IMG/VR virus record: IMGVR_UViG_3300028591_000090 | Location: 32,001 to 96,000 of that record | Origin: a virus | Lineage: Duplodnaviria > Caudoviricetes | Length of the DNA: 64,000 nt | Reading direction: 5' to 3' (one strand) | Shown: in pieces, positions 1 to 64,000 of the stretch | Numbering within the stretch: the stretch's first letter is position 1 | Layout: every line of letters starts with the position of its first letter | Notes under the pieces: generated by a model | Seen by the model: only the letters and a program-made list of their open reading frames with translations | Databases searched by the model: none | What the model was told of the DNA's origin: nothing | Translations under genes and position numbers: made by a program

Positions 1-261
1 CAATATTTCATCGAGGTAACGACTTTCAAACTTTTCATTATAAAAAACTCTTTCTGCTTCAAAGCCATCAAAAAATACTTCACTTACATAAAATTTTCCA
101 TCATAAAATGTTTTAACATACAAAGTTAATGTTGTAACACCAAAAGAAACATCATCAACAACAACTACTATAGACAAATTGTTTGATTGAAAATATTTAT
201 TGATTCTTTCTTCAAAAGCCTCAATATCTTTTTTATACCACCATTTCTTAAACTTATTCAT
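1..261 (-). CDS. hypothetical protein, partial (runs off window start)
   Basis: ATG at 261, open frame MNKFKKWWYKKDIEAF... to the window edge, directly after 267..839. Confidence 0.6.
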   Translation of the reverse strand, partial: MNKFKKWWYKKDIEAFEERINKYFQSNNLSIVVVVDDVSFGVTTLTLYVKTFYDGKFYVSEVFFDGFEAERVFYNEKFESRYLDEIL

Positions 262-266
262 ATCTT

Positions 267-839
267 TTACCAATTATATTCACAAATATCTTTTTCTTCA
301 CCACAACCAGTACATTTAACGCTTATAGCATCTCCAATTGGTCCTGGAGTAATTATATAAGAAACCAAACCTTTACAATCTTTATGTTTTTCTTCAAAAG
401 CACAACATGCTTTTGTTTCATCTACACTCATTTCATATTTTATAGTTTTCGGTTCAATAATATCTTCTTTTTCTTGATAGAAATCTATAATATCAACTAA
501 AGAAAAATATGGTAATTCTCTTTCAATAGAATCTTCTTCTATTAAAACTTTAACATCTGTATTAATAAGAAAACCACGAACAATTCCCTTATGATTATAC
601 CAAGTTACTTTATAACCAAGATATTTATTTAGAAATGATTTAAAAGCATAAAGATTTGTTGTTCTGAATAACATTACTGGAATAACATTCACACAATTAT
701 CCATATATGTTTCAAATATATCCCACTCTTCTATACTACAAATTCGCAATTGTGGTATTTTATCAGAAAAATTTACGACATATTCTGAAAGAACTTTTAA
801 ATTTTTTTCTACTTCTTTTTTATATTCTTCTACCACCAT
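267..839 (-). CDS. hypothetical protein with C-terminal Cys motif
   Basis: ORF track; start overlaps upstream stop; KCTGCG motif. Confidence 0.65.
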   Translation of the reverse strand: MVVEEYKKEVEKNLKVLSEYVVNFSDKIPQLRICSIEEWDIFETYMDNCVNVIPVMLFRTTNLYAFKSFLNKYLGYKVTWYNHKGIVRGFLINTDVKVLIEEDSIERELPYFSLVDIIDFYQEKEDIIEPKTIKYEMSVDETKACCAFEEKHKDCKGLVSYIITPGPIGDAISVKCTGCGEEKDICEYNW

Positions 840-1393
840 AAGTCACTAAAATATTTTATGAATAATTCTTTTGCTTCTTGTACTTTTTTATTATAATTAT
901 CATGCCATTTATCGTATTTTTTTCTTTCTGTACGAATATCATACGGACATTCTGCACCATAATTATCAAACCAATAAAGCATCTTATCAAGGATTTCATT
1001 CCATTGTTCTTCTGTTAGTCCCATTGGACAACCACCGTGATTTTCTCTAAAATCGTGTAAACGAGGTCTAATAAACTCAACAATAGTATTATCAAGATTC
1101 CACATTTCACTATAATCAAACCCACGTTCTAATCGTTGCTGTCTTGCTTCTTCCCAACGGTCATCTGTTGGTTCTATATGAGAGAAATTAACATTTTTTA
1201 TTCCATAAGGATCTTTTGCGTCTTCCTTACGTATTTCATATCTCCACATATCTCTTTTATCTTTACCAACAGCATCTACTGCCGCAACGCCATAATCAGT
1301 CCAAGCGTCAGGAAAATTTTCGTGAAATCTCGCAACGGTTACAACCGAACCAGCCTCTGGTTTTTCATCTTTAAAATAGTGCCACACTTTCAT
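830..1393 (-). CDS. hypothetical phage protein
   Basis: ORF track; operon packing. Confidence 0.65.
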   Translation of the reverse strand: MKVWHYFKDEKPEAGSVVTVARFHENFPDAWTDYGVAAVDAVGKDKRDMWRYEIRKEDAKDPYGIKNVNFSHIEPTDDRWEEARQQRLERGFDYSEMWNLDNTIVEFIRPRLHDFRENHGGCPMGLTEEQWNEILDKMLYWFDNYGAECPYDIRTERKKYDKWHDNYNKKVQEAKELFIKYFSDLWW

Positions 1394-1418
1394 AATATTT
1401 GTTATTAATTATTTGTTA

Positions 1419-2765
1419 TTAATTTTCATCTTCAATATTTGATTCTCCTGCCTCAAGTTCTTTCGTTTCTTTCTCATAAAAACGTGTTGACTTAACTTTA
1501 TAGGATTCAATACCATTGATTTCCTTTCTTACAACACAGCCCTCTTCTGGTTCGCCATTTTGACAAATATAACAATCTTTTTCGTTATAATCATCTTTAA
1601 GGAATTGCAAGAAAGCCTCCTCAAACTCGATTTCAGTCATATCGTGACAAACTCCACCAATATGGTCTGGATAATGTTTGTCAATATATTGTTCTGCTGT
1701 ACCATAGAATAACAAAGGAACAGCATTCAATCCATATTCTTTACAGAAATCTTGTACTTGTTTCATAGAGAATTCAAATACTTGACCATCTACATTTGTG
1801 TATGTGATTCGATAAATGTAAATCTTATGTTCGTTTGGTTGGCAACCATAAGGATAACCCTTTTGAATACAACCACCATCTTTTAGATAGCCTGCAATTT
1901 CATAATAGAACGTCATACCTTTTTTAAGAAATGGTTTCAATTCTTCATTTGCAATCTCCCAAATGTTTTCTCCATAGAAATCGTGACGCTCTCTGTCTTC
2001 GTAAGCAAACTCATTTTTTACAACTTTACGAGATGCATAAACATAGTCATAATCAACAAACGTCTTATTGAATAACTTCTTTTGTAATTTTTCAAACCAA
2101 GATAGGTTTGTTCTATTGCAAAGAATATAAGAAGAGATACCAGATGTACCGTGAATCTTATATGTAACAGAAATCAAATCATCTCTATGAATCTTTGATA
2201 GGTTACGATACAACATTTGCGTATCAATATGGAATCTAAATTGATTATCTACAAGTCTTGATATTCTTTTTAGTTTTCTATTGCTTTTTGATTCTCTAAA
2301 ACCATTAGAACTTTGCTGATGTTTAACAACATATTTACGACAGATTTCATGTCCGTTAATATTATCAAATTGAACACCAATTTCAAGTTCTTCGTCTTCT
2401 GGACGCATAAACCATTTGATTGTTTCCATTCCGACAAACAATCCCTCTGATTCATTACCACGAAGTTTTACACAACGAACAAGACCATTCTTACCGAAGT
2501 AACCTTTTACGTTTGTATCTTCGTTCATTTCTGCTTTTGAATACATATTATTCTTAAACAAAAATGCATTATCCATTTGTGTACCAACAGGGAAAAATAT
2601 ACCTTTCGTTCCTGCTTCTACATCTTTAGTAACAATAACTTTATTACCAAAAATGATAGCGTGACGCAAATTATCACAATTTGGTAAATCTACTAGATGT
2701 TCAATAGTACAAACAATACCACAATAATTTGAATTTACAACTTCTTTAATAACTGCCTTTCCCAT
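1419..2765 (-). CDS. ATP-dependent RNA ligase (Rnl2/DRB0094-like) with N-terminal OB-like domain
   Basis: Nucleotidyltransferase motifs KIHGTS, YYEIAG, EEGCVVR, YKVKS; N-terminus resembles the tRNA-binding OB domain of DRB0094-type ligases. Confidence 0.8.
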   Translation of the reverse strand: MGKAVIKEVVNSNYCGIVCTIEHLVDLPNCDNLRHAIIFGNKVIVTKDVEAGTKGIFFPVGTQMDNAFLFKNNMYSKAEMNEDTNVKGYFGKNGLVRCVKLRGNESEGLFVGMETIKWFMRPEDEELEIGVQFDNINGHEICRKYVVKHQQSSNGFRESKSNRKLKRISRLVDNQFRFHIDTQMLYRNLSKIHRDDLISVTYKIHGTSGISSYILCNRTNLSWFEKLQKKLFNKTFVDYDYVYASRKVVKNEFAYEDRERHDFYGENIWEIANEELKPFLKKGMTFYYEIAGYLKDGGCIQKGYPYGCQPNEHKIYIYRITYTNVDGQVFEFSMKQVQDFCKEYGLNAVPLLFYGTAEQYIDKHYPDHIGGVCHDMTEIEFEEAFLQFLKDDYNEKDCYICQNGEPEEGCVVRKEINGIESYKVKSTRFYEKETKELEAGESNIEDEN

Positions 2766-2780
2766 ATCTTTATTTTTTTT

Positions 2781-2789
2781 GCAAATATA
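2781..2789 (-). promoter_or_regulatory. Bacteroidota primary-sigma -7 element TATATTTGC (representative of ~20 copies)
   Basis: TAnnTTTG just upstream of minus-strand gene starts; also near 4815, 9347, 10440, 11796, 15510, 19721, 21839, 22773, 24651, 25884, 27569, 32308, 37933, 39719, 53473, 53853, 59261, 60582. Confidence 0.8.
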
Positions 2790-2799
2790 AACAATTTTT

Positions 2800-3174
2800 T
2801 CATGAAAAACAATAAATCATTCTACAATTTTTATCAAAACCAATCATTTTTTTAATTAATGACCGTAACATAATAGCATCTGTGACTGTATCTGTTTCAA
2901 AATTCCATTCTTTTTTTTCGTCTTGAATTATTTCTCTTAAATAGTCCATAATATCCTGACTAAAGAATAAACAACCTTTACCATACGTAGACTCTGATAG
3001 CATTTCTTTCGCTTCGTCGGTAATATCATCTGGAAATTTTATTTCACAATATTTATCCAACCAATTAGATATATTACAATCGTGAATATTATCCATTCGT
3101 GATTCAGATACGGCAACCCATTTCTGTTTATCAGAATCGTATTTTTCTCTTATTGTTTTTATATAGCAACCCAT
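2800..3174 (-). CDS. hypothetical phage protein (likely family shared with 22220..22753)
   Basis: Start moved to MGCYIK; C-terminal RMIYCFS resembles RIIYWFD. Confidence 0.6.
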   Translation of the reverse strand: MGCYIKTIREKYDSDKQKWVAVSESRMDNIHDCNISNWLDKYCEIKFPDDITDEAKEMLSESTYGKGCLFFSQDIMDYLREIIQDEKKEWNFETDTVTDAIMLRSLIKKMIGFDKNCRMIYCFS

Positions 3175-3178
3175 AATT

Positions 3179-3826
3179 TTAATAATCAGTATCAGAATCA
3201 AGAATAATTTTTATATTTAAGTCACAACCATCGTAGACTTCCTTTACTCCATCAAGTTTATCAAATCCTTCAAGTTTGTAATAAATGTTTGCATACACAA
3301 ATAGACTACCACATTCGATAAAACCTTGAAATGTTTTAATATTTTCGTTAATTTGATAAATGCCATGATTAAAAGATTCCTCTACACAACGTATAGCATC
3401 CACTAAACAAGCATATGCACTTTTCTTTAAATCTTCTATTGACTCGTATGGAAAACAATAGAAATCTTTTTCTCCATCACATAATGTTTTATTGTTGATT
3501 TCAAATAGTTTTAATAAGTCTGGTTGGTTAAACCGTTCCGAATTTGTTTTCTTTAACAAATCACAAACAATAAATACTCTTTCCCAATTTATTAAACTAT
3601 CATTATCATTAAGAATCTCTTTCAGTCTAAATAACATTGCATCATCCCAAGGTTGTCTGTATGGTCTCTTAAAGACTTTATAATGTTCACTATTTATATC
3701 AACAACAAAATCTTTGTCGCAATTTCCATTAGTTTTTGAGACAATATTTTCTAAATTTGACACTCTCTCTTCAATAGTATCAATACGTTCATTTATACGC
3801 TTTAATGTTTCTGATACACTACTCAT
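3179..3826 (-). CDS. hypothetical protein with N-terminal coiled coil
   Basis: ORF track. Confidence 0.65.
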   Translation of the reverse strand: MSSVSETLKRINERIDTIEERVSNLENIVSKTNGNCDKDFVVDINSEHYKVFKRPYRQPWDDAMLFRLKEILNDNDSLINWERVFIVCDLLKKTNSERFNQPDLLKLFEINNKTLCDGEKDFYCFPYESIEDLKKSAYACLVDAIRCVEESFNHGIYQINENIKTFQGFIECGSLFVYANIYYKLEGFDKLDGVKEVYDGCDLNIKIILDSDTDY

Positions 3827-3833
3827 ATCTATA

Positions 3834-4109
3834 TTATAATTTGTTTAATTTTACATATTCAATTCCTGGTAAATTTTTCAAAAATGTAACAATACTTACA
3901 ACGGCAATACAATCTCCTATTGTTGGAACGTAAGGAATATTGGTTATAAGATTTAATGGTAATGTTAAAAGATATATTCCAAATCCCCAAACCAATCCAA
4001 TAACAACTGAACCAATTATAGTATTACACAAAAGTATAAATGCCTTTACTCCCTCAAGTAAAATCTTTAAAAAGACATCTGATATTTTATCTAAAAATTT
4101 GTTGTTCAT
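3834..4109 (-). CDS. small membrane protein
   Basis: Two hydrophobic segments. Confidence 0.6.
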   Translation of the reverse strand: MNNKFLDKISDVFLKILLEGVKAFILLCNTIIGSVVIGLVWGFGIYLLTLPLNLITNIPYVPTIGDCIAVVSIVTFLKNLPGIEYVKLNKL

Positions 4110-4465
4110 AGTAAAGTAACATTAATTAAATTTTTATCAATACAAATAAGTATTCTTTCAAATGCATCTTCCATACGATAAGTTACATCTTCTTCTTTTG
4201 AATATATATATGTCATACCGTATTTTGTTGGAACAACATAATCAATTCCAGAAATAGTTTCTGTATGTTCTTCAACTTTAAATGGAATACCTATTTCAAA
4301 ATGATATGATATTACACCAGTTGACGGATTTTGTGCTGATTTCAATGTTATAGAAAAACCAGTCTGTTCTATGAAAAATTGAAGAGCATCATCAACAGTT
4401 AATGTTTCTCTATGCCTAATAATTTCATAAATATTTTTTATTTTTCCCTTGTCTATTAATTTCAT
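4106..4465 (-). CDS. hypothetical protein
   Basis: ORF track; ATGA overlap. Confidence 0.6.
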   Translation of the reverse strand: MKLIDKGKIKNIYEIIRHRETLTVDDALQFFIEQTGFSITLKSAQNPSTGVISYHFEIGIPFKVEEHTETISGIDYVVPTKYGMTYIYSKEEDVTYRMEDAFERILICIDKNLINVTLL

Positions 4466-4799
4466 TTCTCAATAATCTTTTTAATATCTTTAATTCTTTT
4501 TTATAATCGTAATTGTTATCCTCATAACAATCATCTAATATATCAACGTAAATTCCTTTACTTCTTCTATAAAACTTATAACAAAGTTCATCAACACAAA
4601 TTTCTTTACAACCACATTTTTTTATATCTAAAAGAATGCAATTGATATTATCCAATGCTTCGGTTTCTGTTGCACCAAATTTTACACCATTTATAGAATA
4701 AAAACCACCAACTTTATATCTTTCGTGGTTAATTAAATTTTGGCTCATTGTAAACACAGAAGCCAAAATCAGCGTTAATATTACAAAAACTCGTTTCAT
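4425..4799 (-). CDS. exported hypothetical protein
   Basis: Start moved to MKRVFVILTLILASVFTMSQ (signal-peptide-like), just downstream of a -7 element. Confidence 0.6.
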   Translation of the reverse strand: MKRVFVILTLILASVFTMSQNLINHERYKVGGFYSINGVKFGATETEALDNINCILLDIKKCGCKEICVDELCYKFYRRSKGIYVDILDDCYEDNNYDYKKELKILKRLLRNEINRQGKNKKYL

Positions 4800-4871
4800 G
4801 TCTTTATATTTTGTGCAAATATAAGTAATTTTTCCACAAAATCCAAATAAATAATAAAAAAAATAAATTAT

Positions 4872-5648
4872 ATGGCTCATATTCCAAGTTTTGAAGAATT
4901 TGTTCAAGGTCAAGAAGAAGTAGAAATTACAGAAGGATTCAAATCTAAATTGGCTGGTACTTTAGGTGGTGCTTTATTGGCTGGTGGATTAAATGCCTCT
5001 CCAACAGACAATCCCGGTGACGAAGACAAATATAACTTTAATAAAACAGAACAATATGTAGATACTCTTCCAAGTAGTTATACTGGCAAACAAGTAGATA
5101 AATACAAACAAGAAAGAGCATTTAATAGTTACAAAGATGTTAGTGACTATGAGAAAGAACATACTCATTCTGTTCCAGTCCCTGTTTGGGATAAACGAAA
5201 TAAAAATATTAGATTAGGTAACATATATACAGGAAACTATAATATTACTGGTGACGCTGACGAATTCTTTGATAACGACGACTTATTATATCTTTACAGT
5301 AAAAACCCAAATATTAATGCAAAAATTGGTGAATTACAAGATAAAGTAAAAAACAATAAAGTTGATTTTGATGACCCGTATTTTTCTTTTAAGATAATTA
5401 AACGTGGACCAAAGAATAAAGACGGTTATATCATTAATGACGCTCTTGGTATCAAACTTACAGTTAGAGATGTGGATAAATTTTTACAAAATATAACAAA
5501 CAAATATACTGTAACAAAAGCTGGAGATACACAAAAGAAAAAAGATAATGAATTATTCCAAAACAAAGATATGACAGAATGGTTTAATATAGTACCAAAG
5601 GGAAGTGTAAGAAGACTTACCTCTACAAAATCAAAAATCCAATTCTAA
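4872..5648 (+). CDS. putative virion/internal head protein
   Basis: N-terminal IPSFEEF motif, upstream TAAATAA, GG-rich hydrophobic segment. Confidence 0.5.
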   Translation: MAHIPSFEEFVQGQEEVEITEGFKSKLAGTLGGALLAGGLNASPTDNPGDEDKYNFNKTEQYVDTLPSSYTGKQVDKYKQERAFNSYKDVSDYEKEHTHSVPVPVWDKRNKNIRLGNIYTGNYNITGDADEFFDNDDLLYLYSKNPNINAKIGELQDKVKNNKVDFDDPYFSFKIIKRGPKNKDGYIINDALGIKLTVRDVDKFLQNITNKYTVTKAGDTQKKKDNELFQNKDMTEWFNIVPKGSVRRLTSTKSKIQF

Positions 5649-5667
5649 TTGAATTGGATTTTTTTAT

Positions 5668-6132
5668 TTACATTTTAAAATCACCGAAACTTGGAATCTT
5701 TATAAAACCTTTACTTTCTGCAAGTTCTTTATACTTATACAATGTAGAATCAATCAATCCAAGAATATCGTCACCATCTGATTTCAATTCTGATTCTTTA
5801 CAATACAATTCCACACCAACACGAACAATCTTTGCTAACTTTTCAAGATAATCAACGACATTTAAATTTTCAACAATAAGAACATTATCAAAAGATTTTA
5901 CTTTTCCGTGTACTCCAAACCAATGTTCAACGAGAGAATCAACTTTTTCTATTACTTCATCGTAAAAATCGTTTAAAATTACGTGTTTTGTATAATCATC
6001 TGTAAGTAAGTGTTGTTTCCATATTTCCAAAGAACTATGCATTAAAGTACCTAAAAATTGTTCTATCGTGAGCATATCACCACCAACTTCTGCTGACATT
6101 TGTATAGTGTTTAATCCTAATTGAATATCCAT
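5668..6132 (-). CDS. ferritin/Dps-like phage protein (DUF5856-like)
   Basis: H...H..L..FY......D.LVE four-helix-bundle pattern. Confidence 0.6.
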   Translation of the reverse strand: MDIQLGLNTIQMSAEVGGDMLTIEQFLGTLMHSSLEIWKQHLLTDDYTKHVILNDFYDEVIEKVDSLVEHWFGVHGKVKSFDNVLIVENLNVVDYLEKLAKIVRVGVELYCKESELKSDGDDILGLIDSTLYKYKELAESKGFIKIPSFGDFKM

Positions 6133-6189
6133 GTCTTATTGTTTTTTTTATTATTTATGCGAGAAATAAATAATAAAAAGATTTATCTT

Positions 6190-8007
6190 ATGCCTAGAGT
6201 AATTAAAAAGAAATACACTTTCAAGTTAGAATTTGATTCTGAAAATACAATATCTGCATCTGGTAATTATAGAATTTTTACAGTTGAAGATACAATGCTT
6301 AATGTAATGAACATATCTAAAATTGTAGATGTTGTTAAAGTATCAGAAGATATAGAAGATAAGTCTTTTTTGGATAATTTAAAGAAATATGTTAGATATT
6401 CTAAAGATGGTAATATATGGTCTATGTGGTATGATTTTACCAATATAGATTTTGAAGACCCAGCAAATATTATTTCTACATTAGAGTTTGACCCAGACGA
6501 TGAGTTTTATATTTCTTTCAAATACGAATATAACAACAACGAAGACTTTGACGAAATAGATACAATCACTATTGAATCTATCGAAACACAACTTACATTA
6601 CGTGAGGTAAAGATTCCACTTGCTCTTAATGCAAAAGTAAATGCTTCTTGTTCTCCAGAATCATGTCCAGAGGCTTTATTCGATAGAAACTCAAAACTTG
6701 ATTTGTATGACATTGGTAATTTAGGAGATGTATACCTTTCTATGTCATATTCAACACAATTATTGGCAGGACTTCCAGTATTGTATTTTCAAACAGCACC
6801 AGAAGAAAGTGGTACTGATTATGTGTTTAGGGAATATACTCTATACAATGTAATACAAAGAAAGTGTGTTAAAGGCGTTGTGAATGGAAATAAATTTCCT
6901 GACGCTTCGTTTATTTATAACAGTACAGATATGAATTATCAAGGACCATTTGAAATTCATTTTGATAGAAAATATTTTGAAGCAATGTTTGGTTCTGGAA
7001 AAGAACCACGTAAAAAAGATTTCCTTTATCTACCAATAATGAACCGTATGTACGAAGTTCAAGACGTTGAAATGGTTCGTGGTCTTATGATGATGCCTGT
7101 CTATTGGAAACTATCTCTTATTAAATTTCAACCAAATATTAATTATCTGCAATCACAAGAAGAAGCAGAATTTCTTGATAATATGATTCTTGACAGCGAA
7201 GAACAATTTGGTAAAGAAGCGAAAGAACAGATTGCAGACGCTACAATGTCAGAACAATTCTCTACTGCTTCAAAGAAAAAAGATGAGGTAAGAACTTATC
7301 TTGATAGGGCTGTTGTTGTCGGAGAAGAAGAAGTAAATTATAATTATACAAGAATGATTTACTACTACTATAATATGAAAGCAACTGGTTATGAAAACGA
7401 AAATTGTGTTATCTATGACCAACCAACAGAAATATCTGTAAACAATGACGCAACTTTCTCTTTCGATTTTAAGATACAAGATGTGTCTGATAAAAATATT
7501 ATAATGCTATCTTCAACAAAACATGATTCTATGTTTGAAATAGGATTAAATATAGGAAAATATATTAATAACAAATATCAAAAATCATATTTATATATTA
7601 AAATAAATGGTTTGGTACAAAAGGTTGTTCTCGATAATATTCTACAAAAAGACACTTGGTATGGCGTTATTATTGGTGTATCGCCAACATACAAACAACT
7701 TGAAATGTATGTTTATTCTTTAGTTAAAGATGAGTTTGATGGTAATGTAACTGGATTCAAAAGAGAAAATTCTTTATTGCTTCCAATCCCATCAGAAGAA
7801 ATTTCTATAAACGAAACAGAAGATACTTTCTGCTTAAAAGCAGGAGATTATTTCATATCAAATGTGAGAATATTTAATAGAAATATGCCAATAGAAAAGC
7901 ATGAATTCATTCTTTCACAATTATTCATAAAAGACGAATCCATGCTTAATGTTATTGATAATTGCAGACCACAATTGGGTATGCCTTATCTTATGAAGAA
8001 ATACTAA
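6190..8007 (+). CDS. virion structural protein, neck/head-closure (T4 gp14-like) region plus LamG-like C-terminus
   Basis: FEIHFDRKYFEAMFG..EPRKKDFLYLP.MNRMYEV resembles gp14-type proteins; upstream TAAATAA; start moved to MPRV. Confidence 0.55.
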   Translation: MPRVIKKKYTFKLEFDSENTISASGNYRIFTVEDTMLNVMNISKIVDVVKVSEDIEDKSFLDNLKKYVRYSKDGNIWSMWYDFTNIDFEDPANIISTLEFDPDDEFYISFKYEYNNNEDFDEIDTITIESIETQLTLREVKIPLALNAKVNASCSPESCPEALFDRNSKLDLYDIGNLGDVYLSMSYSTQLLAGLPVLYFQTAPEESGTDYVFREYTLYNVIQRKCVKGVVNGNKFPDASFIYNSTDMNYQGPFEIHFDRKYFEAMFGSGKEPRKKDFLYLPIMNRMYEVQDVEMVRGLMMMPVYWKLSLIKFQPNINYLQSQEEAEFLDNMILDSEEQFGKEAKEQIADATMSEQFSTASKKKDEVRTYLDRAVVVGEEEVNYNYTRMIYYYYNMKATGYENENCVIYDQPTEISVNNDATFSFDFKIQDVSDKNIIMLSSTKHDSMFEIGLNIGKYINNKYQKSYLYIKINGLVQKVVLDNILQKDTWYGVIIGVSPTYKQLEMYVYSLVKDEFDGNVTGFKRENSLLLPIPSEEISINETEDTFCLKAGDYFISNVRIFNRNMPIEKHEFILSQLFIKDESMLNVIDNCRPQLGMPYLMKKY

Positions 8008-8008
8008 T

Positions 8009-8479
8009 CTATTTCTTATTGAATTTCGACATAAAGGAGAATACAAGATTTGTTTTGCTTGTTTTCTTTGCTTTAGAAATTTCTCCTGTTTCTTCGTCGA
8101 TATAACCAGTTTTCTTCATACAGTCTTCGACAACCTTTCGGTTATTAGCAATCACATCTTCTTGCTGTTTTAATTGATTCCAACGAGGGCAAGATGTGTA
8201 ATCGTACTTAATACCAGTTTCTTGAACCTTGATATTGACATTACGATAAATGAAGTTTGTTCCATAATTCATTGATTCGTTTACGGACTGGTCCACCAAC
8301 TTATCTATTGCAGCGTTAATAACCTCTGAAAGAACTTTAAGTTCGTAACGCAAATCCAATGCCGTTCTTTCACCTTTTTCAACACATGCAACAATATCAT
8401 TTGCTTGTGCTTCAATTTCTTCTTTTGAGACTGTGTTATCAGTCAAGCACTTCTCGATTAATTTTAATTCTATAGCCAT
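8009..8479 (-). CDS. hypothetical phage protein
   Basis: ORF track. Confidence 0.65.
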   Translation of the reverse strand: MAIELKLIEKCLTDNTVSKEEIEAQANDIVACVEKGERTALDLRYELKVLSEVINAAIDKLVDQSVNESMNYGTNFIYRNVNIKVQETGIKYDYTSCPRWNQLKQQEDVIANNRKVVEDCMKKTGYIDEETGEISKAKKTSKTNLVFSFMSKFNKK

Positions 8480-8954
8480 CTGTTATCTTTTTAAATAATT
8501 TCACATCAAAATTTTCAATAGACGTTTTTATTAAATCATAATAAAAAGCGTCCTTCGTTACAACCATATTCTCTATTGTTTTAAGAGAGTGAATTACTGT
8601 TGCGTGATTCTTGTTAAATGACTTACCAATTGCTTTTAGTTGTCGGCAACATACAAATCGCAATATGTAGAAGATAATGCAACGAGCAACAACAACATCT
8701 TTTTCTCTCGTTTCAGACATTACAGATTCTTTCGTTACATTCATTTTTTGACAAACAAAATTAGTAACTTCGTCTGTTGAATAATGATACAAACTCCTAT
8801 CTACATAATAGTCATTTCCTGCAAGTTCACGAATCTGCTTGATGTCATTTTCATCAAGCAGAGTGTAACCTTTTTCTCTATATGCGTGTGCATTTTCTTC
8901 TTTGCACAATACAAAATTTTTAACTTTTTCGTCTTTCTTAATCGCTATATACAT
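8439..8954 (-). CDS. DnaA C-terminal (domain IV) HTH protein
   Basis: S.TR...VVVAR.IIFYI.R....L..IG..FNKNHATVIHS matches the DnaA domain IV pattern; no AAA+ domain. Confidence 0.8.
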   Translation of the reverse strand: MYIAIKKDEKVKNFVLCKEENAHAYREKGYTLLDENDIKQIRELAGNDYYVDRSLYHYSTDEVTNFVCQKMNVTKESVMSETREKDVVVARCIIFYILRFVCCRQLKAIGKSFNKNHATVIHSLKTIENMVVTKDAFYYDLIKTSIENFDVKLFKKITDGYRIKINREVLD

Positions 8955-8979
8955 AATATATAAATTTAAAAATTCAATC

Positions 8980-9318
8980 TTATTTTTTTGCCCAATCTTC
9001 CATGAAATCAACAACGTCCTCTCTTATAAAAAGCATATCTCCGCTTCCGTCTCCCCACCAATCAGAACAATGAGAAAAGAACTCACCTATTATTTTTTTA
9101 TACATAGAACGGAACATTGCAGATATTTTTCGTCCACTAAAATGTCCTGCGTCTTTTGCCTCATTAGTGCAGTACCCATACATACCACGAGTTTCAATTT
9201 TACCATCTATAAGAAATTCTTGATCTCCATCACCCCAAGACCCGAAATTAATCGTATCTTTTAATAATTGTTTTTGCTCATCCGTCAATGTGTCTAAAAG
9301 TTGAACTAATTTTTCCAT
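8980..9318 (-). CDS. hypothetical protein
   Basis: ORF track; own promoter at ~9347. Confidence 0.7.
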   Translation of the reverse strand: MEKLVQLLDTLTDEQKQLLKDTINFGSWGDGDQEFLIDGKIETRGMYGYCTNEAKDAGHFSGRKISAMFRSMYKKIIGEFFSHCSDWWGDGSGDMLFIREDVVDFMEDWAKK

Positions 9319-9395
9319 AACCTTTAATTTTTAAATGTTTAACTGTGCAAATATAAACATTTATTTTAACATATGCAAATTTTTTAAGAAAAATT

Positions 9396-9875
9396 TTACT
9401 TTACTTGTTCAATTTTTTTGAAAATAATACTTCTGACACCAAATCCTTCTGCCAAACACATCTGCGATAAATGGTAGAAAGCAACACATTTTGCGGCAGC
9501 CAAACCTCTTGCAAGAAAAATAACATTAGCATCTTCAAGTTTAATAATCTGTCCCTCTTCGCCATATATAAATATGTCATAATAAGCAATAAACTTGAAA
9601 TACTTTGACGGGTCCACGTATTCTCCCTTTTCAACTAAATCTGCTCTATCGTGGATAATATCTTCTTCTTTTTTTGAAAATTCAACTTCGACTTTTTCTG
9701 GATTATCAATGAATTTTTGCATTAATTTCTGTTTAATGATTGCCATTACCTCATAATAATCCAATCCTGTACCGGCAATAAGTGCGTTTAATGCCGTGGC
9801 AATTGCTTCTATCTTATAGTTTTGTGATCTCTCACAAACATCTAATACCTTGTCTGCTAATTCTTCCCTTGACAC
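9396..9875 (-). CDS. hypothetical protein
   Basis: ORF track. Confidence 0.65.
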   Translation of the reverse strand: MSREELADKVLDVCERSQNYKIEAIATALNALIAGTGLDYYEVMAIIKQKLMQKFIDNPEKVEVEFSKKEEDIIHDRADLVEKGEYVDPSKYFKFIAYYDIFIYGEEGQIIKLEDANVIFLARGLAAAKCVAFYHLSQMCLAEGFGVRSIIFKKIEQVK

Positions 9876-10426
9876 TCTGTTGTTCTTATTTTTTGTACGT
9901 GATAACTAATTTCTTTGATAAACAAATCAAATAAATCTTTCTTATTCTCTATGTCAATAATTTCTTTTAACTCGGAATCTTCTTCCATATTATTAAGAAC
10001 ATAGTTTCGTGTAAATTCTTCTATCTTATCATCTTCTAATCCGTCTGGCATTTTCTCCAATACAAATGTCGCCATAAAAGATAACGTCTTCGCATTGAGA
10101 TTAAGTTGTTCTACATCTTCTTTCATTATATTCATTGCAGAAATGAATTTCCACGCAACAATAACTAATCCAATAACAAAGAATATGTTTACAATTGGAA
10201 TAAATACATTCTTCTGCATATTATCTTCCATTACATCTAATTCTGACGATATGACATCAACAGCCTTTTTCCATTGATTGATTCTTTTCATATCATAACT
10301 ATCATACTTGTTCATTTCATCTAATAGACTATTGAACTTATTATATATAAGTGTTATCAATATTTTAGATATAACCCAACTAATAATAATGCTCGATAAC
10401 CAAAATAAAATTAAACCTTTTCCCAT
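9857..10426 (-). CDS. membrane protein
   Basis: Two predicted TM helices. Confidence 0.65.
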   Translation of the reverse strand: MGKGLILFWLSSIIISWVISKILITLIYNKFNSLLDEMNKYDSYDMKRINQWKKAVDVISSELDVMEDNMQKNVFIPIVNIFFVIGLVIVAWKFISAMNIMKEDVEQLNLNAKTLSFMATFVLEKMPDGLEDDKIEEFTRNYVLNNMEEDSELKEIIDIENKKDLFDLFIKEISYHVQKIRTTECQGKN

Positions 10427-10472
10427 ATCTTTTTTTTTTACAAATATAATGAATTATCTCATAACTTCCAAA

Positions 10473-11201
10473 TTATAGAACAAATAATTTTTCTATTGGT
10501 CTATATGTATTTTTGGTCGACATAGCATTTGTTACCTCTTTTTGCCATATGCACTTAAAATCGTCTGGCATTGAATATTCACTCACAAATAGTCTACATC
10601 TATCTTTTATTGAATGACACCAATTATAAAATCTATCGTAATCAAAGTTTGTAGAATTGCCATATTGTTTTGTGTTGCGATATGGGATGTCGCAATAAAC
10701 AACTGCACCGTCTGGAAATTTTACCTTTTCATAATCAGATGAACAGAAAGTTATTCTTTTTGTACTCAACATATCTACTTGACCAAGTGTATTTCTTATT
10801 TGTTCTCCAATATAATCTCTACCATTTACATTGTGACCACTATATCCACCATCATAGAACCTACCATTATAACTTCCCATAAAACCTACCCAACCAATAA
10901 GACCATCACTATACAGATATTGTTCATAATTTTTACCACTACGTGCACAATTATAAGCGTTACGAACTTCTGAATAAAATTCTCTTGTGATTTCTTGTGG
11001 ATATTGTTCACCAGCGAGTATTCCCTCCCACATTGCAATAAGATATTTATTTAAATCGTTTGCAATAATATCTTTTGTGTTTGCCACTTGTGTGACAGAT
11101 AAAGAGCCACAAAACATATCAACAAAAACATCTGTTTCTTTTACGTCCATTACTGCAAGAATATCTTTTGCTATCTTGCGTTTATTACCCATATACTTCA
11201 T
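10473..11201 (-). CDS. DNA adenine methyltransferase (Dam/D12 class)
   Basis: KYMGNK, FVDMFCGSLSV (motif I), VYCDIPY (motif IV). Confidence 0.85.
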   Translation of the reverse strand: MKYMGNKRKIAKDILAVMDVKETDVFVDMFCGSLSVTQVANTKDIIANDLNKYLIAMWEGILAGEQYPQEITREFYSEVRNAYNCARSGKNYEQYLYSDGLIGWVGFMGSYNGRFYDGGYSGHNVNGRDYIGEQIRNTLGQVDMLSTKRITFCSSDYEKVKFPDGAVVYCDIPYRNTKQYGNSTNFDYDRFYNWCHSIKDRCRLFVSEYSMPDDFKCIWQKEVTNAMSTKNTYRPIEKLFVL

Positions 11202-11205
11202 ATTT

Positions 11206-11769
11206 CTAAAATTTTATCTCTGATAATTCAGTTTTCTTTTTATCAAGTCTCTGCTTAACGTAATCGTCATATTTTATAAACCACTCGTTTATCATTTTCT
11301 TTACATCATCAAGTGAACTAACAACATGGAACGTCGTCAAGCCTTCATAAATTCTATTCATATCCAAAGTGATGCATGATGTGTTTAACGTATTCTTATC
11401 AATGTTAAAACTGATAAAATCATCTTTTTTCTTCTTTGTGATTATAAAAGACTTATCAAAGTAAATTTCAGCATTACCTCGGATTTGAGATAAATAACTA
11501 TATATATCATACTCATCATCATCATCATCATTGATATTAATGCTGTATTTTCTAGGCTTGCCAATATCAAATAATGTAATGTCGTTTTCTATTCCACAGT
11601 TATGTTGTTGAATCAATAAATATGCTCCGTCGTCAATTGATTTCTGTACGGGTTCAAATGCACGCATTACAACATCTTTTTTAAGTTTAATTAATTCAGA
11701 AGAAGCAGTTTGCGTTTTTTTTTGAAATTCCTCAACCTCTTTTATTTTTTGCTCTATAATATTTTCCAT
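11206..11769 (-). CDS. hypothetical protein
   Basis: ORF track. Confidence 0.65.
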   Translation of the reverse strand: MENIIEQKIKEVEEFQKKTQTASSELIKLKKDVVMRAFEPVQKSIDDGAYLLIQQHNCGIENDITLFDIGKPRKYSININDDDDDEYDIYSYLSQIRGNAEIYFDKSFIITKKKKDDFISFNIDKNTLNTSCITLDMNRIYEGLTTFHVVSSLDDVKKMINEWFIKYDDYVKQRLDKKKTELSEIKF

Positions 11770-11831
11770 AATTTTTATCGTTTAAATTTAACAATGCAAA
11801 TATAAATATATTTTTTAACAAATGCAAATAT

Positions 11832-13388
11832 TTACAATATAATTTTTTCTGTTGTTATTTCATAATTTTGTTTCTTGTATATTTCTTCTCGTGAATCATA
11901 TTGTTTTTGCGTATGCTTATATGCATTATCAACAAAATCAATAATGGTTACTGCCTTTTTATTTTTAAAATTTCTTAAACCTCTACCAATAGATTGACCA
12001 ATAAGAATAGGCGACTTGTACGATTCTGCAAAAACAATATAGTGAACATTCTTTAAGTCAATACCAGTTGAGAAAGTACCAAAAGAAGCAACAAGATTCA
12101 TATCACTTTTTTCTATTTCTTTTATATATAAACTTCTTTCAAGATTATTTGTACCACCAAAGATATATTTTGTTGGTTTATATTCATTCATTTTTTCTGC
12201 AAGTCTTTTACCAAACTCACCTTTGACATCGTTAAACAATACCAACACGTTCTTCTTTAGTGAACTCACATATTTAACTATTGCATCTGTACGTTGTTCG
12301 TCAGAAGTTATCATATCTCTTTCTAACTTATACAATGCTTTAAAATACTCCAACTCTTCTTGAGAACCTTTACTTGGTCTATTATTATAAAATTCCAAGT
12401 ATTCATTAAATTCTCCACTATTGATTCTTTTAGCATAATCAATTACTACCTTACGTATCTTTACCGTTGGTGCAAAACCATCTTCTATTAAATTTTTAGG
12501 ATTATAGATAAAAGTAATTGGTCCAAGCATTGATAAATTTTCATAATAATCTGCATAGCCAGTACCAACCATTATCGTTCCAGACAATCCAAAACGATAA
12601 CTTAATGGCATAGATAAACGAATAGCACGTTTTATCGAGTCTGTTTTTGCAGTATGTGCTTCATCTACATTTATTACTCTTATACGTTTAAATATATCAT
12701 TTTGAAGCGTATTAAGACTTTGAAATGTTGAAATAATCACTTCTGATTCATTAAAAGTTTTTTCGTCATATTTATAGTCTCCTCCAATACCCATAACTTT
12801 TAATGGATATTTTTCATTATAATAATCAACAGTAAACTTTTCAATTGTTTGTCCAACCAAATCTTTACGTGGAACAATCATTAAAAATTTCTTCTCTACA
12901 GAAATATTACCCATTTTCTTTAAGTATTGAGCAACAGAATATGATATAAGTGTTTTTCCTGCTGCTGTTGATACTTGTTGTGCAGAATATCTATATTTAA
13001 GTATCTTAAAAATTGATTCATACTGATACCAACGAATTTTTATCTCTGGTTCTACGCCAATAAAAAGATTATCAACAAAAGCAGATATATCTTCCAATGT
13101 AATAGCATTGTTAATAAAATGTTCCATACCTTTGATTTCCAACTCGAATCCTCTATCAGTACAATATTTTTCTAATTCTCCCCACAATCCTATAGGTAAA
13201 CAATTTCTCACAAAAAAACTTGTACACCCATCGGAATATCCATTACGTACAGCAGGCTCCATATATGCATTCTTTCTTTTCTTCCTAAAAAATGTCTGCA
13301 TATTATAATATTCAATTTCAGATGGGGCAAATAAACACTCTATAAAGTGTAAATTATTCTGTATTTGAAAAACAAATTTATTAAACAT
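11832..13388 (-). CDS. uvsW: SF2 DNA helicase, T4 UvsW-like
   Basis: TAAGKT, DEAH, GLSGT, FSTGID, QSIGRGLR motifs. Confidence 0.85.
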   Translation of the reverse strand: MFNKFVFQIQNNLHFIECLFAPSEIEYYNMQTFFRKKRKNAYMEPAVRNGYSDGCTSFFVRNCLPIGLWGELEKYCTDRGFELEIKGMEHFINNAITLEDISAFVDNLFIGVEPEIKIRWYQYESIFKILKYRYSAQQVSTAAGKTLISYSVAQYLKKMGNISVEKKFLMIVPRKDLVGQTIEKFTVDYYNEKYPLKVMGIGGDYKYDEKTFNESEVIISTFQSLNTLQNDIFKRIRVINVDEAHTAKTDSIKRAIRLSMPLSYRFGLSGTIMVGTGYADYYENLSMLGPITFIYNPKNLIEDGFAPTVKIRKVVIDYAKRINSGEFNEYLEFYNNRPSKGSQEELEYFKALYKLERDMITSDEQRTDAIVKYVSSLKKNVLVLFNDVKGEFGKRLAEKMNEYKPTKYIFGGTNNLERSLYIKEIEKSDMNLVASFGTFSTGIDLKNVHYIVFAESYKSPILIGQSIGRGLRNFKNKKAVTIIDFVDNAYKHTQKQYDSREEIYKKQNYEITTEKIIL

Positions 13389-13393
13389 AATAT

Positions 13394-13654
13394 CTAAATA
13401 TTACCCAAAGATATTTTTTCTCTTGTTAAAGATTTTATATCTTCTAATTTAACTTTATATACAAAGGTAACATTACTATACCCAGGAGATGGTCGTTCAA
13501 ATTTTAGATATGGTACATTATCTTTATCACAAAACCCATAACAAAATTTTGCATTCTCCATTGTAAACAATAAAATATGTTTACCCTCTTTCATTTCGAT
13601 AGTAAAATACTCGCCCTCTCTCGGACATATCCATCTAAACTCTTGTAACGTCAT
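13394..13654 (-). CDS. hypothetical protein
   Basis: ORF track. Confidence 0.6.
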   Translation of the reverse strand: MTLQEFRWICPREGEYFTIEMKEGKHILLFTMENAKFCYGFCDKDNVPYLKFERPSPGYSNVTFVYKVKLEDIKSLTREKISLGNI

Positions 13655-13659
13655 ATCTA

Positions 13660-14136
13660 TTAACAGTCTAATTGTTTTTGTACCTCTACACGATTCTTCA
13701 TATTGTAAATAATACCGTCTAATGTTTTACGGCTTTCATCAAGAAAATTAATATGATTGTTAAACAAATCCAAAAACAACTTTGTTTGTGCAACATTAGT
13801 GTTTCCGTCAATCAATATCATTTTCTCTTGCGAAGACTTAAAATTAAAATTAGAAGAAGCCTCATTAACAATACCACTCAATACCGAAGATTTATATATT
13901 TCCAATGAATTTTGAAATACTATCATCCTATTCATATATTTGTGAATAGAAGATATGATTTGTTGTCTCTTTGAATGAAAAAACAACTCACAATTAATAT
14001 ATTCCTTTATGTCTGCCATACGGTGAATATATTCTTCTATCTCTTTCGTTATCTTTGCTTCTTCATCTTCAAACTTCTTGTGAAACTCTTCAAAGTTCAA
14101 ACTCGTTACATTAATTACTTGTGCCATATTACCCAA
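13660..14136 (-). CDS. helical protein, possibly UvsY-like recombination mediator
   Basis: All-helical, similar size, near uvsW; function is inference only. Confidence 0.4.
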   Translation of the reverse strand: MGNMAQVINVTSLNFEEFHKKFEDEEAKITKEIEEYIHRMADIKEYINCELFFHSKRQQIISSIHKYMNRMIVFQNSLEIYKSSVLSGIVNEASSNFNFKSSQEKMILIDGNTNVAQTKLFLDLFNNHINFLDESRKTLDGIIYNMKNRVEVQKQLDC

Positions 14137-14482
14137 TATTATTATTTTTACATATAATCAAACAAAGTTCATCATTATCTTTTATATCTTTGAAACGCAA
14201 AGATAAATCATTTTTTATAATATCCAAATTTTCAGTACTTATTTTTGAATGAGAATCCAAATCTTTATACATCACTTTATCTGTATCTATTATCTTAAAT
14301 AATCCCAACGGAACTATTTCTATTTTGTCTTTTTCTTCACAATCTGGACAATAATTCTCATAATGTAAATGAATATAATCACCAGTCTTGTAATTGTCTT
14401 TCTTATCAACAAAAACAATAAATTCTTGTCCTAAAAAGACATAACAGAAATTTCTTACATTTAATTTAGTACACCCTCGCAT
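14129..14482 (-). CDS. hypothetical protein
   Basis: ORF track. Confidence 0.55.
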   Translation of the reverse strand: MRGCTKLNVRNFCYVFLGQEFIVFVDKKDNYKTGDYIHLHYENYCPDCEEKDKIEIVPLGLFKIIDTDKVMYKDLDSHSKISTENLDIIKNDLSLRFKDIKDNDELCLIICKNNNIG

Positions 14483-15020
14483 GAATCTCTTTCATTAAAT
14501 TATTTCTAAAACGCATACATTGAACTTTAATGGTATCAACTTTTTTATCCGTCTCCAATGATATATCTTTTAATGATTTACCGTTAATGTAATACTCAAT
14601 AAAAGAATTCTTGTTTATATTATCATTTAGGTTATAAATTATATCCTCAACACGAATATGTATATCATTTGCAGACGGCTCTCTATATATCTTATCTTCT
14701 ACATCTATACTATATGTCTTAATACTTTTCTTTTGCTTTTGCAATTTAGTACAGCATACAGAATTGATTATAGTATTCAACCACGTTCTAAATACCTTCT
14801 CTTCTTTTCCTACACCCTTGAAATTCTTTACACTATACAACAACTTAATAAATACCTCTTGTGCCATATCTTCCGAATCTTCGACATTCTTTGTATAGGA
14901 ATAACATTTCCATTTAATGTATTCATTATACAATCGAAAATATTTATTAACAGTTTTATTATCTTGTTCTACCAAACCCTTATACTCTTCCTGCGTCATC
15001 TTTAATGTATTTAATCCCAT
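14466..15020 (-). CDS. ECF-type RNA polymerase sigma factor
   Basis: Region 2 EDSEDMAQEVFIKL..FRTWLNTI and region 4 HTH GKSLKDIS...VDTIK. Confidence 0.8.
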   Translation of the reverse strand: MGLNTLKMTQEEYKGLVEQDNKTVNKYFRLYNEYIKWKCYSYTKNVEDSEDMAQEVFIKLLYSVKNFKGVGKEEKVFRTWLNTIINSVCCTKLQKQKKSIKTYSIDVEDKIYREPSANDIHIRVEDIIYNLNDNINKNSFIEYYINGKSLKDISLETDKKVDTIKVQCMRFRNNLMKEIHARVY

Positions 15021-15495
15021 TTACCCAACCATACTCAAGTGCATCTTGCACAACCTTACGGAAGTCATTATCCATTTTCAAAATAATATCAGCATTGGTT
15101 GTTGTAAACTCTTTTTTCATATTATTAAGAGCGTCCATTTCTCCTAAAAGATTGTCTGCATTGTCTATTATGTTTGCAATGTGTTGTGTTTTATCACTAA
15201 ATTTTAACGATCCATTCTTACACAACTCAATTGCTTTCTCTATCATTGCAGTTTGTGTTTTCAATACGGTATCATATTGATTTTCTTTGTCAAAAAAGAT
15301 TACATTAAAAAATTTATCATACACAACAAAACCATAATTAACCCTATTCTTTATGTCTCTTTTTTCAGTTAATTTCATATATATACCCAATCGCTTTCTT
15401 AAAAAAGCAAGAATAGACGATACATTATTGTCTTTCTCATTGAAATCTGGAAATAATTCTTTTATTTCCTTAATCAAATCTTCACTTATAACCAT
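14980..15495 (-). CDS. hypothetical protein
   Basis: Start moved to MVISED, downstream of the -7 element at 15510. Confidence 0.6.
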   Translation of the reverse strand: MVISEDLIKEIKELFPDFNEKDNNVSSILAFLRKRLGIYMKLTEKRDIKNRVNYGFVVYDKFFNVIFFDKENQYDTVLKTQTAMIEKAIELCKNGSLKFSDKTQHIANIIDNADNLLGEMDALNNMKKEFTTTNADIILKMDNDFRKVVQDALEYGWVNGIKYIKDDAGRV

Positions 15496-15540
15496 ATCTT
15501 TATTTTTTTGCAAATATAAAATAAAAATATGAGAAAAACA

Positions 15541-15574
15541 AAAAAAAGGAGAAACTTTTTAAACAATTCCTCCT
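15541..15574 (-). terminator. intrinsic terminator ending the tRNA operon
   Basis: AGGAG...CTCCT stem followed by T7. Confidence 0.6.
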
Positions 15575-15670
15575 CTATCTCTTCTTGACTTATCGTCAAG
15601 TAACGCTAAACATAACGCTATCGCATCTGATTGTGATAATTTCTTATTACCAACCTGACAACGTACATTA

Positions 15671-15716
15671 ACAACAATATTTTCCAAATGTTCTTTTGGC
15701 ACGGGAAAAAGATTAT
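15671..15716. repeat. trailer arm of long-range inverted repeat (partner 21768..21813; partial partner ~19670..19702)
   Basis: tccaaatgttcttttggcacgggaaaaagattat vs reverse complement of leader tccaaaagttctttgacatacgggaaaaagattat. Confidence 0.8.
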
Positions 15717-15729
15717 TTTATGCTTTTTG

Positions 15730-15805
15730 TGTGTTAGGTTGGATTCGAACCAACGACCTTCTGCTCCACAAACAGACGTTCTAAACCAACTGAACTACTA
15801 ACACC
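15730..15805 (-). tRNA. tRNA-His (GTG)
   Basis: Cloverleaf, TCTGT-TTGTGGA-GCAGA, G-1 present. Confidence 0.9.
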
Positions 15806-15810
15806 ATGTG

Positions 15811-15884
15811 TTGTTGCGAAGGGACTCGAACCCCTAACGTCCAGAATCAAAATCTGGCATTCTAACCAGTTGAATTACGCAACA
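15811..15884 (-). tRNA. tRNA-Gln (TTG)
   Basis: CCAGA-TTTTGAT-TCTGG. Confidence 0.9.
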
Positions 15885-16033
15885 ATAAAAACGGCTTCAC
15901 GTACCGTTTTGTGGGCTTCAATTAGAATACCACGGAAGTTCATGGTGTGTGTGCACCTAACTTCTCTCACCATAAATCCACACAATTAGTGAGACCTAAA
16001 TCATATAATGCTCCAAATAAGGAGACTTCTTTG

Positions 16034-16107
16034 TGGGAACGGAGAGATTCGAACTCTCACTACATAGATTCTAAGTCTATTGCCTCTACCAATTGGGCTA
16101 CGTTCCC
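16034..16107 (-). tRNA. tRNA-Leu (TAG), short variable loop
   Basis: ATAGA-CTTAGAA-TCTAT; 5-nt variable region. Confidence 0.85.
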
Positions 16108-16166
16108 ATGTGCCCCATACGGAATCCTCACGCTGGGGCTATGATGACAAGCGTTTTTTATTTAGG

Positions 16167-16247
16167 TGCTTTGAGACAAGTTGGGACTCGAACCCAAATC
16201 CGAGGTTTTATTTTAGACCCCGTGTCTTAACCATTAGACGACAAGCA
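16167..16247 (-). ncRNA. tRNA-like RNA (intact D and T arms, oversized anticodon loop, bulged acceptor)
   Basis: GTCT/AGAC D stem, TTGGG-TTCGAGT-CCCAA, CGGGGT-CTAAAATAAA-ACCTCG. Confidence 0.55.
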
Positions 16248-16263
16248 TGAAACACATAAATTG

Positions 16264-16335
16264 TGTTCCGAAAAGGAATCGAACCTTTATTGTCTGCTTA
16301 GAAGGAAGATGTTCTATCCATTGAACTATCGGAAC
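16264..16335 (-). tRNA. tRNA-Arg (TCT)
   Basis: Loop CTTCTAA; one mismatch in anticodon stem. Confidence 0.85.
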
Positions 16336-16339
16336 TTTT

Positions 16340-16564
16340 GCACACCTAACAGCACTCCTATGGAATTACCCAATGGTCTGTTGCCTTTACTGGCTCAGGG
16401 ACTCTGGTTTGTGTGCTCTACTATAGTCCCTTTTTCGTTAAAATTTGGACGCCTGAAGATGCTTCCCTGCGTGGATACTCACGTCCTCGTTCTTACTTCG
16501 CTACTCACGCTTTTAGTCGACATATTAAACGCTTTTGCTTTTCTGACTCAGTTCATTGCTAGTG
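16340..16564 (-). ncRNA. unidentified structured RNA between tRNA-Glu and tRNA-Arg
   Basis: GC-enriched; terminal ACACTAGCA/TGTTAGGTGT, AGGGACT/AGTCCCT and GGACG/CGTCC helices. Confidence 0.45.
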
Positions 16565-16639
16565 TCGTGCATAGGGGATTTGAACCCACTAATTTCTTCC
16601 TTGAAGGGGAAGCGACTTAACCAATTCGTCTAATGCACG
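16565..16639 (-). tRNA. tRNA-Glu (TTC)
   Basis: CTTCC-CCTTCAA-GGAAG. Confidence 0.8.
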
Positions 16640-17443
16640 TTTTTTTAATTTATTATAAATCATTCCTTTACCAGCACAACTTCGTGAACAATAAAATGTT
16701 CCAGTTCTAAATTTACCATGTCTATAAAATAATTTACCACAAAAAGCACATTCATAATTATTATCATAACTATTATCATATAGTTCTTCTAAATGTTTTA
16801 CATTATATTTGTCTTTGCAATAATTTATATAAAATAACATATCATCATAATATAAAACTTTAGAATTTTCTGGTAAATGTTTTAATTTTTCTTCTGTTAT
16901 ATTTGTTTTAAAACCTTTTATTTCATATATTATACCATCTATTTCAAAATCTGGATTATAAAAATGTTTTTCTCCATCAAATTCATATTCTAATTTTTTA
17001 TCACATCTTTTTATGTTTGAATTGTTATCAAGATGATAAATAAGAAATGCAAGTTCCCAAGTAGAATCTAAAAAGAAACCTTTATAAAAACCTTTATGTC
17101 CTCTACCACTACCTTTTCTATATCCTCCATACTTAACATTTTCTTTCAACCATTTTTCTTTACATTCTTCTGAACAATATTTAGAATTTCTCTTTCTTAA
17201 ATCAAATTCAGTACTGCAATATTTACATTTTTTAATTTTTGGTATTTTGGCTTTTTCTCTTCTAATTTCGTTATTAAAAGGGACCCATTTACCACCATGC
17301 ATTAAAGTGTAACCAATTTTCTTTTTTGTTTCTTCTGAATGGTGTCGTGTATTTGCACAACTTTTAGAACAAAATCTTCCAGAACCATAATTCCCATTAT
17401 GTTCTTTTCCACAATTTTCACAAATAAAAATTTGATTTTCCAT
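16589..17443 (-). CDS. free-standing homing-endonuclease-like protein (Cys/Zn repeats plus PD-(D/E)xK domain)
   Basis: CENCGK..FCSKSC repeats, HSEETKKKI (NUMOD3-like), DSTWE..YNPDF..IYEIKG. Confidence 0.75.
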   Translation of the reverse strand: MENQIFICENCGKEHNGNYGSGRFCSKSCANTRHHSEETKKKIGYTLMHGGKWVPFNNEIRREKAKIPKIKKCKYCSTEFDLRKRNSKYCSEECKEKWLKENVKYGGYRKGSGRGHKGFYKGFFLDSTWELAFLIYHLDNNSNIKRCDKKLEYEFDGEKHFYNPDFEIDGIIYEIKGFKTNITEEKLKHLPENSKVLYYDDMLFYINYCKDKYNVKHLEELYDNSYDNNYECAFCGKLFYRHGKFRTGTFYCSRSCAGKGMIYNKLKKRALDELVKSLPLQGRN

Positions 17444-17582
17444 AATTATTTTTATCTTTTTTTATAGGTTATTGGTAGTAACCTTTATTTTATTTAGTTT
17501 TAAAAAATAGTAGTTAGATAAAACTATGGATAATTTTATCAATTGGCTACCAACCAGATGTCCTACTATTTTTATAGTTTAT

Positions 17583-17661
17583 GCTTGTGTATGATAGGCT
17601 TCGAACCATATGCCTCTCTATCTCTATAGATTGTTCTGCCATATTAAACTACAACACAAGC
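17583..17661 (-). ncRNA. tRNA-like RNA with 4-nt loop in place of the anticodon loop
   Basis: Extended acceptor GCTTGTGT/ACACAAGC, D arm, TCTAT-AGAG-ATAGA, TTCGAA T loop. Confidence 0.55.
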
Positions 17662-17783
17662 ATTTCGTTTTACTAAAAACTCTACGACTTTGCAAAACTA
17701 CTCCGTGGAAAACGATACACGTTTCATTTACTTAAACCATCCATTGAGACCGGATGCAGTCTCATTTAAGCGTGTGAATTTTG

Positions 17784-17860
17784 CGGTGACAGTAGGATTC
17801 GAACCTACGACCCAGGGATTAACAGTCCCTTGCTCTAAAAACCAACTGAGCTATGTCACC
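17784..17860 (-). tRNA. tRNA-Asn (GTT)
   Basis: AGGGA-CTGTTAA-TCCCT. Confidence 0.9.
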
Positions 17861-17864
17861 ATAA

Positions 17865-17937
17865 TATTTAAGTTTGGAATCGAACCAAAGCCTTTCTCAA
17901 TACATGGAGAAGATGCAGACCACTACACTACTTAAAC
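17865..17937 (-). ncRNA. tRNA-like RNA with 8-nt anticodon loop
   Basis: TTCTC-CATGTATT-GAGAA; acceptor and T arm intact. Confidence 0.55.
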
Positions 17938-17938
17938 G

Positions 17939-18012
17939 TGGACCAGACTGGGCTTGAACCAGTGACCTCCTGATTATGAGTCAGTTGCTCTGACCAACTG
18001 AGCTACAGGTCC
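17939..18012 (-). tRNA. tRNA-Ile2/Met (CAT), Ile2-like body
   Basis: CTGA-CTCATAA-TCAG; body resembles lysidine-type Ile2 tRNAs. Confidence 0.8.
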
Positions 18013-18165
18013 AAAAAAAGTGGTAGAAGGAATAGTTTCAAATCCATAGAAAAACATGGAAATTGTTTATAATTTAATAATTACTGGGTGAACTACTACA
18101 CCCTCTATCCCATTGTTGAAAACTTTTGAGAATACTTTTCTAATTAATAACTACCACTTAAATCT
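18013..18165 (-). ncRNA. orphan TnpB omegaRNA-like scaffold (18035..18165) plus putative guide (18013..18034)
   Basis: Close copy of 29910..30045 (tnpB 3' end and right end), diverging after GAAACTAT. Confidence 0.75.
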
Positions 18166-18281
18166 TCGCCGTGCTGACCTTACACCTATGATTGCTACTC
18201 TTACACATATTAGTTGTACACCTAAATATGTGATATGGTGCACCGTTTCACAACCACGCAGACTCGAACTGCACCTGCGAC
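18166..18281 (-). ncRNA. circularly permuted tRNA-like RNA (YrlA/Y-RNA-like topology)
   Basis: Order 5' TCGC, T arm, TGGTTG...CAATCA acceptor closed by insert, D arm, GCGA 3'. Confidence 0.55.
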
Positions 18282-18292
18282 ATGCTTTTTTG

Positions 18293-18363
18293 CTCGGTCG
18301 AAGGGACTCGAACCCTCATACGCCCCCGTCAATGGGGCTGTTCTACCGTTAAACTACAACCAA
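18293..18363 (-). ncRNA. atypical tRNA (loop ATTGACG, class I body)
   Basis: Full cloverleaf but A32/C37 loop; TGA anticodon without the Ser long arm. Confidence 0.55.
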
Positions 18364-18458
18364 GAAACACATTCTAACGCTGCAACATTATTATGTGCCA
18401 ATGGACATAAATGCTTTAATCGTTTGCAGACAATCTTTGCATTCGCCAATCCATTTAG

Positions 18459-18530
18459 AACAAGAAATGAGAATCGAACTCACATATCCAGTTTTGAAGA
18501 CTGGAGCACTAACCGTTGTGCTATTCTTGC
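18459..18530 (-). tRNA. opal (UGA-reading) suppressor tRNA, anticodon TCA, tRNA-Gly-like body
   Basis: CCAGT-CTTCAAA-ACTGG; body closely resembles tRNA-Gly at 20196; U73. Confidence 0.85.
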
Positions 18531-18539
18531 ATTTTTATG

Positions 18540-18626
18540 TGGCTCAAATCGGACTCGAACCGATACGAGCATTTCTGCCCCTGGGATTTTAAGTCCCATG
18601 CGTACTACCAATTTCGCCACTGAGCC
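18540..18626 (-). tRNA. tRNA-Leu (TAA)
   Basis: TGGGA-CTTAAAA-TCCCA, long variable arm. Confidence 0.9.
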
Positions 18627-18634
18627 AAAATTTG

Positions 18635-18751
18635 AGTCGCCAACTGGATTCGAACCAGTATCTCCAATGTGATTTAGGAAAATCTTACGTATTGTACAGA
18701 ATGAGGCTGTACCGACCTCAAATACGTTGGCACCTATTAGACGATGGCGAC
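18635..18751 (-). ncRNA. tRNA-like RNA with pseudoknotted ~40-nt insertion in the D region
   Basis: Perfect GTCGCCA/TGGCGAC acceptor and T arm; insert ACGTATT[TGAGG..GTACAG CCTCA]CTGTAC AATACGT. Confidence 0.55.
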
Positions 18752-18757
18752 AAAAAG

Positions 18758-18860
18758 TTGTGTTAGATGGATTCGAACCAACAATGTATGCTATTCTACA
18801 TGCTTATTTACATACTCCTACCACAAATGTAGGTGGGTTTACCATTTCCCCTATAACACG
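18758..18860 (-). ncRNA. class II-like tRNA with TTG anticodon and very long variable arm
   Basis: CCTAC-ATTTGTG-GTAGG; ~34-nt variable region closed by GTATG/CATAC. Confidence 0.55.
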
Positions 18861-18867
18861 AATTTTG

Positions 18868-18939
18868 TTGCGAGAGAGGGATTCGAACCCACGACCTACA
18901 GCTTATGAGGCTGCCGAGCTACCTCTGCTCTATCTCGCA
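18868..18939 (-). tRNA. tRNA-Met (CAT), initiator-like D arm
   Basis: GCAGC-CTCATAA-GCTGT; GAGC/GCTC D stem. Confidence 0.85.
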
Positions 18940-18952
18940 ATATATTTTATTG

Positions 18953-19026
18953 TGGTCGTTCTACGACTCGAACGTAGGACTTCTTCGGTATCAGCGAAGT
19001 ACTCTAACCAACTGAGTTAAACGACC
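18953..19026 (-). tRNA. tRNA-Ile (GAT)
   Basis: CTTCG-CTGATAC-CGAAG. Confidence 0.9.
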
Positions 19027-19039
19027 AAGAATAATCAAA

Positions 19040-19435
19040 ACTAAAAAGTGTGTTTAATCATTAAGTAACATTATAGTAAACACAGATTATTGTCTACATC
19101 CGTAACACGGCTTTCGTTACTAATCACTTTGCAAGCAAAGGCAACAATAATCTTTTACTTTTTTACAAACTCTTTTTCTGTTCGATGGCGAGTTTATTTA
19201 TGGTCCATTTCCGTTGCCAAGTAACATAATTCATAGCAAACAATCACGGAAACCTACGATGAGTTGTTGAGTAACAAACAAAAGTTGCTATATCAAGGAC
19301 GACATATATATAATCGGCTAAATGACCGACTTTCAGAACCTTGTTCTGCTATCCGAGATTATCTTACCTTGATTTAAGATAGATACAAATTCATTGTATC
19401 TCTTGGAGAGTTTAGGCAGTAGTTGTCTTTCTACT
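19040..19435 (-). ncRNA. large (~400 nt) unidentified structured RNA
   Basis: About ten helices, long-range AAACTCT/AGAGTTT, pseudoknot ATCAAGG/CCTTGAT, no ORF. Confidence 0.6.
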
Positions 19436-19437
19436 TG

Positions 19438-19511
19438 CGGGTAGTACGAGATTCGAACTCGTGAACTCCTCATAGACAGTGAGGAATGATAGACCGCTTC
19501 ACCAACTACCC
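19438..19511 (-). tRNA. tRNA-Asp (GTC)
   Basis: CCTCA-CTGTCTA-TGAGG. Confidence 0.88.
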
Positions 19512-19629
19512 AAATTTGAGGTTATTTTTATACGTATGGCTCGTAAACTTATTCTGTCTTTCTTATGCGTTCTGCTGTTACACATTAGTCTAAAGAAGTA
19601 ACATCTATAAGTATATTTACGATTTCCAT

Positions 19630-19729
19630 TTCACCTCAAGCATCATTTGTTTAAATGCTTACGTTTACATCTTTTTCCTTTTCCCGTATGTCAAAGAACT
19701 CGTTTGTTTTATTTAACGATGCAAATATA
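19630..19729 (-). promoter_or_regulatory. internal promoter, boxA-like element and conserved leader hairpin
   Basis: TATATTTGC (19721-29), GAGTTCTTTGACATACGGGAAAA, AGCATTTA..AAATGATGCT..AGGTGA; paralogous to 21715..21847. Confidence 0.75.
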
Positions 19730-19785
19730 CAACAATGTTTTGAAACAACCAAATAAAACAACAACTTTTTTTTATTTTTTTTTTG

Positions 19786-19871
19786 CGGAGATTGTAGGAC
19801 TTGAACCTACACGTCTTACGACTACTGACAGTTTAGCAAACTGCTCCCTTACCAATTAGGGTTAAATCTCC
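19786..19871 (-). tRNA. tRNA-Ser (GCT)
   Basis: GCAGT-TTGCTAA-ACTGT, long arm. Confidence 0.9.
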
Positions 19872-19881
19872 ATATTATATG

Positions 19882-19954
19882 TACTCGTGCAGAGACTCGA
19901 ACTCCAATCTTCAGATCCGTAGTCTGATATTCTAATCCATTGAACTACACGAGC
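19882..19954 (-). tRNA. tRNA-Arg (ACG)
   Basis: TCAGA-CTACGGA-TCTGA. Confidence 0.9.
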
Positions 19955-19959
19955 AGTTG

Positions 19960-20031
19960 AGCACTCTATTGGAGTCAAACCAATTTATACGGTTTTGCAG
20001 ACCGCCACCTAAATCGTCCGGTACAGAGTGC
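19960..20031 (-). tRNA. tRNA-Cys (GCA)
   Basis: GCGGT-CTGCAAA-ACCGT, U73. Confidence 0.82.
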
Positions 20032-20195
20032 AAAAATGTGTTGGAAAATCCTCGTGCAACACCACACGCCAACTCAACGATTTGGCTCCATCTCGTAAGA
20101 TGCTACTTTAGAAAGTTTTCCCAAAGCATTCACACAATTAGTGTGAGAGACGTTTCGATCCTACTTTTAACATGTATTATATGTAGGCTATAATG

Positions 20196-20267
20196 AGCAG
20201 ATAAAGAGAATCGAACTCTCATCTCCAGAGTGGAAGTCTGGAGCACTAACCATTGTGCTATATCTGC
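20196..20267 (-). tRNA. tRNA-Gly (TCC)
   Basis: CCAGA-CTTCCAC-TCTGG, U73. Confidence 0.9.
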
Positions 20268-20272
20268 ATAAA

Positions 20273-20512
20273 TTATCTTAATTCAATTAATTCTTCTTTT
20301 TCTATTGCTTTACGAATCCAACGCATCAAAATAATTGCTTTATCATAATGGCACATAAACGTAGCAGTTTCTCCTACATCGTGTGTGTCTGCCAAATTGA
20401 TTTCCAATTGATATTTTTTACCACTTTCTGACGTTAATTCATAAATTGCAACACCGCCTGCTTTAACGCAAACCATATCTGCATTTCCTTTAATAATATC
20501 TTTCAAATCCAT
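20273..20512 (-). CDS. small hypothetical protein inside the tRNA operon
   Basis: Start moved to MDLKDIIK (the longer call overlaps tRNA-Pro). Confidence 0.7.
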   Translation of the reverse strand: MDLKDIIKGNADMVCVKAGGVAIYELTSESGKKYQLEINLADTHDVGETATFMCHYDKAIILMRWIRKAIEKEELIELR

Positions 20513-20531
20513 AATATATGTATTATTTTTG

Positions 20532-20604
20532 TCTGGGTAGCAAGACTCGAACTTGCGACCTGATGGTCCCAAACCACCCGTTCTACCAACTGAACTATAC
20601 CCAG
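20532..20604 (-). tRNA. tRNA-Pro (TGG)
   Basis: GGTGG-TTTGGGA-CCATC. Confidence 0.9.
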
Positions 20605-20613
20605 TTTATTTAG

Positions 20614-20686
20614 TGACTCCGATGAGGTTCGAACTCATGACCCCATCCTTAAAAGGGATGTGCTCTCCCAACTGAGCTACGAAGTC
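20614..20686 (-). tRNA. tRNA-Lys (TTT)
   Basis: CATCC-CTTTTAA-GGATG. Confidence 0.92.
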
Positions 20687-20954
20687 ATGTGCTAATATCG
20701 TATGTTCTTCGTTTTGTTTGTTCTGGGCGGTTAAAAGAGAACAACAGATTTGGTAGTCTTTTCAATCTTAGCATTTTCTGAAAAGAATCGTTCCGCACCT
20801 ACGTCTAACTTTTGTACTATTCACCACGAGTTTACGATGACCTTGAGTCTGTTTACGATTACCAGTCGTTCCAGAAGTCCATCTACATAGTTACTTTGGC
20901 AAGTTTCGTCTATGCCAGCGTTTGTTTATAACCTCAACGCAATTTGGTATTTTG

Positions 20955-21029
20955 TGGAAGCGATGGGACTTGAACCCACGACTTTCTGCGTGCAAGGCAG
21001 ATGTTCTAGCCAAACTGAACTACACCCCC
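20955..21029 (-). tRNA. tRNA-Ala (TGC)
   Basis: TCTGC-CTTGCAC-GCAGA; G3.U70. Confidence 0.92.
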
Positions 21030-21039
21030 ATAAAAGAAT

Positions 21040-21250
21040 CTTGACGTATTTCTTATGAGAATTCCTTCAACGGATTATTTAGTGCCATTAAATAACCATT
21101 CCTTTGATTTTGTCTGTTATGCATAAATGAACTTATGCACTCTAACCATATGTCATATACGTTAGAATGTTTTCCCGACAAATCGTGAAGGTTAAGGCTC
21201 AAAGTACTAAGTTTACCTTTTCTTCACGACTGCTATGATATAGCGTCAGG
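21040..21250 (-). ncRNA. unidentified multi-hairpin RNA (~210 nt)
   Basis: Ends pair (CCTGACG/CGTCAAG); TCGTGAAG/CTTCACGA, TGCATAA/TTATGCA and other internal hairpins. Confidence 0.5.
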
Positions 21251-21261
21251 CTGCAATTGCG

Positions 21262-21346
21262 TGGGAGAGGAGGGATTCGAACCCCCTGTGTTTCTATGTG
21301 CTGGTTTTACAGACCAGTGCTACTCCACCATCGTAGCCGCTCTCCC
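21262..21346 (-). tRNA. tRNA-Tyr (GTA)
   Basis: CTGGT-CTGTAAA-ACCAG. Confidence 0.9.
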
Positions 21347-21352
21347 AAAATG

Positions 21353-21439
21353 CGGAGAGGGAGGGATTTGAACCCCCGGTGCTTTTTAGGGCACGACGGT
21401 TTTCAAGACCGTTGCAATAAGCCTCTCTGCCACCTCTCC
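21353..21439 (-). tRNA. tRNA-Ser (TGA)
   Basis: ACGGT-CTTGAAA-ACCGT, long arm. Confidence 0.92.
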
Positions 21440-21452
21440 GAGTAAAATTTTG

Positions 21453-21526
21453 TTGGCTTAGTGAGACTCGAACTCACACTTTATAGGTTTTGAATCTATT
21501 TCCTCTACCGATTGGGATACAAGCCA
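21453..21526 (-). tRNA. tRNA-Leu (CAA), short variable loop
   Basis: Loop TTCAAAA; body similar to Leu(TAG) at 16034. Confidence 0.8.
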
Positions 21527-21533
21527 ATGTTGT

Positions 21534-21587
21534 CTATCTAGTGTGATTCGAACACACGTGCTCATGTTTCTAATGCAGGCCTAGATA
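21534..21587 (-). ncRNA. mini-tRNA (acceptor plus T arm, no D arm)
   Basis: TATCTAG/CTAGATA stem stacked on GTGTG-TTCGAAT-CACAC. Confidence 0.5.
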
Positions 21588-21601
21588 ATGATAAAATTAA
21601 G

Positions 21602-21674
21602 AGCTCCCACACGGATTTGAACCGCAGTCCCCTGATTACAAGTCAGGTATAATAACCAACTATACGATAGGAGC
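21602..21674 (-). tRNA. tRNA-Thr (TGT)
   Basis: CCTGA-CTTGTAA-TCAGG. Confidence 0.9.
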
Positions 21675-21714
21675 GTAAGAAGGTTTTTGTTGTTACACAG
21701 GTGGATAAACCACT

Positions 21715-21847
21715 TCACCTTTAGCATCATTTAATAAATGCTTCTGCGTTTGTTTGAATTTTGCTCTATAATCTTTTTCCCGTATGTCAAAGAACTTTTG
21801 GATTATTTGTTGTCGGTTTATCCATTCCGATTTTTTTTGCAAATATA
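21715..21847 (-). promoter_or_regulatory. tRNA-operon promoter, boxA-like element and leader (leader arm of the inverted repeat)
   Basis: TATATTTGC 21839-47, AGTTCTTTGACATACGGGAAAAAG, leader hairpin shared with 19630. Confidence 0.75.
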
Positions 21848-21864
21848 CACAATATTTTTAAATT

Positions 21865-21905
21865 AAAAAAGGCTTTTGAATTTTTTTTATGTTCAAAAGC
21901 CTTTT
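21865..21905 (-). terminator. attenuator terminator (mutually exclusive with antiterminator 21937..21955 / 21887..21905)
   Basis: AAAAGGCTTTTGAA/TTCAAAAGCCTTTT stem ending in a T6 tract. Confidence 0.75.
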
Positions 21906-21934
21906 CGATATATATATTGTGTATTGATTTCTAC

Positions 21935-22027
21935 CTAAAAGACTTTTGAACATAAACGAGGGGCACTTTCGCAATTTTTATGTTGCGAATACAATGTTGT
22001 TCCTGCTATGTTAAAAATCTTTTTCAT
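21935..22027 (-). CDS. putative attenuator leader peptide MKKIFNIAGTTLYSQHKNCESAPRLCSKVF
   Basis: 30-codon ORF after TAAATAA and an A-rich initiation region; last codons form the antiterminator arm. Confidence 0.7.
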   Translation of the reverse strand: MKKIFNIAGTTLYSQHKNCESAPRLCSKVF

Positions 22028-22219
22028 TTTTTTTATTTATTATTAAATTTTTATTTCTTTTTAAATTTTAAATTTTGGTAAACATTCATCATTTTCTTTT
22101 TTTAATTTTTCTAAATCACTCTTATATGGTTTTCTACCATTTTTTTGATTTTTCTTTAATCTTCCACCACCAATAAGAGGGATTCTTTTTCCAACATAAA
22201 ATCCCATAATTTTTAAATT

Positions 22220-22753
22220 TTAATCAAACCAATAAATTATTCTAATATTTTCTGTTTCTAAATGAAATCCTTCTTCATTACATGATAGGTCAGATTGATA
22301 TACTTGACCTAAAATTTCGTGAAAGAAAGAATGTAAATTCACATAATCGTTAAATGCAGAAAACTCATCTTCCAATATTGCATTTACATCTTTTCTTTCG
22401 AGGTCATCAAAAGATTTATCTTTTAGTAAACCTCTACATATTTCGTATTCATTATAATGACAGAAAGCATTTAGTTCATTATGCAATCTTCCATAGTGGA
22501 AATCACCCAATTGTGATATTTCTGCTAAAGTTGCCCAAGATTGTCCATAACTATTTTTTGATTGTGCAAAACTATTTACTTTTGCAGTACAATCTTTTGG
22601 CAAACCTCTTTTTTCAAATGGTCTTTCCTCGAAACTATTAGCAGAAAACATATCACGTATTCTACCTTGTTTCCATTGTGGACGTTTAGAAATTAATTTC
22701 CAAGTACCATCTGAATATTTTGCTTCTACTATGTAATTAAAATATGAACTCAT
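22220..22753 (-). CDS. hypothetical phage protein
   Basis: RGLPKD...SWATL.E...RIIYWFD pattern; own promoter. Confidence 0.7.
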   Translation of the reverse strand: MSSYFNYIVEAKYSDGTWKLISKRPQWKQGRIRDMFSANSFEERPFEKRGLPKDCTAKVNSFAQSKNSYGQSWATLAEISQLGDFHYGRLHNELNAFCHYNEYEICRGLLKDKSFDDLERKDVNAILEDEFSAFNDYVNLHSFFHEILGQVYQSDLSCNEEGFHLETENIRIIYWFD

Positions 22754-22828
22754 TTTCTATTTCATTTACGGTGCAAATATACAAATAATTTTTTAATTTG
22801 CAAAATATTTTTTAATTTTTTTTTGAAA

Positions 22829-23284
22829 TTATTTTCCAGTTGAACCGAAACCACCATCTCCACGTTCTGTTTCAGACAATTCTTCTGCAACGACAAATTG
22901 AATTTCTGGGATTGGAACAATCATCAACTGACCAACTCTATCACCAACAGAATATTCAGTACAGATTTTTTTAACGCTACTTGATGTATTGATTTGTTTT
23001 ACGTGTCTATTATATTTGAAAATAATTTCACCTCTATAACCAGAATCAATAACGCCAACGGAATTACATAGAGATAAGTCTGTTTTTGATACAGAACTTC
23101 TTGGGAACAATAATGCAACGTGTCCTTTAGGTACTTCAATAGCAAGACCAGTTCCATAGGCAACAACTTCACCGTTCTTTTCTTCTGTTCTACTTGTTGC
23201 TACCAAATCAACACAAGCATCACCATCTTTTGCATATGCAGGAATAACTGCATCTTCGTTTAACTTTTTAATTTTTACTTCCAT
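22829..23284 (-). CDS. dut: dUTPase (trimeric)
   Basis: ACVDL, PRSS, GVIDSGYRGEI, GQL, RGDGGFGSTG. Confidence 0.95.
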   Translation of the reverse strand: MEVKIKKLNEDAVIPAYAKDGDACVDLVATSRTEEKNGEVVAYGTGLAIEVPKGHVALLFPRSSVSKTDLSLCNSVGVIDSGYRGEIIFKYNRHVKQINTSSSVKKICTEYSVGDRVGQLMIVPIPEIQFVVAEELSETERGDGGFGSTGK

Positions 23285-23287
23285 ATT

Positions 23288-23572
23288 TTAAATATTATTT
23301 TTTTTCTCTAAATAATCATTAGCTACGAATTTCAAACTATATAGCACATCCGTTTTTCTATAATAGATATTCACGGGGTCTTGCACTTGCTCGCACGACC
23401 AACCTATTCCTGCCTCAAAAGCACCTATAAAAACATCAATCGCATTTTTTACAAAAGCATCTCTTTCTTCTTTTTGAGATTCATTAGGATAATATTCTAA
23501 CGCCTTATCTTTTAAAACATCAATAAATGTTTTATTTTTTTGTTCGTTTAACTTTTTAATTTTTACTTCCAT
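23288..23572 (-). CDS. hypothetical protein sharing MEVKIKKLNE N-terminus with the dUTPase
   Basis: ORF track; duplicated 5' end. Confidence 0.6.
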   Translation of the reverse strand: MEVKIKKLNEQKNKTFIDVLKDKALEYYPNESQKEERDAFVKNAIDVFIGAFEAGIGWSCEQVQDPVNIYYRKTDVLYSLKFVANDYLEKKNNI

Positions 23573-23577
23573 ATTTT

Positions 23578-24027
23578 TTATAAATTATTTTCTAATTTTT
23601 CAAGTTCTTCTACCAATTTGATTTGCGAAAAGAAACATTTCTTTTTTGCTTCTTCCAAAGTAAAAAATGTTGGATTGCAAACCTCTGGAATTTCAACATC
23701 TTTATCATTTACTTTTATGATGCACGTATTTGATTTGAAATTATCAAAATCAAACTCACCATGTGCTAAAAATATTTTAAGATATTTTTTATTAACGGTT
23801 GTAATATGTTCGTTATTCTGGTCCTCATCATAAACAAGATAAATATCTCCGTTTATTTTATTATTTGTTTCTTCAAAGAACTCTCTTCTTGCACACTCTT
23901 CAAAATCTTCTCCCTCATTAACAACACCTTTAGGAACACCAAAACATCTTTCACGATTATTCCCTGTTGCTTGAACAAAAAGATATTTTCCGTCTTTATT
24001 TCTTAATGCAATTCCACAACTTACCAT
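23578..24027 (-). CDS. NUDIX hydrolase
   Basis: PKG.....E....CARREFFEET Nudix box. Confidence 0.88.
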   Translation of the reverse strand: MVSCGIALRNKDGKYLFVQATGNNRERCFGVPKGVVNEGEDFEECARREFFEETNNKINGDIYLVYDEDQNNEHITTVNKKYLKIFLAHGEFDFDNFKSNTCIIKVNDKDVEIPEVCNPTFFTLEEAKKKCFFSQIKLVEELEKLENNL

Positions 24028-24031
24028 AATA

Positions 24032-24250
24032 TTAATCTCCTATAGAACAAATTTCATCAAGAACGAACATATATGAATCCTCGACAGAATCTAATGCATC
24101 TAACCAGAAATCTTCAAAATCGCCTTTGATTACATATCTAACAACTGATACTAAAGTTGCACCAGTTAAAAAAAACAGAATAGTTGTTATCATAAAACAA
24201 AAAAATAAGATAACCAACAAAATAACTAAAAGTCTTTTAAGATATTTCAT
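24032..24250 (-). CDS. small membrane protein
   Basis: Long hydrophobic N-terminus. Confidence 0.6.
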   Translation of the reverse strand: MKYLKRLLVILLVILFFCFMITTILFFLTGATLVSVVRYVIKGDFEDFWLDALDSVEDSYMFVLDEICSIGD

Positions 24251-24253
24251 AAA

Positions 24254-24427
24254 TTAATAAAATTTTTTATCGTCAACAAATATTTTACCACAATGCTTAC
24301 AAGCGTATACACGATGAAGTTCTTTTAGGTATTCTTTTCTGTCTGTATACTCAAAATAGTAAGACTTATCTTCATTTAGAAGCTCCCACTCATGTTTGCA
24401 AAATAATTTTTCAAATATTTTTTTCAT
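24254..24427 (-). CDS. small Zn-ribbon protein (LFCKHEW...CKHCGK)
   Basis: 57-aa ORF below the track cutoff, translated by hand. Confidence 0.6.
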   Translation of the reverse strand: MKKIFEKLFCKHEWELLNEDKSYYFEYTDRKEYLKELHRVYACKHCGKIFVDDKKFY

Positions 24428-24623
24428 AGTTAGTATATTTTTCTTGTGAACACGAACAACTGTCTATATTTTGCTTTTCTAATATTTCAACCTTAATTAA
24501 TTCTAAAGCATCACATTGATGCTCAAACATCAAGACATCTTCTCTTGTCAATAGACTAATTAAGCCTCCAGTAATTAATCCACCAATAACTACACCGAAT
24601 AAAAAACATTCTAACTGTTTCAT
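24411..24623 (-). CDS. small membrane-anchored protein
   Basis: ORF track. Confidence 0.55.
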   Translation of the reverse strand: MKQLECFLFGVVIGGLITGGLISLLTREDVLMFEHQCDALELIKVEILEKQNIDSCSCSQEKYTNYEKNI

Positions 24624-24638
24624 AACCTTTACTTTTTA

Positions 24639-24704
24639 TAATTTAACTCTGCAAATATACAAAATAAAAATCAATTAACCAAATTATTTTCATATTTTTG
24701 TTTA
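24639..24704. repeat. 66-bp direct repeat copy 1 (copy 2 at 25872..25937)
   Basis: Identical; encodes C-terminal KQKYENNLVN* and the -7 promoter of the next gene. Confidence 0.9.
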
Positions 24705-24922
24705 TCGACATTATAAGACACCCAAGTAGTATAATCGCATTTAGGACAGTCATATCCTCTACCACCTTGGCTATCTGTATCAAATAATTTCAATTTATTT
24801 CCACAACAAGGGCATATTCCATTGTTGTAGGATTTCTTTTCTCTATTATAAGCAATCAAAAAAATTGCTATCCAAATGAGGATAACAATTGCCATTAAAA
24901 TATAAAATAATATACAACACAT
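24671..24922 (-). CDS. membrane-anchored Zn-ribbon protein
   Basis: TM helix, CPCCG...CPKC. Confidence 0.65.
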   Translation of the reverse strand: MCCILFYILMAIVILIWIAIFLIAYNREKKSYNNGICPCCGNKLKLFDTDSQGGRGYDCPKCDYTTWVSYNVDKQKYENNLVN

Positions 24923-24947
24923 AATTTATTTTTTTTTAGTTTTTTTT

Positions 24948-25520
24948 AAAAAAAAGGGTTTGTGAAACCCTACCACACTATGTTACCATAGATAAACAAC
25001 GCCTTTCACTAGTATACTTGGCATCAATCGTAATATGAGTTTATATCTCATGTTCTCTAACTAGTATAACGAGGGTTTCCCTTAGCCGCAGCACCCACGA
25101 TGATATAGTTGTTTGTTGTGGTCTTGACTGCTTTACCATATTGAAATTCTTGCAAGTAAGTTTGTTTTGAATATATGTAGGATTTCATACCTACAACTTC
25201 CTACAGCCTAGTAGTCCTCTGATTCTTGACGGTAATATATTCTCAAACCAATTTCAACTTAGGTATCTCCTTTTCAGTCTACACGATTATAAGAATCTTT
25301 TATCCAGTGCAATGGGCTGTCTTCTTCCATTTTATTGACAGCATCTTCTCATTTTCGCTCGGAATAATCCTTACACATTATTAGTTAGTGTTACAAATGT
25401 AATAGATTCACCATACAATGCCTACGGCTTACTCTTATGCCTTTACCAAGGCAGCTATTACATTAAGGATTTCCCGAATTTAGGAGATTCTACATAGGGA
25501 TTTCTCGCCTATGCACACAA
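24948..25520 (-). ncRNA. group I ribozyme-like RNA without apparent exons
   Basis: P3 TCTCCT/AGGAGA, P4 TTCGGGAA/TTCCGAG, P7 T-A-GACTG/CAGTC-A, P9-type CTATG-GTAA-CATAG; upstream boxA-like element; ends in terminator GGGTTT/AAACCC-T7. Confidence 0.7.
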
Positions 25521-25560
25521 AATTATTTCAAAGAACTCTTTAATAAATTTTGGAGGTTAT

Positions 25561-25857
25561 TTATCCTTCAAATTCCTCTTTCATTTTGTGAATATTGTAT
25601 TCTTCATCATCCTCCATAAATTTTTTAATATTATCAAATTTTACTTTCAATCCATCTTCACCTAACATATCTCTAAATGATAGCAAATCTCTTTTTGCAC
25701 GGTCTCTTTCTTCTGGATAATCACGGTCATCTGCCATATAGGAACAGAATACTTTCATGTTGTAACTATGAATTTCTTTGTAAATAAGTTCTGTTACTTC
25801 GAGATTTAATTCAAATTTCTTTGAAAGTTTTTCAATGTATGCTTCATATCTTTTCAT
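25561..25857 (-). CDS. hypothetical protein co-transcribed with the group I-like RNA
   Basis: ORF track; promoter within the repeat at 25884. Confidence 0.65.
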   Translation of the reverse strand: MKRYEAYIEKLSKKFELNLEVTELIYKEIHSYNMKVFCSYMADDRDYPEERDRAKRDLLSFRDMLGEDGLKVKFDNIKKFMEDDEEYNIHKMKEEFEG

Positions 25858-25871
25858 AACATTACATTTTT

Positions 25872-25937
25872 TAATTTAACTCTGCAAATATACAAAATAA
25901 AAATCAATTAACCAAATTATTTTCATATTTTTGTTTA
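25872..25937. repeat. 66-bp direct repeat copy 2
   Basis: Identical to 24639..24704. Confidence 0.9.
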
Positions 25938-26296
25938 AGTCTTAAATATTCTTGATATTCTTTTTCTCTTACTTTCTCAACGGATTTCTTTAATGCTTCC
26001 TTGTAATCGGAAATACGTTTTTTTACCTCTCTTGTGAAAACATCATCATCTAAAAGCCCTTCAAATGAAAAATTACAACTACTATTTAAATATTCATCTT
26101 CAAAACAAAAACCTTTCAAAGGTAATTTAATTATCGAATCTTGAATATGACATCCAAATACTTGGTTATCAGAGACTTCTTCAAATTCACATAGGTAGAG
26201 TGCTATCTTTTTCAATTCTAAAGCTCTTCTATTTATTTTTTCTTGAATCTTCGCACATTGTGTTAGTTCTTCTTTTGTTATCAATTTGTCGCTCAT
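25904..26296 (-). CDS. hypothetical protein
   Basis: ORF track. Confidence 0.65.
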   Translation of the reverse strand: MSDKLITKEELTQCAKIQEKINRRALELKKIALYLCEFEEVSDNQVFGCHIQDSIIKLPLKGFCFEDEYLNSSCNFSFEGLLDDDVFTREVKKRISDYKEALKKSVEKVREKEYQEYLRLKQKYENNLVN

Positions 26297-26313
26297 ATCT
26301 TACTTTGTTTTAA

Positions 26314-26703
26314 TCACCACACTTTCAAAAATTTCGTAGTACGTCTCCTCGGTTCAGCAACATAGTCATAATAAGGAGTCCAGTCACTCCAGTACCCAGC
26401 CATCAGCCTTTTGTTGTGTGGTCCGTGGATTCGTTCGTCTACAACTGTATATACATTGTCTTTCAATGTGACACGTATCGTCTTTTGCCCAAATAGAAAC
26501 TCATGATTCCCGTTTGACATCAAGAATCTTTTGATGTATGGAAATAAATCGTAGAAGTTCTTCCACACTTTCTTGCTTCTCTTCAATGACGGAACTCTTA
26601 CTGTTATGCCGATGGTGTCATTCCACTTGTGTCCTTGATTGACATAGCGTTTGTTGTCCCTATGGACAATTCTTGGCATTTTATGATATTCTATTCCTCT
26701 CAT
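26314..26703 (-). CDS. basic hypothetical protein, paralog of 27200..27541
   Basis: Shared RVPSLKR.KK.W.NFY.L.P.IK and TTK.LKVW. Confidence 0.7.
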   Translation of the reverse strand: MRGIEYHKMPRIVHRDNKRYVNQGHKWNDTIGITVRVPSLKRSKKVWKNFYDLFPYIKRFLMSNGNHEFLFGQKTIRVTLKDNVYTVVDERIHGPHNKRLMAGYWSDWTPYYDYVAEPRRRTTKFLKVW

Positions 26704-27155
26704 AAATAATCTTTTTCCTTTAAAGCTTCGAATAATTCACTTTCAATTCTTGCTATCTTATCAAATCTTTCCTCCTTGGCTTTCATTCTGTCTTTTTCTT
26801 CTAAGATAGCTTCATACGCAATACGGCTTAATCTTAAATATAGTTCATCTTTATCTTCAACGGAATCATATTCATAGACAAAATAGTTTTCTTCATAACT
26901 GCACCATAGTTCTTCAAGCGTGCCTTTGCCATATTTCGCTTCAAGCGATTTTAAGTAATTGCAGACATCCTCAATGGATTTTCCAAACAGCATGTCACGA
27001 GAAATCTCGATTCGTTTCCTTACACTTTTGATATTGTAATCGTCATCGGATAACGTTCTGTCTATTACAGAAGCGACAGTATCCCTTGTAATGCCTAAAC
27101 ACTCATAAGTTTCAAACATATCATCGATAAGATCTTTTCTAATCAAATTCTCCAT
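26700..27155 (-). CDS. hypothetical protein
   Basis: ORF track. Confidence 0.65.
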   Translation of the reverse strand: MENLIRKDLIDDMFETYECLGITRDTVASVIDRTLSDDDYNIKSVRKRIEISRDMLFGKSIEDVCNYLKSLEAKYGKGTLEELWCSYEENYFVYEYDSVEDKDELYLRLSRIAYEAILEEKDRMKAKEERFDKIARIESELFEALKEKDYL

Positions 27156-27199
27156 GATTCTACTTAATATTTGTAATTGTATCGTTTGTTATAATCACA

Positions 27200-27541
27200 T
27201 TACCACACTTTCAGATATTTTGTCGTTCTAATTCTGTAGTCTGGTCCATGTAACTTAAACCATCCGCCATGTATTCTTTCTTCTCTTACTGTGTATATGT
27301 TGCCATCTAAAGTGACAGTTCCGCAGTATCTGCCGGCATGCTGTTCACCCATTGACATCAGATGCTCTTTAATCCAAGGATATAGTTTGTAGAAGTTCTC
27401 CCATGTTTTCTTGTTTCTTTTGAGAGACGGGACTCTTATCTTGTAGCCGCAGCTACTGCTCCAACCTTTCGTTTTTATATTATATGCTCCTTTATTATCT
27501 CTGTAGACTGCTTTTGGCATTTTTCTGTAATCTATTTTCAT
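27200..27541 (-). CDS. basic hypothetical protein, paralog of 26314..26703
   Basis: See paralog. Confidence 0.7.
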   Translation of the reverse strand: MKIDYRKMPKAVYRDNKGAYNIKTKGWSSSCGYKIRVPSLKRNKKTWENFYKLYPWIKEHLMSMGEQHAGRYCGTVTLDGNIYTVREERIHGGWFKLHGPDYRIRTTKYLKVW

Positions 27542-27631
27542 AACTTTACCTTTTTTTAATTTAACTCTGCAAATATAAACAAAATTTTTAATAAATGCAA
27601 ATATTTTGGCAAAAAAAATGGAGAAGAGTTA

Positions 27632-27727
27632 CTATTTTTCACCTTCTCCGTTGTCGTAGCCCTCTAATATCATTGTAATTAAAAATGCAATATCGGCTAC
27701 GAGCATAACACTACATAATGCATCCAT
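27632..27727 (-). CDS. 31-aa hydrophobic peptide
   Basis: MDALCSVMLVADIAFLITMILEGYDNGEGEK, followed by a terminator-like hairpin. Confidence 0.4.
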   Translation of the reverse strand: MDALCSVMLVADIAFLITMILEGYDNGEGEK

Positions 27728-27737
27728 TTTATAAAAA

Positions 27738-29885
27738 TTATTTTGTAATATATCTTAGTTCACCATTATGAACACGTATATTTGAATTTTTATCTGAATA
27801 TTGACCTAATATATTTGCTCTTAAAAATTGTTGTCTTTGTTGTTCTGCTTTATAAGATTTAACAATTATATCAGAATAAGAAAAATTACCATCATAATCA
27901 ACTTGTTTTAATCTAAAATAAGAAAATAAAGAACCACTAATATCAATTATCGGTTCTGCTGTATATGTATAACCAGTTGTCGAAGCAGATGAAATTTGAT
28001 ACGTACATTCGGTAAAATCCGTTCCATTGCTTGAATATTCAACTACAAAAAAATCATTGTTCGTTTCTGATTCAGTCTTCCACTCGAATTTGTTGCCGTT
28101 GATTTTGAAATATGTTAGTGAGATTGGGAGAAATATTGCCATATTTTTTTCATTCATACAATCTTCATATGAAGAATATGCTGCTATTGCACTTTTCGCT
28201 TTTAAAGCGTTCCCATTGTTTTGATTATTACGTACATCATAATATGGATTTTCTCTTATTACATTATCATTTATGTCAGATTCATCTTCTGGAGTCCATT
28301 CGTTATCCCAACCTGTATCACTATTAGTTAAATATAAAAGAATACCTAAGCAAAATCCCATATTATCTGCATTATTCGCAATTAATAATTTTGAATTATT
28401 TTCCCACGTATTTGATTCATATAATTCTCTATTTGATTTATTAGGATTATAACACAAATTCATTATTGATTTTTTAGTAACAACATATTTAATATTGTTA
28501 CTAATACTACCACCAATAGTTAATATGCCACTTGTATTATTTTCCTCATCATCTGACACTACCATTGTTTTTGATGAAATAACTTCATCCGCTATGATAT
28601 GACCATATATTTTAATATTGTTTATATTACCATCTATTTGTAAAGTATCAACATTAACATAAGAACAAGCATCAAAAACTAAATTTCCAGAATATAAATA
28701 CCCTTGACCATTATACATTGTTAATTTACTGGATGATATTTCTCCATTCATTTTAAAAGATGGCTCATTTGTACTTAATCTGACTGTATCCGCAGTAATA
28801 GAACTTCCACAATTAAGAGTTAAATAACTTTTATTTCCTTGCGACTGACCAGTCATATATAAATTAACCTCATCTCCTTTAATATCACCAGCATTATAAA
28901 ATAATACATCTCCATGATTAGATACGTATCCATAATTAAACGTGAATTTTGAAACATCTATTTCACCATAATTATATATTAAACCTTTGGATATATTATT
29001 CTCTTCTGTAAGAGTCAATTTTGCACCATTTTCAACAATCAATGTTGCCCCATAATCTAAATTCAAAAAGCAATACTCTTCATCCTCTGAAACGATATAT
29101 GTTTCATTAAAGCCGATATTTAATGTCTCACAATCATATTCTACAGTTATTGCGTGTTCTATATCAGCAATCGTTATTGATAGTTCATTTTCTTCGAGTT
29201 CGTATGTCTCAACATCATCAATAACACTTTGTGCATCAACATGCTTTGTTTGGCTACTATTACCATTATCTTTATATATTGGACCAGTTGTTGTTCCAAA
29301 CACATAAAAATCACTATTACCACTTGTTTTTAATCTAACAACCGCATTAGAATTATACTGATAAGATCCCCACTCTCTTCGTGACCAATAAGACACTAAA
29401 TTTTTCTCAACAACAATATTAGAGTTATTATCTTGGTTAAATCTAACATACCAATAATTATCGGCAATATCATGTGTAACCAAATTTCCCTTTATATATA
29501 AATTTGCATTCTTACCCAAATAAACATCCGAACAATCTCCTATGTCAAAATCTCCATTTATTATTAGTATTGAATTGTCATCTACATATAAATTACCCCA
29601 ATTTAATAAATTTAAATCACCATCAAGGCGAACATATCCTGATATATGAAGATTTGTACTATATGAAACATTAAACTCATCGAAGTTATTAGAATTATTA
29701 TCATTTGATATTGTAAATGGAGTATGCCCTGTCCAATTTGATATAGTCTCAAATTCTTTACCAGGATTTGTTCCACCATTTATATAAGCATCATATATAG
29801 CCCCCTTCGCCTCAATAATATTGGCAAAAAACAGTATTATAAATAATATAACAATCAACAATATTCCTTTACTTTCTCGTTTCAT
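27738..29885 (-). CDS. secreted beta-rich protein resembling Bacteroidota T9SS cargo
   Basis: Signal peptide; LPISLTYF..W.T.SE.NND.F.VE.S.NG..YFRLKQVDYDG.FSYS domain; C-terminal NILGQ...K. Confidence 0.7.
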   Translation of the reverse strand: MKRESKGILLIVILFIILFFANIIEAKGAIYDAYINGGTNPGKEFETISNWTGHTPFTISNDNNSNNFDEFNVSYSTNLHISGYVRLDGDLNLLNWGNLYVDDNSILIINGDFDIGDCSDVYLGKNANLYIKGNLVTHDIADNYWYVRFNQDNNSNIVVEKNLVSYWSRREWGSYQYNSNAVVRLKTSGNSDFYVFGTTTGPIYKDNGNSSQTKHVDAQSVIDDVETYELEENELSITIADIEHAITVEYDCETLNIGFNETYIVSEDEEYCFLNLDYGATLIVENGAKLTLTEENNISKGLIYNYGEIDVSKFTFNYGYVSNHGDVLFYNAGDIKGDEVNLYMTGQSQGNKSYLTLNCGSSITADTVRLSTNEPSFKMNGEISSSKLTMYNGQGYLYSGNLVFDACSYVNVDTLQIDGNINNIKIYGHIIADEVISSKTMVVSDDEENNTSGILTIGGSISNNIKYVVTKKSIMNLCYNPNKSNRELYESNTWENNSKLLIANNADNMGFCLGILLYLTNSDTGWDNEWTPEDESDINDNVIRENPYYDVRNNQNNGNALKAKSAIAAYSSYEDCMNEKNMAIFLPISLTYFKINGNKFEWKTESETNNDFFVVEYSSNGTDFTECTYQISSASTTGYTYTAEPIIDISGSLFSYFRLKQVDYDGNFSYSDIIVKSYKAEQQRQQFLRANILGQYSDKNSNIRVHNGELRYITK

Positions 29886-29909
29886 TTCTCAATTAAATCA
29901 TTTTATATA

Positions 29910-31264
29910 GTTTCAAAATCCATAGCAAAATATGGAAATTGTTTATAATTTAACAATTACTGGGTGAACTACAACACCCTCTATCCCATCGTTGAAAACT
30001 TTTGGGAATGCTTTTCTCATGATGTTATAGCTTCCGTTTACATCTGCGTTTATCTTGTTCCCATTTTCTGAAATAAACAAGCCACGGCGAACACGCTTGC
30101 CTTTATAAACATCATGCTTTTTAATTTCTTCCAAATCAAGGAAACTGCATTTAGATGTGTAGTTTTCCTCGTTTGTAATTACTTTTATCCCCACCTTTTC
30201 GCATTTGTATGAAATCATTTCAACAAATCTACTGTGGGGTATTTGTATGAAGTTCTGATTGTTTTTTGAACCGATGTTACAGTCTTTCTTCCATCCGTCG
30301 TTCTTTCCAATAACCAGAACAGATATATTCTTGTCTTTTAAATCATTGACTATTCTCTTACTTGCACGATGCAAGTAGTTGTCTACTTTATTATTCCTTT
30401 TATTTGTGAGCCTTCTTGTCCTATGCGAATGCTTTTTCTTATTGACTTTTTCTAATTTAGACTTATGTTTCGCAAGTTCCTTATTATAGAACTGGTTCAT
30501 CGATTTCAAAGGTTTTCCGTTTATTATAACTGGCTGTTCTCCATACGAATATGTTACCGTAGCAAGGTTATTAACGCCTAAATCAATTGAGGCAATTCTT
30601 TTATTGAATTTTACTTTTTCTACATCATCTATTGTATAGATTACCTCAATTACATATTGCTCGATTCTTGGAACAATCCTTACACAATTTATTGATTTAA
30701 AGTCGTTTATTTTTGTATAAAATTCTATGTTTACTTTTGATAGTTTAATTTTATGGGACTTATCAAATACTTTTTTTGAGATAGTCTGATTGTTGAATAC
30801 TGTAACATATCTTCCATCTTCTTTGTGTAAGAATTTTGGAAACTTGATGTTTTTATTATCAACATTATTTGAACGAATCATTCCGAAAAACGAGTTGCAA
30901 GTCGCATGAACAGCACGAAGTGTCGCCTGAGCAACCTTCTGCGGAAGTCGCTTGAAGCATTCATCGTTCTTCATATATAAATACGAATCATTCAATACAT
31001 TATATGTTTTGCTTTCTTCATATTCCTTTCGTATCAGATATAATGTCCTGTTATATATGTTTTTTGAAGAAAAACACAGCGAATCACATTCCTTATATAA
31101 GGAATGATTTCTATTAATAATATGTCTTTCTACCAATTGCATTTCTGTATAATAATACAGTTTCTTTTTATTATTTATTTGCAAAAATAATTGATTTTTT
31201 TTGTCAAATAAATTGTATTGTTTCCATAAATTTTCTATAATGTTATATAAAAATAATACAGACA
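29910..31264 (-). mobile_element. non-autonomous IS200/IS605-type tnpB element (right end +/-3 nt)
   Basis: Inserted after TTTAT; removal restores the C-terminus ...IPASLLYKMI* of the interrupted gene; subterminal hairpin and TTTGAAAC end. Confidence 0.7.
29943..31142 (-). CDS. tnpB: TnpB RNA-guided endonuclease (399 aa from MQLVERH), rearranged RuvC-II type
   Basis: SIDLGVNN, VIG in place of the usual E with alternative E in NEENYTS, INADVNG. Confidence 0.88.
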   Translation of the reverse strand: MQLVERHIINRNHSLYKECDSLCFSSKNIYNRTLYLIRKEYEESKTYNVLNDSYLYMKNDECFKRLPQKVAQATLRAVHATCNSFFGMIRSNNVDNKNIKFPKFLHKEDGRYVTVFNNQTISKKVFDKSHKIKLSKVNIEFYTKINDFKSINCVRIVPRIEQYVIEVIYTIDDVEKVKFNKRIASIDLGVNNLATVTYSYGEQPVIINGKPLKSMNQFYNKELAKHKSKLEKVNKKKHSHRTRRLTNKRNNKVDNYLHRASKRIVNDLKDKNISVLVIGKNDGWKKDCNIGSKNNQNFIQIPHSRFVEMISYKCEKVGIKVITNEENYTSKCSFLDLEEIKKHDVYKGKRVRRGLFISENGNKINADVNGSYNIMRKAFPKVFNDGIEGVVVHPVIVKL

Positions 31265-31973
31265 ATAAACTTGCTGGAATATTTTCATAAGTGAAATAAC
31301 AATTTTTAATATTCATTGCTGTATCTTTATATATCTTAATATTATTTAATTTATTTAAATTTATTTTAAAAACAACATATTGTTTAAGTCCAAGACTATC
31401 TGCCAATTCTGATAATTGTTCATCTATTGTACTAAAATCACTTGTTGAATATAAAAAAATCTTTTCTGGATAATATCTATATTCTGCACTTCGGCAACGT
31501 AATCCTTTTTTCATAATAAAGTTATAGTTTCTTTTATTTGTTATATGGAAACAAATTCCTTTATTTTCATTAAAGATTATATCCGTTGCATCTGTTGTAT
31601 AAACTGGTTCTATATATAATGTATCATCATCATTATAAGTAATATAATAATTAAAAAAATCTAATATATTTTTAAAATGTTCATTTAACAGTATTTCTAT
31701 TTTCCTATCTTTATTTTTACATTTAATTTCAAGGTTTGTTTTATCATCACTTGTTATCTTATTATATTCAACATCATCTGCAACATATTGTTTTAATTTT
31801 GCAATAAGAGAGTCTATATTATGAGATTGTAACATTTCACCTATAAAATCATATCTCCAATCTTCATTAAATTTTTCTTCAATCAATGAAAAGTCATTAC
31901 CGAAGAAATCTTTCAAAAATTTCTTTTTCTCGCAACATTTACAATATTCGTCAAACAGTAATACTTTTTTCAT
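29943..31973 (-). CDS. in-frame fusion ORF: ADP-ribosyltransferase-fold-like phage protein plus TnpB
   Basis: N-terminal part has FHIT.....I.KKGL..IFL..VFKI..YFTYENIP pattern; read-through across the IS left end has no stop. Confidence 0.5.
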   Translation of the reverse strand: MKKVLLFDEYCKCCEKKKFLKDFFGNDFSLIEEKFNEDWRYDFIGEMLQSHNIDSLIAKLKQYVADDVEYNKITSDDKTNLEIKCKNKDRKIEILLNEHFKNILDFFNYYITYNDDDTLYIEPVYTTDATDIIFNENKGICFHITNKRNYNFIMKKGLRCRSAEYRYYPEKIFLYSTSDFSTIDEQLSELADSLGLKQYVVFKINLNKLNNIKIYKDTAMNIKNCYFTYENIPASLLSVLFLYNIIENLWKQYNLFDKKNQLFLQINNKKKLYYYTEMQLVERHIINRNHSLYKECDSLCFSSKNIYNRTLYLIRKEYEESKTYNVLNDSYLYMKNDECFKRLPQKVAQATLRAVHATCNSFFGMIRSNNVDNKNIKFPKFLHKEDGRYVTVFNNQTISKKVFDKSHKIKLSKVNIEFYTKINDFKSINCVRIVPRIEQYVIEVIYTIDDVEKVKFNKRIASIDLGVNNLATVTYSYGEQPVIINGKPLKSMNQFYNKELAKHKSKLEKVNKKKHSHRTRRLTNKRNNKVDNYLHRASKRIVNDLKDKNISVLVIGKNDGWKKDCNIGSKNNQNFIQIPHSRFVEMISYKCEKVGIKVITNEENYTSKCSFLDLEEIKKHDVYKGKRVRRGLFISENGNKINADVNGSYNIMRKAFPKVFNDGIEGVVVHPVIVKL

Positions 31974-32170
31974 TTCTTTACTTTGTTTAATTTATGATTA
32001 AGAGCAAGAAGAGATTTTACAACCTCAATCTTATCATCTCTATCGTCTACACCTTTATCTATAATATTCATCATTTTGAGAATAATTAGAGTTTGAGATG
32101 TAAATTCTGGACCGGGAATAGGGTGGGTTTCTTTTTCCCACGTTCTCATTCCGATTTTGATAAACTTCAT
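31970..32170 (-). CDS. small hypothetical protein (frame extends upstream to ~32270)
   Basis: ORF track; possible frameshift near the original start. Confidence 0.5.
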   Translation of the reverse strand: MKFIKIGMRTWEKETHPIPGPEFTSQTLIILKMMNIIDKGVDDRDDKIEVVKSLLALNHKLNKVKK

Positions 32171-32381
32171 TATCCGTTTCTCTTCTTCGTATGTAACTTC
32201 TTTTAGTTCTTTACGAAGACGGAAATAGATTTTTATCCAAGTCCAAAGATTTATTTTTGTTTTTACCGCCCCATTTGTTTGTATCTTTTTTTATTTATTT
32301 ATGAGCCGCAAATATACCAAAAAAGTTGTAGATTCATAAAAAAACCTACAACTTCGCACAAAGAAAATATCAACAATTTAA

Positions 32382-32825
32382 CTATTCTATATTAATAGCG
32401 AATGCTTTTGTTTCTGGTTCTTTCTTTTCCTTAAATGGAATTGCGACGTAAAGCAAACCATTTTCGTATTTAACTTTGATACCCTCGATATTAAACAAGT
32501 CTTTATCAACGTCGATAATAAACTCATTAATGTATCTGATTGTTTTCACCTCGTAATTTCTTATTGGTTCTTGACAATCTTTTTCTGTATTACGAGTAAT
32601 AACGAGTTGGTTATTCTCATTAAAGTTTACAGATAAGTCTTCTTTTCGAACACCAGGATAGGCAATCTCAAAATGAGAACCCCAATCATCTCTGTATTTG
32701 TTTACATTCGTATCAATCATACCAATTTCATTTTTTACTTCAATAGAATCGCTTCCAAGTGCTTCCATCAATTTCTTTTTCATTTCATCTGATACTTTAT
32801 CAGAAATTATAAGTCTTCCGTACAT
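32382..32825 (-). CDS. small heat-shock protein (Hsp20)
   Basis: PGVRKEDLSV...VKYENGLLYVAIP. Confidence 0.85.
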   Translation of the reverse strand: MYGRLIISDKVSDEMKKKLMEALGSDSIEVKNEIGMIDTNVNKYRDDWGSHFEIAYPGVRKEDLSVNFNENNQLVITRNTEKDCQEPIRNYEVKTIRYINEFIIDVDKDLFNIEGIKVKYENGLLYVAIPFKEKKEPETKAFAINIE

Positions 32826-32837
32826 AGTTTTATATTT

Positions 32838-33290
32838 TTAATCAATTTTAATACTAAATCCTTTATTTTTCTTTTCTTTAACAAAAGGTACTGTAATTGT
32901 CATCATACCGTTTTCAACTTTTACTTTTGTTTTCTCTACATCTGTATTTTTTGTAGGAATATTAAAGAAGAAATCTGATTGTGGGAAAGGAATATTTTCT
33001 TTTTCTTTGAATTGAATAGAAAGATAAGAACCTTCCTTAATTTCAACCGAAATATCTTCTTTTGAATATCCTGGTACTGCGACATAGAAAAGAGCACCGT
33101 CTTCGTTTACTCTTTTAATGTAGTTTCTACCAGAGAAAGATTCAAACATTTTCGATACAGAATCAGTAAGGTTTGTGTTTTGTGGACAGAAAGAATCGAA
33201 CATATCGTTCATTGATTTTCTTAAATCCTTTAGAGTTGCTAACATATTATTATTTTCCATAGTTTTTAAATTTTTTAATTTTCTCGCCAC
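32838..33290 (-). CDS. small heat-shock protein (Hsp20)
   Basis: VPGYSKEDISVEI...VENGMMTITVP. Confidence 0.85.
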   Translation of the reverse strand: MARKLKNLKTMENNNMLATLKDLRKSMNDMFDSFCPQNTNLTDSVSKMFESFSGRNYIKRVNEDGALFYVAVPGYSKEDISVEIKEGSYLSIQFKEKENIPFPQSDFFFNIPTKNTDVEKTKVKVENGMMTITVPFVKEKKNKGFSIKID

Positions 33291-33369
33291 TTGTCAATTA
33301 CCGTGCCACACAATAGTAATATGACAAAATGACAGAAAATTTAAAATTTATCTGTCATTTTTGCAAACA

Positions 33370-33585
33370 CTACGAAATCAATCCGTTACTGTCTTTTGGT
33401 AGAAACTCATCTGGAACTTTACCACATTTAGCACAAACAAATGTTTGAATTGGCATAACGGTATCTTTTGTTTCTCCAGTTAATAACTTACTAAAACGGT
33501 AGAACATATGTGCCTCAAGAAAAGCAGTACCACCACATTCACAAACCAATTGCTTCCCGTCTGATAATTTCAAATTTCCGTCCAT
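33370..33585 (-). CDS. Zn-ribbon protein
   Basis: CECG...CAKCG. Confidence 0.7.
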   Translation of the reverse strand: MDGNLKLSDGKQLVCECGGTAFLEAHMFYRFSKLLTGETKDTVMPIQTFVCAKCGKVPDEFLPKDSNGLIS

Positions 33586-33586
33586 C

Positions 33587-34069
33587 TTATTCGTATTTTT
33601 TTTCTTTATCTTTGTTTATTTCAAGAGTCAAATCCAAAATATTATCTTGAATCACTCTTTGACAAGTTTTTAATTCTTGATACATATTAAGAGCATTCTT
33701 TGCTGCAATTGCATAGATTTCTTGGTTTCTCAACATCATTTGCTTCTTTGCTTTCTTAAAGGCAATCTTCTTACCATAGTTTTCGTCATATTGGTCTCCT
33801 TGAGATAATACAACCGTCCCAACAAATGTTTCATATCCAAAAACATTTCTTTCGTTTAAATGCTGAATTTTTTTTGTTTTTCGGTTTTTAACAAAAACAG
33901 AAAACAATTCTTCACTTGCAGAAGTTGTTGGACTTGATGTTGTAAAACGAGCAGAAATTTTACACGTAATTGCTCTCTTCTTCTCTGTTGTTACAGATTT
34001 GAAATACTCGACATCTTTAATTAAGAATCCCCAAATTTTTGGTCTTCTTTGTTTCTTTACTGCTTCCAT
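33587..34069 (-). CDS. hypothetical phage protein
   Basis: D.YDE..GKKIA motif. Confidence 0.65.
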   Translation of the reverse strand: MEAVKKQRRPKIWGFLIKDVEYFKSVTTEKKRAITCKISARFTTSSPTTSASEELFSVFVKNRKTKKIQHLNERNVFGYETFVGTVVLSQGDQYDENYGKKIAFKKAKKQMMLRNQEIYAIAAKNALNMYQELKTCQRVIQDNILDLTLEINKDKEKKYE

Positions 34070-34078
34070 ATTATTCTA

Positions 34079-34879
34079 TTATTTTAAGTTTTCTTTAATA
34101 TTAAAAATTTCTATAGCCATATCATAAAAACCAGTATCTACAAATTTGGCACACGCAGGTGAAAATATTTCGTTAAAAACACCTATAAAATATTCTTTAT
34201 CTAAAAATTTATATATTAGTGGTAACGCACAATATATAGATTTATCATTTTGAATACAAATAGAAACATCTTCTACATCTTTAGCAAAACAAATTCCAAT
34301 TTTTATATTATCTGAAATAACTAAAGTTTGCATTCTTTCAAAAGCAAGATTTTCTTGTAGTACTTTATCAAAACCATCTTTTATAGAACATTCTAATTTT
34401 TTAAGAATTTCATCTCTTGAAAAATCAATAAGAATACGTCTTTCGTTTATTGCTTTTAAAGGAGAAGATTCAATTCCATATTTTAAAATATTCTCTTGAA
34501 GGGAATATATTTCGCAATAAAAACAGTCGTTTTCTTCATTAAAAGAAAAGTCCATTTTAAATGGGAAAAAAATACGATGCAAAATATCCATTAAGGCTCT
34601 TTGTTCTTTTTTATAATAATGAAAAGCTTCATTATCTATAAAAAGTTTAAAATTACATATATCAAAAAAACTTATATATGTACCTTCTTCTGTTCCAAAT
34701 ATATTTATAACAAACGTATTATAATGCCAAAGTCTTTTTAAATTATCATAATCAAAATCTGATAATTTCTTATTAAAAGAATCTTTAATTTTTTGTTCAA
34801 TGCCAAAATCTTTTGGCTTACCTACTAATTCTGGATATTTACTAAAAATAAATCCAAGTTTTTTTTCTTTTTTTTCCAT
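34079..34879 (-). CDS. hypothetical protein, tandem paralog of 34886..35713
   Basis: Shared KKLGF.F..YP.L.GK, DCF..EI, IFSP, KENLK. Confidence 0.7.
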   Translation of the reverse strand: MEKKEKKLGFIFSKYPELVGKPKDFGIEQKIKDSFNKKLSDFDYDNLKRLWHYNTFVINIFGTEEGTYISFFDICNFKLFIDNEAFHYYKKEQRALMDILHRIFFPFKMDFSFNEENDCFYCEIYSLQENILKYGIESSPLKAINERRILIDFSRDEILKKLECSIKDGFDKVLQENLAFERMQTLVISDNIKIGICFAKDVEDVSICIQNDKSIYCALPLIYKFLDKEYFIGVFNEIFSPACAKFVDTGFYDMAIEIFNIKENLK

Positions 34880-34885
34880 ATTATT

Positions 34886-35713
34886 CTAATTTTTTAAGTT
34901 TTCTTTAACATTTTTAATTACGAGACAAAATTCAAAACCATTATTTTCATCCATAAGGTCGACAAAAGTAGGTGAAAAAATATCCTTAAAAATACCAATA
35001 ATTTCAACTTCACTAACAAAAGAACACAATGATGATAAATGAACAGTAATAATATCATCGGATGCAAAACAAAATTTAGCAAAATCATGTGAATTTAAAC
35101 AAAAATCAACATATAATTTTAAATTATCACTTAAAAGAGATTCTTGTATTTTTTTAATTTTATCGGATGCTTCATATTCAAAGAAATTTTTTATCTTTTC
35201 TTCTATATTTTCTTTTAATACATAAAAAAAATACTTTTTTACAGTTTTATAAATAAGATTATTATTTCTAATAAAATCTAATCTAAAATTTTTTGTTCTA
35301 TTTTTTATAATAGAAGCCATTATCTCTTTAATTTCTACCAAAAAACAATTATCCTCTTCTATAAAAATAACATTTACTGGGAAAGGATTAAATACGTTTT
35401 GAAATACATGATTTAATTCTTCTATATTATGTTTATAATAGTCAAAAGTTTTATTGTTCATATAAATAAAATTATGTGTATAATAATCAAAACATTCTAA
35501 AATTATCCTATTACAATTATAATTTTTATTTTTTATTTTAAAACTCCACTTTTCTGTACCTTTGAACAGGAAATCAATATCATTTTCCGATAAACGACTA
35601 AAATAGTTTTCAAAAGTTTCTTTTAACAAGTTTTCTGTTACAAATGCATTACTTTTCCCAAATAATTGTGGGTATTCAGTAAAAACAAAACCCAATTTTT
35701 TTTCTTTTTCCAT
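34886..35713 (-). CDS. hypothetical protein, tandem paralog of 34079..34879
   Basis: See paralog. Confidence 0.7.
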   Translation of the reverse strand: MEKEKKLGFVFTEYPQLFGKSNAFVTENLLKETFENYFSRLSENDIDFLFKGTEKWSFKIKNKNYNCNRIILECFDYYTHNFIYMNNKTFDYYKHNIEELNHVFQNVFNPFPVNVIFIEEDNCFLVEIKEIMASIIKNRTKNFRLDFIRNNNLIYKTVKKYFFYVLKENIEEKIKNFFEYEASDKIKKIQESLLSDNLKLYVDFCLNSHDFAKFCFASDDIITVHLSSLCSFVSEVEIIGIFKDIFSPTFVDLMDENNGFEFCLVIKNVKENLKN

Positions 35714-35719
35714 ATTATT

Positions 35720-37576
35720 CTATTTTTTTAAGTTTTCTTTAAATTTTTTATAATCATCTGCAAAAGAATCTTCTATATCTTCATCAAATGATTTTACAGT
35801 TGTTTCATATCCGTATTTAGATGCTATTTCGATAAACTTATCTGGTTCTACCTTTGTATGTGCAATAAGTTCATCTGAAACATCTAATAAGAATTTTTTG
35901 TTTCCCTCAATCAATTTAACGGTTCTATCATAAAGTTTCTTTAGATAATGTTCGCAAAGGTCGTCTTTTTCTTTCGGACGACTCATATAATAATCATCAT
36001 CATATACACCAATAAAATCAGACATTGCGTACATTGTTACATAATCGAGAATATCAGCAGTTGCATGTTTCAAATCAGAACTTGCTCCACTTGTTATTTT
36101 ATCTTCACCAAAAATAAGTTCTTCTGCAACACGTCCTGCCAATGCGATACAAATCTTTTTCTCATATTGTTCTTTTGTACCAAGCAAAGGGTAGACAGTA
36201 CAGAAACCACCCATATTTGGTTGTGATACAGAAGACACTAACTGACGTGGAGCAACATTAAATAATACTGCTTGTGCTACAGCGTGACCAGATTCGTGAA
36301 CAGAATGAATTGTCTTCAAATCTTCTGTTTTATCTTTCTTAATAGATTCAAGAGTTCTTGATATACCAAAAGTATATTTTTCTACTTTATCAACCATACC
36401 GATAACGGTATGATCTCTATAATCGAGAGTGATTTTTTTACACCCATCGTTATCCTTTATCTTTTGAATCAAAAAATTTGCAATTGGATTTTCAAAGAAC
36501 AATGCAACCGTACTAAAGATAGGTCGAACTCCTTGTACTGGATAAACACCATATTTATAAATTGCATCTAACAAATTTTGTGTTGCAATAAATGTTACAC
36601 CCGTTTGTTCTTTAATTCTCTCTGACGTGGTATCAATAACGTGTTTAATCAAATCCTTGTTTGCTTGTTTTGACAATACAGGATAAATGATATGAATATT
36701 ACCAAGTCTTGCAATCTGTTCTTGACGGAATCTTTTTGATAGTGCTTGTTTGATTCTTGATACTTTGATGTCGTTTGTTAATTCATTATAAATGTCAGCG
36801 TCTGTATCATTATCATATCCTTCTTTATAAATATCAAATGCTTCATCAAGATTTGCTCCAATAATTACCAATACTTTATTGTAAACCTTATTTTCATAAA
36901 CTTCCATTTTTTTATCTATACCTTTGATAATAGATAGGACTTGTGCTGGTTTGATTTTATTAATATTATAAATCTTGTCAATACCCGTCATAAAAAAAAG
37001 ACTTCTGATTTTACTTAATGTATAATCTGACAAATCAGATGTTTTTTTCTTTATATCCTTTGAACGCTCAAGGTCATCAATCATATTTCTAATTCTTGAT
37101 TTAAGGCTATAATCAACAGGAAATGTACCATCAGACAAAAAAGTCCACAAATCTATAGCAGTAGATGAGTTTTTTTCAAGAATTTCATGATTATCTTCAT
37201 CTATTGTCTTCAATTTTTGAAATTCATCAATGAAAACAACACCCATATCATCATCAAACTCGCTTTCAACGATTGCGTCTTTAAGGTAGTATGCATCGGT
37301 ACTATCTGATTGAATTTCACAATAATTATCTGACATTTGTATCAGTTTTACGAAACTTCTAACCAAATCTGTCTTACCAACACCAGTAATACCCCAAAGA
37401 TTTACAATCAACGGCTTCGTTCTTAAATCTGGATATAGATACCAAGAAGAAATAGCGTCAATGAATTGGTCAATAACCTTATCAATACCGAAAAATTTCT
37501 TTTTCAGTTCAATACGAGCATTTTCCAATACTTTCTCTTTTTCTATAAGTTCCTCTTTCTTTTTATCTAACTTCAT
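35720..37576 (-). CDS. AAA+ ATPase fused to an M41 (FtsH-type) metallopeptidase, no TM segment
   Basis: GITGVGKT, VVFIDE, HESGH, LAGRVAEE, GASSD. Confidence 0.85.
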   Translation of the reverse strand: MKLDKKKEELIEKEKVLENARIELKKKFFGIDKVIDQFIDAISSWYLYPDLRTKPLIVNLWGITGVGKTDLVRSFVKLIQMSDNYCEIQSDSTDAYYLKDAIVESEFDDDMGVVFIDEFQKLKTIDEDNHEILEKNSSTAIDLWTFLSDGTFPVDYSLKSRIRNMIDDLERSKDIKKKTSDLSDYTLSKIRSLFFMTGIDKIYNINKIKPAQVLSIIKGIDKKMEVYENKVYNKVLVIIGANLDEAFDIYKEGYDNDTDADIYNELTNDIKVSRIKQALSKRFRQEQIARLGNIHIIYPVLSKQANKDLIKHVIDTTSERIKEQTGVTFIATQNLLDAIYKYGVYPVQGVRPIFSTVALFFENPIANFLIQKIKDNDGCKKITLDYRDHTVIGMVDKVEKYTFGISRTLESIKKDKTEDLKTIHSVHESGHAVAQAVLFNVAPRQLVSSVSQPNMGGFCTVYPLLGTKEQYEKKICIALAGRVAEELIFGEDKITSGASSDLKHATADILDYVTMYAMSDFIGVYDDDYYMSRPKEKDDLCEHYLKKLYDRTVKLIEGNKKFLLDVSDELIAHTKVEPDKFIEIASKYGYETTVKSFDEDIEDSFADDYKKFKENLKK

Positions 37577-37582
37577 AAAAAA

Positions 37583-37906
37583 TTACTTATTAATTACTGC
37601 TTGAATTTTTTCTTTTATACTATTTTTCTCACCAAGACCGTTAAATCTATCAACAACAGTACCTTGTTTAATAATAATTACAGTCGGAAGACCACGTATA
37701 CTAAATTTAGCAGCAATATCATCGTTTTCTTCACCATCACAAGTGTAAAATTCAACATCTTTTAAATCCTCATCTTCTGACAAAGATTCAAATGTAGGTT
37801 TAAATGCCTTACATTGGCAACAAAAGTCTGCCCAAAAATCAATAACGATAACCTTATCACTTTTCAAGGCTTCGTCAATGTTTGCATTCGTTAATTCATT
37901 AGTCAT
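37583..37906 (-). CDS. thioredoxin
   Basis: DFWADFCCQCK, IRGLPT. Confidence 0.85.
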   Translation of the reverse strand: MTNELTNANIDEALKSDKVIVIDFWADFCCQCKAFKPTFESLSEDEDLKDVEFYTCDGEENDDIAAKFSIRGLPTVIIIKQGTVVDRFNGLGEKNSIKEKIQAVINK

Positions 37907-37989
37907 AACTTATATATTTTTTATAATTCTTTGCAAATATAATAAAATTTTTGAATATAACAAAAAAAAAGCGAGAATTTTTTCTCGCT

Positions 37990-38208
37990 TTATTGTTTTT
38001 TTTCTTGTTCGTCCTTAAATGGACTTTGTTGTGTTATTGTTCCGTCTGCAAGTTCGTACACTATTTTGTCATCAACGGAAAAAACTAATGGTATTCCTTT
38101 TTCGTGATTCTCCTTTATCACTTTTTGAACTGCATTGTTTCCAATAATTTCAATTTCATACCCTTTAATTTGGCAATCAACATCATTTATTGAATCATTT
38201 TCATTCAT
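37990..38208 (-). CDS. hypothetical protein
   Basis: ORF track. Confidence 0.6.
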   Translation of the reverse strand: MNENDSINDVDCQIKGYEIEIIGNNAVQKVIKENHEKGIPLVFSVDDKIVYELADGTITQQSPFKDEQEKKQ

Positions 38209-38404
38209 GGTCTGCTAAAAATTTTATTTTTTGTATTACGTCTTCAATAATCGTAGCACATTCGTTATAGATAGAAGTCTCCCTTTGCGTCATCGGTTCG
38301 CCACCAGCTATTTTTTTTGACAGAAGAACAAGGGTATAGTTATCTACTTTACCTGTGTCAATAAACATATTCCACTTTTCATCTGTGATTAAATTATCTT
38401 GCAT
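38201..38404 (-). CDS. hypothetical protein
   Basis: ORF track. Confidence 0.6.
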   Translation of the reverse strand: MQDNLITDEKWNMFIDTGKVDNYTLVLLSKKIAGGEPMTQRETSIYNECATIIEDVIQKIKFLADHE

Positions 38405-38943
38405 TGTATTATCTTCTCTCTTAAATCGTCTATACTACCATCGTTATTTATTATAAAGTCAAAGTCATTATAGTTATCTAACGCTGTTTCAGATATATGC
38501 GTGTTTGACAAATCATCTGTTGGTCTTTTTACACGTATTACAATACCACCAAGTTTCTTTATCCCCTCAACTTCGTTTGGAAATCTTACATCAGTAATAA
38601 CCCAATTCTGTGAATCGTCATAAGAAGACAATGTAGAAATCACCCAAGTATTCGGATTTATAAGATTTCTAAAACAATCTGTCCCAATGTGTTGTAACAT
38701 CCAACGTGGTGTTGTTTTTATTACATTTCCATTTTCATCTTTAATCCACCATTCTTCTTTTAATGGAGATTCTTTGAATTCTCTATCTTCAAGTTTCTCT
38801 CTTGGACAACCAAGTAATAATGCAGTAATTTCTTTTAATCTATCTGCATATTTAACAATTTTGAAAGAACCATCTAATGATTTAATGATTTTTCCAATTT
38901 CATCTTTACCAGCATTCATTTTGCCTGCAACACCAATAATCAT
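38389..38943 (-). CDS. deoxynucleoside monophosphate kinase
   Basis: GKMNAGKD, TPRWMLQHIGT, ITDVRFPNE, HISE. Confidence 0.9.
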   Translation of the reverse strand: MIIGVAGKMNAGKDEIGKIIKSLDGSFKIVKYADRLKEITALLLGCPREKLEDREFKESPLKEEWWIKDENGNVIKTTPRWMLQHIGTDCFRNLINPNTWVISTLSSYDDSQNWVITDVRFPNEVEGIKKLGGIVIRVKRPTDDLSNTHISETALDNYNDFDFIINNDGSIDDLREKIIQCKII

Positions 38944-38946
38944 ATT

Positions 38947-39705
38947 TTAAAATAATTTTAATTGTTTGTGAGTATTTAATAATCTATTATTTGCTATTTC
39001 TGTGTAATTCTTTGATATTTCACAACCTATAAATCTTCTATCCAACAACTTGCATGCAACAGCAGTTGTTCCGCTTCCCATAAACGGGTCAAGAACAATA
39101 TCTCCCTCATACGTTAATAGATTTATAAATTTTGTTGCGAAATCAATAGAAAAATTTGCTTTAGTTAGTCCATTTGTTTCTGTCTTAAAGTTTTCAACAC
39201 CTCTTGTCATATTCATAAAGGTATCTTTATCAATTGTTGAAATTCCGTCTGTTTCTTTTTTCCACGAATCTTTAAAGTCAATCAATACTCCCTCAAATGG
39301 TGAGTTTATATATGGCGAAGAAGCAGATAGCCAACTTCCCCACGCTGTTGCTTTTGCAAGTGTTATATCTTGCCAAACAGTCATTGCATGATGCTTAAAC
39401 CCAATTGACTCCATTAAATTATAAATGATAGATAATGGAGACGTTCTTTGTTTTGCTGTTCCCAAAGATAAGTAATGATTTATTGCTATACGTCCATCTT
39501 TTTTAAGTACACGATAACATTCCTTTAACCACACTTCGCACCATTTATAATAGTCAAGCCAATCAATGTTATCATTGTAAGAATCATAATCAATGCCAAC
39601 ATTATATGGTGGAGATGTTAGGATAAAATCAATAGAATTTTCTTCTATCTTTTGTAGAAAACTCACACAATCTTCGTTATATATCTTATTCTCTTCGAGA
39701 ATCAT
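38947..39705 (-). CDS. DNA N4-cytosine/N6-adenine methyltransferase (beta class)
   Basis: TSPPY, VLDPFMGSGTT. Confidence 0.9.
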   Translation of the reverse strand: MILEENKIYNEDCVSFLQKIEENSIDFILTSPPYNVGIDYDSYNDNIDWLDYYKWCEVWLKECYRVLKKDGRIAINHYLSLGTAKQRTSPLSIIYNLMESIGFKHHAMTVWQDITLAKATAWGSWLSASSPYINSPFEGVLIDFKDSWKKETDGISTIDKDTFMNMTRGVENFKTETNGLTKANFSIDFATKFINLLTYEGDIVLDPFMGSGTTAVACKLLDRRFIGCEISKNYTEIANNRLLNTHKQLKLF

Positions 39706-39807
39706 AGAAAAATTTTCTGCAAATATAAAAAACTTTTTTATAAAAAGAAAAAGAACTGATAAAAATTTTTACCAGTTCTTCAAAAAAATATTATGTTACA
39801 TAGTGAA

Positions 39808-40098
39808 CTAAGATTCTGGAACAAAGATTTCGTCATCATCGAACATTTTGTCGAATTCTGCCAAATTTGTCATTGCAACAGATTCACCACCGCCAGTATC
39901 AATATCGTTAATATCATCTTTTACTATACCATCTTCTTGTGAAGCAGGAACTTTTGGTTCTTCTTCTGTTGACTCTGTTGGTTCTGTTGGAACTTCTTGT
40001 TCTTGTGCTCCAATTTGTGCATCCTCATCTAAAGATTCTTTGAGAAACTGACTCCAAGTTGGGCATTTACCACCCCATGTCGCTTTATTCATAGTCAA
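39808..40098 (-). CDS. acidic putative virion/scaffold-like protein
   Basis: PTWSQFLKES motif, upstream TAAATAA. Confidence 0.5.
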   Translation of the reverse strand: MTMNKATWGGKCPTWSQFLKESLDEDAQIGAQEQEVPTEPTESTEEEPKVPASQEDGIVKDDINDIDTGGGESVAMTNLAEFDKMFDDDEIFVPES

Positions 40099-40182
40099 TA
40101 AAATTATTTTTCTTTATTTATTTAACGATTCTTGTTTGATTTTCGTTTTTAAGTATATCTGCAAAAAAAAATAGAAAGAAAA

Positions 40183-40797
40183 ATGGAAAGTTTAGTAAAA
40201 AAATTAAAAGATGGAAGTTCTGTTGACTTCATTAAAAAACTTAAAGATTTTGGTTATGAAAAAGAATTTGGCTTGTCATTAAACGGAACTGATAATGCTG
40301 TTTATCGTAAAATCATTGATGATGATACAGAAATTAGAGCACATATAACCGAAAATGGTATTATATTTAAAATTAAAAATTCTTTAAAAAATGTTGAAAT
40401 AAAAGCAACTTTTAATTTTGATACGAAAGGTGCTCTTGATTCAGAATTAAATGTAGATTTGTATATTGGTGGATTACCAAAATCTTTAACTACTGAACTT
40501 AACAATATGATAAGAAGAATAGACATCGAAAAAATGGAAAAAACATTTTTTTCAGACGTATATGATTTAATACCAACTTTAGTGGCTATTAACGCAAAAG
40601 AAATTTACGTATCTGGAAGTGTAGCAACCACTATTTCTGAAATGCCTAATTTTATTGAAAACAAAACAAAATTTAAAGATACTGAAACTTTTCCAGTATC
40701 ATATAATTTCGGACAAATTAAAATTGATGAGAAAACAATTGATGTAAATAATTATACAAACTTATCATGGGATGATAATACTGTTTTTTATGCATAA
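40183..40797 (+). CDS. hypothetical protein
   Basis: ORF track. Confidence 0.65.
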   Translation: MESLVKKLKDGSSVDFIKKLKDFGYEKEFGLSLNGTDNAVYRKIIDDDTEIRAHITENGIIFKIKNSLKNVEIKATFNFDTKGALDSELNVDLYIGGLPKSLTTELNNMIRRIDIEKMEKTFFSDVYDLIPTLVAINAKEIYVSGSVATTISEMPNFIENKTKFKDTETFPVSYNFGQIKIDEKTIDVNNYTNLSWDDNTVFYA

Positions 40798-41469
40798 ATG
40801 AAAGCAATAATAAGTTTAACATCGTGGCGTAAAAGAATAAAAACCGTCGGGATGACGATATATAATATCCATACAATGTGTAAGGATTTCCATATTGTAT
40901 TGGTATTAAGTTCTGACGAATTTTCACAAAAAGAAAAGAATCTTCCAAATGATTTAATAACAATGCTCAATAATAATATCTTTGAGTTATTGTGGGTTGA
41001 GAAAAATTATAAAGCATTTAAGAAGATTCTTTTTACAATGGAAAAGTATAAAGATTTACCTGTTATTAGTGCTGATGATGATTGTCTATATAAAATAAAC
41101 TATGCACAAATACTTTATGAGGAATGGTTAAAACATAAAGATTGTGTTATATCGTTTTCTGGTAGACAACACGACGGAATAATTCATACGTGTGGAAGAT
41201 ATACTCTCTATCCACCATATTGTTTCAAAGAATATGGAACAAATTTTTTAACTGACTATATCATAAATCTTGTAGAAGATGATAAATATTATAGTGCGTT
41301 AAAGAAAGTTATGGGTATAAAATCTATTGTTCTAAATAAATATAGACAGAGGGACATTTGTAGTTTTAGCAATACAGAATCTCCACTCACCAATATATAT
41401 CGTAAAAAGGATCTTGATGAGGCATATAAAAAAAGTCTTGATTACATAAATGCGAACATACAAAAATGA
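40798..41469 (+). CDS. GT-A glycosyltransferase-like protein (paralog 1)
   Basis: IISLTSW..RI, ISADDD. Confidence 0.75.
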   Translation: MKAIISLTSWRKRIKTVGMTIYNIHTMCKDFHIVLVLSSDEFSQKEKNLPNDLITMLNNNIFELLWVEKNYKAFKKILFTMEKYKDLPVISADDDCLYKINYAQILYEEWLKHKDCVISFSGRQHDGIIHTCGRYTLYPPYCFKEYGTNFLTDYIINLVEDDKYYSALKKVMGIKSIVLNKYRQRDICSFSNTESPLTNIYRKKDLDEAYKKSLDYINANIQK

Positions 41470-42094
41470 AAAGGGAATTATAAGCCTTACTTCGTGGAAG
41501 AAAAGAATAACGACTGTTGGTAAAACGATATTTAACCTATACAACACGTGTAAAGGATTTCATATTGTATTGGTATTAAGTTCAAATGAATTTCCAAAGA
41601 AAGAAGAAGAACTTCCTAACGACTTAAAAGTATTGTTGGATAAGAACGTATTTGAACTGTTGTGGGTTGAAAAGAATTATAAGGCATACAAGAAAGTATT
41701 ATTCACAATGCTTAAATATCCAAATGTACCAATTATTAGTGCCGATGATGATTGTTACTATAAAGTCAATTATGCAGAAAATTTATATCAAGCGTGGATA
41801 AGAAACGGTAAACCAGATGTTGTTAGATATACACCAAGAAAAGATATTCGTACACAAGGACCGTGTACACTATACAATATGAGTAAATATGCTCAACAGA
41901 TAATTGATTCTCTTACAGACGAACAAATTAAAAAAAGTCTTGACGATGATACAATGAGTACGTTCATTAAAGCAAATAATCTAAAATTGGTTTCGACTGG
42001 AATAAAAATATTGCCGTTTATTTTTCACGATGACACAGAACCATTATCGAAATATCAAAGAGATAGTAAATTCTATAAAAATTGTTTTGTATAA
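41450..42094 (+). CDS. GT-A glycosyltransferase-like protein (paralog 2)
   Basis: IISLTSW..RI, ISADDD. Confidence 0.75.
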   Translation: MRTYKNEKGIISLTSWKKRITTVGKTIFNLYNTCKGFHIVLVLSSNEFPKKEEELPNDLKVLLDKNVFELLWVEKNYKAYKKVLFTMLKYPNVPIISADDDCYYKVNYAENLYQAWIRNGKPDVVRYTPRKDIRTQGPCTLYNMSKYAQQIIDSLTDEQIKKSLDDDTMSTFIKANNLKLVSTGIKILPFIFHDDTEPLSKYQRDSKFYKNCFV

Positions 42095-42109
42095 TATAAT
42101 ATACATTTT

Positions 42110-42892
42110 CTATTCAAACTGTTTTATATAGTCGTCTTTCTGTTTTGTCCAGCGATTTATCTTAAAATAATATTCTCTGCCAATATTAACCTTTCCATAT
42201 ACGGCATCGCCTCTACCAATTTTATTTCTACAAAACTCTGATAACGTCTTTGTTATATAATGATTTATATAACAATTTGCATAACACGGTTTTGAGAGAA
42301 ATATCTTATCATATACTTTTCGACCAACAGTATCAACATGACCAATAACCTTACAATTAACAAAAGGTGAGTGTGCTGAATTAAATATCAGTCCATTTAT
42401 TTTTGTACGCACAATACATTTTGCTTTTCTGTTTTCAAATGACTGTAACGGTTTTGTAATTCTTTTCCATACTGGTACAGATATATCTCCATATATCATA
42501 TCATCGTCACCATATATTTGCCAGCAAGGTCGAATAGCAACGGCATTTTTAAACATTGATTCCGATACAAAATCTTTTATAGATTTATATTTCTTTCTAT
42601 CATACATAAAAAATTCATCGACATCAATAAACGCTATCCAATCATATTCTTTACCAAAACGATTGTAACAATCATTGTATGCCTTTGATTGATATGCAAT
42701 CTTATTATGTACGTTAATAATTGTTATCTTTGATAATATTGCATTATTGATACAATCACCAACATACTTTGTTTTATCATTGTTATTGTCATAGATATAA
42801 ATATGGTCAAACCCAACCATTAAATGCCAACAACACCAATCATTGATGTAGTCATTTTCGTTCTTCGCTATTGTACACAATGCAAGTTTCAA
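42110..42892 (-). CDS. glycosyltransferase (GT2/GT92-like)
   Basis: IAKNE..YI..W..WH...GFDHIYIYDNN, FIDVDEF, INHY.TKT. Confidence 0.8.
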   Translation of the reverse strand: MKLALCTIAKNENDYINDWCCWHLMVGFDHIYIYDNNNDKTKYVGDCINNAILSKITIINVHNKIAYQSKAYNDCYNRFGKEYDWIAFIDVDEFFMYDRKKYKSIKDFVSESMFKNAVAIRPCWQIYGDDDMIYGDISVPVWKRITKPLQSFENRKAKCIVRTKINGLIFNSAHSPFVNCKVIGHVDTVGRKVYDKIFLSKPCYANCYINHYITKTLSEFCRNKIGRGDAVYGKVNIGREYYFKINRWTKQKDDYIKQFE

Positions 42893-43764
42893 TTTTCAAA
42901 AGATGATTTATTTGGCAACACAGATTGTAAATAACTATTCACGTTTGTCTTGAATAAATGATATGAATCTGCATTTAGTGCTTCTGTATCATTAAAACAA
43001 ACTAACTTATTTCTTATATTAAATTTTGGCTTATATTCATACTGATTGATATTAACAGTACGTTTATCCGTCAAATTCAATTGGACCATTGCATCAAAAA
43101 ACATCCAATCTGTTACATTTGTTTCTTTTCTAAAACGACTATTCGCCAATGCTCTCCTTATAGAGAAATTAAACTTATTCCAAATAAACAACTGTAAATC
43201 TTTTTTGAATGATATTGGTCCGTGTCCCGGCTTATAATGTGTTGCTGGACCAAGTTGTGATTCAAGAATCTTATATCCGTTGAGAATATTCTTATGCCAA
43301 TATGTTATACCGTATCTATCATAATTTACCTTATACTCATTTACCGGTCTATTATAAATAAAAAAATCAGATTCAGACAATGGTCGTACAGCAAAGAAAT
43401 CATCGTTGAACAAAATATACGTATTCGATAGTTCTTTAATAAACGGTGCATAACAATTTATCACACTACTGTTAAATGTTGGTAATTCTGACTCTGGTAT
43501 AAAATTTCTATGATATACAATCTTTAACTTTGGATTTTTAACATTTAACCAATCTGGTATTTGACTTTCATTTGAAAGCAATAGAAATACATATCTTACC
43601 CAAGGCATATTCTTTTCTATACCTCTAAAGAAATATTTGAACGTACCCATATCTCTGAATCGGCAATCTGCCTTTTCTCCTTTCTCTTTATACTCATACT
43701 CTCTATATTGGGAAACCCACTTACTATCGTTTGGATTTACCCAAGGAACTAATACATCTACCAT
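42889..43764 (-). CDS. Stealth-family hexose-1-phosphate transferase
   Basis: DVLVPWVNPND, RFRD, PTFNS, FNDDFF, CFND. Confidence 0.85.
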   Translation of the reverse strand: MVDVLVPWVNPNDSKWVSQYREYEYKEKGEKADCRFRDMGTFKYFFRGIEKNMPWVRYVFLLLSNESQIPDWLNVKNPKLKIVYHRNFIPESELPTFNSSVINCYAPFIKELSNTYILFNDDFFAVRPLSESDFFIYNRPVNEYKVNYDRYGITYWHKNILNGYKILESQLGPATHYKPGHGPISFKKDLQLFIWNKFNFSIRRALANSRFRKETNVTDWMFFDAMVQLNLTDKRTVNINQYEYKPKFNIRNKLVCFNDTEALNADSYHLFKTNVNSYLQSVLPNKSSFEN

Positions 43765-43829
43765 AACATAATTATTTACGTTTCTTATAATATTTTCGTT
43801 TCATAAATAAAAAGAAAACATAGTATGGA

Positions 43830-43915
43830 ACAATATATCCGATGAAATAAAATTACTCAAACTTACTCAATGCTTGATTTGAATAATTCTCTGTGGATTG
43901 CAATCCACTCCATCG
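43830..43915 (-). ncRNA. putative omegaRNA scaffold of the second TnpB-like gene
   Basis: TCCGATGG/TCATCGGA enclosing GTGGATTGCAATCCAC and AATTATTCAAA/TTTGAGTAATT hairpins over the stop codon. Confidence 0.5.
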
Positions 43916-45463
43916 GAACGACAGAAGTTTATCCTTTAAATCACATCTTTTGATATTCAAAGGTTCAAAACTTCCGTCAATATTTTGTTTTAAGAGTGGT
44001 CGAAACACGGTTTCGCTTACTCTGTTTCTTATATTGACACTTGCATTATGGTCTGCATTATCACTATGACCACAACATGTACATACAAATTCTTCTTGTG
44101 TTTTTCTATTGTTCTTATCTATGTTTCCACAAACAGAACACATTTGACTGGTGTAGGAAGAGTGTACTATTGATAATTGCATGCCATAATTCTGTGCTAT
44201 ATGTTTAACTTCTTGCTTTAAAGATGAAATATTTAGTGCAGATACAAGTCTATTGTAATTTATCTTATCAAATTCTTCTGTTTTTGCAAACGATTTCTCA
44301 AATCCATTGTCAAGATTTTCCATAACAATATGGTCATAACCATTAGAAGATAATGTTTTACACATTTTGGCAATCAGATTCTTATTAGAATATTTTATCT
44401 TGTTCGCTATGACATCTATCTTGTGTTGTCTTCTTTTACCAACGGTATATTTTTCATCTTTAGACTTCAAATCATCAGTATACTTTCGTTCTGACAAATA
44501 ATCCTTGACTAATTTGTGATTGTAGTCAAAAATTTCTCCAGTAGAGCAAGAAAATAGATTATGTTTAGTATTTACGTCAATTCCTATAAATGATTTTTTG
44601 TTCTCTATCATTATTCTCTCGCAATCCTTGCACAGATTAATCTTAATTGTTTTGTGATATTCGTCAAAACAAATTATATATTCATAGTCATTCGTCTGTT
44701 TCCTCCAAGACATCATATTATCGTGGTAATCCTTTGCAAATTTAACAGGTATATCAAAGGACTTTCTATCAAATCCAGATAGACTAATGAAAGCATTTAT
44801 TACAGAGTTATAGTTCTTATTGTAGTCAACAATTCTTTTCTTTCTGCTTCTTCCACCGAATGTCAACTTCTTGAACTCGATTGGTTCTTTGTATCGTTTT
44901 AATATATAGTCTCTCTTCTGGCGTGTGAGATTCCATAGTCTTTCAAATCCAAATTTGTCAATGACTCTATTCATCATAGAGAAGAAATCCTCTTCCGTCT
45001 TTAAACGAATAAACTCAAGAACAGATGTATTGTTACATTTAATAAGATACGTTAATGTCTTTGACAAATCAGTCGAACTTCTTCTTATCTTTGTCTTCTT
45101 GAAATCACCTTTCTTGTTTTTCTTTGTAGTCCTTTTATAAAACTCAAGACCAAGGTACTCAACTTTCTCAAACTTTAGTTTTCTCCTTAATTGAACGAAC
45201 CGATTCTCATAGCAAGTATAAACGTGAGTATAGAGTTGGTTATCGAATGACGATGGAATTTTGTTTTTGTACTTATTCCTCATATATTTCATAAAGTCAA
45301 ACTTCGACATTTCGTGATAAAACATTATGTTTGAATTCACATCATTTGATACAATATTCTTGTGGTTACGTAATGTAATAGCAAAGTCATACAACTCATT
45401 GTACTTTTCCTTAGTCAATGAGTCTGACATAAATGATTTAGTATGTTTGCTTTGAATTATCAC
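43853..45463 (-). CDS. tnpB: large TnpB/Cas12f-like RuvC nuclease (536 aa)
   Basis: GIDVN, VMENL, TSQMCSVCG..CTCCG..NADHNAS.NI. Confidence 0.85.
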   Translation of the reverse strand: MIIQSKHTKSFMSDSLTKEKYNELYDFAITLRNHKNIVSNDVNSNIMFYHEMSKFDFMKYMRNKYKNKIPSSFDNQLYTHVYTCYENRFVQLRRKLKFEKVEYLGLEFYKRTTKKNKKGDFKKTKIRRSSTDLSKTLTYLIKCNNTSVLEFIRLKTEEDFFSMMNRVIDKFGFERLWNLTRQKRDYILKRYKEPIEFKKLTFGGRSRKKRIVDYNKNYNSVINAFISLSGFDRKSFDIPVKFAKDYHDNMMSWRKQTNDYEYIICFDEYHKTIKINLCKDCERIMIENKKSFIGIDVNTKHNLFSCSTGEIFDYNHKLVKDYLSERKYTDDLKSKDEKYTVGKRRQHKIDVIANKIKYSNKNLIAKMCKTLSSNGYDHIVMENLDNGFEKSFAKTEEFDKINYNRLVSALNISSLKQEVKHIAQNYGMQLSIVHSSYTSQMCSVCGNIDKNNRKTQEEFVCTCCGHSDNADHNASVNIRNRVSETVFRPLLKQNIDGSFEPLNIKRCDLKDKLLSFRWSGLQSTENYSNQALSKFE

Positions 45464-45570
45464 TACAATCTTTCTTGTTTTTATCTACAATCCTTATTTT
45501 ATAAAGGCTGGAGAGGAGCGACCTCTCCGTGAGCGATTGTAGATTTCTCACCGCCTTTTCTTTATTTATT

Positions 45571-45616
45571 ATACAAATTAGAAATAAAATAAACTAATTT
45601 TATTTCTAATTTGTAT
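45571..45616. repeat. 20-bp perfect palindrome between divergent TAAATA elements (possible IS left end)
   Basis: ATACAAATTAGAAATAAAAT / ATTTTATTTCTAATTTGTAT. Confidence 0.7.
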
Positions 45617-45675
45617 ATATAAATAAAATAGAATCAATTTATTTTTGATAAATTTAAAAAAATTAGATAAGTTTT

Positions 45676-46047
45676 ATGTCAATAACTTATATCCCTTTAT
45701 TTGAATATTTTACTGTATCACGTAAAAAACTCATTAAAAGAATTTATGAAGAATTAAACGATAGAAAAATTACAAGCAAATTCTATGATGATGAATATTG
45801 GTTAGGTGTAGACGAAGCAATAAAAGCAATAAATTACGCTTGTGAAGAGTTCCATTGTACTTGTGTCGTTACTGTAAAAGACGGTGGATATAAAAAAAAT
45901 AGCGATAGTTCTGGAAAAAGAAAAGAATATAATTTTGAAATACTTGATGAAAATAAAATTGCTATTGCTATTGGTGTTATTATTTGTAGTGCCGCAGGAA
46001 CTCTCGAAGACCCGTTTAGCAGATACGATATAACGGTAAACATGTAA
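45676..46047 (+). CDS. hypothetical protein with IPLFE motif
   Basis: ORF track. Confidence 0.65.
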   Translation: MSITYIPLFEYFTVSRKKLIKRIYEELNDRKITSKFYDDEYWLGVDEAIKAINYACEEFHCTCVVTVKDGGYKKNSDSSGKRKEYNFEILDENKIAIAIGVIICSAAGTLEDPFSRYDITVNM

Positions 46048-46089
46048 AAATTATTTTACGTTAATAAAAAAAACGAATATCTGTTTTTT

Positions 46090-46806
46090 ATGGAAGAAAA
46101 ATACGAGTCCATTGGTAAAAAATATAATGGCGAAAAGGCAATTATTAGTCTAACTTCTTGGAAAGCAAGAATTGATACCGTTGGAAAAACATTATTTAGT
46201 TTATTAGTTAAATGTCCTGGATTTCACATAGTTCTTGTTTTAAGTGAAGAAGAGTTTCCACAAAAAGAAAAAGAATTACCTGATGATTTAATGCTTTTTA
46301 TAAAAAAGAAATTTATTGAAATTCTTTGGGTTTATAAGAATTATAAAAGTTTAAAAAAAGTCCTTTTTACAATGGACAAATATAGAGATGTTCCTGTGAT
46401 TAGTGCAGATGATGATTGTGTATATAAATTTAATTATGCAAAAGACTTTTATGATATTTGGGTAAACCATAAAGATTATTTTATTTGTTATTGGTGTGCA
46501 TATAATGAAAAATATAAGTGTTATAACACATCTGGTTATGCAACATTACACCCACCATATATATACGGAGATTGTTTAAAATATCTAAACAACGATAAAC
46601 TTATAGAATACAATCAAGATGATTTAATATATCTTGCATTAAGAATAAAGAAAGGGTTAAAAAATGTTATATGTTTAAATAAACCATACGAGAAAATTGT
46701 TTGTTCTCACGATGAAATAAAGCCGTTACATGATACATACAGAAAAGATAAATATTTACAAAAAAATACCATAAACGATGTAATAAATTTTATTGTAAAT
46801 AATTAA
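46090..46806 (+). CDS. GT-A glycosyltransferase-like protein (paralog 3)
   Basis: IISLTSW.ARI, ISADDD. Confidence 0.75.
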   Translation: MEEKYESIGKKYNGEKAIISLTSWKARIDTVGKTLFSLLVKCPGFHIVLVLSEEEFPQKEKELPDDLMLFIKKKFIEILWVYKNYKSLKKVLFTMDKYRDVPVISADDDCVYKFNYAKDFYDIWVNHKDYFICYWCAYNEKYKCYNTSGYATLHPPYIYGDCLKYLNNDKLIEYNQDDLIYLALRIKKGLKNVICLNKPYEKIVCSHDEIKPLHDTYRKDKYLQKNTINDVINFIVNN

Positions 46807-46812
46807 AACAAA

Positions 46813-47358
46813 ATGATAAATTTAATAGGAAATAGTTGCTTCTCAAGTTACATAAAAAGAGATTTTTTAAAAGAAGAATTTATAAATCCTTTTGTGTGGT
46901 GTTCAGTAACGGAAACGGATATTCTTAATGTAATAAAGTTTTATGAAGAAATTAATTGGTTTAATTATTCAATTTATCTATATAAAAATAAGACATTCAA
47001 TATACAAAATGTTAAAATAATCGTAGATAATTTATTTACAATAAAATTTCCACACTATGCATTAAGTAATTGTGAAACAAAAATAGATGGTGTTAATGTA
47101 TTTTCTAAAAATATAATTCAATTTGCAGAAGAAAAATATAACAATAGGTGTAAAAAATTATTAAAATATAATATTACTCCAACTTATTTGCTTGGTGGTA
47201 CTTGGGAAGATCAAATAATATATAATGAAAAAGATTTTCTTAAATTTAAAAATATAATAATTGTTAATAATCCACAAATTGTACACGACAATTATAAATT
47301 GGCGTATTGGTTTTGGGAGAACAAAAATCAATTTAAATTTAACATTGAACCAAAATAA
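46813..47358 (+). CDS. DUF1919-like polysaccharide-associated protein
   Basis: IGNSC....I.......NPF.W pattern; cluster context. Confidence 0.45.
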   Translation: MINLIGNSCFSSYIKRDFLKEEFINPFVWCSVTETDILNVIKFYEEINWFNYSIYLYKNKTFNIQNVKIIVDNLFTIKFPHYALSNCETKIDGVNVFSKNIIQFAEEKYNNRCKKLLKYNITPTYLLGGTWEDQIIYNEKDFLKFKNIIIVNNPQIVHDNYKLAYWFWENKNQFKFNIEPK

Positions 47359-48176
47359 AAATCTGTTTTATCGTCTTTATATTTTATATAAGATGCACCA
47401 GGATAAAAAGTTAATTCTCCAAAATAAACTTTATTATTTATTTCGTAAAAATCAACTCTAACAAATTTAAAATCTCTGCTTAATATTTCAGCATATGATT
47501 TCATTGTTTTGAAAGTATAAGGTTCTTTATGAGAAATACTATAATTTGCTTTAAAATCAAGTCTTGATATTTCTGTACATTGATTCCAGTTCATATCGTA
47601 ATAATTTAAATGTTTATTAGAATTATTTCTATCTGATATTATTTGACAAAACATAGGCTTACCATTAAAGCAAAGAAACTTATAATCTAATAAATCTTTA
47701 TTCCCATCAGACATATATTTTTCAATAAAAATTTTTCTCGGAATTAAACTATAACACAATTCATATCCCCACCAAGACCAATCTTTACTTAACCATTCAT
47801 TAAATTTATTTCTTGCTTTTGTTTTATCTATATTACCATTTTTAACTACAATATTCGTATGAGAACCGTGATTTGTTTTTATAACGTAATCTTTTGGCAA
47901 TTTTGAAAAATCTATATCATCAAATTTATCATAGATTCCAATAATAGGAATAGAAATATCTTCTCCTATTTTATTTTTTACATATTCTCTTACTGTTATC
48001 TTATCTGCACAATATGTTTTTAAAAAAGTTGAATCATAAACTTTTAACCATTCAAGTTTTTCGGTGAATCTTTTCGGATTTTCTATATCTGGATAAAAAC
48101 CCATCATTTGTTTATATCTTTCCTTTATATTAGGAATTAATGATTTACAATATTCTAACCATTTATTCTTCTCCAT
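47328..48176 (-). CDS. TupA-like ATP-grasp amidoligase
   Basis: P.RFTEKLEWLK, ADK..VREY, KTNHGS, DYKFLCFNG, VRVDFY, FGELTFYP. Confidence 0.88.
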   Translation of the reverse strand: MEKNKWLEYCKSLIPNIKERYKQMMGFYPDIENPKRFTEKLEWLKVYDSTFLKTYCADKITVREYVKNKIGEDISIPIIGIYDKFDDIDFSKLPKDYVIKTNHGSHTNIVVKNGNIDKTKARNKFNEWLSKDWSWWGYELCYSLIPRKIFIEKYMSDGNKDLLDYKFLCFNGKPMFCQIISDRNNSNKHLNYYDMNWNQCTEISRLDFKANYSISHKEPYTFKTMKSYAEILSRDFKFVRVDFYEINNKVYFGELTFYPGASYIKYKDDKTDFYFGSMLNLN

Positions 48177-48960
48177 AATTAAAAAGCATTTTATATTTCT
48201 CTAATAATTTTGGATATGAAGATAAAACAGCATACATCCAGTTGTCTCTTTTTTCATATCCATTAGCATCTTTTTGATGACTACTTTTACACAACCCCTT
48301 CCATTTACTATTATTTTTATCTATATCTATTCCCCAACCATATCTTAAATGAAATATAGGAATATCATAAAAAACCGTCCACGGCTGAAACCAACATTCG
48401 TCTGAAATAGGAGATGTTTTATCTCTTATTATCTGATTTTCGTTATTTAAAATTTCTTTTGGATATAAAACCGATGGTATCATACTTTGTCCACACCACC
48501 TTACTGTATTTACACTAGGTTCTTCTTCTAAAACACCAGGACCATATATTATTCTTCTTCCTACATATTTATGATAAGGGTACGAATTATAACAAATTAT
48601 ACAATTAGGAAATTTATTATGGTTTTCAACAACTGTTTTTATTAAATCATCAGCATATCTTACATCATCATCTATCAAAAATACCAAATCATTTTCTTTA
48701 GCAATTTTAAAATATTCGTGTCTTTTATGAACGTAAGTATTTTTAGGTAACCAATGTAAGAAAACTTTTGGGTGTTTTATTACTGTTTGTAAATCTTTAG
48801 GTAAATTCTTTTCTTTATTAGGAAATTCTTCTATGCTCAACCATAAATGAATTTCATCTGGCTTTAATGTTTGTTTTGTCAATAATAAAAATATAGATTT
48901 ACTAACATTATTAATTCTTCCAGGATAACTTGTCATTGTTACAATAATTCTCTCTTTCAT
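48163..48960 (-). CDS. GT-A glycosyltransferase-like protein (paralog 4)
   Basis: VTMTSYPGRI, IDDD, SDECW. Confidence 0.75.
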   Translation of the reverse strand: MKERIIVTMTSYPGRINNVSKSIFLLLTKQTLKPDEIHLWLSIEEFPNKEKNLPKDLQTVIKHPKVFLHWLPKNTYVHKRHEYFKIAKENDLVFLIDDDVRYADDLIKTVVENHNKFPNCIICYNSYPYHKYVGRRIIYGPGVLEEEPSVNTVRWCGQSMIPSVLYPKEILNNENQIIRDKTSPISDECWFQPWTVFYDIPIFHLRYGWGIDIDKNNSKWKGLCKSSHQKDANGYEKRDNWMYAVLSSYPKLLEKYKMLFNYGEE

Positions 48961-49919
48961 AATAAGTTACCATATTTTAAAAACCAATTTATAAATTTTT
49001 TTACCCCATCTTCAATCATCACTGATGGTTTATATCTGTAATCTTTTTCGAGCAAAGAACAGTCTGCGTATGTTTTATACACATCTCCTGGTTGCATTGG
49101 CATAAAAATCTTTTCAGATTCTTTACCTAATTCTTTTTCGATAAGAGAAATAAATTCAATTAAATTTATTGGATTTGAACAACCAATATTATATACTTTA
49201 TGTTTATAATCAAGTTCTTTTTTTACAATACTAATAATACCGTTTACAATATCATCAATATAAGTAAAATCACGAATCATATCACCATTATTGAAAACTT
49301 TAATAGGTTTACCATCTGATATAGATTTTGCAAATAACATTGGTGCCATATCTGGTCTTCCCCACGGTCCATATACAGTAAAAAATCTTAATCCTGTACA
49401 TTGTATACCATACAAAGAAGAATAACAAGAAGCCATTAGTTCGTTTGATTTCTTTGTAGCGGCATATAAACTCTGTGGATTGTCTACTTTGTCTTCTTCA
49501 CTAAAAGGAACTTTTTCATTTCCTCCATAAACAGAAGAAGAACTTGCGTATATTAGTCTACGAATATTGTAGTTTCTACAGCATTCTAATATATTAAAGA
49601 ATCCAACAATATTACTTTGGATATACACATCTGGATTCTCAATAGAATATCGTACTCCTGCTTGTGCAGCCAAATTTATAATTAAATCAAATTTTTCTTT
49701 TTCAAATATCTTTGATAAAAATTCTTTATCTTCTATATTTGAAATATATGTTTTAAAATTACTAAATTCTTTTAATATTTCAAGTCTTTTTTCTTTTAAT
49801 TTAACAGAATAATAATTGTTCATATTGTCTATACCGACAATATCATAACCTTGCTCAAGTAAAACCTTACTTAAACTAAAACCAATAAAACCAGAACTTC
49901 CTGTTATTAAAATTTTCAT
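48957..49919 (-). CDS. NAD-dependent UDP-uronate 4-epimerase (CapI-like)
   Basis: TGSSGFIG, LAAQAGVRYS, ASSSSVYG, YAATK, GPWGRPDMA. Confidence 0.92.
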   Translation of the reverse strand: MKILITGSSGFIGFSLSKVLLEQGYDIVGIDNMNNYYSVKLKEKRLEILKEFSNFKTYISNIEDKEFLSKIFEKEKFDLIINLAAQAGVRYSIENPDVYIQSNIVGFFNILECCRNYNIRRLIYASSSSVYGGNEKVPFSEEDKVDNPQSLYAATKKSNELMASCYSSLYGIQCTGLRFFTVYGPWGRPDMAPMLFAKSISDGKPIKVFNNGDMIRDFTYIDDIVNGIISIVKKELDYKHKVYNIGCSNPINLIEFISLIEKELGKESEKIFMPMQPGDVYKTYADCSLLEKDYRYKPSVMIEDGVKKFINWFLKYGNLL

Positions 49920-50125
49920 TATTTTATTTTTTTATCTAACATATCAATAAATTCTTGATACTCTTTTTCAAAAGCATTCACAAGTTCTTCATTTTTCTTT
50001 TCTTCTACTTCCTTTTCTTTACTTTTTGTTGTAAAATTTCTGTTTGTTCTCAATCTGTAATTACAAACTGGAACTATACCATCGTCCATATCGTCATCAG
50101 CAGACGTTACTACTTTTTTCGCCAT
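49919..50125 (-). CDS. small protein sharing FE.EY.EFI motif with the GT8 C-terminus
   Basis: AFEKEYQEFI vs DFEREYLEFI. Confidence 0.6.
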   Translation of the reverse strand: MAKKVVTSADDDMDDGIVPVCNYRLRTNRNFTTKSKEKEVEEKKNEELVNAFEKEYQEFIDMLDKKIK

Positions 50126-50131
50126 TATATT

Positions 50132-51088
50132 TTAATTATTTGATTCTTCGTTTTGTAGACTTGCAATAAATTCAAGGTATTCTCTTTCAAAGTCTTCCAT
50201 TTTAAAAGCAGTTCCTGTTGATGATACGGGTTCTACTTTCTTTGTAATAACAACCCTCTTCTTTTTCTCTTCTTTTGGTTTCTCATATACAACATCAGCC
50301 GGCTTTTTCTCTCTTTCTACCTTAATATGTTTTTTAACGCTTTCATTGTATATGTTTGTCCATTTTTTACCAAATATTTCAAAACCAACAATTGATTCCC
50401 AAGGTTTTTTATTGATAAAATGATAAATACTACCATCAACGTCCATAGTTCTTTTCAATACGTTGAATTTTGACGGTAAAAACGTAATTGCACGGCTAAA
50501 TAATCTTTCATTTAATACTTCATAATCAATACTACCGTATTTATCACCGTATAATTTCATTTTTACTCCAGTATTAAACAAGGAAACATAAAAAGACTTA
50601 CCTAAACTCTTCTTTTCAACAATCATAACACCAGTGTTTATCTTTGTCATTTTTTTTATTCTTGTGTCATAATTATTTCTAAATGAATAGTCGTTTATGA
50701 CTGCACCAAAATTTATCTCTGTTTTAAAAAGAGATTCTATGTTTTCATTAACAATACAATCGCTATCAATATAAAGAATTTTATCGTATTCTGTAAGAAG
50801 GAACATATCAAATTTATATGCACCAACCATTTTTGTCTTTGATGTATGTCCGCTCCAATATGAAAATAGTTTTCGATAATTGGTTTCCTTTACCTCAACA
50901 AATTTTACATTAGAATACATTTCTTTTAGATATTGTTGGTTTTCTTGGCTCAAAGCACATCTGCTTATACCGTGAAGAACAACAAAATCTCCGTTAAACC
51001 ATTCGTTATTTTTTAGAAAAGAATATAATAATGCTTGCGTTCCCTTAATATATTCATCACTAGACAAAGTACAAACTGCGAATTCCAA
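50132..51088 (-). CDS. glycosyltransferase family 8
   Basis: YDKILYIDSD, INTGVM, HFINKKPW. Confidence 0.85.
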   Translation of the reverse strand: MEFAVCTLSSDEYIKGTQALLYSFLKNNEWFNGDFVVLHGISRCALSQENQQYLKEMYSNVKFVEVKETNYRKLFSYWSGHTSKTKMVGAYKFDMFLLTEYDKILYIDSDCIVNENIESLFKTEINFGAVINDYSFRNNYDTRIKKMTKINTGVMIVEKKSLGKSFYVSLFNTGVKMKLYGDKYGSIDYEVLNERLFSRAITFLPSKFNVLKRTMDVDGSIYHFINKKPWESIVGFEIFGKKWTNIYNESVKKHIKVEREKKPADVVYEKPKEEKKKRVVITKKVEPVSSTGTAFKMEDFEREYLEFIASLQNEESNN

Positions 51089-51144
51089 AATAATAGATTA
51101 TTTTAATTACATAACGTAATTCTCTATTATTTAGTTATTTGTTT

Positions 51145-52491
51145 TCAACGTACTATAACGCACATTTTGCTTGCCCTTGTAATTGCTGTATACATAGAAC
51201 GATATTTTGTTGTAATATCCGTCATAGATACATTCATAATATCTGGCTCGTCAACAATAGCACAACTATAGGTACTTCCTTGTGATTTATGAGATGTAAT
51301 CGCATACGCAAAATCAACACTTGCAAATTTTTTCTTTAGGGCATAGGCATCAGAGAATAAACTCTTCTTTTTTAGTCCCTCTTTCTCTTTCTTTGCTTTA
51401 TTGAATCGGGCAGTAACAAGAGCATTATATTTGTATAATGATTCTCTCGCAACAACTCTAATATAGTGGTCGAGACCGATACCCTCTATTTCATAATAGA
51501 ATATTTCCTCACCATCTATTTCTTCTGATTGTTTATCTGCGTGTGTTAGAACAAATTCTGTACTATTTTCAATGATAGTATCACTAATTTCATAGTTATC
51601 CATCATAATCATAAAATCGCCCTCTTCATACTCTTTTACAGCCTCGCCAAAAAGATGTGCACGGATTTGTCTATTGACAATCTCCCTCGTTACATTTCGA
51701 TAGCATATATATTTTATGAGATTCATGTCGTGTCTTTCAAGAGCCTTTTTAAATGTACCGATACAAAGATTAAAGATATTATCTCTATAATCGAAGTATA
51801 ATGCTCCGTTTTCGTCAATGATACTATTCTTTTGTACACCATACAAATAATCTTTTTGTTCCATTACACTATTCCAATATAAATCAGAATATGGCAATAT
51901 TGGCGACTTTTCTCCTTGTCGCAAGCGTTCTGTTAATTTGTAAGTATATTGTGTATCAAAAGTTTTCGATGGTTTTACACTATCAGATACTGGTGGTAAT
52001 TGTCCCAAATCACCACTAAAAATAAGTTTTGCTCTCGATTTTTTATTTTCTAAAATAAATTGCAATGCTTCATTATCAATCATCGAGCATTCATCTATAA
52101 TTATAAGAGTTGCAGAATCAATCGGTCTCAACAATGTCTCACTATATGTTGAATATTCAAATTCTCCAGTTTGTTCGTTGAATTTCATACCAAGCATAGA
52201 AGCGACAGAAAAAAATCCAACAGCCCTTGAGTTTTCTTTACGTGCAACAGAATATTTCTCTCTCAATACATTCTTTGCTTTGTGTGCAATAGCACCAACA
52301 ATGACTGTATGACTATCACAATATTTCTTAATTATCTCAATAAGGACAGTTGTTTTACCAACGCCTGCTTTACCATCAAGTGTAAACCATTGGTCCCCAA
52401 CAATATCTTTATTATCAATAAACTTTGATATTGATTTAATTGCGTCTTTTTGAGACTTCGTTAATTTTAATTTGCCCTTTTTCTTTACCAT
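51145..52491 (-). CDS. dda: SF1B helicase, T4 Dda/RecD-like
   Basis: GKAGVGKT, IIDECSM, GDLGQLPPV, AYAITSHKSQGST, YTAITRA. Confidence 0.88.
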   Translation of the reverse strand: MVKKKGKLKLTKSQKDAIKSISKFIDNKDIVGDQWFTLDGKAGVGKTTVLIEIIKKYCDSHTVIVGAIAHKAKNVLREKYSVARKENSRAVGFFSVASMLGMKFNEQTGEFEYSTYSETLLRPIDSATLIIIDECSMIDNEALQFILENKKSRAKLIFSGDLGQLPPVSDSVKPSKTFDTQYTYKLTERLRQGEKSPILPYSDLYWNSVMEQKDYLYGVQKNSIIDENGALYFDYRDNIFNLCIGTFKKALERHDMNLIKYICYRNVTREIVNRQIRAHLFGEAVKEYEEGDFMIMMDNYEISDTIIENSTEFVLTHADKQSEEIDGEEIFYYEIEGIGLDHYIRVVARESLYKYNALVTARFNKAKKEKEGLKKKSLFSDAYALKKKFASVDFAYAITSHKSQGSTYSCAIVDEPDIMNVSMTDITTKYRSMYTAITRASKMCVIVR

Positions 52492-52504
52492 GTTTCTGTT
52501 TTTT

Positions 52505-52846
52505 TTACCAACAAATACTTCCTTGACATTGATGAGGTATCACAAAACCGTCTTCTTTATAAAAAGGATAATAGTTTCCACATGCTGTTCTTGTTCCACC
52601 ACTATAGTCAATTACATAGATAATCATAACAAACAATGGAGTCTTTTCATCTTCACCGAAAAATAAACGGATACGATATGGTCTTAAAGAATTTTCTTCG
52701 TAATATTCAGAAAATTCATTATTATGTTCATGCTTTGCTTTCATAATAATGACCTCTGTGTCTTCTTTAATAGCAAGTTCACAATCAATTTTTACATCAT
52801 TGTAATCAAAAACCTTACCCCTAAAATTGAATTCTTTTATTTTCAT
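52505..52846 (-). CDS. hypothetical protein
   Basis: ORF track. Confidence 0.6.
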   Translation of the reverse strand: MKIKEFNFRGKVFDYNDVKIDCELAIKEDTEVIIMKAKHEHNNEFSEYYEENSLRPYRIRLFFGEDEKTPLFVMIIYVIDYSGGTRTACGNYYPFYKEDGFVIPHQCQGSICW

Positions 52847-52852
52847 AATTTT

Positions 52853-53443
52853 TTAATTTAAACAATAGTGAAACATTATATTATTTTTCGTTGTATGTTC
52901 TTCAAAATACTTTCTATCAATGTAATCATTGATGCATTTTTGTGCTCTTTCAATTACATCTTCATTTTGCATAATTTCTTCTTTATTATCTTCATATTCC
53001 ATAAAAGCCAAGATAGAATCTAATTTAATACCCCATTGAACATCGTTATCGTCTGCTGACTTTGACAATATTTCAATAGCATTTTTTAATACCTTCATAG
53101 ATTCTTCACGAGAAAGAAATGGATTTAAGCATTTAATTACCTCTACTGGAAGAATATAAAAATTATTTTCTTGAAACAAATATGATACATAACGATTAAT
53201 ATCCTTATTGTATGTAATTGCACCTTTGACTGGACGATTCAAAGAATCGTTCAATTCAAAGATAATATCGCCTTTTTGGAACTCCTTTGATTCAAATACA
53301 ACAGAAATATCTTTAATAGAATATTCTAAAGTTTTCTGGCAATAAAGTGCATCAATCACATCTTTTAAAATGTTCGGATTCTTATAAACATTTGCGTTCT
53401 TAAAAACCGAAGCCATCTGAATATCAAAATCGTTTATTAACAT
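52853..53443 (-). CDS. hypothetical protein
   Basis: ORF track. Confidence 0.65.
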   Translation of the reverse strand: MLINDFDIQMASVFKNANVYKNPNILKDVIDALYCQKTLEYSIKDISVVFESKEFQKGDIIFELNDSLNRPVKGAITYNKDINRYVSYLFQENNFYILPVEVIKCLNPFLSREESMKVLKNAIEILSKSADDNDVQWGIKLDSILAFMEYEDNKEEIMQNEDVIERAQKCINDYIDRKYFEEHTTKNNIMFHYCLN

Positions 53444-53467
53444 AACTCTTAACTTTTAATTAATTTG

Positions 53468-53526
53468 ACAATGCAAATATAAGCATTTTTTTTATACAAG
53501 TCAAGAGTTTTGTTAATTATTTTTCA
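53468..53526. repeat. ~58-bp promoter-containing direct repeat (copy 2 at 53848..53906)
   Basis: acaatgcaaatataagcatttttt..atacaagtcaagagttttgttaattatttttca. Confidence 0.85.
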
Positions 53527-53825
53527 TTTTCTTCTGCGTTTAACCGTGGACATTCGTCACTATAAACAGTAATCGGATACCTATCAAGATTGCTAACGCC
53601 ATTTGAAAGATAATGAGTATAAGTTTTTCCTGTTAGTTCGCATTTACACTCAATCCATGTACTAAAGCCTTCAGAAATTGTTGCTGGGTGACAATGCTTG
53701 CAATGTATGCAGTTATGACTAATATTGTCTATAAAAGATATTGACTTGTCAAGTAACGACATTGCATTACTTAATTCGTCTCTCAACACCGTTAAGTTTT
53801 GTTCAGCAAAGAAATTTGAATCCAT
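53517..53825 (-). CDS. Cys-rich hypothetical protein
   Basis: ORF track; lies between the repeats. Confidence 0.6.
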   Translation of the reverse strand: MDSNFFAEQNLTVLRDELSNAMSLLDKSISFIDNISHNCIHCKHCHPATISEGFSTWIECKCELTGKTYTHYLSNGVSNLDRYPITVYSDECPRLNAEENEK

Positions 53826-53896
53826 ATACTTTTTAATTAAAAATTCAACAATGCAAATATAAGCATTTTTTTAATACAAGTCAAGAGTTTTGTTAA

Positions 53897-54124
53897 TTAT
53901 TTTTCACTTTCTTCTACAATTTCTTCTTCAAACTGTTCTTTTGCAATAACAAGAACACCTTCATTCAAAGGACAATTCTCTAATCTATCTTCTTCTATTA
54001 ACGCTTCGTCAAGTTCAAAGAAACTTTCACTAAATTTCAAATTTGCATAACAAATAATTTTATTATTGCTTACAATACAGAAAGGACATGTACTACATGT
54101 TGTTACTTCAATTTTGTTCATCAT
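53897..54124 (-). CDS. Cys-rich small protein
   Basis: C..CPFC...CPL. Confidence 0.6.
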   Translation of the reverse strand: MMNKIEVTTCSTCPFCIVSNNKIICYANLKFSESFFELDEALIEEDRLENCPLNEGVLVIAKEQFEEEIVEESEK

Positions 54125-54920
54125 ATCTAATAATCTCTAATAATTTAACTCTCATTTTCTTTATTGCCTTTGTCCTTGTGTAATACACATTATTCTTCGA
54201 TAGTCCAAGAATGTCGGCAATTTCTTGTTCTGTATGTTTTGGATAATCGTTCATACCATAATTGTAATTAATGATAATTTTTTCTTTTTCGTCCAAAACG
54301 TCCATACACATTTTTACCAATTCATAATCAAAAGATTTGTCTGCATTTTCTTCTGACGTTAAATATGAAGCGTATTCGCTTTTTTCTTCTTTATCGTCAT
54401 TATATACGTCATTGATACTAAAAGAACGTATTGCGTCAGATACAGAAAATCTTTGAAAAAATTCATTTTCTTCTTTATTTTTATCTTCTTTTACTTTGTC
54501 TTTTATCTTACAAGGAATTTTAACTGGATAAATCGTTCCTTCTTTTAACTTCGACAAATATTTCTCCAAGAAAAAGTTTGCCCAAGAGCGAAATTCTCCA
54601 TTGTTTCTTTCGTAATCATAAGTTTTAAGTGCATCTATAAGAGCAAGATTTCCCTCTGCAACTAAATCATCATATGAAACTTTTGAACCTCCTGCATATC
54701 TCTTTGCATACATTATAACATACTTTAAGTTAGACTTTATAATCTTCCAAAAAGCATCCATATTATTCTCTTTCTTATAAAGATAAAATAATTCTTTTAA
54801 TTCTTCTTTCGATAAAGATTCTGCTTTTATTGCTTCTACATCACTTCTGTATCGAGCATTATTTTCTGTTCTTTCGTAAAATCTACATTCGCTTTTTGTT
54901 CGTCCTAATGTAACTATCAT
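54108..54920 (-). CDS. sigma-70 family RNA polymerase sigma factor
   Basis: SNLKYV..YAKRY, DLVAEGNLAL..A...YD, T.QEIA.ILGLS. Confidence 0.88.
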   Translation of the reverse strand: MIVTLGRTKSECRFYERTENNARYRSDVEAIKAESLSKEELKELFYLYKKENNMDAFWKIIKSNLKYVIMYAKRYAGGSKVSYDDLVAEGNLALIDALKTYDYERNNGEFRSWANFFLEKYLSKLKEGTIYPVKIPCKIKDKVKEDKNKEENEFFQRFSVSDAIRSFSINDVYNDDKEEKSEYASYLTSEENADKSFDYELVKMCMDVLDEKEKIIINYNYGMNDYPKHTEQEIADILGLSKNNVYYTRTKAIKKMRVKLLEIIRYDEQN

Positions 54921-55027
54921 TATTGTCTCGTTTTAAAACGAGACAAAGATACTAATTTTTTACGAAAAAACAAAATATTTTTTGGAAATTGTTTATTTTT
55001 TTTCTATCTTTGCCAAAAACTATAGAT

Positions 55028-55465
55028 ATGTTTGTTGCAGGAGATAAAGAAACAGAAGATATAAATAAAAGAAAAACAGTTATTTACGTAAGGCAAAAAT
55101 TAGGAACTCGTAAAAATGTAGAAGAACGAGCAGAAAACTTGCGTGCATATTTAATTCGTAATGGTATATCTGTTGATATGACATTAACAGATTCAAGTGA
55201 TTTCTTTATATGTAATGCAAAACAAAGACCAAATTTATATAAATTAATTGATTTAATTGAGAACAATAGAGTTAGTACAATATACACCTATTCTCTCAAC
55301 GATATATCAATAGTATTCTTTAGTATATTTGAATATATCTGTAAATTGCATAAAACAAAAATCGTTGCTGTAACATCTACATCTCTATCAGAAGAAGAAA
55401 AACAAGAGGTAAGAATTGGGTTAGGAAAACTAATTGCATATTTCAGAAAAATTTACAATATATGA
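55028..55465 (+). CDS. serine-recombinase (IS607 TnpA-like) catalytic-domain homolog lacking the nucleophile
   Basis: VIYVRQK (cf. YxRVS), D..S......RPNL..LI..I pattern. Confidence 0.55.
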   Translation: MFVAGDKETEDINKRKTVIYVRQKLGTRKNVEERAENLRAYLIRNGISVDMTLTDSSDFFICNAKQRPNLYKLIDLIENNRVSTIYTYSLNDISIVFFSIFEYICKLHKTKIVAVTSTSLSEEEKQEVRIGLGKLIAYFRKIYNI

Positions 55466-55845
55466 GAAAACTGGGAGCAATAGTATTCGACGTTGAATTA
55501 GAATTCATACTTGTTCAAATAAAAAATGAACAATATGATATTCTCACTTTCGATTCCAAAATAGACGGAAAATACGACTCTATTATTGCTATCATAAAAG
55601 CATATATGGACGTTTTTGGTAAGAAAATGGATTGTTGGGAACCAGTTCTTGAGTTTGACGGTATGGAAACATATACAATAAAAACTGATTTAGAAGAACT
55701 TGATATTGATTCTTACGATGATTATGATATTATAAGCATAGAAGACCTAAATAACGTGGATTGTACGCCACGTTTGAAATGGTTTACTTATATGTGTTTG
55801 GATAGGAGTATGCGTAAAAATAAAATTGTAAAAAATCATGAATAA
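55462..55845 (+). CDS. hypothetical protein
   Basis: ORF track. Confidence 0.6.
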   Translation: MRKLGAIVFDVELEFILVQIKNEQYDILTFDSKIDGKYDSIIAIIKAYMDVFGKKMDCWEPVLEFDGMETYTIKTDLEELDIDSYDDYDIISIEDLNNVDCTPRLKWFTYMCLDRSMRKNKIVKNHE

Positions 55846-56443
55846 GAAAATTGAAAAACTATTAGAAATTGTAGAAAAGATTTCAAAAGAAAATGTTAAA
55901 ATCGAAGATGAGGTCTTTTTTAAAGGTAAATGGAAATTTCACGATGTATATGATGGTGTTATAGAATTATACGCTCCAATAAATCAAACAACAGCATGTC
56001 CAATGTTTTGTTTTAAGAGCCACAATATGACAGATAAATATCACATTATATTTGCAGACCCAACACAAAACGACATGAAAGGCACTATATTAACCCCAAT
56101 GCAAATACACGATGTTTTTGGTATTGATATTATACAACTTGAAAAAGACATACTTAAAAGCAGAGATTATACACTCTCTCGACCACAAATTGATTTGATT
56201 GCAGAAGAACTTGCTTCCCATATAAAAATACTAAATGCTTGTAAAGAAGAAAAAACATTAGAAAAAGTAATTAAAAATATGTTATTGCCTTTTACTGGTG
56301 AACAAGGTTCACAAGCAGGAGTGGAACAATTACCAACTTTGGATTATAATGTAGTAAATCCGTCAGAATTTTCAGACCCATCCGACGAGTCAGAAGAAGA
56401 AGACGAAGATGATGATGACGATGACGAAGAATCTTCGTTTTGA
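55838..56443 (+). CDS. hypothetical protein with acidic tail
   Basis: ORF track. Confidence 0.65.
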   Translation: MNKKIEKLLEIVEKISKENVKIEDEVFFKGKWKFHDVYDGVIELYAPINQTTACPMFCFKSHNMTDKYHIIFADPTQNDMKGTILTPMQIHDVFGIDIIQLEKDILKSRDYTLSRPQIDLIAEELASHIKILNACKEEKTLEKVIKNMLLPFTGEQGSQAGVEQLPTLDYNVVNPSEFSDPSDESEEEDEDDDDDDEESSF

Positions 56444-57039
56444 GCATTATCTTGTGCACTATCTTGTGCATTATAGCAGTATTTTCGATTAACAGTATAC
56501 TTTTTACCAAGCAGCTGTAATAATACTTCTATATCTTTAAGACATTCGCCCTCTGCACCACCAACCAACACAATATCACCAGTAATAGAATCTAATATAG
56601 TAACCATTTCTTCTGTTGGGAAAAACCACTTATGAGAACCATTTACTAATACAGCAAAATTGCCATCTTTTGTTTTCCACATTTTCGGCTGTACTACATT
56701 ACTTTTAACCATAGATATTACATCTTGGTAAGTCTTATCGTCAAAATATTTAGAATAATCGTGGATTTCACCATCAGCGTGGTCAACACCATAATGTTTT
56801 CTTATAGCAAATACCTCATTATTGAATTTCTTATCTGGTCCGCTTGCCTTGTGGTCATCCCATATCTGAATAGCAAAAGGAAAATTTAAACAATAATCAT
56901 TTATTTCTTCTGGTAAATTATCCTTACCATTTTTTTTCCACCATCTTTCAAATGGTTTTTGAACATCAACAACAATAATTACTTGATTGTTATATGCTTC
57001 AAAAAGAGGAATTAATTCTATTGATTTTGTTTCGTACAT
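56344..57039 (-). CDS. isochorismatase/cysteine-hydrolase-fold protein with IPLFE motif
   Basis: IIVVDVQ...VLVGG..GECL. Confidence 0.55.
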   Translation of the reverse strand: MYETKSIELIPLFEAYNNQVIIVVDVQKPFERWWKKNGKDNLPEEINDYCLNFPFAIQIWDDHKASGPDKKFNNEVFAIRKHYGVDHADGEIHDYSKYFDDKTYQDVISMVKSNVVQPKMWKTKDGNFAVLVNGSHKWFFPTEEMVTILDSITGDIVLVGGAEGECLKDIEVLLQLLGKKYTVNRKYCYNAQDSAQDNAQNEDSSSSSSSSSSSSSDSSDGSENSDGFTTL

Positions 57040-57156
57040 TTAAGCGAATAAACCTTTTTTCTTATTTATTCACCAAATACAGACAAAAAAAATGCACAAA
57101 ATATATTGGTAAATATTTTGTGCATTTTTACATATAATAAGGTGTATTTCAGATTT

Positions 57157-58260
57157 TTACTTACCTGATTTTCTACTATTCGCAGTTTTTGAAATCATCT
57201 GTAAATTCGATAGAACTGTTTTTCCACCTTTCCACCACGGAACTATATGGTCGGCTTGCATATCTTTAATATCAAACCATTCATTAGTGATAGGACAAAT
57301 ACCTTTTTGCTTTTCATACGCTGTACGTTTGTCACTTTCATTAAAAAGACGCTTTGATAATTTGCATGCAAGATTTTCATCCTCACCACTCAATATATAT
57401 TCGTACACACCTTTTTTATCAGTAACTTCTTCATTAGCCATAAGTTCATTTACTTTTTCTTCTATCTGTTTTGCGTCATACATATTATTATGATAAGTAT
57501 TATATAACCGTCCCCAATTAAGCCCACTCATTTCTTTACGGTAATTCTTTTCACCAAATGTCGTATTAATCCAATTAATTACACTCTGAAAATAAAGCCA
57601 TAATTCATTCGCATTAATATCATGCTGATGTTCAGACATATACCTTGCGATATTTCCATCGCTAATCCAATCAAGAACAGTTTCAAGATACTCTTGACGA
57701 ATAGGTGAACCTTTGACATATTTGTTACCAAGACGATATGCAACACAGTTTGTTTTTGAAAATTTTTGTTTTGCGTCCGACAACCATGTTCCTATATAAT
57801 TAATATTCAATAATTCTTGTTCTGTCAATTTTTCTCCTGCAATATTTACTGTACGAAACCAATCAAGACGCTCTTTGTCATTTCCCTCACAAACATATAT
57901 CATCAGTTCGTAATTTAAAATTTGCTCCTTTTCTGTATCTGTCAAGTTTGAAAAATTACGCTCATTAATTGAGAAACCTCCCTTTACAAGATATTGGCAA
58001 ATTGAAATTGTACGCTGTTGACCATCAAGAAGTTCAAACGTACCATCGTCATTACGAACCCAATACATGGTATTCAATGGGAATCCTTTCATGATGGTTT
58101 CAATTACTGCGTTACGTTGTTTGTCATTGTAACAAAATTCTCTTTGATAAGGCGGTCTGATATTCAACAATCCGTGAAAACCAATTACACCTTCTTCCTC
58201 ATTATTTACGTATCCGTCAAATAAATCTTTTACTTTAACTTGCTTTAATTCTATCTTCAT
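57157..58260 (-). CDS. DUF262 plus HNH endonuclease (GmrSD-like)
   Basis: RPPYQREF, LLDGQQR, F..VN.AG, ADHIVPW..GG.T..SNL.......N..K. Confidence 0.85.
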   Translation of the reverse strand: MKIELKQVKVKDLFDGYVNNEEEGVIGFHGLLNIRPPYQREFCYNDKQRNAVIETIMKGFPLNTMYWVRNDDGTFELLDGQQRTISICQYLVKGGFSINERNFSNLTDTEKEQILNYELMIYVCEGNDKERLDWFRTVNIAGEKLTEQELLNINYIGTWLSDAKQKFSKTNCVAYRLGNKYVKGSPIRQEYLETVLDWISDGNIARYMSEHQHDINANELWLYFQSVINWINTTFGEKNYRKEMSGLNWGRLYNTYHNNMYDAKQIEEKVNELMANEEVTDKKGVYEYILSGEDENLACKLSKRLFNESDKRTAYEKQKGICPITNEWFDIKDMQADHIVPWWKGGKTVLSNLQMISKTANSRKSGK

Positions 58261-58283
58261 AACTTTTATTTTTTAATTTGGTT

Positions 58284-59234
58284 TTACTTTCTTTTAATTA
58301 ATATACGGAAATATGGACATTTGCCATTTACTGATAAGTCTTTGTCATCATCTCCCTTACGGAATTTTACAATTTCAAACTGGTCTGATGAGGTGTGAAT
58401 CAAACCATCACTCCACAAATATTTTAACGTCGTAATTGGTACGCCAATTACACCATCATAATCAACAGGAATATCAACTGCTTTATCACAATTTATTGCG
58501 TCATAATTATCATATTTCGGATAATCTTCTGGCGTATATTTCTTGTATAAAAATAAAACATCTCTCTTTCTATCATTACTTATGTTTGTAAACCAACAAA
58601 TTGAATTTACTTGTTTATAGATGCCGTCTTCCCTTTTTTCATATCTATCATTATCTAATAAATAACCATCTGGTACTTTAAAAAATGGCATTTTTCCAGT
58701 AAACAATGTCCTTCCTAACCATACTTTCCCTTCCTTAATATAAGGAAAAAATTCTTTATATGTTATAGCATTTCCATTAGCCAAAATCAAAAATTTCTTA
58801 TCATATTCCATCAGTTGTGCGACATATTCTTTGAATAAACTAAACGGAGGGTTTGTAACAACGACATCTGCTTCTTTTAGAAATTCAATACATTCTTCGG
58901 AACGAAAATCACCGTCGCCTTTTAGTTCAGTAACCTTGATTTCTTCGTTGTCAACAATATGGTTGCCGTTCTTGTCACCCTCGTATATAAGGACAACACC
59001 CTTTTCATTCTCTTTGTAACCAGTCGCAATTAACTTTTTTAATCCAAGTTCCTCAAATCTGTTACTAAAATACTTAAAAAAATTACTCTCTCTTGCATCG
59101 TCACAATTACAATATACTGTTTTTCCAGCAAAGAAATCGACATAATTTACTAACTCCTTCTCGATGTCTGTCAATTGTGTGTAAAACTCATCATTTTTTG
59201 CTTTTTTCGCTTGATGTAAATTTGAATTTTTCAT
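58284..59234 (-). CDS. adenine-specific methyltransferase, EcoRI-like family
   Basis: KNDEFYT, VYCNCDD, GDFRS.EC, TNPPFS, YDNYDAIN, GVPIT. Confidence 0.88.
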   Translation of the reverse strand: MKNSNLHQAKKAKNDEFYTQLTDIEKELVNYVDFFAGKTVYCNCDDARESNFFKYFSNRFEELGLKKLIATGYKENEKGVVLIYEGDKNGNHIVDNEEIKVTELKGDGDFRSEECIEFLKEADVVVTNPPFSLFKEYVAQLMEYDKKFLILANGNAITYKEFFPYIKEGKVWLGRTLFTGKMPFFKVPDGYLLDNDRYEKREDGIYKQVNSICWFTNISNDRKRDVLFLYKKYTPEDYPKYDNYDAINCDKAVDIPVDYDGVIGVPITTLKYLWSDGLIHTSSDQFEIVKFRKGDDDKDLSVNGKCPYFRILIKRK

Positions 59235-59319
59235 ATCTTTTACTTTTTTAATTCAACGATGCAAATATAAACATATTTTTCAACAGATTCAAATTTTTAG
59301 AAAAAAAAGTTAAAATATT

Positions 59320-59808
59320 TTAACTAACAATACATAAAATTACATATTCTTCCCAATCTGTTGTTTTCTTTATAAAGAATAATTCATATAGAGCATCAAA
59401 CCAAGTCCACGGACCCTTAATACATTGATTCTTTTCCTCTGACACCTCAAGAAGGTTTATCATCGAACAAAGGTAATTCTTGTCATTATCCTCCATTCTT
59501 TGAATATAATTCTTTGTATGTTCCTTGCATTTTTCGATGCATACGTCAAACAGTTCTTTGTCGAGGACACCATATATTATATCACATTCGCTGGGAAGTT
59601 TTTCAAGTGTAAATCTTTTCAGTTTCCCTTCTCTGTTCATGTCCTCAATTATTTGTGTACAAAAGTCACCTTGTAACTTTATTATGTTGTTTACCTCAAA
59701 AAAATGTTCCAAGTCATTATCATATTTTTCAACTTCTTCTTTTGATTTTTCAAGAAGACGATTCCAAACATAAACTGGTAATCTATACATTGTATTTCGA
59801 AAACTCAT
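59320..59808 (-). CDS. hypothetical protein
   Basis: ORF track. Confidence 0.65.
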   Translation of the reverse strand: MSFRNTMYRLPVYVWNRLLEKSKEEVEKYDNDLEHFFEVNNIIKLQGDFCTQIIEDMNREGKLKRFTLEKLPSECDIIYGVLDKELFDVCIEKCKEHTKNYIQRMEDNDKNYLCSMINLLEVSEEKNQCIKGPWTWFDALYELFFIKKTTDWEEYVILCIVS

Positions 59809-59810
59809 AT

Positions 59811-60563
59811 CTAAAAAAGACTTAATTGTGATGTTTCATTTTTTATTCTTTTCTCTGCCATTTCAACATATTTTTGCGATATTTCAGAACCAATATAGTT
59901 CATTTTATATTGAATAGCACCCAACGCTGTTGTTCCACTTCCCATAAATGGGTCATAAACAATACCATTTTCTGGGCAACAAGTAACAATACAATTACAC
60001 GTCAATATCTTTGGAAACGGTGCTGGGTGGTCATTCTTTTCTTTAATAATTTTTCCAACATCAATATTCCAAACACTCTGACGATAAAAAGATTTATCTT
60101 TGTCAAAATAAAACTTTTCTGTATCTTTTACAATCCAATAAATATATTCTGTTATCGGTTGAAAATAATGTGGGTCATTCGCCAATGAAGAACCTCTATT
60201 CCAAATTATTTGTTGGTGCAAAGGAAAATCATATACCCACTTTGGAGCAACAACCTTATTATGTACCAAAATATCTTTATGGTTATAAAATAAAGAACCT
60301 GTTGGTTTTAGGATTCTCAAACATTCTGATATTACTTTCTTTTGCCACGCTTCATATTCTTCTGGCAACATAGCGTCATCGTATGTATCGTATGCTATTT
60401 GTCTACCTCTTAATGCTCCCCACGATTTTGAATCGCCTGTTTTAGGAGCATAAATGTTTTTATTATAAGGTGGCGATGTTACTATAACATCAACAGAATT
60501 GTCTTCTATCTTCGACATTGTAACAAGACAATCTTCGTTGTAAATCTTATTTAATTCTATCAT
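59811..60563 (-). CDS. DNA N4-cytosine/N6-adenine methyltransferase (beta class)
   Basis: TSPPY, HPAPFP, YDPFMGSGTT; start moved to MIELNK. Confidence 0.9.
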   Translation of the reverse strand: MIELNKIYNEDCLVTMSKIEDNSVDVIVTSPPYNKNIYAPKTGDSKSWGALRGRQIAYDTYDDAMLPEEYEAWQKKVISECLRILKPTGSLFYNHKDILVHNKVVAPKWVYDFPLHQQIIWNRGSSLANDPHYFQPITEYIYWIVKDTEKFYFDKDKSFYRQSVWNIDVGKIIKEKNDHPAPFPKILTCNCIVTCCPENGIVYDPFMGSGTTALGAIQYKMNYIGSEISQKYVEMAEKRIKNETSQLSLF

Positions 60564-60640
60564 TCTATTATACTTTGTGCGGCAAATATACAAAATATTT
60601 TTGTTAAAACAAAGACTAAATAACAAAAAAAACATTCCTC

Positions 60641-61342
60641 GTGGAAGTTAAAGATGTCCAAAGTTTATACAACAGAACATTCGGTTCTTTAAACAAAAGT
60701 GAAGAATCCTATCTCGCTTTTGTAGAACTTCTATATAAATTCAACCTCATAGATGACTCGTTATACTTTGACCTAAAACAAAGAGCCACGACATCTTCTT
60801 TTGATATTGTCGGAGAGTCATTTTTAACAAAACCAATACAAACAATACCTTTATTTGAGGCATTTTCTGAACTTTTCGACGAAGAAGAAAAAGCACTTTT
60901 AGGAGAAATTTATGATAATTTAGAAACTGCCAATCATATTGTTATCAAACTAACAGATGACAAATTTCAAAATCAACAATATGATAAATGTTACGACGAC
61001 AAAGGTCTTGTTATATGGAAAAATATAGAGACAGATGATATTATCGACAGAGATAAGGCTGCTGAACTTGTTAATGACTTATTAAACGATTTTGGCAACA
61101 CAATGGTAATGAGAGATGATTATCTTAATGTGATTAGAGGTGTTGAAGGAGAAAAATACTTTGATGAATACGGCATGTACAAGAAATTAAGAACATTCTT
61201 CAAAGATATTGTTGGTGGTGAGCCGGAAGATAAAAAATCTTGGGAAGATTACTTAAATTATGTAAAAGACGCAGGAATTATCACAAAACAACAAGTTTCA
61301 AAATTATCAAAACTTTTTATAGATGGCAAAGAGTACAATTAA
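60641..61342 (+). CDS. hypothetical protein with internal IPLFE motif
   Basis: ORF track; upstream TAAATAA. Confidence 0.6.
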   Translation: MEVKDVQSLYNRTFGSLNKSEESYLAFVELLYKFNLIDDSLYFDLKQRATTSSFDIVGESFLTKPIQTIPLFEAFSELFDEEEKALLGEIYDNLETANHIVIKLTDDKFQNQQYDKCYDDKGLVIWKNIETDDIIDRDKAAELVNDLLNDFGNTMVMRDDYLNVIRGVEGEKYFDEYGMYKKLRTFFKDIVGGEPEDKKSWEDYLNYVKDAGIITKQQVSKLSKLFIDGKEYN

Positions 61343-61463
61343 ACAGAAGTTAGCACAAAAGAAGACTAAAAAGTTCTCACAACAACCAAAATTACAGCGT
61401 GGTTCGAGCAGTAGTGCTTCTGGCGTTAAATTAAAACGTCGTGGTTGTTGTGGTAAAGTGTAA
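61323..61463 (+). CDS. 46-aa basic peptide ending RRGCCGKV
   Basis: Hand-translated; overlaps the upstream stop and fills the gap before primase. Confidence 0.5.
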   Translation: MAKSTIKQKLAQKKTKKFSQQPKLQRGSSSSASGVKLKRRGCCGKV

Positions 61464-62636
61464 TTATAACAAAAGAGCGTCTATATTGTTTATTGCCCAC
61501 GGATTTGGATTATAAACTGTCATTTTCTTTGCAATATATTCATCAAATCTCTCTTTTGTGAGACAATTATTGCTTTTTGAATACAAAAAGTTAAAAAGTT
61601 CATTTATATCGTGTATCTTATTGATAGCCGTAATATCATTCCAAAATTTTTTCTTTAAATTTTCAATAATTTCAGTCCATTTTAGAATATTATAGTCTGT
61701 TTTCTTTATCATCTTTGCAACAGAAGCAAATCCAGCACTATCTCTATCAAATAATATGTTTATTTTATCACTTTTTATATGATTTAATACAAAACCAATC
61801 TTTGTAGAACCTTGAACTGCAAGGTAATTATCTAAAAACATTGCATCAAATTGTCCCTCTGTAATGTTTATCGGTTTTTCAAAGTCAATATTCAATATAT
61901 TGTAATACGAAGATATTAAATCAAGAAAATCTATATCTTCTTGCTTTATTTCTGTATCTGGTTTCCAAAATTTAAGAAAATCAGAATACATTTTTATGAT
62001 ATAAATCTTTTTACCAACAACAGAACGTGTTGCAAAACTTAAAATTCTATCTGTTTTATCATCTATATTGAGAATATAAATTTGTCTATCGCTTCTATCT
62101 GCAAAAACACGTCTATGAATATCTGGTATTGAATATGCACAACGATTATTCAAAAATTTAAATGTATTTGTCGTTGTTGAAACATATCTAATATCAATAA
62201 GACCAAACCAAACCATTAAATTTTGAACAGTTGGTAGTTTTTGTAGCAAATCCATATCTTCAAGATAATCGTATATCGTATTATCCTTTGTCGCAACAAG
62301 ATTATTATACGCTTGGTTTTCTGTTTCGGCTAAATTTATCTCATTAAAGTCTATATTGTTTATATCTATCGAATATTCATTGGACCATTTAAGAATAAAA
62401 TTTGATAGAGATACAGAAGTGAAACAACCACCATTAAAACATCTATATCTCTTTGAACGTGAATATAAATTACCACGTGGAGTTGCATTTACCGTATGCG
62501 TATCACCACAATAGGGACAATAAAACCTTAATCCTTTATCGGTTTTCTTTACCGTATGCTTAAACGGCTCATCTGGAAACCTTTTAATCATTAAGGTTTT
62601 AATAAATGATTCTATGCCTTCTTCTAACTCTGCCAT
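61464..62636 (-). CDS. DNA primase, T4 gp61-like
   Basis: CPYCGD...RCFNGGC Zn finger; TOPRIM ITEGQFDAM, LFDRD. Confidence 0.85.
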   Translation of the reverse strand: MAELEEGIESFIKTLMIKRFPDEPFKHTVKKTDKGLRFYCPYCGDTHTVNATPRGNLYSRSKRYRCFNGGCFTSVSLSNFILKWSNEYSIDINNIDFNEINLAETENQAYNNLVATKDNTIYDYLEDMDLLQKLPTVQNLMVWFGLIDIRYVSTTTNTFKFLNNRCAYSIPDIHRRVFADRSDRQIYILNIDDKTDRILSFATRSVVGKKIYIIKMYSDFLKFWKPDTEIKQEDIDFLDLISSYYNILNIDFEKPINITEGQFDAMFLDNYLAVQGSTKIGFVLNHIKSDKINILFDRDSAGFASVAKMIKKTDYNILKWTEIIENLKKKFWNDITAINKIHDINELFNFLYSKSNNCLTKERFDEYIAKKMTVYNPNPWAINNIDALLL

Positions 62637-62711
62637 ATGTCTATTTTCGCAACAAAGATACTACATTTTTTCGTTTTCTCAAATAAATAAAGTAAAATTA
62701 TTTTTTGTGTA

Positions 62712-64000
62712 ATGGTATCAGACAAAGAAATCAACTCTTTATTGTTGAAATTCAATAAAATACATAAATCAAACATTTCTGCAAGACAAGTAAAATATTA
62801 TACTATTGCAGAAACTTTAAATAGACTAACAGAGGGAAAAGCAAATCTTCCTACAACAGACTATGTAAGACATCAATTATATGAATCTGGTTTGTCTTTT
62901 GATGAAATGTATAAAATGTCTGATAGATTCGCTAACCAACTGATATTGGAAAATTCACCAGACGATTGCTTTTCACAAGAATCACAAAAGGTATTAAATC
63001 AAAGCAATATGCCAAATGATACAGAAGAAAATACCAACAACGAAGAAAATACCGATAACAATAATAATATCGAAGAAGATGAGGGAGATGTAGAAGGAAG
63101 CGAATACGACGCAAAAGAAGGCGGTTTTAATCAAGGTGGATTTAACGATGATGATTTTAAGAAAATGTCTGTATCTAAAGAACAACAAACAGCGGATTCT
63201 GTACGATTAGGCAGACAAGATACATTTGCTCATAGAGAACAAATGGCTAAAAACGCAGAAGAAAAACAACGTAATGAAGAATTGTCAAATAAAGTTAAAC
63301 AAGGAACATTAGATGTTGATAATCTCGAAATAACAGTTGATAGATTAGAAAGAGGTTGGGGTAATGGTGAACACCCATATACAACTGGTAAAATGTACAT
63401 AAACGGTCAATTTTTCTGTTATACAATAGAAAACTACGACTTTACTTATGTTACTGGTAAAAGAAACTCTAAAGATATAAAACTTAAAATTGATAAACTT
63501 AAAAGAGCATTTAATAAAATCGTAAATGGTGTAACACAAAATGCAAAAGTAGCAATTCCTGCAGGACAATATGTTATTTCTAATCAACCAACAACAAAAT
63601 ATAATAAAACAGGTAAAGTTCAAAATTTGCAAGCAATATACAAATATCAATGTGTTAAAGACCAAAACGGTAATTGGAAACCATTGATTAAAAATGGACA
63701 TAAAGTTTTTATGACAATTGGCAACCAACCAAATGGAAATGCTATCGTCCCTCGATTAAATGCAACAACACAAGATTGTGGTTTTGCTGGTATTTTAATT
63801 CATGGCGGTTTTAATCCATCATTTAGTAACGGTTGTATATTAATTGTAGACGAAGAACCTAAAAACGGTGTTGTTAATGAACCAGATAAAACAATGTTAT
63901 CACACTCCAAACAAGTATATGATAAACTATGGAATATGATTCAAAGAACACAATCAAAAGGTGGTAAAATCACCATTAATATAAATGCCGATAACGAAAA
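62712..64000 (+). CDS. partial protein with DUF5675-like (L,D-peptidase-fold) domain
   Basis: Open to window end; YTTGKMYINGQFFCYTIE, AIPAGQY, GILIHGG....SNGCIL. Confidence 0.7.
   Translation, partial: MVSDKEINSLLLKFNKIHKSNISARQVKYYTIAETLNRLTEGKANLPTTDYVRHQLYESGLSFDEMYKMSDRFANQLILENSPDDCFSQESQKVLNQSNMPNDTEENTNNEENTDNNNNIEEDEGDVEGSEYDAKEGGFNQGGFNDDDFKKMSVSKEQQTADSVRLGRQDTFAHREQMAKNAEEKQRNEELSNKVKQGTLDVDNLEITVDRLERGWGNGEHPYTTGKMYINGQFFCYTIENYDFTYVTGKRNSKDIKLKIDKLKRAFNKIVNGVTQNAKVAIPAGQYVISNQPTTKYNKTGKVQNLQAIYKYQCVKDQNGNWKPLIKNGHKVFMTIGNQPNGNAIVPRLNATTQDCGFAGILIHGGFNPSFSNGCILIVDEEPKNGVVNEPDKTMLSHSKQVYDKLWNMIQRTQSKGGKITININADNE

Follow-up and report, generated by a model that had tools for sequence, protein, structure and literature searches.

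Judged by its sequence, the tRNA array of a large uncultured Bacteroidota phage begins with the pre-23S signal of the host phylum and ends with a 46-base stretch able to pair with this beginning. We propose, with moderate confidence, that the array forms an untranslated operon modelled on the host pre-23S frame, in which boxA antitermination is combined with a leader-trailer stalk. The phage probably borrows the rRNA transcription machinery of its host, and perhaps also the processing machinery. Large phages carry long tRNA arrays, and we know of no explanation for how kilobases of untranslated, hairpin-rich RNA escape Rho-dependent or premature termination. A concrete and testable answer would be a host-type boxA, placed both at the head of and within the tRNA arrays of Bacteroidota phages; if true, phage tRNA operons would join the targets of the Nus/rrn antitermination complex. 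A literature search found no paper on the use of boxA or Nus factors at phage tRNA arrays.

The stretch of DNA analysed (64 kb, hereafter the window) contains a tRNA block of ~6 kb, in which ARAGORN identified 24 genes on the minus strand and Rfam detects 23. Two promoters of the TAnnTTTG type (21847 and 19729, minus strand) serve the array, with 10 tRNA genes downstream of P1 and 14 downstream of P2, and the spacers between the tRNAs are long and non-coding. The features of the unit, listed in the direction of transcription, are the following:

21838..21847, minus strand: promoter P1, with -7 box TATATTTG(CA) of the Bacteroidota type; start site predicted
21813..21830, minus strand: small hairpin with a 4-bp stem at the 5' end of leader 1, seen in the sequence; weak
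21766..21814, minus strand: putative leader arm of the long-range helix, containing boxA 1 (RNAduplex, cofold, BLAST)
21775..21796, minus strand: boxA 1 with its extension, the 12 nt GTTCTTTGACAT followed by ACGGGAAAA; exact repeat
21710..21743, minus strand: hairpin module common to both leaders, copy 1 (leader-leader alignment)
15729..21674, minus strand: array of 24 tRNA genes (ARAGORN, Rfam, PHROGs)
20273-20572: small ORF inside the tRNA array
19720..19729, minus strand: promoter P2, with the same -7 box as P1; start site predicted
19679..19700, minus strand: boxA 2, a 22-mer identical to that of boxA 1; exact repeat
19626..19660, minus strand: hairpin module common to both leaders, copy 2 (leader-leader alignment)
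16589-17443: HNH endonuclease ORF inside the tRNA array (PHROGs)
15670..15716, minus strand: putative trailer arm, able to pair with the GUUCUUU of boxA and with the leader 1 sequence flanking boxA on either side
15545..15576, minus strand: terminator-like hairpin with a T run, 3' of the trailer arm
15509..15518, minus strand: promoter of the next gene (ORF 14980-15495), which marks the end of the tRNA unit

The 22-mer AGTTCTTTGACATACGGGAAAA is present in exactly two copies in the window, both on the minus strand (21775-21796 and 19679-19700), against an expected number of 0.01. Each copy occupies a leader position on the sense strand, 3' of a predicted promoter, and on the tRNA strand the distance from the TATATTTG -7 box to the 22-mer is 45 nt for boxA 1 and 23 nt for boxA 2. 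Both leaders also share a module consisting of a 6-bp hairpin and AGGTGAA-TGG, and hence the arrangement reported in the preliminary description, two promoters each followed by a motif and a common hairpin, was confirmed. The small hairpin at 21813..21830 occupies a boxB-like position and has no counterpart in leader 2.

Elsewhere on the window's minus strand the 10-mer of P1 recurs at 15 places, many of which are just 5' of an ATG. There are ~15-20 promoters of this kind in the window, and boxA is confined to the two that serve the tRNAs. As an internal control, all TA.ATTTG boxes of the window were inspected, and the promoters of protein genes lack boxA. A third copy, of the 16S type, is located at 25500-25536, between a stop codon and a non-coding RNA, around which (~25.5 kb) no helix was found. 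Within the window, boxA is therefore linked to untranslated, Rho-exposed units rather than to ordinary mRNAs. The start of the phage 22-mer has the sequence of an rrn-type boxA, and is a candidate signal for NusB-NusE binding and antitermination.

The preliminary description had called for a comparison with Bacteroidota rrn operons, and this comparison bore out the resemblance. A search for 16S genes in three genomes holding matches to the motif pattern found none, and rrn operons were therefore taken from a sample of the phylum to which a Bacteroidota reference genome belongs (genomes G005, G009, G015, G030, G038, G041, G046 and G057). The phage 12-mer GTTCTTTGACAT is identical at 12 of 12 positions to the boxA in the 16S-23S spacer of eight rrn loci of the sampled phylum, where it is placed 3' of tRNA-Ile and tRNA-Ala. 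In several of these loci the spacer boxA is extended by ATATTGG(G/A)AAA, which is close to the phage ACGGGAAAA, and the 16S leaders of the sampled operons carry GTTCTTTGA(A/T/C)A. We also searched for the partner of the boxA region, using as query 57 nt that run from 12 nt before boxA to 45 nt after it. In seven of ten rrn operons the best partner is located 2.9-3.9 kb downstream, just 3' of the 23S gene (z -3.8 to -7.3). The sequence of these predicted helices varies between genomes but the complementarity is retained, pairing begins within boxA, and in four sampled genomes an exact inverted copy of the boxA 12-mer is present 3.2 kb away. By these sequence comparisons, boxA in the sampled phylum is part of a pre-23S leader-trailer helix (seven of ten operons), the trailer being predicted to pair with boxA itself, which bears on how the antitermination complex passes on the leader once the 23S RNA has been made.

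These data also bear on the possibility that the 22-mer functions as DNA rather than as an RNA signal, i.e., as an operator or promoter element for a phage sigma-like protein, which we consider very unlikely. A protein with sigma-70 region 2 is encoded just downstream of the array (14466-15020), and TTGACA is present in the motif. However, the motif does not keep a constant distance from the -7 box (45, 23 and ~4 nt in different phages) and is not followed by a second promoter element, and cellular genomes that have no phage sigma-like protein carry the identical 12-mer as their rrn spacer boxA.

The region past the last tRNA had been described as the near reverse complement of the first leader and, in part, of the second, and both observations held. 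The trailer (15670-15716) and leader 1 (21766-21814) can form 40 bp, arranged as blocks of 8+6+7+17+2 and comprising just two G-U pairs, with a perfect 16-nt core (15701-15716 / 21768-21783). RNAduplex gave -46.0 kcal/mol for this duplex, i.e., a z of about -7.7 relative to all 70-nt windows of the minus strand (-15.5 +/- 3.9; next best -36.4), and -30.3 for the partial pairing of the trailer with leader 2. The trailer also has strong partners at 9085 and 38730, both of which lie in coding sequence and were rejected as chance matches. In a BLAST comparison the arms are the top inverted repeat of the window (48 columns, 83%, 4 gaps), and the significance of the repeat is modest when judged solely from this DNA alignment (E 0.002).

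The trailer starts 13 nt past tRNA-His, the last tRNA, and ~95 nt ahead of the terminator-like hairpin (15545-15576). Because of this position between the last tRNA and the terminator, both arms are inside the predicted P1 transcript, in which they provide long-range complementarity flanking mature RNAs. No plus-strand TAnnTTTG promoter reading into the trailer (15670..15716) was found. The arms enclose tRNAs and no rRNA; the phage helix may therefore at best function like a pre-rRNA stalk, and we do not class the array as an rRNA operon.

Inverted repeats flanking a 6-kb cassette might also be the ends of a mobile or invertible tRNA island acting on DNA, as had been suggested, and a TnpB-type gene is located 8 kb away (29943-31973). 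We regard such an island as extremely unlikely. Analyses with PHROGs and Pfam assigned neighbouring ORFs to a helicase, the sigma-like protein, a dUTPase, an HNH endonuclease and a methyltransferase, but no invertase, integrase or DDE transposase was present among the ORFs scanned up to 8 kb on each side. Moreover, there is no direct repeat or target-site duplication outside the arms, whose flanks differ, the longest perfect match between the arms is 16 bp, and one arm is a conserved RNA signal common to unrelated phages and host rrn operons. Finally, inversion would place antisense tRNAs behind P1 and cut this promoter off from its tRNAs.

Because boxA and a boxA-pairing trailer are shared with the host, the phage layout appears to copy the host pre-23S frame, with tRNAs replacing the 23S RNA. 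Following what has been described for boxA, Nus factors and leader-trailer helices (PMC10250234, PMC5725501, PMC3177189), we envisage that host RNA polymerase would initiate at P1 and P2, which by sequence are two ordinary phage promoters. The boxA in the nascent leader would then bind host NusB-NusE(S10), which would nucleate an rrn-type antitermination complex with NusA, NusG and SuhB, enabling the polymerase to traverse the 6-kb untranslated unit, with its weak internal hairpins, and to escape both Rho-dependent and premature termination. With less certainty, the trailer, emerging 13 nt past the last tRNA, could pair with leader 1, possibly still held at the polymerase by the Nus complex, to give a stalk of ~40 bp resembling the pre-23S leader-trailer helix. 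Host RNase III might cut this stalk, so that the terminator would be removed and exonucleases could reach the 3' end of the last tRNA; alternatively, the stalk might protect the ends of the precursor. We infer from the arms that the helix could form in the phage and then be cut or be protective. Genes for NusB, NusG and RNase III were not found in the phage record, and every factor would therefore be the host's.

Further considerations speak against the helix. The arms are separated by 24 tRNAs and RNase P would probably detach the leader long before the trailer is made, so that pairing requires the leader fragment to survive and remain tethered. In addition, binding of NusB-NusE and pairing of GUUCUUU are mutually exclusive. 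If real, the phage helix would be a natural experiment on the role of such helices around a non-ribosomal RNA.

It is possible, although we think it rather doubtful, that the boxA leaders are functional but that the trailer has no role as RNA, being instead the decaying remnant of a partial, inverted leader 1 copy left behind by a rearrangement in an array prone to recombination. The promoter-leader module is demonstrably duplicated within this array, which also contains an HNH endonuclease gene, other phage arrays hold two or three boxA copies, the arms are just 83% identical with four gaps, and the helix is absent from 23 other boxA-led arrays. Yet, the trailer is sharply bounded, is positioned on the sense strand precisely between the last tRNA and the terminator, and contains neither the promoter nor the hairpin module. 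Its divergence is greatest at the boxA core, whereas the flanks specific for leader 1 are matched on both sides (16/16 on one of them), a pattern consistent with selection for pairing and not for a second boxA. The same design is also present in the host pre-23S, where it is clearly under selection.

The helix might instead be an off-switch: by sequestering the GUUCUUU of boxA, the trailer would strip NusB-NusE from the tethered leader, and the weak terminator (15545-15576) would then halt the polymerase before the next gene. NusB-NusE contacts 8 nt of boxA, and it is the part matching these 8 nt with which the trailer would pair (PMC3177189); furthermore, the terminator lies ~95 nt beyond the trailer and the next gene has its own promoter. 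We nevertheless find this improbable. The scheme is wholly inferred, and what is mainly described for rrn-type complexes is resistance to Rho, not to intrinsic terminators. Moreover, the 23S trailers of the host pair with boxA even though 5S follows, and most boxA-led arrays have no trailer. A broader version also seems unlikely to us, in which the trailer would capture the Nus-tethered leader, thereby ending antitermination before the terminator and creating an RNase III site that frees the 3' end, the pre-23S frame being a portable cassette for long non-coding transcripts in Bacteroidota phages. If true, this would be a self-limiting antitermination unit, which has not been described for any operon.

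Regarding the proposed pre-23S-like operon, the closest known counterpart is the Bacteroidota rrn spacer boxA with its pre-23S helix. Both have the identical 12-nt boxA and a similar extension, the boxA is within or abuts the 5' strand of the helix, the 3' strand lies a few nt past the enclosed RNA, and the span is 3-6 kb and untranslated. In contrast to the host frame, that of the phage surrounds 24 tRNAs with their spacers and two ORFs in place of 23S RNA, its helix extends also upstream of boxA, it has two boxA promoters, its transcript begins at a phage promoter and not within an rrn transcript, and the enclosed RNA would be cut many times by tRNA-processing enzymes. The E. coli rrn leader (boxB-boxA-boxC) with the pre-16S leader-trailer helix of 25-40 bp likewise combines a boxA 3' of the promoter with a long untranslated operon and a long helix (PMC10250234, PMC4807359, PMC6614797). 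However, the phage has no conserved boxB or boxC, and its boxA is inside the helix, whereas in E. coli boxA is outside and boxC inside. With nutL/nutR of lambda it would share the use of a boxA RNA in a phage and of host Nus factors for processive antitermination, but no N-like protein, conserved boxB, phage NusG or NusB was found in the record, the motif belongs to the rrn type of the host, and it is a tRNA operon, not an mRNA, that would be targeted.

We then considered how general these features are. The host-type 17-mer is present in at least 115 IMG/VR viral contigs, for the most part at tRNA arrays, and a tRNA gene on the same strand follows within 200 nt in 34 of the 80 loci read. The phage-type motif is located between promoter and first tRNA in seven other IMG/VR loci, and some other phage tRNA arrays hold two or three boxA copies. 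No clear second case of a comparable helix was found in 23 other boxA-led phage arrays (4 full arrays and 19 with the 17-mer). Locus L324 was the only rank-1 case with a convincing duplex among these 19, but a terminator precedes its apparent trailer, which is probably associated with the following promoter. Thus, boxA at phage tRNA arrays is general and the leader-trailer helix is not, and the helix is not needed for the use of boxA. Of the rrn mimicry originally suggested, the boxA identity and the predicted pre-23S-like pairing are supported, whereas the helix lacks parallels in those 23 arrays.

Short-query BLAST against GenBank phages gave no match, and the leader hairpin module, used as a pattern, gave 76 chance matches, none with boxA. 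Helicase queries and ORF171 alignments yielded no useful close relatives in IMG/VR and JGI metagenomes; in a helicase alignment of 80 loci none had a tRNA array beside the helicase, the best of them (51% identity) having only a chance match. Close relatives were detected only in Logan/ENA (ORF171 88% and 87%, helicase 95%). The exact 21-mer was found in metagenomes in one relative of locus L003 and in one mRNA leader, and had no match in 185,579 species genomes. A looser pattern gave 23 matches in species genomes, which is near chance, and only a Chryseobacterium tRNA operon was informative: in this case (L039), boxA follows a TAnnTTTG promoter and precedes a tRNA-Thr-Tyr-Gly-Thr operon. Together with suhB, whose boxA represses rather than promotes expression (PMC5725501), L039 is an example of boxA outside rRNA operons, and in L039 it is likewise placed before tRNA genes, although both are cellular genes without a trailer complement.

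The IMG/VR record that holds the window is 183,630 bp long and has an estimated completeness of 69%. ARAGORN detected 24 tRNA genes on the - strand between positions 15729 and 21674 (the Rfam count is 23), and the gaps in this array are occupied by long non-coding spacers, an ORF encoding an HNH endonuclease and one small ORF. The 10-mer TATATTTGCA, a -7 box of the Bacteroidota type, is present three times in the array region, at 21847, 19729 and 15518. The boxes at 21847 and 19729 belong to the predicted promoters P1 and P2, which are followed by 10 and 14 tRNA genes, respectively. Each of these two boxes precedes an identical 22-mer, AGTTCTTTGACATACGGGAAAA, of which 0.01 copies are expected, and a second module with a hairpin; the promoter-leader unit is therefore duplicated. 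The features of the region are as follows.

21775-21796 and 19679-19700, - strand: two copies of the 22-mer, an exact repeat
21710-21743 and 19626-19660, - strand: second module common to both leaders, a 6-bp hairpin with a purine-rich tail
15888-15910, - strand: terminator-like hairpin with a T run, within the array, 4 nt before tRNA-Gln
15545-15576, - strand: terminator-like hairpin with a T run, downstream of the trailer
15518, - strand: -7 box serving the next protein gene
25500-25536, - strand: third boxA, of the 16S-leader type, GTTCTTTGAAAT followed by the element GTGTGCATAGGCGAG

Some other properties of the array and its surroundings were recorded. T-arm-like GGTTCGAATCC motifs with acceptor-like ends are present at 18764-18790, 18628-18656, 17586-17608 and 16179-16195 (- strand), in spacers for which ARAGORN called no tRNA; they could represent additional tRNA-like elements or tRNA genes that are interrupted. 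The tRNA with anticodon TCA at 18458-18530 (- strand), labelled SeC by ARAGORN, is probably a UGA reader, and a four-base anticodon (tgta) was called for the tRNA at 17865-17937 (- strand). A gene for a sigma-70 region 2 protein (14466-15020, - strand) is located two genes downstream of the array, and beyond it lies one for an RNA ligase family protein (1419-2765, - strand).

The trailer, located between the last tRNA gene (tRNA-His) and the hairpin at 15545-15576, starts 13 nt past tRNA-His, and its sequence (15670-15716) is complementary to positions 21766-21814 in leader 1. The predicted helix comprises 40 bp (blocks of 8, 6, 7, 17 and 2, including two G-U pairs), with a duplex energy of -46.0 kcal/mol, against -15.5 +/- 3.9 for all 70-nt windows of the - strand; the next-best value (-36.4) lies within coding sequence. 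When the entire leader and the entire trailer were co-folded, the helix was retained and 28 kcal/mol was gained with respect to the separate folds. In BLAST, the pair is the top-scoring inverted repeat of the 64-kb window, yet its E value is only 0.002. Since the hairpin at 15545-15576 comes after the trailer, both arms are inside the predicted P1 transcript. The arrangement of leaders, shared motif and complementary region after the last tRNA that was reported in the preliminary description is real and lies where it was placed.

The match of leader 2 to the trailer is limited to boxA and an A-rich stretch (-30.3). The trailer follows leader-1-specific sequence on both sides of boxA, and diverges most in the boxA core. 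It might instead be an inverted remnant of the duplicated leader that has no function, a plausible but less likely reading. The preliminary description also considered that the arms are terminal inverted repeats delimiting a tRNA island able to move or invert. Such a DNA-level role is unlikely: no recombinase was found among the ORFs scanned within 8 kb on either side, a target duplication is absent, and the sequence of one arm is that of a conserved RNA signal.

BoxA (the RNA signal bound by NusB-NusE(S10)), the Nus factors and leader-trailer helices are well known from rRNA operons and lambda nut sites. BoxA also regulates suhB (PMC5725501). Our literature searches turned up no publication that describes boxA or leader-trailer helices for phage tRNA operons. 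For comparison with host rrn operons, we sampled 61 genomes from the phylum to which a Bacteroidota reference genome belongs and took their 16S loci. The sampled 16S leaders contain GTTCTTTGA(A/T/C)A at -80 to -220, an element that borders on the 16S leader-trailer helix or extends into it. At eight loci, GTTCTTTGACAT, which matches nucleotides 1-12 of the phage motif exactly, is present in the 16S-23S spacer after tRNA-Ile and tRNA-Ala, and several spacers carry the extension ATATTGG(G/A)AAA, which is near the phage ACGGGAAAA. For ten operons the 23S region was taken, with 57 nt spanning boxA (starting 12 nt before and ending 45 nt after it) as the query. The best partner was located just past 23S, 2.9-3.9 kb downstream, in seven of the ten (z -3.8 to -7.3). 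This pairing begins within boxA, and its sequences vary between genomes while the complementarity stays; in four genomes the 12-mer recurs exactly, in inverted orientation, 3.2 kb away from its spacer copy. Thus, a boxA-complementary trailer is the normal pre-23S design in this phylum. Judged by sequence, the phage array reproduces this design, with tRNAs replacing 23S; the likeness to an rRNA operon drawn in the preliminary description is partly supported.

In the mechanism that we propose, host polymerase would start at P1 and P2, and boxA with NusB-S10 and other Nus factors would turn it into a termination-resistant complex that traverses 6 kb of untranslated RNA, including the hairpin before tRNA-Gln. 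We consider such read-through of the array from both promoters likely. Genes for NusG, NusB or RNase III were not found in the phage record, so host factors would be used. It is unlikely that the 22-mer is a DNA operator for a phage sigma-like protein: its distance from the promoter varies, and cellular rrn operons share the motif. Following boxA-driven read-through, the trailer would pair with leader 1 into a pre-23S-like stalk for RNase III cutting or end protection, a step that we put forward more tentatively, as possible but somewhat short of probable. The chief objection is that RNase P would be expected to separate the leader from the rest of the transcript well before synthesis of the trailer; pairing would then need the leader fragment to be tethered to the polymerase. 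Such tethering has been proposed for rRNA leaders (PMC4807359), and a role of leader-trailer helices has also been described (PMC10250234). In a variant, trailer pairing would strip NusB-S10 off boxA and so restore termination at 15545-15576.

A comparable partner is absent in four other complete boxA-led arrays. Among 19 further ones, the post-array region is the best partner in only two, which is about chance, and the better of these two was rejected as a leader-trailer case, as it sits behind a terminator. Close relatives of the phage were found in Logan and ENA assemblies only (88%, 87% and 79% identity for ORF171, and 95% for the helicase), with none in IMG/VR or JGI. The other boxA-led arrays surveyed do not support the helix as a general feature. 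It is striking in this genome but unproven. Support for boxA is good, and this signal is widespread.

A search of the window for all TA.ATTTG boxes gave about 15-20 near-identical promoters for protein genes on the - strand, in which TATATTTGCA is followed by 20-30 nt and then ATG. BoxA follows only the two promoters of the tRNA blocks; similar intergenic promoters lead straight to protein genes. The third boxA is located directly past the stop codon of ORF 25561-25857, ahead of a non-coding RNA (~24951-25500). Host 16S leaders (L048-L050) likewise have the GTGTGCATAGGCGAG element in this position, and a search for a leader-trailer partner of this boxA found none. Placement of boxA at tRNA promoters and a non-coding RNA is what one would expect if it protected untranslated transcripts from Rho.

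At seven other IMG/VR loci, the phage-type motif likewise follows a TAnnTTTG promoter and precedes the first tRNA, and it is often repeated ~3.4 kb deeper into the array. At least 115 viral contigs of IMG/VR carry the host-type 17-mer GTTCTTTGACATATTGG; a same-strand tRNA is located within 200 nt downstream at 34 of the 80 loci read, and within 15 nt at 19. At loci L292-L371 it is often found 8-15 nt ahead of a tRNA or between tRNAs. These sequences suggest that boxA is a common punctuation mark of tRNA arrays in Bacteroidota phages. A cellular tRNA operon with the leader signal of the phage is present in a Chryseobacterium MAG (L039, 2962-3618), where a TAnnTTTG promoter is followed by boxA with a GGGAAAA extension and by tRNA-Thr-Tyr-Gly-Thr.

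In Filimonas zeae (G001; L087, L194-L202), GTTCTTTGACAT occurs 11 times, against once for the reversed control. Most copies are outside any rRNA gene seen, several are extended as in the host type (for example, ATATTGGAAA), and three are preceded by a common 40-nt element; extended boxA seems to be widely used outside rRNA in this genome. At two IMG/VR loci without tRNAs (L009 and L010), a boxA leader precedes, by 1-3 kb, several repeat units that are complementary to the sequence immediately after boxA.

Follow-up and report, generated by a model that had tools for sequence, protein, structure and literature searches.

A protein-less omegaRNA-type relic of a tnpB element in a phage tRNA operon and its possible use by the phage TnpB

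Within the tRNA operon of a giant phage of the Bacteroidota type, directly before a tRNA gene with the anticodon CAT, lies a scaffold of the omegaRNA type that represents the right end of a tnpB element and carries no tnpB gene. The explanation that we favour, with a confidence that is about evenly balanced, sees in this scaffold a non-autonomous omegaRNA relic, still transcribed and available for loading by the TnpB of the phage, with the tRNA leader of related phages, in its uninterrupted form, as the default target. On this view a tnpB-only insertion sequence at some time entered the leader of tRNA(CAT) and has survived there as a protein-less remainder, and the later loss of the left end and of nearly all of tnpB would have left the conserved omegaRNA scaffold and its adjoining flank. 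The window, that is the whole stretch of 64,000 nucleotides that was analysed and in which positions are given here, comprises bases 32001-96000 of a 183,630-bp IMG/VR virus record with an estimated completeness of 69%. The same contig is also present in the protein database as a 197.5-kb version, and the G+C content of the phage is 29%.

The orphan scaffold, here called orphan A, occupies 18032-18141 on the minus strand and consists of four helices followed by the tail GAAACTAT. Compared with the in-cis scaffold at the 3' end of the phage tnpB (29907-30017, minus strand, with the tnpB stop codon at 29943-29945), it differs over 111 nt by seven substitutions and the deletion of a single nucleotide, corresponding to 94% identity, and the ungapped match between 18040-18144 and 29916-30020 has 92% identity. 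The repeat, which had been proposed in an earlier note on this DNA, is real, and the same applies to the preserved terminal hairpin (TCCATG..CTATGGA versus TCCATA..CTATGGA) and to the ...TTTGAAAC end. The extent of about 135 nt given there (18035-18165) has to be read with more caution, as about 111 nt are well conserved while a further 35 nt or so are only 58% identical and include a 4-nt gap. That no tnpB ORF is attached to orphan A could be verified by tblastn, which matched only the last 26 codons' worth of the gene. What remains of the coding sequence is a degenerate 3' remnant at 18142-18175 (minus strand; the NADVNGSYNI part), which is identical to the cis copy at 16 of 22 positions in register and in which a 4-nt gap breaks the frame. 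The 36 nt adjoining the scaffold are 42% diverged, versus 6% in the scaffold itself (P = 2.5e-6), and this step at the scaffold edge may reflect either constraint on the scaffold since the truncation or a homology that merely stops there. The 183.6-kb record contains three scaffold copies in total, the third of which is located outside the window.

The tRNA array at 15.7-21.7 kb holds 24 tRNAs on the minus strand, which is also the strand of the genes. From 5' to 3' on this strand the order is tRNA-Ser, a G+C-richer stretch, the decayed tnpB, the 110-nt scaffold, the 19-nt flank and tRNA(CAT) from 18012. The tRNA-Ser(TGA) gene (18292-18363, minus strand; ARAGORN and Rfam) is the upstream neighbour of orphan A in one transcription unit, and the tRNA with anticodon CAT, which is either Met or Ile2 (17938-18012, minus strand; ARAGORN, and 67.8 bits with the Rfam tRNA model), follows immediately 3' of the flank. 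The G+C-richer stretch of about 115 nt (18176-18291, minus strand) contains tRNA-like pieces, i.e. a T-arm-like GCAG-TTCGAGT-CTGC and acceptor-like strands, and two strands could pair as an acceptor stem in permuted order. The stretch showed no homology to the tnpB element, the left end included, and no Rfam match, and its fold z-score was only -0.78 against shuffles. A promoter box of the Bacteroidota-type -7 kind, TATATTTGC (19721-19729, minus strand), heads the tRNA unit that holds orphan A. The box TAnnTTTG, mostly in the form TATATTTGC here, is over-represented, with 37 matches versus 16 expected, which points to a Bacteroidota host. Between this promoter and the orphan A region a single terminator-like site was called, and this site is helix 2 of the orphan itself (18103-18086), which is invariant in the family. 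Since the orphan lies on the operon strand, with a promoter upstream and no independent terminator called, it should be co-transcribed with the tRNAs.

Some other features of the array may be mentioned. Many of its spacers (15885-21260) are 230-410 nt long, and several contain tRNA-like sequences with large inserts that are not called by ARAGORN (e.g. 16108-16262 and 18627-18866). There is also a 99-aa ORF within the array (20273-20572), a tRNA-like gene with a four-base anticodon call (TGTA; 17865-17937, minus strand), and a tRNA with the anticodon TCA, which would read UGA (18458-18530, minus strand); the ORFs of the window still look normal under table 11.

The phage TnpB itself is encoded 12 kb away from orphan A. 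The tnpB core of 399 aa plus stop (29943-31142, minus strand, with the ATG at 31142) matches NF040570 with 166 bits and the Pfam families OrfB_IS605 and TNB, and it forms part of a 676-aa ORF (29943-31973) in which residues 278-676 are a complete TnpB that covers the whole NF040570 profile. The ORF is uninterrupted and retains D186, E326 and D367 (core numbering), at columns that are at least 90% conserved in 28 homologs, and judging from these D/E/D residues the protein is expected to be catalytically intact. The glutamate stands just before the TSKCSF motif, which corresponds to the rearranged placement reported for proteins of the Fanzor type. The first 277 residues of the ORF are an unrelated phage protein, whose gene (31256-31973, minus strand; homologs standalone, 245-281 aa) had its 3' end cut by the insertion and now reads in frame into tnpB. 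Interpretation of the 676-aa ORF as a large Cas12-like protein was ruled out on account of this separate N-terminal protein, and an apparent match of the C-terminus of the upstream protein to its homologs proved spurious. A PDB sequence search with the 676-aa ORF gave no match.

The left end of the tnpB element (31143-31255, minus strand) has its own promoter box (31181-31189), a hairpin CTGTAT-TATT-ATACAG and a junction between TGTAT and TATTTTT. It is shared with a copy at an unrelated site (L177), which shows that it extends to about 31255; two junctions considered before, one between GAAACTGTAT and TATTATAC and the other between AATTAT and TTTTGC, were superseded by this comparison. The closest TnpB relatives, 87-91% identical, are standalone proteins of 399 aa (364 aa in one case) found at unrelated sites in other phage-like contigs, and in a distant relative both flanking genes are present at the syntenic site without tnpB. 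The tnpB is an ordinary recent and mobile tnpB-only insertion of about 1.35 kb. The domestication of tnpB suggested in the earlier note does not agree with an insertion that cut a phage gene, is absent from the syntenic site and has such close copies elsewhere. The window also contains a second, different TnpB-like ORF of 536 aa (43853-45463, minus strand), which reaches 96 bits with NF040570, below the cut-off; none of the three scaffold copies corresponds to its 3' end.

The scaffold is part of a large TnpB family, the 20-nt pattern of which, GAGGGTGTNGTAGTTCACCC, was found at 7 IMG/VR loci and at more than 118 metagenome loci, while an exact 29-nt pattern used earlier had zero matches in IMG/VR, as the relatives differ from it. 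All copies have the right end AACTAT, or AACTAC in one subfamily, and the unrelated sequence that follows at each locus indicates that the element ends there. Helix 1 (TTCCC/GGGAT) exhibits compensatory pairs at 4 of 6 positions, helix 2 (GGGTG/CACCC) is invariant, and the segment from CACCC to AACTAT forms exactly two hairpins, helices 3 and 4, in 87 of the 88 unique copies, which represent 28 sequence clusters. Helices 3 and 4 were counted by single-sequence folds, since their lengths vary and the combination of MAFFT and RNAalifold recovered helices 1 and 2 only. Orphan A folds like the rest of the family. Five of its seven substitutions relative to the in-cis copy are in loops or linkers, the two in stems change C-G and A-U pairs to G.U, and no pair is broken (P = 0.038 for random placement). 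Of the checks proposed in the earlier note, the alignment of the two copies reveals no disrupted helix, and the covariation within the family gives the fold strong support. The structure-preserving substitutions could, on the other hand, be older than the truncation. An Rfam scan of the scaffold gave no family at the gathering threshold or at E<=10, and membership of RAGATH-18 was rejected for want of an Rfam match.

A serine-recombinase-like ORF (C-terminal part) was recognised by eye directly upstream of tnpB in several members of the family (L008/L012, L045, L095 and L121), and on this by-eye call the scaffold family may be linked to IS607. In the CboIStron study (10.1101/2023.11.20.567912) an IS607 element has the target TGGG versus the right end TCGG. 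The scaffold family is similar to this system in having a putative tnpA-like ORF upstream in several members, a one-base difference between end and target, and a guide that starts directly after the end. It differs in that its ends are A/T-rich (AACTAT) and the junctions KTAT, instead of the GG end and G-rich TAM of IS607, that it gives no RAGATH-18 match, and that the phage tnpB copy is without tnpA. At the left-end junction, 12 of 13 cyanobacterial copies have (G)GTAT, and the phage lineage has TGTAT, TTTAT and TGTAT. Judging from these junctions and by analogy with the IS607 element, the target motif is probably KTAT, versus CTAT at the right end.

The 19-nt flank TCCTTCTACCACTTTTTTT (18031-18013, minus strand) is at the same time the would-be guide and the 5' leader of the next tRNA. 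The earlier note had described a new guide of 22 nt abutting the tRNA. The flank does end exactly at tRNA(CAT) +1, but the guide is 19 nt long, as the first TAT belongs to the element, all family copies ending in AACTAT or AACTAC and diverging only afterwards. The in-cis guide region, ATAAAATGATTTAATTGAGA (29887-29906, minus strand), coincides with the 5' UTR of the gene that follows. Members of this family always have as guide the DNA beside the right end, so any insertion or relic has a different one, and a new spacer is in itself no evidence of reprogramming. Nine of the 19 guide bases, CTACCACTT, are predicted to pair perfectly with AAGTGGTAG, located 5' of the scaffold (P = 0.014), and the three differences from the cis copy within this 9-mer all increase pairing. 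Such a closing helix takes in part of the TAM-proximal half of the guide in the predicted fold, and it could block the target search or serve another purpose.

In the mechanism that we propose, the relic would be transcribed within the tRNA operon, which agrees with the observed strand, the upstream promoter box and the lack of an independent terminator call, and RNase P cleavage at tRNA +1 would then leave a 19-nt 3' extension. The intact TnpB would bind the scaffold in trans, as suggested by the 94% identity and the intact fold, and the resulting RNP would recognise KTAT followed by TCCTTCTACCAC..., that is the uninterrupted tRNA leader in co-infecting relatives. As an outcome, the relic would home or a competitor would be excluded, which is the ordinary selfish role of TnpB and involves no re-aimed defence. 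Such use in trans is plausible given that the scaffold lies on a transcribed strand and has no stem-breaking change and that TnpB keeps its D/E/D residues.

The search for the guide in hosts and phages that had been recommended in the earlier note gave no target: neither a protospacer with a cognate TAM nor an empty-site allele was found in the phage, the fetched loci, IMG/VR or the 596 Gb of prokaryotic genomes searched, and these collections contain no close relatives in which the empty allele could have been seen. The phage's own genome has no other guide match within 2 mismatches, the nearest sites having 3 mismatches in 16 positions. In IMG/VR the guide 17-mer occurs in 14 contigs representing 5 contexts, none with TAT before it, and the prokaryotic genomes gave 26 matches to TAT plus 15 guide nucleotides, which is about the chance number. 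These 26 are scattered over phyla and genes, with G or T at position -4 in 11 of them and a shared gene context in one homologous pair only. An apparent enrichment of Bacteroidota among them (about 11 of 26) is most simply compositional and was not accepted as a target signal. The idea that related phages keep the scaffold with variable guides was not borne out in the one moderately close relative available (L176; 75% identity in the neighbouring 284-aa protein), which has a short tRNA array and lacks both tRNA(CAT) and the scaffold. Closer relatives were not found in the collections, also when the search was made with the tRNA(CAT) 41-mer.

Scaffold-only copies are found at other loci as well. 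Where 1.3 kb or more of sequence is available upstream, scaffold-only copies number 9 and intermediate truncations 5, a ratio that would not be expected from random 5' truncation of a 1.2-kb gene, and some scaffold-only copies (L139 and L122) are mini-elements composed of left end and right end. The third scaffold copy of the record, orphan B, also has no tnpB and is located outside the window (G000:C1:~13100-13363, corresponding to L003:1340-1608; plus strand). Its scaffold is 83% identical, with two fully compensatory pair changes, one in helix 1 and one in helix 4, and it keeps part of the left end, including the promoter box TATATTTGCAAATAAATAA that is also found in the cis left end. A 5' module of about 120 nt (GGTTxT-hairpin-GTAAAAYC...GTAGATTT-hairpin) is common to orphan B and the orphans L013, L071, L073 and L105 and is absent from full-length elements. 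Alignments that would assign this module (GTTC...GGTTGT...) to orphan A as well are ambiguous and were not relied on. Orphan B is a PATE-like mini-element, and it provides a stronger hint that omegaRNA-only units of the scaffold family are kept.

Long spacers, tRNA fragments and small ORFs give the tRNA array a mosaic character, and in such a junk-tolerant region orphan A might be an inert scar, i.e. a dead fragment that is transcribed as tRNA spacer, degraded and never used by TnpB. The loss of the left end and of the gene, the target search without a result, the partial sequestration of the guide in the predicted fold and the absence of the locus from the relative L176 are all in line with this, and seven substitutions give the structural comparison weak power (P = 0.038). 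Less easily reconciled with a scar are the 94% identity of the scaffold to the in-cis copy against 42% divergence in the adjoining 36 nt, the unbroken stems, the recurrence of scaffold-only copies far beyond the expectation from random truncation, and the presence of an intact cognate TnpB. We regard a scar as a serious, if somewhat unlikely, explanation. To the possibility that the locus is an exapted structured spacer we give little credence. Here AAGUGGUAG...CUACCACUU would close the four helices, and the structure would be kept for processing or stability of the tRNA precursor, or as some other stable RNA, independently of TnpB. The perfect 9-bp closing helix (P = 0.014), the increased pairing from all three differences in the 9-mer, the fold of the whole 279-nt spacer, which is better than that of shuffles (z = -2.55), and the other structured spacers in the array are consistent with such a function. 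It is, however, a single case, in which the helix was noticed post hoc and is absent from both the cis copy and orphan B.

The reading put forward in the earlier note, a domesticated tRNA-processed cassette that directs TnpB in trans against the host or an unrelated competitor phage, fits the geometry, in which the scaffold is followed by 19 nt and then by tRNA +1 on the operon strand, and it would make sense of three scaffold copies with three different flanks and one cognate TnpB. Parts of this proposal are retained in the explanation we favour, namely an orphan scaffold of the phage's own tnpB family with an intact fold, its orientation with the operon and a flank that ends at the RNase P site, but reprogramming and a target are not. 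Any insertion would have such a flank, the 26 matches in 596 Gb are scattered with no common gene or taxon, the IMG/VR matches of the 17-mer fall into 5 contexts with TAT before none, and the tnpB is a recent mobile insertion and no conserved phage gene. A re-aimed cassette therefore appears very improbable to us.

Protein-less omegaRNA elements used in trans have been proposed before, and what distinguishes the present one is that its 3' end falls on an RNase P site. In many cases a PATE element encodes an omegaRNA that has to be used in trans (Meers et al. 2023, 10.1101/2023.03.14.532601), and the role of TnpB as a nuclease for homing, with cleavage of the empty site, is established (10.1101/2023.03.14.532601; 10.1101/2023.11.20.567912). 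Co-infecting phages are listed as targets of non-restorative transposon homing (2026 review, PMC13565253), and T4 SegB cuts the tRNA region of related phages (as cited in PMC13565253). With these precedents the relic preferred here would be another case of a known class. Like the PATE-like IS200/IS605 elements, orphan A has no protein gene and combines a right end, an omegaRNA scaffold and an adjacent guide with a TnpB encoded elsewhere. PATEs, in contrast, have retained their two ends and move by means of a Y1 TnpA, whereas orphan A is without a left end, no similarity to 31143-31255 being found upstream of it, belongs to a family with a putative link to a serine recombinase and is situated in a phage tRNA operon. 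Orphan B, with left end, promoter and right end, has both ends and is the closer PATE analogue. The likeness to T4 SegB, a free-standing homing endonuclease, is that the nuclease of one phage would cleave the tRNA genes of a relative in the same cell and so favour inheritance of its own allele; the recognition would here be RNA-guided.

If TnpB loads the relic, one nuclease would be served by three guides at three loci, and one of these guides would obtain its 3' end from RNase P. We know of no homing or marker exclusion at phage tRNA regions other than by protein homing endonucleases, e.g. SegB, and a loaded relic would thus extend RNA-guided homing and marker exclusion to such regions. It would also be a natural counterpart of the engineered polycistronic tRNA-gRNA arrays, man-made constructs in which tRNA processing enzymes define the gRNA end, and plausibly a step towards the uncoupling of guides from transposon ends, with the difference that the juxtaposition in the phage may be accidental and that only the 3' end abuts a tRNA. 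It is tempting to speculate further, though we consider it unlikely, that protein-less omegaRNA genes are maintained at scattered places in the genomes of giant phages, some of them driven by a promoter of their own and one matured through tRNA processing, and that together they supply a single TnpB with several guides for cutting co-infecting relatives at several loci; this would constitute an array-free step from a fixed-guide transposon nuclease to a multi-spacer system of the Cas12-like type. For the present, the locus is a well-supported case of a known class, that of omegaRNA-only relics and mini-elements. The scaffold family is without an Rfam model, and its more than 88 unique copies, four-helix fold, AACTAT end and KTAT junction could seed one.

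The same IS lineage is found in another phage as a 5'-truncated sister copy beside a tmRNA gene and a tRNA array, with 94% amino acid identity over the last 98 codons; no intact TnpB was present in the 32% of the genome of this phage that was available. Beyond its right end the sister copy (L006:3334-3400, equivalent to L011, L085 and L147) is flanked by a tRNA T-arm-like fragment, GGGGAAACATGAGTTCGATTCTCAT, located 63 nt before the tmRNA gene. This lineage lands in or beside tRNA-type genes more than once. In three scaffold-only copies of the cyanobacterial type (L049, L090 and L122, the last of which keeps the left end besides) a different conserved and structured module of about 110 nt, GAGTCGATGACATCTGA...GGGTGAAAGTCC...GTGCGAAGTCGG..., is located upstream of the scaffold. 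The module of L049 gave no Rfam match, and it may be a ribozyme- or intron-like passenger in the three copies.

What the first reader, a model, noticed from the sequence alone, without database searches (positions are those of the whole stretch)
18459..18530. UGA-reading tRNA built on a tRNA-Gly body in a region that still stops at TGA
Seen: canonical loop CT-TCA-AA. The sequence GCAAGAATAGCACAACGGTTAGTGCTCCAG...GAGTTCGATTCTC parallels the operon's tRNA-Gly(TCC) GCAGATATAGCACAATGGTTAGTGCTCCAG...GAGTTCGATTCTC; both have U73 and C2-G71. Known: UGA=Gly is genetic code 25 (Gracilibacteria/Absconditabacteria), whereas recoded gut phages are mainly TAG=Gln or TGA=Trp. Many genes in this window end in TGA. 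Inference: regulated UGA-to-Gly read-through, recoding of genes outside this window, or an incipient code change.
Basis: partly seen in the sequence, partly recalled or inferred. Interest (0 to 1): 0.76.

Follow-up and report, generated by a model that had tools for sequence, protein, structure and literature searches.

The report
Glycine-derived stop-codon-reading phage tRNA
A large phage that otherwise uses the normal genetic code carries a real tRNA that reads the stop codon UGA and descends from a glycine tRNA. Stop-reading tRNAs are already known in such phages, but a glycine-derived one is unusual, and what it inserts and what it is for remain untested.

Summary
Window 18459-18530 (minus strand) is a well-formed 72-nt tRNA with anticodon UCA, inside an array of at least 26 tRNA genes. 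With the anticodon masked, its 18 nearest neighbours among 365 phage tRNAs are all tRNA-Gly. It is 57/72 identical to the array's own tRNA-Gly(UCC), and every stem difference is compensatory.

It keeps U73, C2-G71 and C35. It has lost two glycine identity elements, C36 (now A36) and G1-C72 (now G1.U72), so glycine charging is likely but not shown.

The 183.6-kb contig is not recoded. Coding density barely changes if TGA is read as sense, 24 of 212 ORFs stop at TGA, and there are no RF, GlyRS or TrpRS genes. Promoter and leader motifs point to a standard-code Bacteroidota host.

Only one gene, outside the window, has an in-frame TGA inside a conserved domain. It is a chimeric, possibly decaying gene, and homologs have Ser or Val at that position. 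Back-up TAA/TAG stops lie unusually close behind TGA terminators.

Best reading: a live, probably weak opal suppressor in a pre-recoding state. Suppressor tRNAs in standard-code phages are already published, and this scan noted a similar one on other DNA. Read-level checks were not possible.

The parts
18459..18530 (-). tRNA with anticodon UCA (reads UGA). It has 7/4/5/5 stems, an 8-nt D loop, a 4-nt variable loop, G1.U72, C2-G71, A3-U70 and U73, and no encoded CCA.
   Evidence: ARAGORN; Rfam 65.9 bits; sequence; the MFE fold is a cloverleaf.
18495..18497 (-). Anticodon U34 C35 A36 within the loop CUUCAAA (18493-18499). The A36-A37-A38 run is the context typical of tRNAs that read U-starting codons.
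   Evidence: Read. The loop differs from the family's tRNA-Gly loop CUUCCAA by the single change C36 to A.
20196..20267 (-). Resident tRNA-Gly(UCC), the paralogue with G1-C72, C2-G71, A3-U70 and U73.
   Evidence: ARAGORN; Rfam 72 bits; 57/72 identical to the UCA tRNA.
18540..18626 (-). tRNA-Leu(UAA), ending 8 nt upstream of the UCA tRNA. Co-transcription is inferred from the spacing only.
15729..21674 (-). tRNA array holding the suppressor. Default settings find 24 genes, and relaxed settings add at least 2 more. No tRNA-Trp, tRNA-Phe or tRNA-Val was found.

Best explanation
This is a functional opal-decoding tRNA. It arose from a phage tRNA-Gly(UCC) gene of the type carried by crAss-like gut phages, through a C36-to-A change in the anticodon. 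It sits in a large low-GC phage that uses the standard code and, judged by its promoters and leaders, infects a standard-code Bacteroidota host. It is made with the rest of the tRNA array (inferred). A host synthetase most likely charges it, and host GlyRS is the best single guess because the body, U73, C2-G71 and C35 are glycine-type. Charging is probably inefficient because C36 and G1-C72 are lost. It competes with host RF2 at UGA and gives partial read-through rather than a new code. The genome looks adjusted to this. TGA is a minority terminator, back-up TAA/TAG stops lie close behind TGA stops, and one gene carries an in-frame TGA that only such a tRNA could read through. That matches the 'suppressor acquired, recoding not yet spread' stage proposed for phage code change. 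Shown: the tRNA, its ancestry, the absence of bulk recoding, the single in-frame TGA and the host-type signals. Inferred: expression, the charged amino acid, actual read-through and any benefit.
For: tRNA quality. Ancestry has three lines of support. (1) A metagenome scan for its D arm plus the start of the anticodon stem returned 33 loci, and every one is a phage-array tRNA-Gly (UCC, one GCC) or a truncated Gly 5' half; none has UCA. (2) It is 53-62/72 identical to 14 distinct family members. With the anticodon masked, the top 18 of 365 tRNAs are all Gly (50-60 of 69 positions), against at most 47 for any other isotype, 41 for Trp and 44 for Cys. (3) The best annotated hits are tRNA-Gly of crAss-like phages: IAS virus at 91.5% over positions 7-65, and cr111_1. 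Not recoded: coding density 0.826 vs 0.849; stops are TAA 157, TAG 31, TGA 25; 8 of 24 TGA stops overlap the next gene's start. No RF1/RF2, TrpRS or GlyRS domains were found. Target: a whole-contig screen leaves one in-frame TGA. Its 78-codon extension exactly fills a 236-nt gap. Homologs P0002 (57% identical), P0003, P0005 and P0021 align across the TGA to a shared C-terminus. An ENA assembly of the same sample calls the same 281-aa truncated product. Back-up stops: the next TAA/TAG lies a median 5 codons after TGA stops, against 10-13 after TAA/TAG stops (Mann-Whitney p = 0.004-0.015). Host: TAnnTTTG occurs 44 times upstream of genes against 17.1 +/- 3.6 in shuffles, 28 of them 20-40 nt before the start; SD-like motifs occur in 9 of 213 leaders. 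Precedent: standard-code phages with suppressor tRNAs (bioRxiv 10.1101/2021.08.26.457843; PMC12386605; PMC6102473).
Against: No ortholog with a UCA anticodon was found in IMG/VR or the JGI metagenomes. The age and conservation of the anticodon are therefore unknown, and one base (A36) carries the whole reading. Reads could not be examined. G1-C72 and C36 are glycine identity elements in E. coli and T. thermophilus (PMC9976931), and both are changed. Bacteroides appears to use the dimeric GlyRS (control list), for which tolerance of A36 is unknown. The only in-frame TGA is in a chimeric gene: a lipoprotein N-domain fused to the tail of an LRR-protein family, with no homolog sharing both parts. 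It lies beside a 35-46% GC insert, so the TGA may simply be decay. The aligned residues S/V/V/S do not name the amino acid. The back-up-stop signal is modest and could stem from gene overlaps. The contig is an estimated 69% complete.
Confidence: 0.5

Rival explanations
1. The tRNA reads UGA but is charged with tryptophan (or cysteine), not glycine. The A36 change together with G1.U72 moved it away from GlyRS. It then serves as the phage's UGG/UGA-reading Trp tRNA, as in code-4 phages.
For: C35 and A36 are shared with tRNA-Trp and tRNA-Cys, and U73 plus C35-A36 are the strongest Cys elements (PMC9976931). The array has no tRNA-Trp. Phages whose code differs from their host's have so far shown only TGA-to-Trp, and UCA suppressors are reported to be tryptophanylated in E. 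coli (bioRxiv 10.1101/2021.08.26.457843). A Gly-charged UCA tRNA that also wobbles onto UGG would miscode Trp codons (548 TGG in the called genes).
Against: Bacterial TrpRS needs G73 (PMC9976931). All six distinct tRNA-Trp(CCA) sequences and most other phage tRNA(UCA) genes I fetched have G73, whereas this one has U73. The body is no closer to Trp (41/69) or Cys (44/69) than to unrelated isotypes. A weak tRNA-Cys(GCA) already exists at 19961-20030. G34, needed by CysRS, is U here.
Confidence: 0.2
2. The tRNA is a second tRNA-Gly copy that recently suffered an anticodon mutation, or the record carries a base-call or minor-variant error. It is neutral, mildly harmful or poorly charged, and the in-frame TGA elsewhere is unrelated gene decay.
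For: A single base separates the loop from the family's Gly loop. No ortholog carries UCA. Three positions typical of tRNA-Gly are changed (72, 36, 45), which could reflect relaxed constraint. The TGA-bearing gene is a rearrangement product. Reads were not available.
Against: All 21 stem pairs are intact, with compensatory changes relative to every relative, and the Rfam score is mid-range for the array. No related Gly(UCC) gene with this acceptor stem was found, so it is not a fresh duplicate. TGA terminators have close back-up stops. The one nonsense codon in 212 ORFs is the one this tRNA reads, though by my own rough estimate of mutation opportunity, chance alone would give TGA about 30% of the time.
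Confidence: 0.15
3. Its purpose is not to decode phage genes but to disturb the host. Read-through of host UGA terminators weakens host or defence proteins, as proposed for the 'non-functioning' suppressor tRNAs of Zeta crAss-like phages.
For: There are almost no phage targets. The phage protects its own TGA-ending genes with nearby TAA/TAG stops. The same puzzle and hypothesis appear in PMC12386605, and Atu_ph07 has a UCA suppressor with 267 phage UGA stops (PMC6102473).
Against: There is no direct evidence. Nothing in the contig links the tRNA to a defence or anti-defence gene. This reading is compatible with the best explanation rather than exclusive of it.
Confidence: 0.1
4. The phage infects, or alternates into, a code-25 host (Absconditabacteria or Gracilibacteria). 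There tRNA-Gly(UCA) is an ordinary sense tRNA, and the genome is kept compatible with both codes.
For: Phages of code-25 hosts that remain code-11 compatible show no in-frame TGA and have several different stops close together at gene ends (PMC10746230). That resembles. The contig is low in GC.
Against: The contig has Bacteroidota-type -7 promoter motifs at a fixed distance and leaders without SD motifs. tRNA and protein affinities are to crAss-like and Lak phages. The tRNA is only 48/72 identical (hand count) to a code-25-type phage tRNA(UCA), L009, which keeps the full Gly set. A phage gains nothing from a UGA decoder if it has no UGA codons.
Confidence: 0.05

Closest known systems
Opal or amber suppressor tRNAs in standard-code phages: Agrobacterium phage Atu_ph07 tRNA(UCA) (PMC6102473); a standard-code Agate phage with a TGA suppressor (bioRxiv 10.1101/2021.08.26.457843); Zeta crAss-like phages with unused suppressors (PMC12386605)
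   Same: A phage tRNA array holds a stop-reading tRNA while the phage still terminates genes at that stop and shows no or almost no in-frame use. The rare stop is followed closely by another stop.
   Different: Where those papers address the amino acid, the UCA suppressors are taken as Trp-type. This one has a tRNA-Gly body with U73. One conserved domain here does carry an in-frame TGA.
tRNA-Gly(UCA) of code-25 bacteria (SR1/Absconditabacteria, Gracilibacteria) and their phages (PMC3812714, citing Campbell et al. 2013; PMC10746230; comparator locus L009)
   Same: A glycine-type tRNA whose anticodon became UCA, with U73 and C2-G71.
   Different: Those tRNAs sit in genomes dense with in-frame TGA, and L009 keeps G1-C72 and G3-C70. 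This one is in a standard-code genome, has G1.U72 and A3-U70, and is only 48/72 identical to L009. That indicates an independent origin.
TGA-to-Trp suppressor tRNAs of code-4 phages (Jade, Agate, Lera; bioRxiv 10.1101/2021.08.26.457843; PMC12386605)
   Same: UCA anticodon, in a phage tRNA array, with standard-code hosts.
   Different: Those genomes hold tens of TGA-containing genes, sometimes alongside RF1 and TrpRS genes. Most fetched phage tRNA(UCA) genes have G73. Here there is one in-frame TGA, no such genes, and U73.
tRNA-Gly(UCC) genes of crAss-like gut phages (IAS virus NC_049978, cr111_1) and of uncultured phage arrays
   Same: Same D arm, T arm and architecture: 91.5% identity over positions 7-65 with IAS virus, and 53-62/72 with 14 family members.
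   Different: Anticodon UCA instead of UCC, G1.U72 instead of G1-C72, and U45 instead of G or A.
Laboratory UGA suppressors derived from E. coli glyT (work of Murgola and colleagues). Cited from my own memory; not found in the paper library
   Same: The same C36-to-A route from tRNA-Gly(UCC) to a UGA reader, reported to insert glycine.
   Different: Those were selected mutants in E. coli, which has the tetrameric GlyRS. This is a natural phage gene, and its likely host has the dimeric enzyme.

Membership tests
Canonical type I elongator tRNA (Rfam RF00005) | Cloverleaf with 7/4/5/5 stems, conserved U8, A14, G18G19, U33 and T-loop, and a score above the gathering threshold | tested here: met
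   65.9 bits against 29; 21/21 stem pairs; the MFE fold is a cloverleaf.
tRNA-Sec (ARAGORN's label) | 8+5 acceptor/T helix, 6-bp D stem, long variable arm and G73 | tested here: not met
   It has 7+5 helices, a 4-bp D stem, a 4-nt variable loop and U73. The label follows from the anticodon alone.
Phage tRNA-Gly(UCC) gene family (by descent) | Shared D arm, T arm and architecture, with nearest neighbours all Gly when the anticodon is masked | tested here: met
Bacterial glycine acceptor (identity set, PMC9976931) | U73 | tested here: met
   T at position 73.
Bacterial glycine acceptor (identity set, PMC9976931) | C2-G71 | tested here: met
Bacterial glycine acceptor (identity set, PMC9976931) | G1-C72 | tested here: not met
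   G1.U72 here. All 14 distinct intact family tRNA-Gly sequences have G-C.
Bacterial glycine acceptor (identity set, PMC9976931) | C35 and C36 | tested here: not met
   C35 is present, but position 36 is A.
Bacterial glycine acceptor | Actual charging with glycine | not testable with these tools
   Needs an aminoacylation assay or mass spectrometry.
Bacterial tRNA-Trp | G73, A1-U72 and a CCA-type anticodon (PMC9976931) | tested here: not met
   U73 and G1.U72; only C35 and A36 are shared. Best body match to any Trp tRNA is 41/69.
Bacterial tRNA-Cys | U73, G34 C35 A36 and G15 (PMC9976931) | tested here: inconclusive
   U73, C35 and A36 are met; G34 (U here) and G15 (A here) are not. Best body match is 44/69.
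Stop-codon-recoded phage (code 4 or 25) | Clear gain in coding density when TGA is sense, with many conserved genes carrying in-frame TGA | tested here: not met
   0.826 vs 0.849; one gene only. The contig is about 69% complete, so the remainder is untested.
Stop-codon-recoded phage (code 4 or 25) | Code-change genes (RF1, TrpRS or another aaRS) | tested here: not met
   No match to PF00472, PF03462, PF00579, PF02091 or PF00587.
Standard-code phage carrying a suppressor tRNA | The stop-reading tRNA coexists with use of that stop as a terminator | tested here: met
   24 of 212 ORFs end in TGA, and 8 of those overlap the next gene's start.
Suppressor tRNA plus PTH2-like gene pair (lead from an earlier scan note) | A PTH2-like gene next to the suppressor | tested here: not met
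   No PF01981 match in the contig.

The most novel reading that the evidence does not exclude
A phage of a standard-code Bacteroidota host inserts glycine at UGA using its own tRNA-Gly-derived suppressor. That would be an independent, virus-borne origin of the UGA-to-Gly reassignment (code 25), caught at its first step: one suppressible gene, with back-up stops behind TGA terminators. It would break the published pattern that phages whose code differs from their host's reassign TGA only to Trp.
Probability: 0.25. Interest if true: 0.7.

Novelty: new variant of a known kind. Interest (0 to 1): 0.45.

Why it matters
Phage stop-codon recoding is thought to begin when a phage with rare TGA or TAG stops acquires a suppressor tRNA, after which in-frame stops accumulate. 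Examples of that first stage are few, and the origin of the suppressor tRNAs is rarely traced. Here the origin is clear: a crAss-type phage tRNA-Gly(UCC), one anticodon change away. The genome shows what an early stage should look like. If the tRNA is charged with glycine in a standard-code host, UGA-to-Gly would not be confined to code-25 bacteria and their phages. The tRNA would also be a natural case of a synthetase tolerating loss of an anticodon identity base. If it is charged with Trp or Cys, it is a natural identity switch on a glycine body. Either way one reporter experiment can settle it.

Tried and rejected

Orthologs: two IMG/VR pattern scans for the anticodon arm with D-stem and T-loop context found nothing. 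A looser scan gave 9 tRNA(UCA) genes, none related except the Gly-type L009. A D-loop plus anticodon-loop scan returned mostly a protein-coding motif of other, unrelated viral contigs.

Relatives: the search for related loci with the UvsW-like helicase found no relative in IMG/VR. The large metagenome contigs sharing the Gly D arm are not related phages by protein content and could not be searched whole.

Other checks:
- tRNA-Sec is rejected on architecture.
- A code-25 host is rejected on promoter and leader evidence.
- No RF, TrpRS, GlyRS or PTH2 genes were found.
- There is no Gp23 Pfam match (none of the control genomes matched the family either), so I do not call the phage T4-like. It has UvsW-like and Dda-like helicases that are under 35% identical to known phages.
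- The sigma-70 promoter and terminator scan was uninformative.
- The AlphaFold model of the TGA-bearing domain had mean pLDDT 53.6. That is too low for a fold search, so none was run.
- Pfam, PHROGs and Atlas gave no function for that gene.
- The lower rate of TGA stops beyond 100 kb (3/62 vs 21/150) is not significant (p = 0.06).

Full report
THE OBJECT. ARAGORN finds 24 tRNA genes on the minus strand between 15729 and 21674. One of them, at 18458-18530, has anticodon tca. Rfam's tRNA model scores it at 65.9 bits (gathering score 29), in the middle of the array's range of 34.8-72 bits.

Read from the sequence, it is a 72-nt type I tRNA:
- Acceptor stem GCAAGAA/UUCUUGU, with G1.U72, C2-G71 and A3-U70.
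- D stem GCAC/GUGC, with the 8-nt loop AACGGUUA.
- Anticodon stem CCAGU/ACUGG, with loop CUUCAAA.
- A 4-nt variable loop, T stem GUGAG/CUCAU, T loop UUCGAUU, and discriminator U73.
- No encoded CCA end.

All 21 stem pairs are Watson-Crick or G.U, and the minimum-energy fold is the cloverleaf. It is not a tRNA-Sec, because it lacks the 8+5 helix, the long extra arm and G73. It lies 8 nt after tRNA-Leu(UAA).

ANCESTRY. The tRNA is 57/72 identical, without gaps, to the array's tRNA-Gly(UCC) at 20196-20267. Differences in the acceptor, anticodon and T stems come as compensating pairs. This is the closest of all 276 tRNA pairs in the array.

I scanned the JGI metagenome contigs for the 21-nt D arm plus the start of the anticodon stem that the two genes share. 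The scan gave 33 loci. Every one is a tRNA-Gly (UCC, once GCC) in a phage-type tRNA array, or a truncated 5' half of one. None has UCA.

The UCA tRNA is 53-62/72 identical to the 14 distinct family members, so it is not a fresh copy of the resident gene. With the anticodon masked, its 18 nearest neighbours among 365 tRNAs from all fetched loci are all Gly (50-60 of 69 positions). The best of any other isotype is 47, with Trp at 41 and Cys at 44.

In annotated phage records the best hits are tRNA-Gly of crAss-like phages. IAS virus matches at 91.5% over positions 7-65 and has the same T arm, and cr111_1 also matches. The anticodon loop differs from the family's CUUCCAA by one base, C36 to A.

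WHICH AMINO ACID. The identity sets below come from Giegé and Eriani (PMC9976931).
- Glycine set: U73, C2-G71 and C35 are kept. G1-C72 is G.U here, although all 14 relatives have G-C. C36 is A.
- Tryptophan set: G73 and A1-U72 are absent, and only C35 and A36 fit. All six distinct tRNA-Trp(CCA) sequences I fetched have G73, as do six of the nine other phage tRNA(UCA) genes.
- Cysteine set: U73, C35 and A36 fit, but G34 and G15 do not. A weak tRNA-Cys(GCA) already sits at 19961-20030.

The body says glycine, but two glycine identity positions have moved. I put glycine first without regarding it as shown. Bacteroides thetaiotaomicron did not match the GlyRS alpha-subunit family in the control panel, so the likely host enzyme is the dimeric type. 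Its tolerance of A36 is unknown to me.

IS THE GENOME RECODED? The window is 32001-96000 of a 183,630-bp, 29% GC viral contig that is linear and about 69% complete by CheckV. ORFs of at least 150 codons cover 0.826 of it under code 11, 0.849 with TGA as sense and 0.840 with TAG as sense. No block changes.

A greedy ORF set of 213 covers 92.7% of the contig and ends in TAA 157, TAG 31 and TGA 25 times. One TGA-ending ORF is a spurious frame across the tRNAs. In the window the count is 16 TGA stops among 85 ORFs. Eight of the 24 TGA stops overlap the start codon of the next gene. No release factor, TrpRS, GlyRS or other class IIa synthetase, or PTH2 domain is encoded.

THE ONE IN-FRAME TGA. I screened every stop-to-stop frame that stays open when TGA is read as sense. 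All candidates but one are antisense shadows of larger genes.

The exception is genome 126225-127304 on the minus strand (L001 6225-7304), outside the window. A 281-codon ORF ends in TGA, then runs open for 78 more codons to a TAG. This exactly fills the only gap there.

A search of 1.84 billion representative proteins shows that residues 108-360 match the C-terminal domain of four proteins of 453-501 aa. These are P0002 (57% identical, E = 4e-79), P0003, P0005 and P0021. Their alignments cross the TGA and end at the same C-terminus. The TGA column lies between an invariant Asp and a conserved x-Gly. The homologs have S, V, V and S there, so the site names no amino acid. An ENA assembly of the same sample calls the same 281-aa product followed by the same gap.

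There is a caveat. Residues 1-107 belong to a different family of small lipoproteins (P0004, 71% identical), and no homolog has both parts. The gene abuts a 35-46% GC segment in a 27-33% GC background. An earlier scan note (e1-5779773) reads the tail as the remnant of a displaced adhesin. The TGA could therefore be the first step of decay rather than a used codon. By my own rough estimate of mutation opportunity in this AT-rich genome, a random nonsense mutation would be TGA about 30% of the time. The coincidence with the suppressor is therefore only weak evidence.

A low-confidence model (pLDDT 53.6) puts the TGA in a turn after a beta-strand, with three more long strands following.

SIGNS OF ADJUSTMENT. 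After TGA terminators the next in-frame TAA or TAG lies a median of 5 codons away. After TAA and TAG terminators the median is 13 and 11 codons, or 10 for the two pooled once long in-frame extensions are removed (Mann-Whitney one-sided p = 0.004, 0.009 and 0.015 under three cut-offs). This is what a genome living with UGA read-through should show. It is also reported for unused suppressors in Zeta crAss-like phages (PMC12386605) and for code-11-compatible phages of code-25 hosts (PMC10746230). The signal is modest, and overlapping gene junctions may add to it.

HOST. TAnnTTTG, the Bacteroidota -7 promoter motif (from my own knowledge), occurs 44 times in the 120 nt upstream of genes. Shuffles give 17.1 +/- 3.6. 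Twenty-eight of the 44 lie 20-40 nt before the start codon. SD-like motifs precede only 9 of 213 starts. tRNA and protein affinities to crAss-like and Lak phages agree with this. This points to a standard-code Bacteroidota host and away from a code-25 host.

One IMG/VR contig, L009, does carry a Gly-type tRNA(UCA) with the full identity set in DNA that only reads open with TGA as sense. It is the known code-25 type, and it is only 48/72 identical (hand count) to this tRNA. The two are therefore independent conversions.

WHAT IS KNOWN. Several precedents are in print:
- Atu_ph07 has a UCA suppressor together with 267 UGA stops of its own (PMC6102473).
- A standard-code Agate phage has a TGA suppressor, taken as a step before recoding (bioRxiv 10.1101/2021.08.26.457843).
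- Zeta crAss-like phages keep suppressors without recoding (PMC12386605).
- tRNA-Gly(UCA) underlies code 25 (PMC3812714).

The same preprint states that phages whose code differs from their host's show only TAG-to-Gln and TGA-to-Trp. This scan also noted a U73 opal suppressor in a standard-code soil phage (e1-5695039). What is new here is the combination: a glycine-derived UCA tRNA in a standard-code phage of an apparently standard-code host, with one suppressible gene.

VERDICT. The most likely reading (0.5) is a live, probably weak opal suppressor of glycine ancestry in a pre-recoding genome. The charged amino acid, its activity and its benefit are untested, and the anticodon base could not be checked against reads.

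Noticed in passing
window 18293-18363 (-): A 72-nt tRNA with anticodon UGA (a Ser codon reader) but no long variable arm. It has a Gln-like U1-A72/G73 acceptor and C at position 37, and scores 44 bits in Rfam. A normal 88-nt tRNA-Ser(UGA) exists at 21352-21439. It may be a mis-sense or decayed tRNA.
   Followed up: partly
window 17865-17937 (-): A tRNA with an 8-nt anticodon loop CAUGUAUU (ARAGORN gives 'tgta'), G1.U72 and A73. It scores 42.4 bits in Rfam under lax filters. It is a candidate four-base or frameshift-type decoder.
   Followed up: partly
window 18758-18860 (-) and 18632-18749 (-): Two long tRNA-like genes just upstream of tRNA-Leu(UAA) and the suppressor. The first is 103 nt, with a roughly 35-nt extra arm, and scores 38 bits in Rfam. 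The second is 118 nt, with a good acceptor stem, U73 and T arm but no Rfam hit. Default ARAGORN misses both.
   Followed up: partly
window 19961-20030 (-): A weak tRNA-Cys(GCA) with U73 and an atypical D arm. It scores 26.3 bits in Rfam, below the gathering score, and ARAGORN finds it only at a relaxed threshold.
   Followed up: partly
genome 126225-130066 (L001 6225-10066), outside the window: A chimeric gene (lipoprotein N-domain fused to the tail of an LRR-protein family) lies beside a 35-46% GC segment holding 398-aa and 490-aa genes.
   Followed up: partly
L041, L053, L057, L062 (metagenome contigs): A truncated 5' half of a Gly(UCC) tRNA ends just after its anticodon loop and is followed by a spacer and a different, complete tRNA-Gly(UCC). 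This looks like the scar of a tRNA gene replacement.
   Followed up: no
L088, L114, L117 (IMG/VR contigs): Trp-type tRNAs of 96-97 nt (A1-U72, G73, encoded CCA) carry two anticodon-like arms in tandem. The first has loop CUUCAAA (UCA) and the second has CUCCAAA (CCA).
   Followed up: no
window 29943-31973 (-) and 43853-45463 (-): Two TnpB/IS605 OrfB-type genes in the phage (PHROG transposase hits).
   Followed up: no

What the first reader, a model, noticed from the sequence alone, without database searches (positions are those of the whole stretch)
21865..22045. Pan-codon leader-peptide attenuator gating the phage tRNA operon (candidate tRNA-depletion sensor)
Seen: TAAATAA element, then a 30-codon ORF (ATG AAA AAG ATT TTT AAC ATA GCA GGA ACA ACA TTG TAT TCG CAA CAT AAA AAT TGC GAA AGT GCC CCT CGT TTA TGT TCA AAA GTC TTT TAG) with 26 distinct codons and 18 amino acids (no Asp or Trp). 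It contains a hairpin TTCGCAA/TTGCGAA. Its last 19 nt (TTATGTTCAAAAGTCTTTT) pair over 19 bp with the 5' arm of the downstream terminator (14-bp stem, T6 tract), and the tRNA operon follows. Most codons are read by tRNAs of this operon (ATA, GCA, GGA, ACA, TTG, TTA, CAA, GAA, AGT, CGT, TCA, AAA). Known: trp/his attenuators share this pause/antiterminator/terminator layout but use runs of one amino acid. Inference: a ribosome reaching the stop masks the antiterminator, so transcription terminates; stalling at almost any codon allows read-through. The phage would then add tRNA supply when any host tRNA is depleted, e.g. by anticodon-nuclease defences. A host-type promoter downstream of the terminator would give unattenuated expression.
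Basis: partly seen in the sequence, partly recalled or inferred. Interest (0 to 1): 0.93.

Follow-up and report, generated by a model that had tools for sequence, protein, structure and literature searches.

The report
Leader-peptide attenuator before phage tRNA operon
A 30-codon mini-gene wired to a switchable transcription stop sits just upstream of this rumen phage's 24-tRNA operon and, like matched mini-genes I found in four other phage lineages, probably raises tRNA transcription when ribosomes decode slowly, a control not described in the papers I could search.

Summary
The ORF 22027..21935 sits in a four-segment RNA. Segments 1:2 form a long hairpin, 2:3 a 19-bp antiterminator, and 3:4 a 14-15-bp terminator with T6. 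Of 40 terminator-like sites in the genome, only this one has such an upstream complement. The start context is gene-like, and the module is identical in variant strains whose flanks differ.

"Gating" is only partial. A recurrent TATATTTG promoter and a boxA-like leader lie between the terminator and tRNA-Thr, and no promoter adjoins the ORF.

The main new evidence is comparative. The same layout occurs in five leaders of four other phage lineages (L073/L074, L104/L128 twice, L193, L080). There the leader's amino acids match the tRNA block behind it (P about 1e-3 or lower). One pair shows 7 synonymous against 1 nonsynonymous change.

In the window the leader covers 9/9 amino acids of the first tRNA block and 15/16 of the whole array. 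These tests are weak (P 0.015-0.05), and whole-array codon matching is not enriched.

Verdict: a probable ribosome-mediated attenuator that adds read-through transcription (confidence 0.6). The scan noted this kind before on other DNA; I found no paper describing it.

The parts
22774..22781 (-). -7 box (TATATTTG) of the nearest upstream promoter. It is the likely source of the transcripts that enter the mini-ORF.
   Evidence: One of six copies of the TTG(N)TATATTTGCA motif, at 15518, 19729, 21847, 22781, 24659 and 25892. That TAnnTTTG is the Bacteroidota sigma-A -7 consensus is from established knowledge.
22220..22753 (-). 177-aa gene of unknown function between that promoter and the mini-ORF.
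   Evidence: ORF list. Weak match to phrog_10141 and no Pfam family. Only near-identical copies exist in 5.8 billion proteins.
22058..22209 (-). 152-nt insertion/deletion segment holding a 48-aa ORF. It is absent in related strains, where the mini-ORF follows the 177-aa gene directly.
   Evidence: A joint from 22057 to 22210 appears in DNA contigs of three studies. Sequences L082 and L202 confirm it.
21935..22027 (-). Leader mini-ORF: 30 codons plus TAG.
   Evidence: Its start context is at the 82nd percentile of this genome's gene starts and in the top 0.8% of all ATGs. A gene caller called it as a partial gene on contig L082. It is identical in variant strain L202.
22002..22023 (-). Segment 1, the 5' arm of the long hairpin (codons 2-9).
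   Evidence: Minimum-free-energy fold. The 1:2 hairpin has -23.2 kcal/mol.
21968..21989 (-). Inner 7-bp hairpin TTCGCAA/TTGCGAA at the top of the 1:2 hairpin.
21937..21961 (-). Segment 2, the 3' arm of the hairpin (codons 23-30). Its last 19 nt (21955..21937) are the antiterminator strand.
21887..21905 (-). Segment 3, the terminator 5' arm plus 5 nt of its loop. It pairs either with segment 2 (19 bp, -24.7 kcal/mol) or with segment 4.
   Evidence: (inverted repeat I1).
21865..21880 (-). Segment 4, the terminator 3' arm (21880..21867), and the T6 tract (21870..21865).
   Evidence: I8, 14/14 complementary; -16.6 kcal/mol.
21840..21847 (-). -7 box TATATTTG of the tRNA operon's own promoter, 18 nt after the T tract.
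   Evidence: The terminator-then-promoter layout recurs at the end of the array (terminator 15576..15545, promoter 15518) and in L073, L074, L104 and L128.
21775..21795 (-). BoxA-like 21-mer leader. A second copy follows the internal promoter 19729.
   Evidence: The identical 21-mer follows a TATATT(T/A)G box in other phage contigs. It has no exact match in 185,579 bacterial and archaeal species genomes. The boxA reading rests on resemblance to rrn boxA, from established knowledge.
19785..21674 (-). First tRNA block, ten tRNAs: Thr, Leu-CAA, Ser-TGA, Tyr, Ala, Lys, Pro, Gly, Arg-ACG, Ser-GCT. It ends at the internal promoter 19729..19722.
15729..19511 (-). Second tRNA block, 14 tRNAs behind the internal promoter and boxA copy. 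The array terminator lies at 15576..15545.

Best explanation
The element is a ribosome-mediated (leader-peptide) transcription attenuator at the entrance of the phage's tRNA operon.

Proposed mechanism:
1. Transcripts start at the promoter at 22781, run through the 177-aa gene and reach the 30-codon ORF.
2. If the ORF is not translated, or the ribosome runs quickly to the TAG, segment 2 is held in the 1:2 hairpin or covered by the ribosome. The 3:4 terminator then forms and the transcript ends at the T6 tract.
3. If the ribosome is slow in the first half of the ORF (codons 1-14), segment 1 is covered. Segment 2 pairs with segment 3 over 19 bp, the terminator cannot form, and RNA polymerase reads on into the tRNA genes.
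4. This read-through adds to the basal transcription from the operon's own promoter at 21847.

The leader contains every amino acid of the first ten tRNAs and 15 of the 16 amino acids served by the whole array. Slow decoding of many different codons would therefore raise tRNA output, giving feedback of tRNA supply on tRNA transcription.

Shown: the sequence features, the alternative pairings and their computed energies, the promoter motifs, conservation among strains, and the family parallels. Inferred: that the ORF is translated, that the terminator works, that translation and transcription are coupled, and what the physiological trigger is.
For: Structure in the window:
- Energies are 1:2 -23.2, 2:3 -24.7 and 3:4 -16.6 kcal/mol. 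Masking a ribosome footprint at codons 1-14 (and 19-21) gives the antiterminator; masking at codons 22-31 gives the terminator.
- The 2:3 pairing (19 bp) is longer than the terminator stem (14-15 bp). It runs 5 nt into the terminator loop, which goes beyond what a simple duplication of the terminator stem would supply.
- This is the only one of 40 terminator-like sites with such a complement.
- The ORF runs from 4 nt before segment 1 to the last base of segment 2.
- The start context is gene-like.
- From the ATG to the promoter box (188 nt) there is 1 change in strain L202. The next 44 nt hold 5 changes, and the 177-aa gene about 2%.

Family evidence, found through the shared promoter and boxA motif:
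- L073/L074: a 27-codon ORF lies inside a hairpin, and its 3' end pairs 10 bp with the arm of an 8-bp terminator. The array encodes Gly, Trp, Cys, Gln, Glu and Asp, and the leader holds the run G-C-D-W-Q-Q-E. That run occurs in 0 of 1797 gene windows and 0 of 20000 shuffles.
- L128/L104, second leader: a run of 16 residues (12 codons under strict wobble rules) is read by the block behind it, with iid P of 3.5e-5 to 1.4e-4. The first 25 codons differ between the two by 7 synonymous changes, 1 nonsynonymous change and one codon indel.
- L104, first leader: 10/10 amino acids of its block are present (joint P 0.005).
- L193: the 41-codon leader holds all 20 amino acids and 17/17 of the array's amino acids. 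Its terminator lies 15 nt before the first tRNA, with no intervening promoter.
- L080: 18 of 31 residues fall in the six-amino-acid set of its array (0 of 869 windows; binomial 5e-4).

Window leader composition:
- 9/9 amino acids of the first block are present (P 0.05; joint with the count 0.024).
- The run A-G-T-T-L-Y-S is read by first-block tRNAs (P 0.003 strict, 0.025 lenient; this test was chosen post hoc).
- There are 18 distinct amino acids (P 0.015).
Against: - A recurrent promoter and a boxA-like leader lie between the terminator and the tRNAs, and a second copy lies inside the array. The switch cannot be the main control of tRNA synthesis.
- Unlike L104, L128 and L193, no promoter adjoins the ORF, and a 177-aa gene lies in between. 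The terminator could therefore simply end that unit.
- No diverged relative of this phage was found, and strains are identical in the ORF, so there is no synonymous/nonsynonymous or covariation test for this locus.
- Matching of the leader's codons to the whole array is not enriched (P 0.5-0.8), because the array reads 71-83% of all codons.
- Five of the 30 codons (Phe x2, Cys x2, Val) have no phage tRNA.
- Segments 1 and 3, and segments 2 and 4, resemble each other, as a tandem duplication of a hairpin would also produce.
- Homology of this leader to the others is not shown: only 13 of 18 bases after the ATG match L128 (by eye), and the terminators differ.
- Several other arrays with the same promoter/boxA motif have no such leader.
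Confidence: 0.6

Rival explanations
1. It is an ordinary operon-end terminator. The T6 hairpin ends the transcription unit of the 177-aa gene and shields the strong tRNA promoter from upstream transcription. The long upstream hairpin is a diverged tandem copy of the same hairpin, acting as a back-up terminator or a 3'-end stabiliser. The 30-codon frame is open by chance.
For: - Terminator followed at once by a promoter recurs at the array's end.
- The sequences of segments 1 and 3, and of segments 2 and 4, are alike (D4), so 2:3 pairing follows partly from duplication.
- About 9% of own-letter shuffles keep the frame open.
- Gene callers did not call the ORF on the 197-kb contig.
- The leader is not enriched for codons of the whole array.
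Against: - The 2:3 pairing extends 5 bp beyond the terminator stem.
- The ORF borders coincide with the hairpin borders, and the ATG context is in the top 0.8% of all ATGs.
- The same ORF-in-hairpin plus terminator layout lies before tRNA blocks in four other lineages. There the leader composition tracks the block, and one pair shows 7 synonymous changes against 1 nonsynonymous.
- None of the other 39 terminator-like sites has this layout.
Confidence: 0.22
2. It is a structured RNA or DNA element with another role. The four alternating copies of a roughly 19-nt motif could form an RNase III-type processing or stability hairpin for the upstream mRNA. Alternatively they could be operator sites for a phage regulator overlapping the -33 region of the tRNA promoter. 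In either case translation is irrelevant.
For: - Four motif copies in alternating orientation end 18 nt before the promoter box.
- Conservation among strains is strong.
- The long, nearly perfect 2:3 helix scores like a microRNA-precursor hairpin in Rfam, below every threshold.
Against: - No Rfam family matches.
- The T6 tract and the stem fit an intrinsic terminator.
- In the other lineages the helices have different sequences but the same ORF relationship, which a protein-binding site would not explain.
Confidence: 0.08
3. The ORF encodes a small functional protein, and the pairing with the terminator is incidental.
For: The start context is gene-like. The L104/L128 leaders show purifying selection on the amino acids.
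Against: - The peptides of the five lineages share no sequence beyond a few N-terminal residues.
- Their composition follows the tRNA block behind them.
- No homologue was found: the exact peptide is not on record, and the flanking genes have no relatives.
Confidence: 0.05

Closest known systems
Leader-peptide (ribosome-mediated) transcription attenuators of amino-acid operons (trpL, hisL, thrL, ilvL; modelled in PMC1183508)
   Same: A short ORF overlaps segment 1 of a 1:2 / 2:3 / 3:4 set of alternative helices ending in an intrinsic terminator. A slow ribosome early in the ORF frees the antiterminator, and a ribosome at the stop covers segment 2.
   Different: - The genes behind are tRNAs, not biosynthetic enzymes.
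- The leader has no run of one codon; it samples 18 amino acids.
- It lies behind a 177-aa gene rather than directly behind a promoter.
- The regulated operon also has its own promoter.
Attenuators that answer general translation inhibition: the bmrB leader of bmrCD (PMC4191407), vmlR (PMC9226507), msrD (PMC10314930)
   Same: A leader ORF without amino-acid-specific codon runs. Ribosome slowing of any cause switches a terminator off.
   Different: Those control antibiotic-resistance factors in Firmicutes and respond to drugs bound to the ribosome. Here the output is tRNA, and the likely signal is tRNA supply.
Earlier notes of this scan: 'leader-peptide attenuators gating phage tRNA operons' (phiCbK-like Caulobacter phages and uncultured jumbo phages; AI notes, unpublished)
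   Same: A mini-ORF plus a switchable terminator in front of a phage tRNA block, with the leader spelled in the amino acids of that block. I confirmed this rule myself on other DNA (L073/L074, L104/L128, L193, L080).
   Different: - This leader belongs to a phage with Bacteroidota-type promoters.
- It serves a near-complete tRNA set, so specificity cannot be shown statistically.
- A second promoter follows the terminator.
T-box leaders
   Same: A cis-acting RNA switch that reads tRNA status and controls a terminator.
   Different: T-boxes bind uncharged tRNA directly, need no ORF, and control aminoacyl-tRNA synthetase and amino-acid genes. No T-box or other Rfam family matches here.

Membership tests
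Leader-peptide transcription attenuator (trp/his type) | Short ORF ending just upstream of an intrinsic terminator | tested here: met
   ORF 22027..21935. Terminator 21905..21867 with T6, 29 nt after the stop codon.
Leader-peptide transcription attenuator (trp/his type) | Mutually exclusive helices 1:2, 2:3 (antiterminator) and 3:4 (terminator), with the ORF over segment 1 | tested here: met
   Energies are -23.2, -24.7 and -16.6 kcal/mol. Ribosome-mask folds switch between the two states. These are computed structures only.
Leader-peptide transcription attenuator (trp/his type) | Regulatory codons that correspond to the product of the regulated genes | tested here: inconclusive
   The leader holds 9/9 amino acids of the first tRNA block (P 0.05) and a run of 7 codons read by that block (P 0.003-0.025, post hoc). 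The whole array is not enriched (P 0.5-0.8). The feature is clearly met in L073, L128, L104, L193 and L080.
Leader-peptide transcription attenuator (trp/his type) | Leader lies directly behind the promoter, and the regulated genes depend on read-through | tested here: not met
   The nearest upstream promoter motif is at 22781, before a 177-aa gene. A promoter motif (21847) and a boxA-like leader follow the terminator.
Leader-peptide transcription attenuator (trp/his type) | Leader ORF is translated, and translation controls termination | not testable with these tools
   The evidence is indirect only: a gene-like start context, and selection on amino acids in the L104/L128 leader. The RNA run is held as contigs and cannot show this.
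Phage tRNA-block leader attenuators (class noted by this scan; unpublished) | Mini-ORF plus terminator immediately upstream of a tRNA block, with the ORF's 3' end complementary to the terminator's 5' arm | tested here: met
   The window pairs 19 bp. Other lineages with the layout: L073/L074 10 bp, L193 9 bp, L104 and L128 6-8 bp, and L080 about 5-6 bp.
Phage tRNA-block leader attenuators (class noted by this scan; unpublished) | Leader contains every amino acid carried by the tRNAs of the block behind it | tested here: met
   Window first block 9/9; whole array 14/16 plus the Met start, with only Asp missing. The same holds in L073 6/6, L104 leader 1 10/10, L128 9/10 plus Met, L193 17/17 and L080 6/6.
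Phage tRNA-block leader attenuators (class noted by this scan; unpublished) | ORF and structure kept in diverged relatives | tested here: inconclusive
   Only strains 97-98% identical are available, and the module is identical in them. No diverged relatives were found.
T-box riboswitch | Match to the T-box covariance model (specifier loop, T-box sequence) | tested here: not met
   No Rfam match at the gathering threshold in the window, and none up to E = 10 in 21650-22250.

The most novel reading that the evidence does not exclude
Phages of several unrelated lineages meter their own tRNA supply with leader peptides spelled in the amino acids of the tRNA block behind a switchable terminator. 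In this rumen phage the leader samples almost the whole 24-tRNA set. It would then act as a general decoding-speed sensor that boosts tRNA transcription whenever host tRNAs run short, for example after attack by anticodon nucleases.
Probability: 0.45. Interest if true: 0.9.

Novelty: new variant of a known kind. Interest (0 to 1): 0.78.

Why it matters
Why phages carry tRNA genes, and how they control them, is still debated; proposals include codon-usage compensation and escape from tRNA-targeting defences. A leader peptide that reads decoding speed and feeds back on tRNA transcription would give a concrete, testable control circuit. It would also be the first use of trp-type attenuation for tRNA genes that I could find in the searchable literature.

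The comparative result goes beyond this window. Five further leaders in four lineages have an amino-acid content that tracks their tRNA block. That gives a simple rule for finding such switches in other phages. It also points to cleaner cases for experiments: L193 and the first leader of L104 have no second promoter.

Tried and rejected
Searches for relatives that found nothing useful:
- GenBank phages, DNA search: only tRNA-Thr hits in unrelated phages.
- IMG/VR with the 177-aa protein, the 715-aa protein and the helicase: none.
- The exact 21-nt segment 2 pattern in IMG/VR: none.
- dUTPase relatives L001-L072: not syntenic; no tRNAs next to the gene.
- The 177-aa protein has only its own 90% cluster in 5.8 billion proteins. 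The 197-kb ENA contig could not be fetched.
- The exact 30-aa peptide is not on record as a called gene.
- A short promoter/boxA query against GenBank phages gave only chance hits.

Sequencing runs:
- Strain contigs hold no substitutions inside the ORF or the terminator, so no coding test was possible.
- An RNA-library contig (X8, 395 nt, 100% identical) spans 22135..21741, across the ORF, the terminator and the promoter. Contigs cannot show a transcript, and DNA carry-over is possible, so I do not count it.

RNA analyses:
- Rfam found nothing but tRNAs.
- The RNAalifold consensus of the L128/L104/L073/L074 leaders recovered only the terminator and an inner hairpin, because the ORF registers differ.
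- I did not build a covariance model to test homology of the window's leader; the terminators differ too much for four training sequences to decide.

Other checks:
- My first automatic terminator call in the mask script picked spurious outer helices. It was redone with explicit arms.
- Arrays in L185, L182, L138, L125, L147 and L155 show no leader plus terminator, so the layout is not universal.

Rejected readings:
- The 'pan-codon' statistic is not a conserved property. L073/L074 have ordinary codon diversity (P 0.7-0.8).
- I did not examine the 'TAAATAA element'; I took it to be AT-rich sequence with stops in all frames.

Full report
**1. What is there**

The finding lies on the minus strand. 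A 30-codon ORF runs from the ATG at 22027 to the TAG at 21935. It has 26 distinct codons and 18 amino acids, with no Asp or Trp.

The RNA from 22045 to 21850 folds with z = -6.0 against shuffles.
- Codons 2-9 (segment 1, 22023..22002) pair with codons 23-30 (segment 2, 21961..21937) around an inner 7-bp hairpin.
- A 14-15-bp hairpin follows (21905..21892 with 21880..21867), with a T6 tract.
- The last 19 nt of the ORF pair with 21905..21887, which is the terminator 5' arm plus 5 nt of its loop, over 19 bp.

The computed energies are 1:2 -23.2, 2:3 -24.7 and 3:4 -16.6 kcal/mol. Masking a ribosome footprint at codons 1-14 (and 19-21) yields the 2:3 helix. Masking at codons 22-31 yields the terminator.

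Of 40 terminator-like sites in the 183,630-bp genome, this is the only one with a long upstream complement: 19 bp, against at most 10 elsewhere.

**2. Surroundings**

All 24 tRNAs of the genome lie downstream on the same strand, from 21674 to 15729. The window comes from a 183.6-kb phage genome. By the run labels, the best DNA holder and possible source is a sheep gut metagenome, and other holders are ruminant gut runs.

A motif TTG(N)TATATTTGCA recurs at 15518, 19729, 21847, 22781, 24659 and 25892. It matches the Bacteroidota -7 consensus TAnnTTTG (established knowledge).
- One copy lies 18 nt after the T tract.
- It is followed by a 21-nt boxA-like sequence at 21795..21775.
- That sequence recurs behind the internal promoter 19729.

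The tRNA operon therefore has its own promoter, plus a second one after ten tRNAs. No promoter motif adjoins the ORF. The nearest is at 22781, before a 177-aa gene of unknown function.

Related strains, 97-98% identical and from three studies, lack 22058-22209, the segment holding a 48-aa ORF. In them the mini-ORF follows the 177-aa gene. In strain L202 the stretch from the ATG to the promoter box (188 nt) has one change. The next 44 nt have five, and the 177-aa gene about 2%. The module is thus under constraint, but this does not tell coding from structure.

**3. Is the ORF gene-like?**

- Its start context (A-rich, no Shine-Dalgarno) scores at the 82nd percentile of this genome's gene starts and in the top 0.8% of all ATGs.
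- A gene caller called it as a partial gene on contig L082, but not on the 197-kb contig.
- A codon diversity of 26/30 is reached by 0.16% of coding windows, 1% of chance ORFs, 1.4-1.6% of own-letter shuffles, and 5.7% of open windows in the non-coding tRNA region. It is in the upper tail but not decisive.
- The phage tRNAs read 21-23 of the 29 codons, no more than in any gene, where the figure is 71-83%.

**4. Comparative evidence**

No diverged relative of this phage could be found. However, the 21-nt boxA-like leader and the promoter-plus-boxA pattern retrieved other phage contigs. Earlier notes of this scan describe leaders matched to tRNA blocks in other phages. Prompted by them, I tested that idea on these independent loci.

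- **L073/L074.** A 27-codon ORF is enclosed in a hairpin. Its 3' end pairs 10 bp with the 5' arm of an 8-bp terminator. The promoter box, boxA and six tRNAs follow. The tRNAs are Gly, Trp, Cys, Gln, Glu and Asp, and the leader contains the run G-C-D-W-Q-Q-E. That run occurs in 0 of 1797 gene windows and 0 of 20000 shuffles.
- **L128/L104, second leader.** The layout is promoter, then a 34/35-codon ORF in a hairpin, then a terminator nearly identical to that of L073, then the promoter box and boxA, then a block of 12 tRNAs. A run of 16 residues (12 codons under strict wobble rules) is read by that block, with iid P of 3.5e-5 to 1.4e-4. The two copies differ in the first 25 codons by 7 synonymous changes, 1 nonsynonymous change and one codon indel. 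By my hand binomial estimate at a neutral 25% synonymous fraction, that has P about 4e-4. It argues for translation.
- **L104, first leader.** A promoter precedes a 32-codon ORF holding 10/10 amino acids of the block behind it (joint P 0.005). A terminator and then the tRNAs follow, with no second promoter.
- **L193.** The 41-codon leader holds all 20 amino acids and 17/17 of those of the array. A 9-bp antiterminator pairing is present, and the terminator lies 15 nt before the first tRNA.
- **L080.** In the 32-codon leader, 18 of 31 residues fall in the six-amino-acid set of the array (0 of 869 windows; binomial 5e-4). A terminator follows, then a promoter, a 65-aa ORF, a second promoter with boxA, and the tRNAs.

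Other arrays with the same promoter motif have no such leader, so the device is frequent but not universal.

**5. The window in this light**

Its leader holds 9/9 amino acids of the first block (P 0.05; joint with the count 0.024). It also holds 14/16 of the whole array plus the Met start, so only Asp is missing. It has 18 distinct amino acids (P 0.015). The run A-G-T-T-L-Y-S, at codons 8-14 and inside the zone where a stall frees the antiterminator, is read by first-block tRNAs (P 0.003 strict, 0.025 lenient; chosen post hoc).

Because the array serves 16 amino acids, specificity has little statistical power here. The first seven codons resemble those of the L104/L128 leader (13 of 18 bases after the ATG, by eye). 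The terminators differ, so common descent is open.

**6. Interpretation**

The best reading is a ribosome-mediated attenuator. It adds read-through from the promoter at 22781 to the basal transcription of the tRNA operon when decoding of the leader is slow. The leader samples most amino acids the phage tRNAs carry, so the circuit would couple tRNA synthesis to overall tRNA sufficiency.

The main weaknesses are the intervening promoter, the lack of a promoter next to the ORF, and the lack of informative substitutions at this locus. The chief rival is a plain operon-end terminator with a duplicated hairpin and a chance ORF (0.22). Two things argue against it: the 2:3 helix outruns the terminator stem by 5 bp, and the ORF-in-hairpin layout recurs in front of tRNA blocks in other lineages.

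**7. Novelty**

Leader-peptide attenuation is textbook (PMC1183508). Attenuators that answer general translation stress are also known (PMC4191407, PMC9226507, PMC10314930). I found no paper on such control of phage tRNA genes. This scan has noted the same kind before on other DNA, in Caulobacter phiCbK-like phages and uncultured jumbo phages. Those are unchecked notes. I confirmed the principle myself, but on different loci.

I class the element as a new variant of a known kind. Confidence for this locus is 0.6, and interest is 0.78.

Noticed in passing
window 22058-22209: A 152-nt segment holding a 48-aa ORF, flanked by a 14-nt direct repeat. It is present here and in an RNA-library contig but absent from related strains in three DNA studies. 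It is a recent insertion or deletion between the 177-aa gene and the leader.
   Followed up: partly
window 21775-21795 and 19680-19700; L073, L074, L075, L076-L081: The 21-mer GTTCTTTGACATACGGGAAAA, or its first 14 nt, follows a TATATT(T/A)G promoter box at 4-42 nt in several unrelated phage contigs. It sits before tRNA arrays, protein genes or apparent non-coding RNAs. It has no exact match in 185,579 bacterial and archaeal species genomes. It looks like a phage-borne boxA-type antitermination leader.
   Followed up: partly
L076, L078, L079 (downstream of the promoter/boxA match): These three contigs share a conserved non-coding stretch right after the promoter and boxA motif, with no ORF start nearby. 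It may be a structured RNA.
   Followed up: no
window 18458-18530 and 17865-17937: ARAGORN calls a tRNA with anticodon TCA (reads UGA; labelled SeC) and a tRNA with a four-base anticodon TGTA, both inside the array. They may be suppressor or frameshift tRNAs, yet genes in the window read normally with table 11.
   Followed up: no
window 16589-17443 and 29943-31973: An HNH endonuclease gene sits inside the tRNA array, and a 676-aa TnpB/transposase-like gene (phrog_506) lies 8 kb upstream. L073/L074 also have an HNH gene just before their leader.
   Followed up: no
window 14466-15020: A sigma-70 region 2 protein (phage sigma factor) is encoded in the unit that starts at the promoter right after the array's terminator.
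   Followed up: no
window 24659 and 25892: Two promoter regions share an identical stretch of about 60 nt, forming a repeat of a promoter-bearing segment.
   Followed up: no
L104 (reverse-strand positions 7820-7974 and 10601-10760): One phage carries two leader-terminator modules, one before each tRNA block, and each is matched to its own block. The second terminator is nearly identical to that of the unrelated-looking L073/L074 array, which suggests the module moves or is shared among phages.
   Followed up: partly
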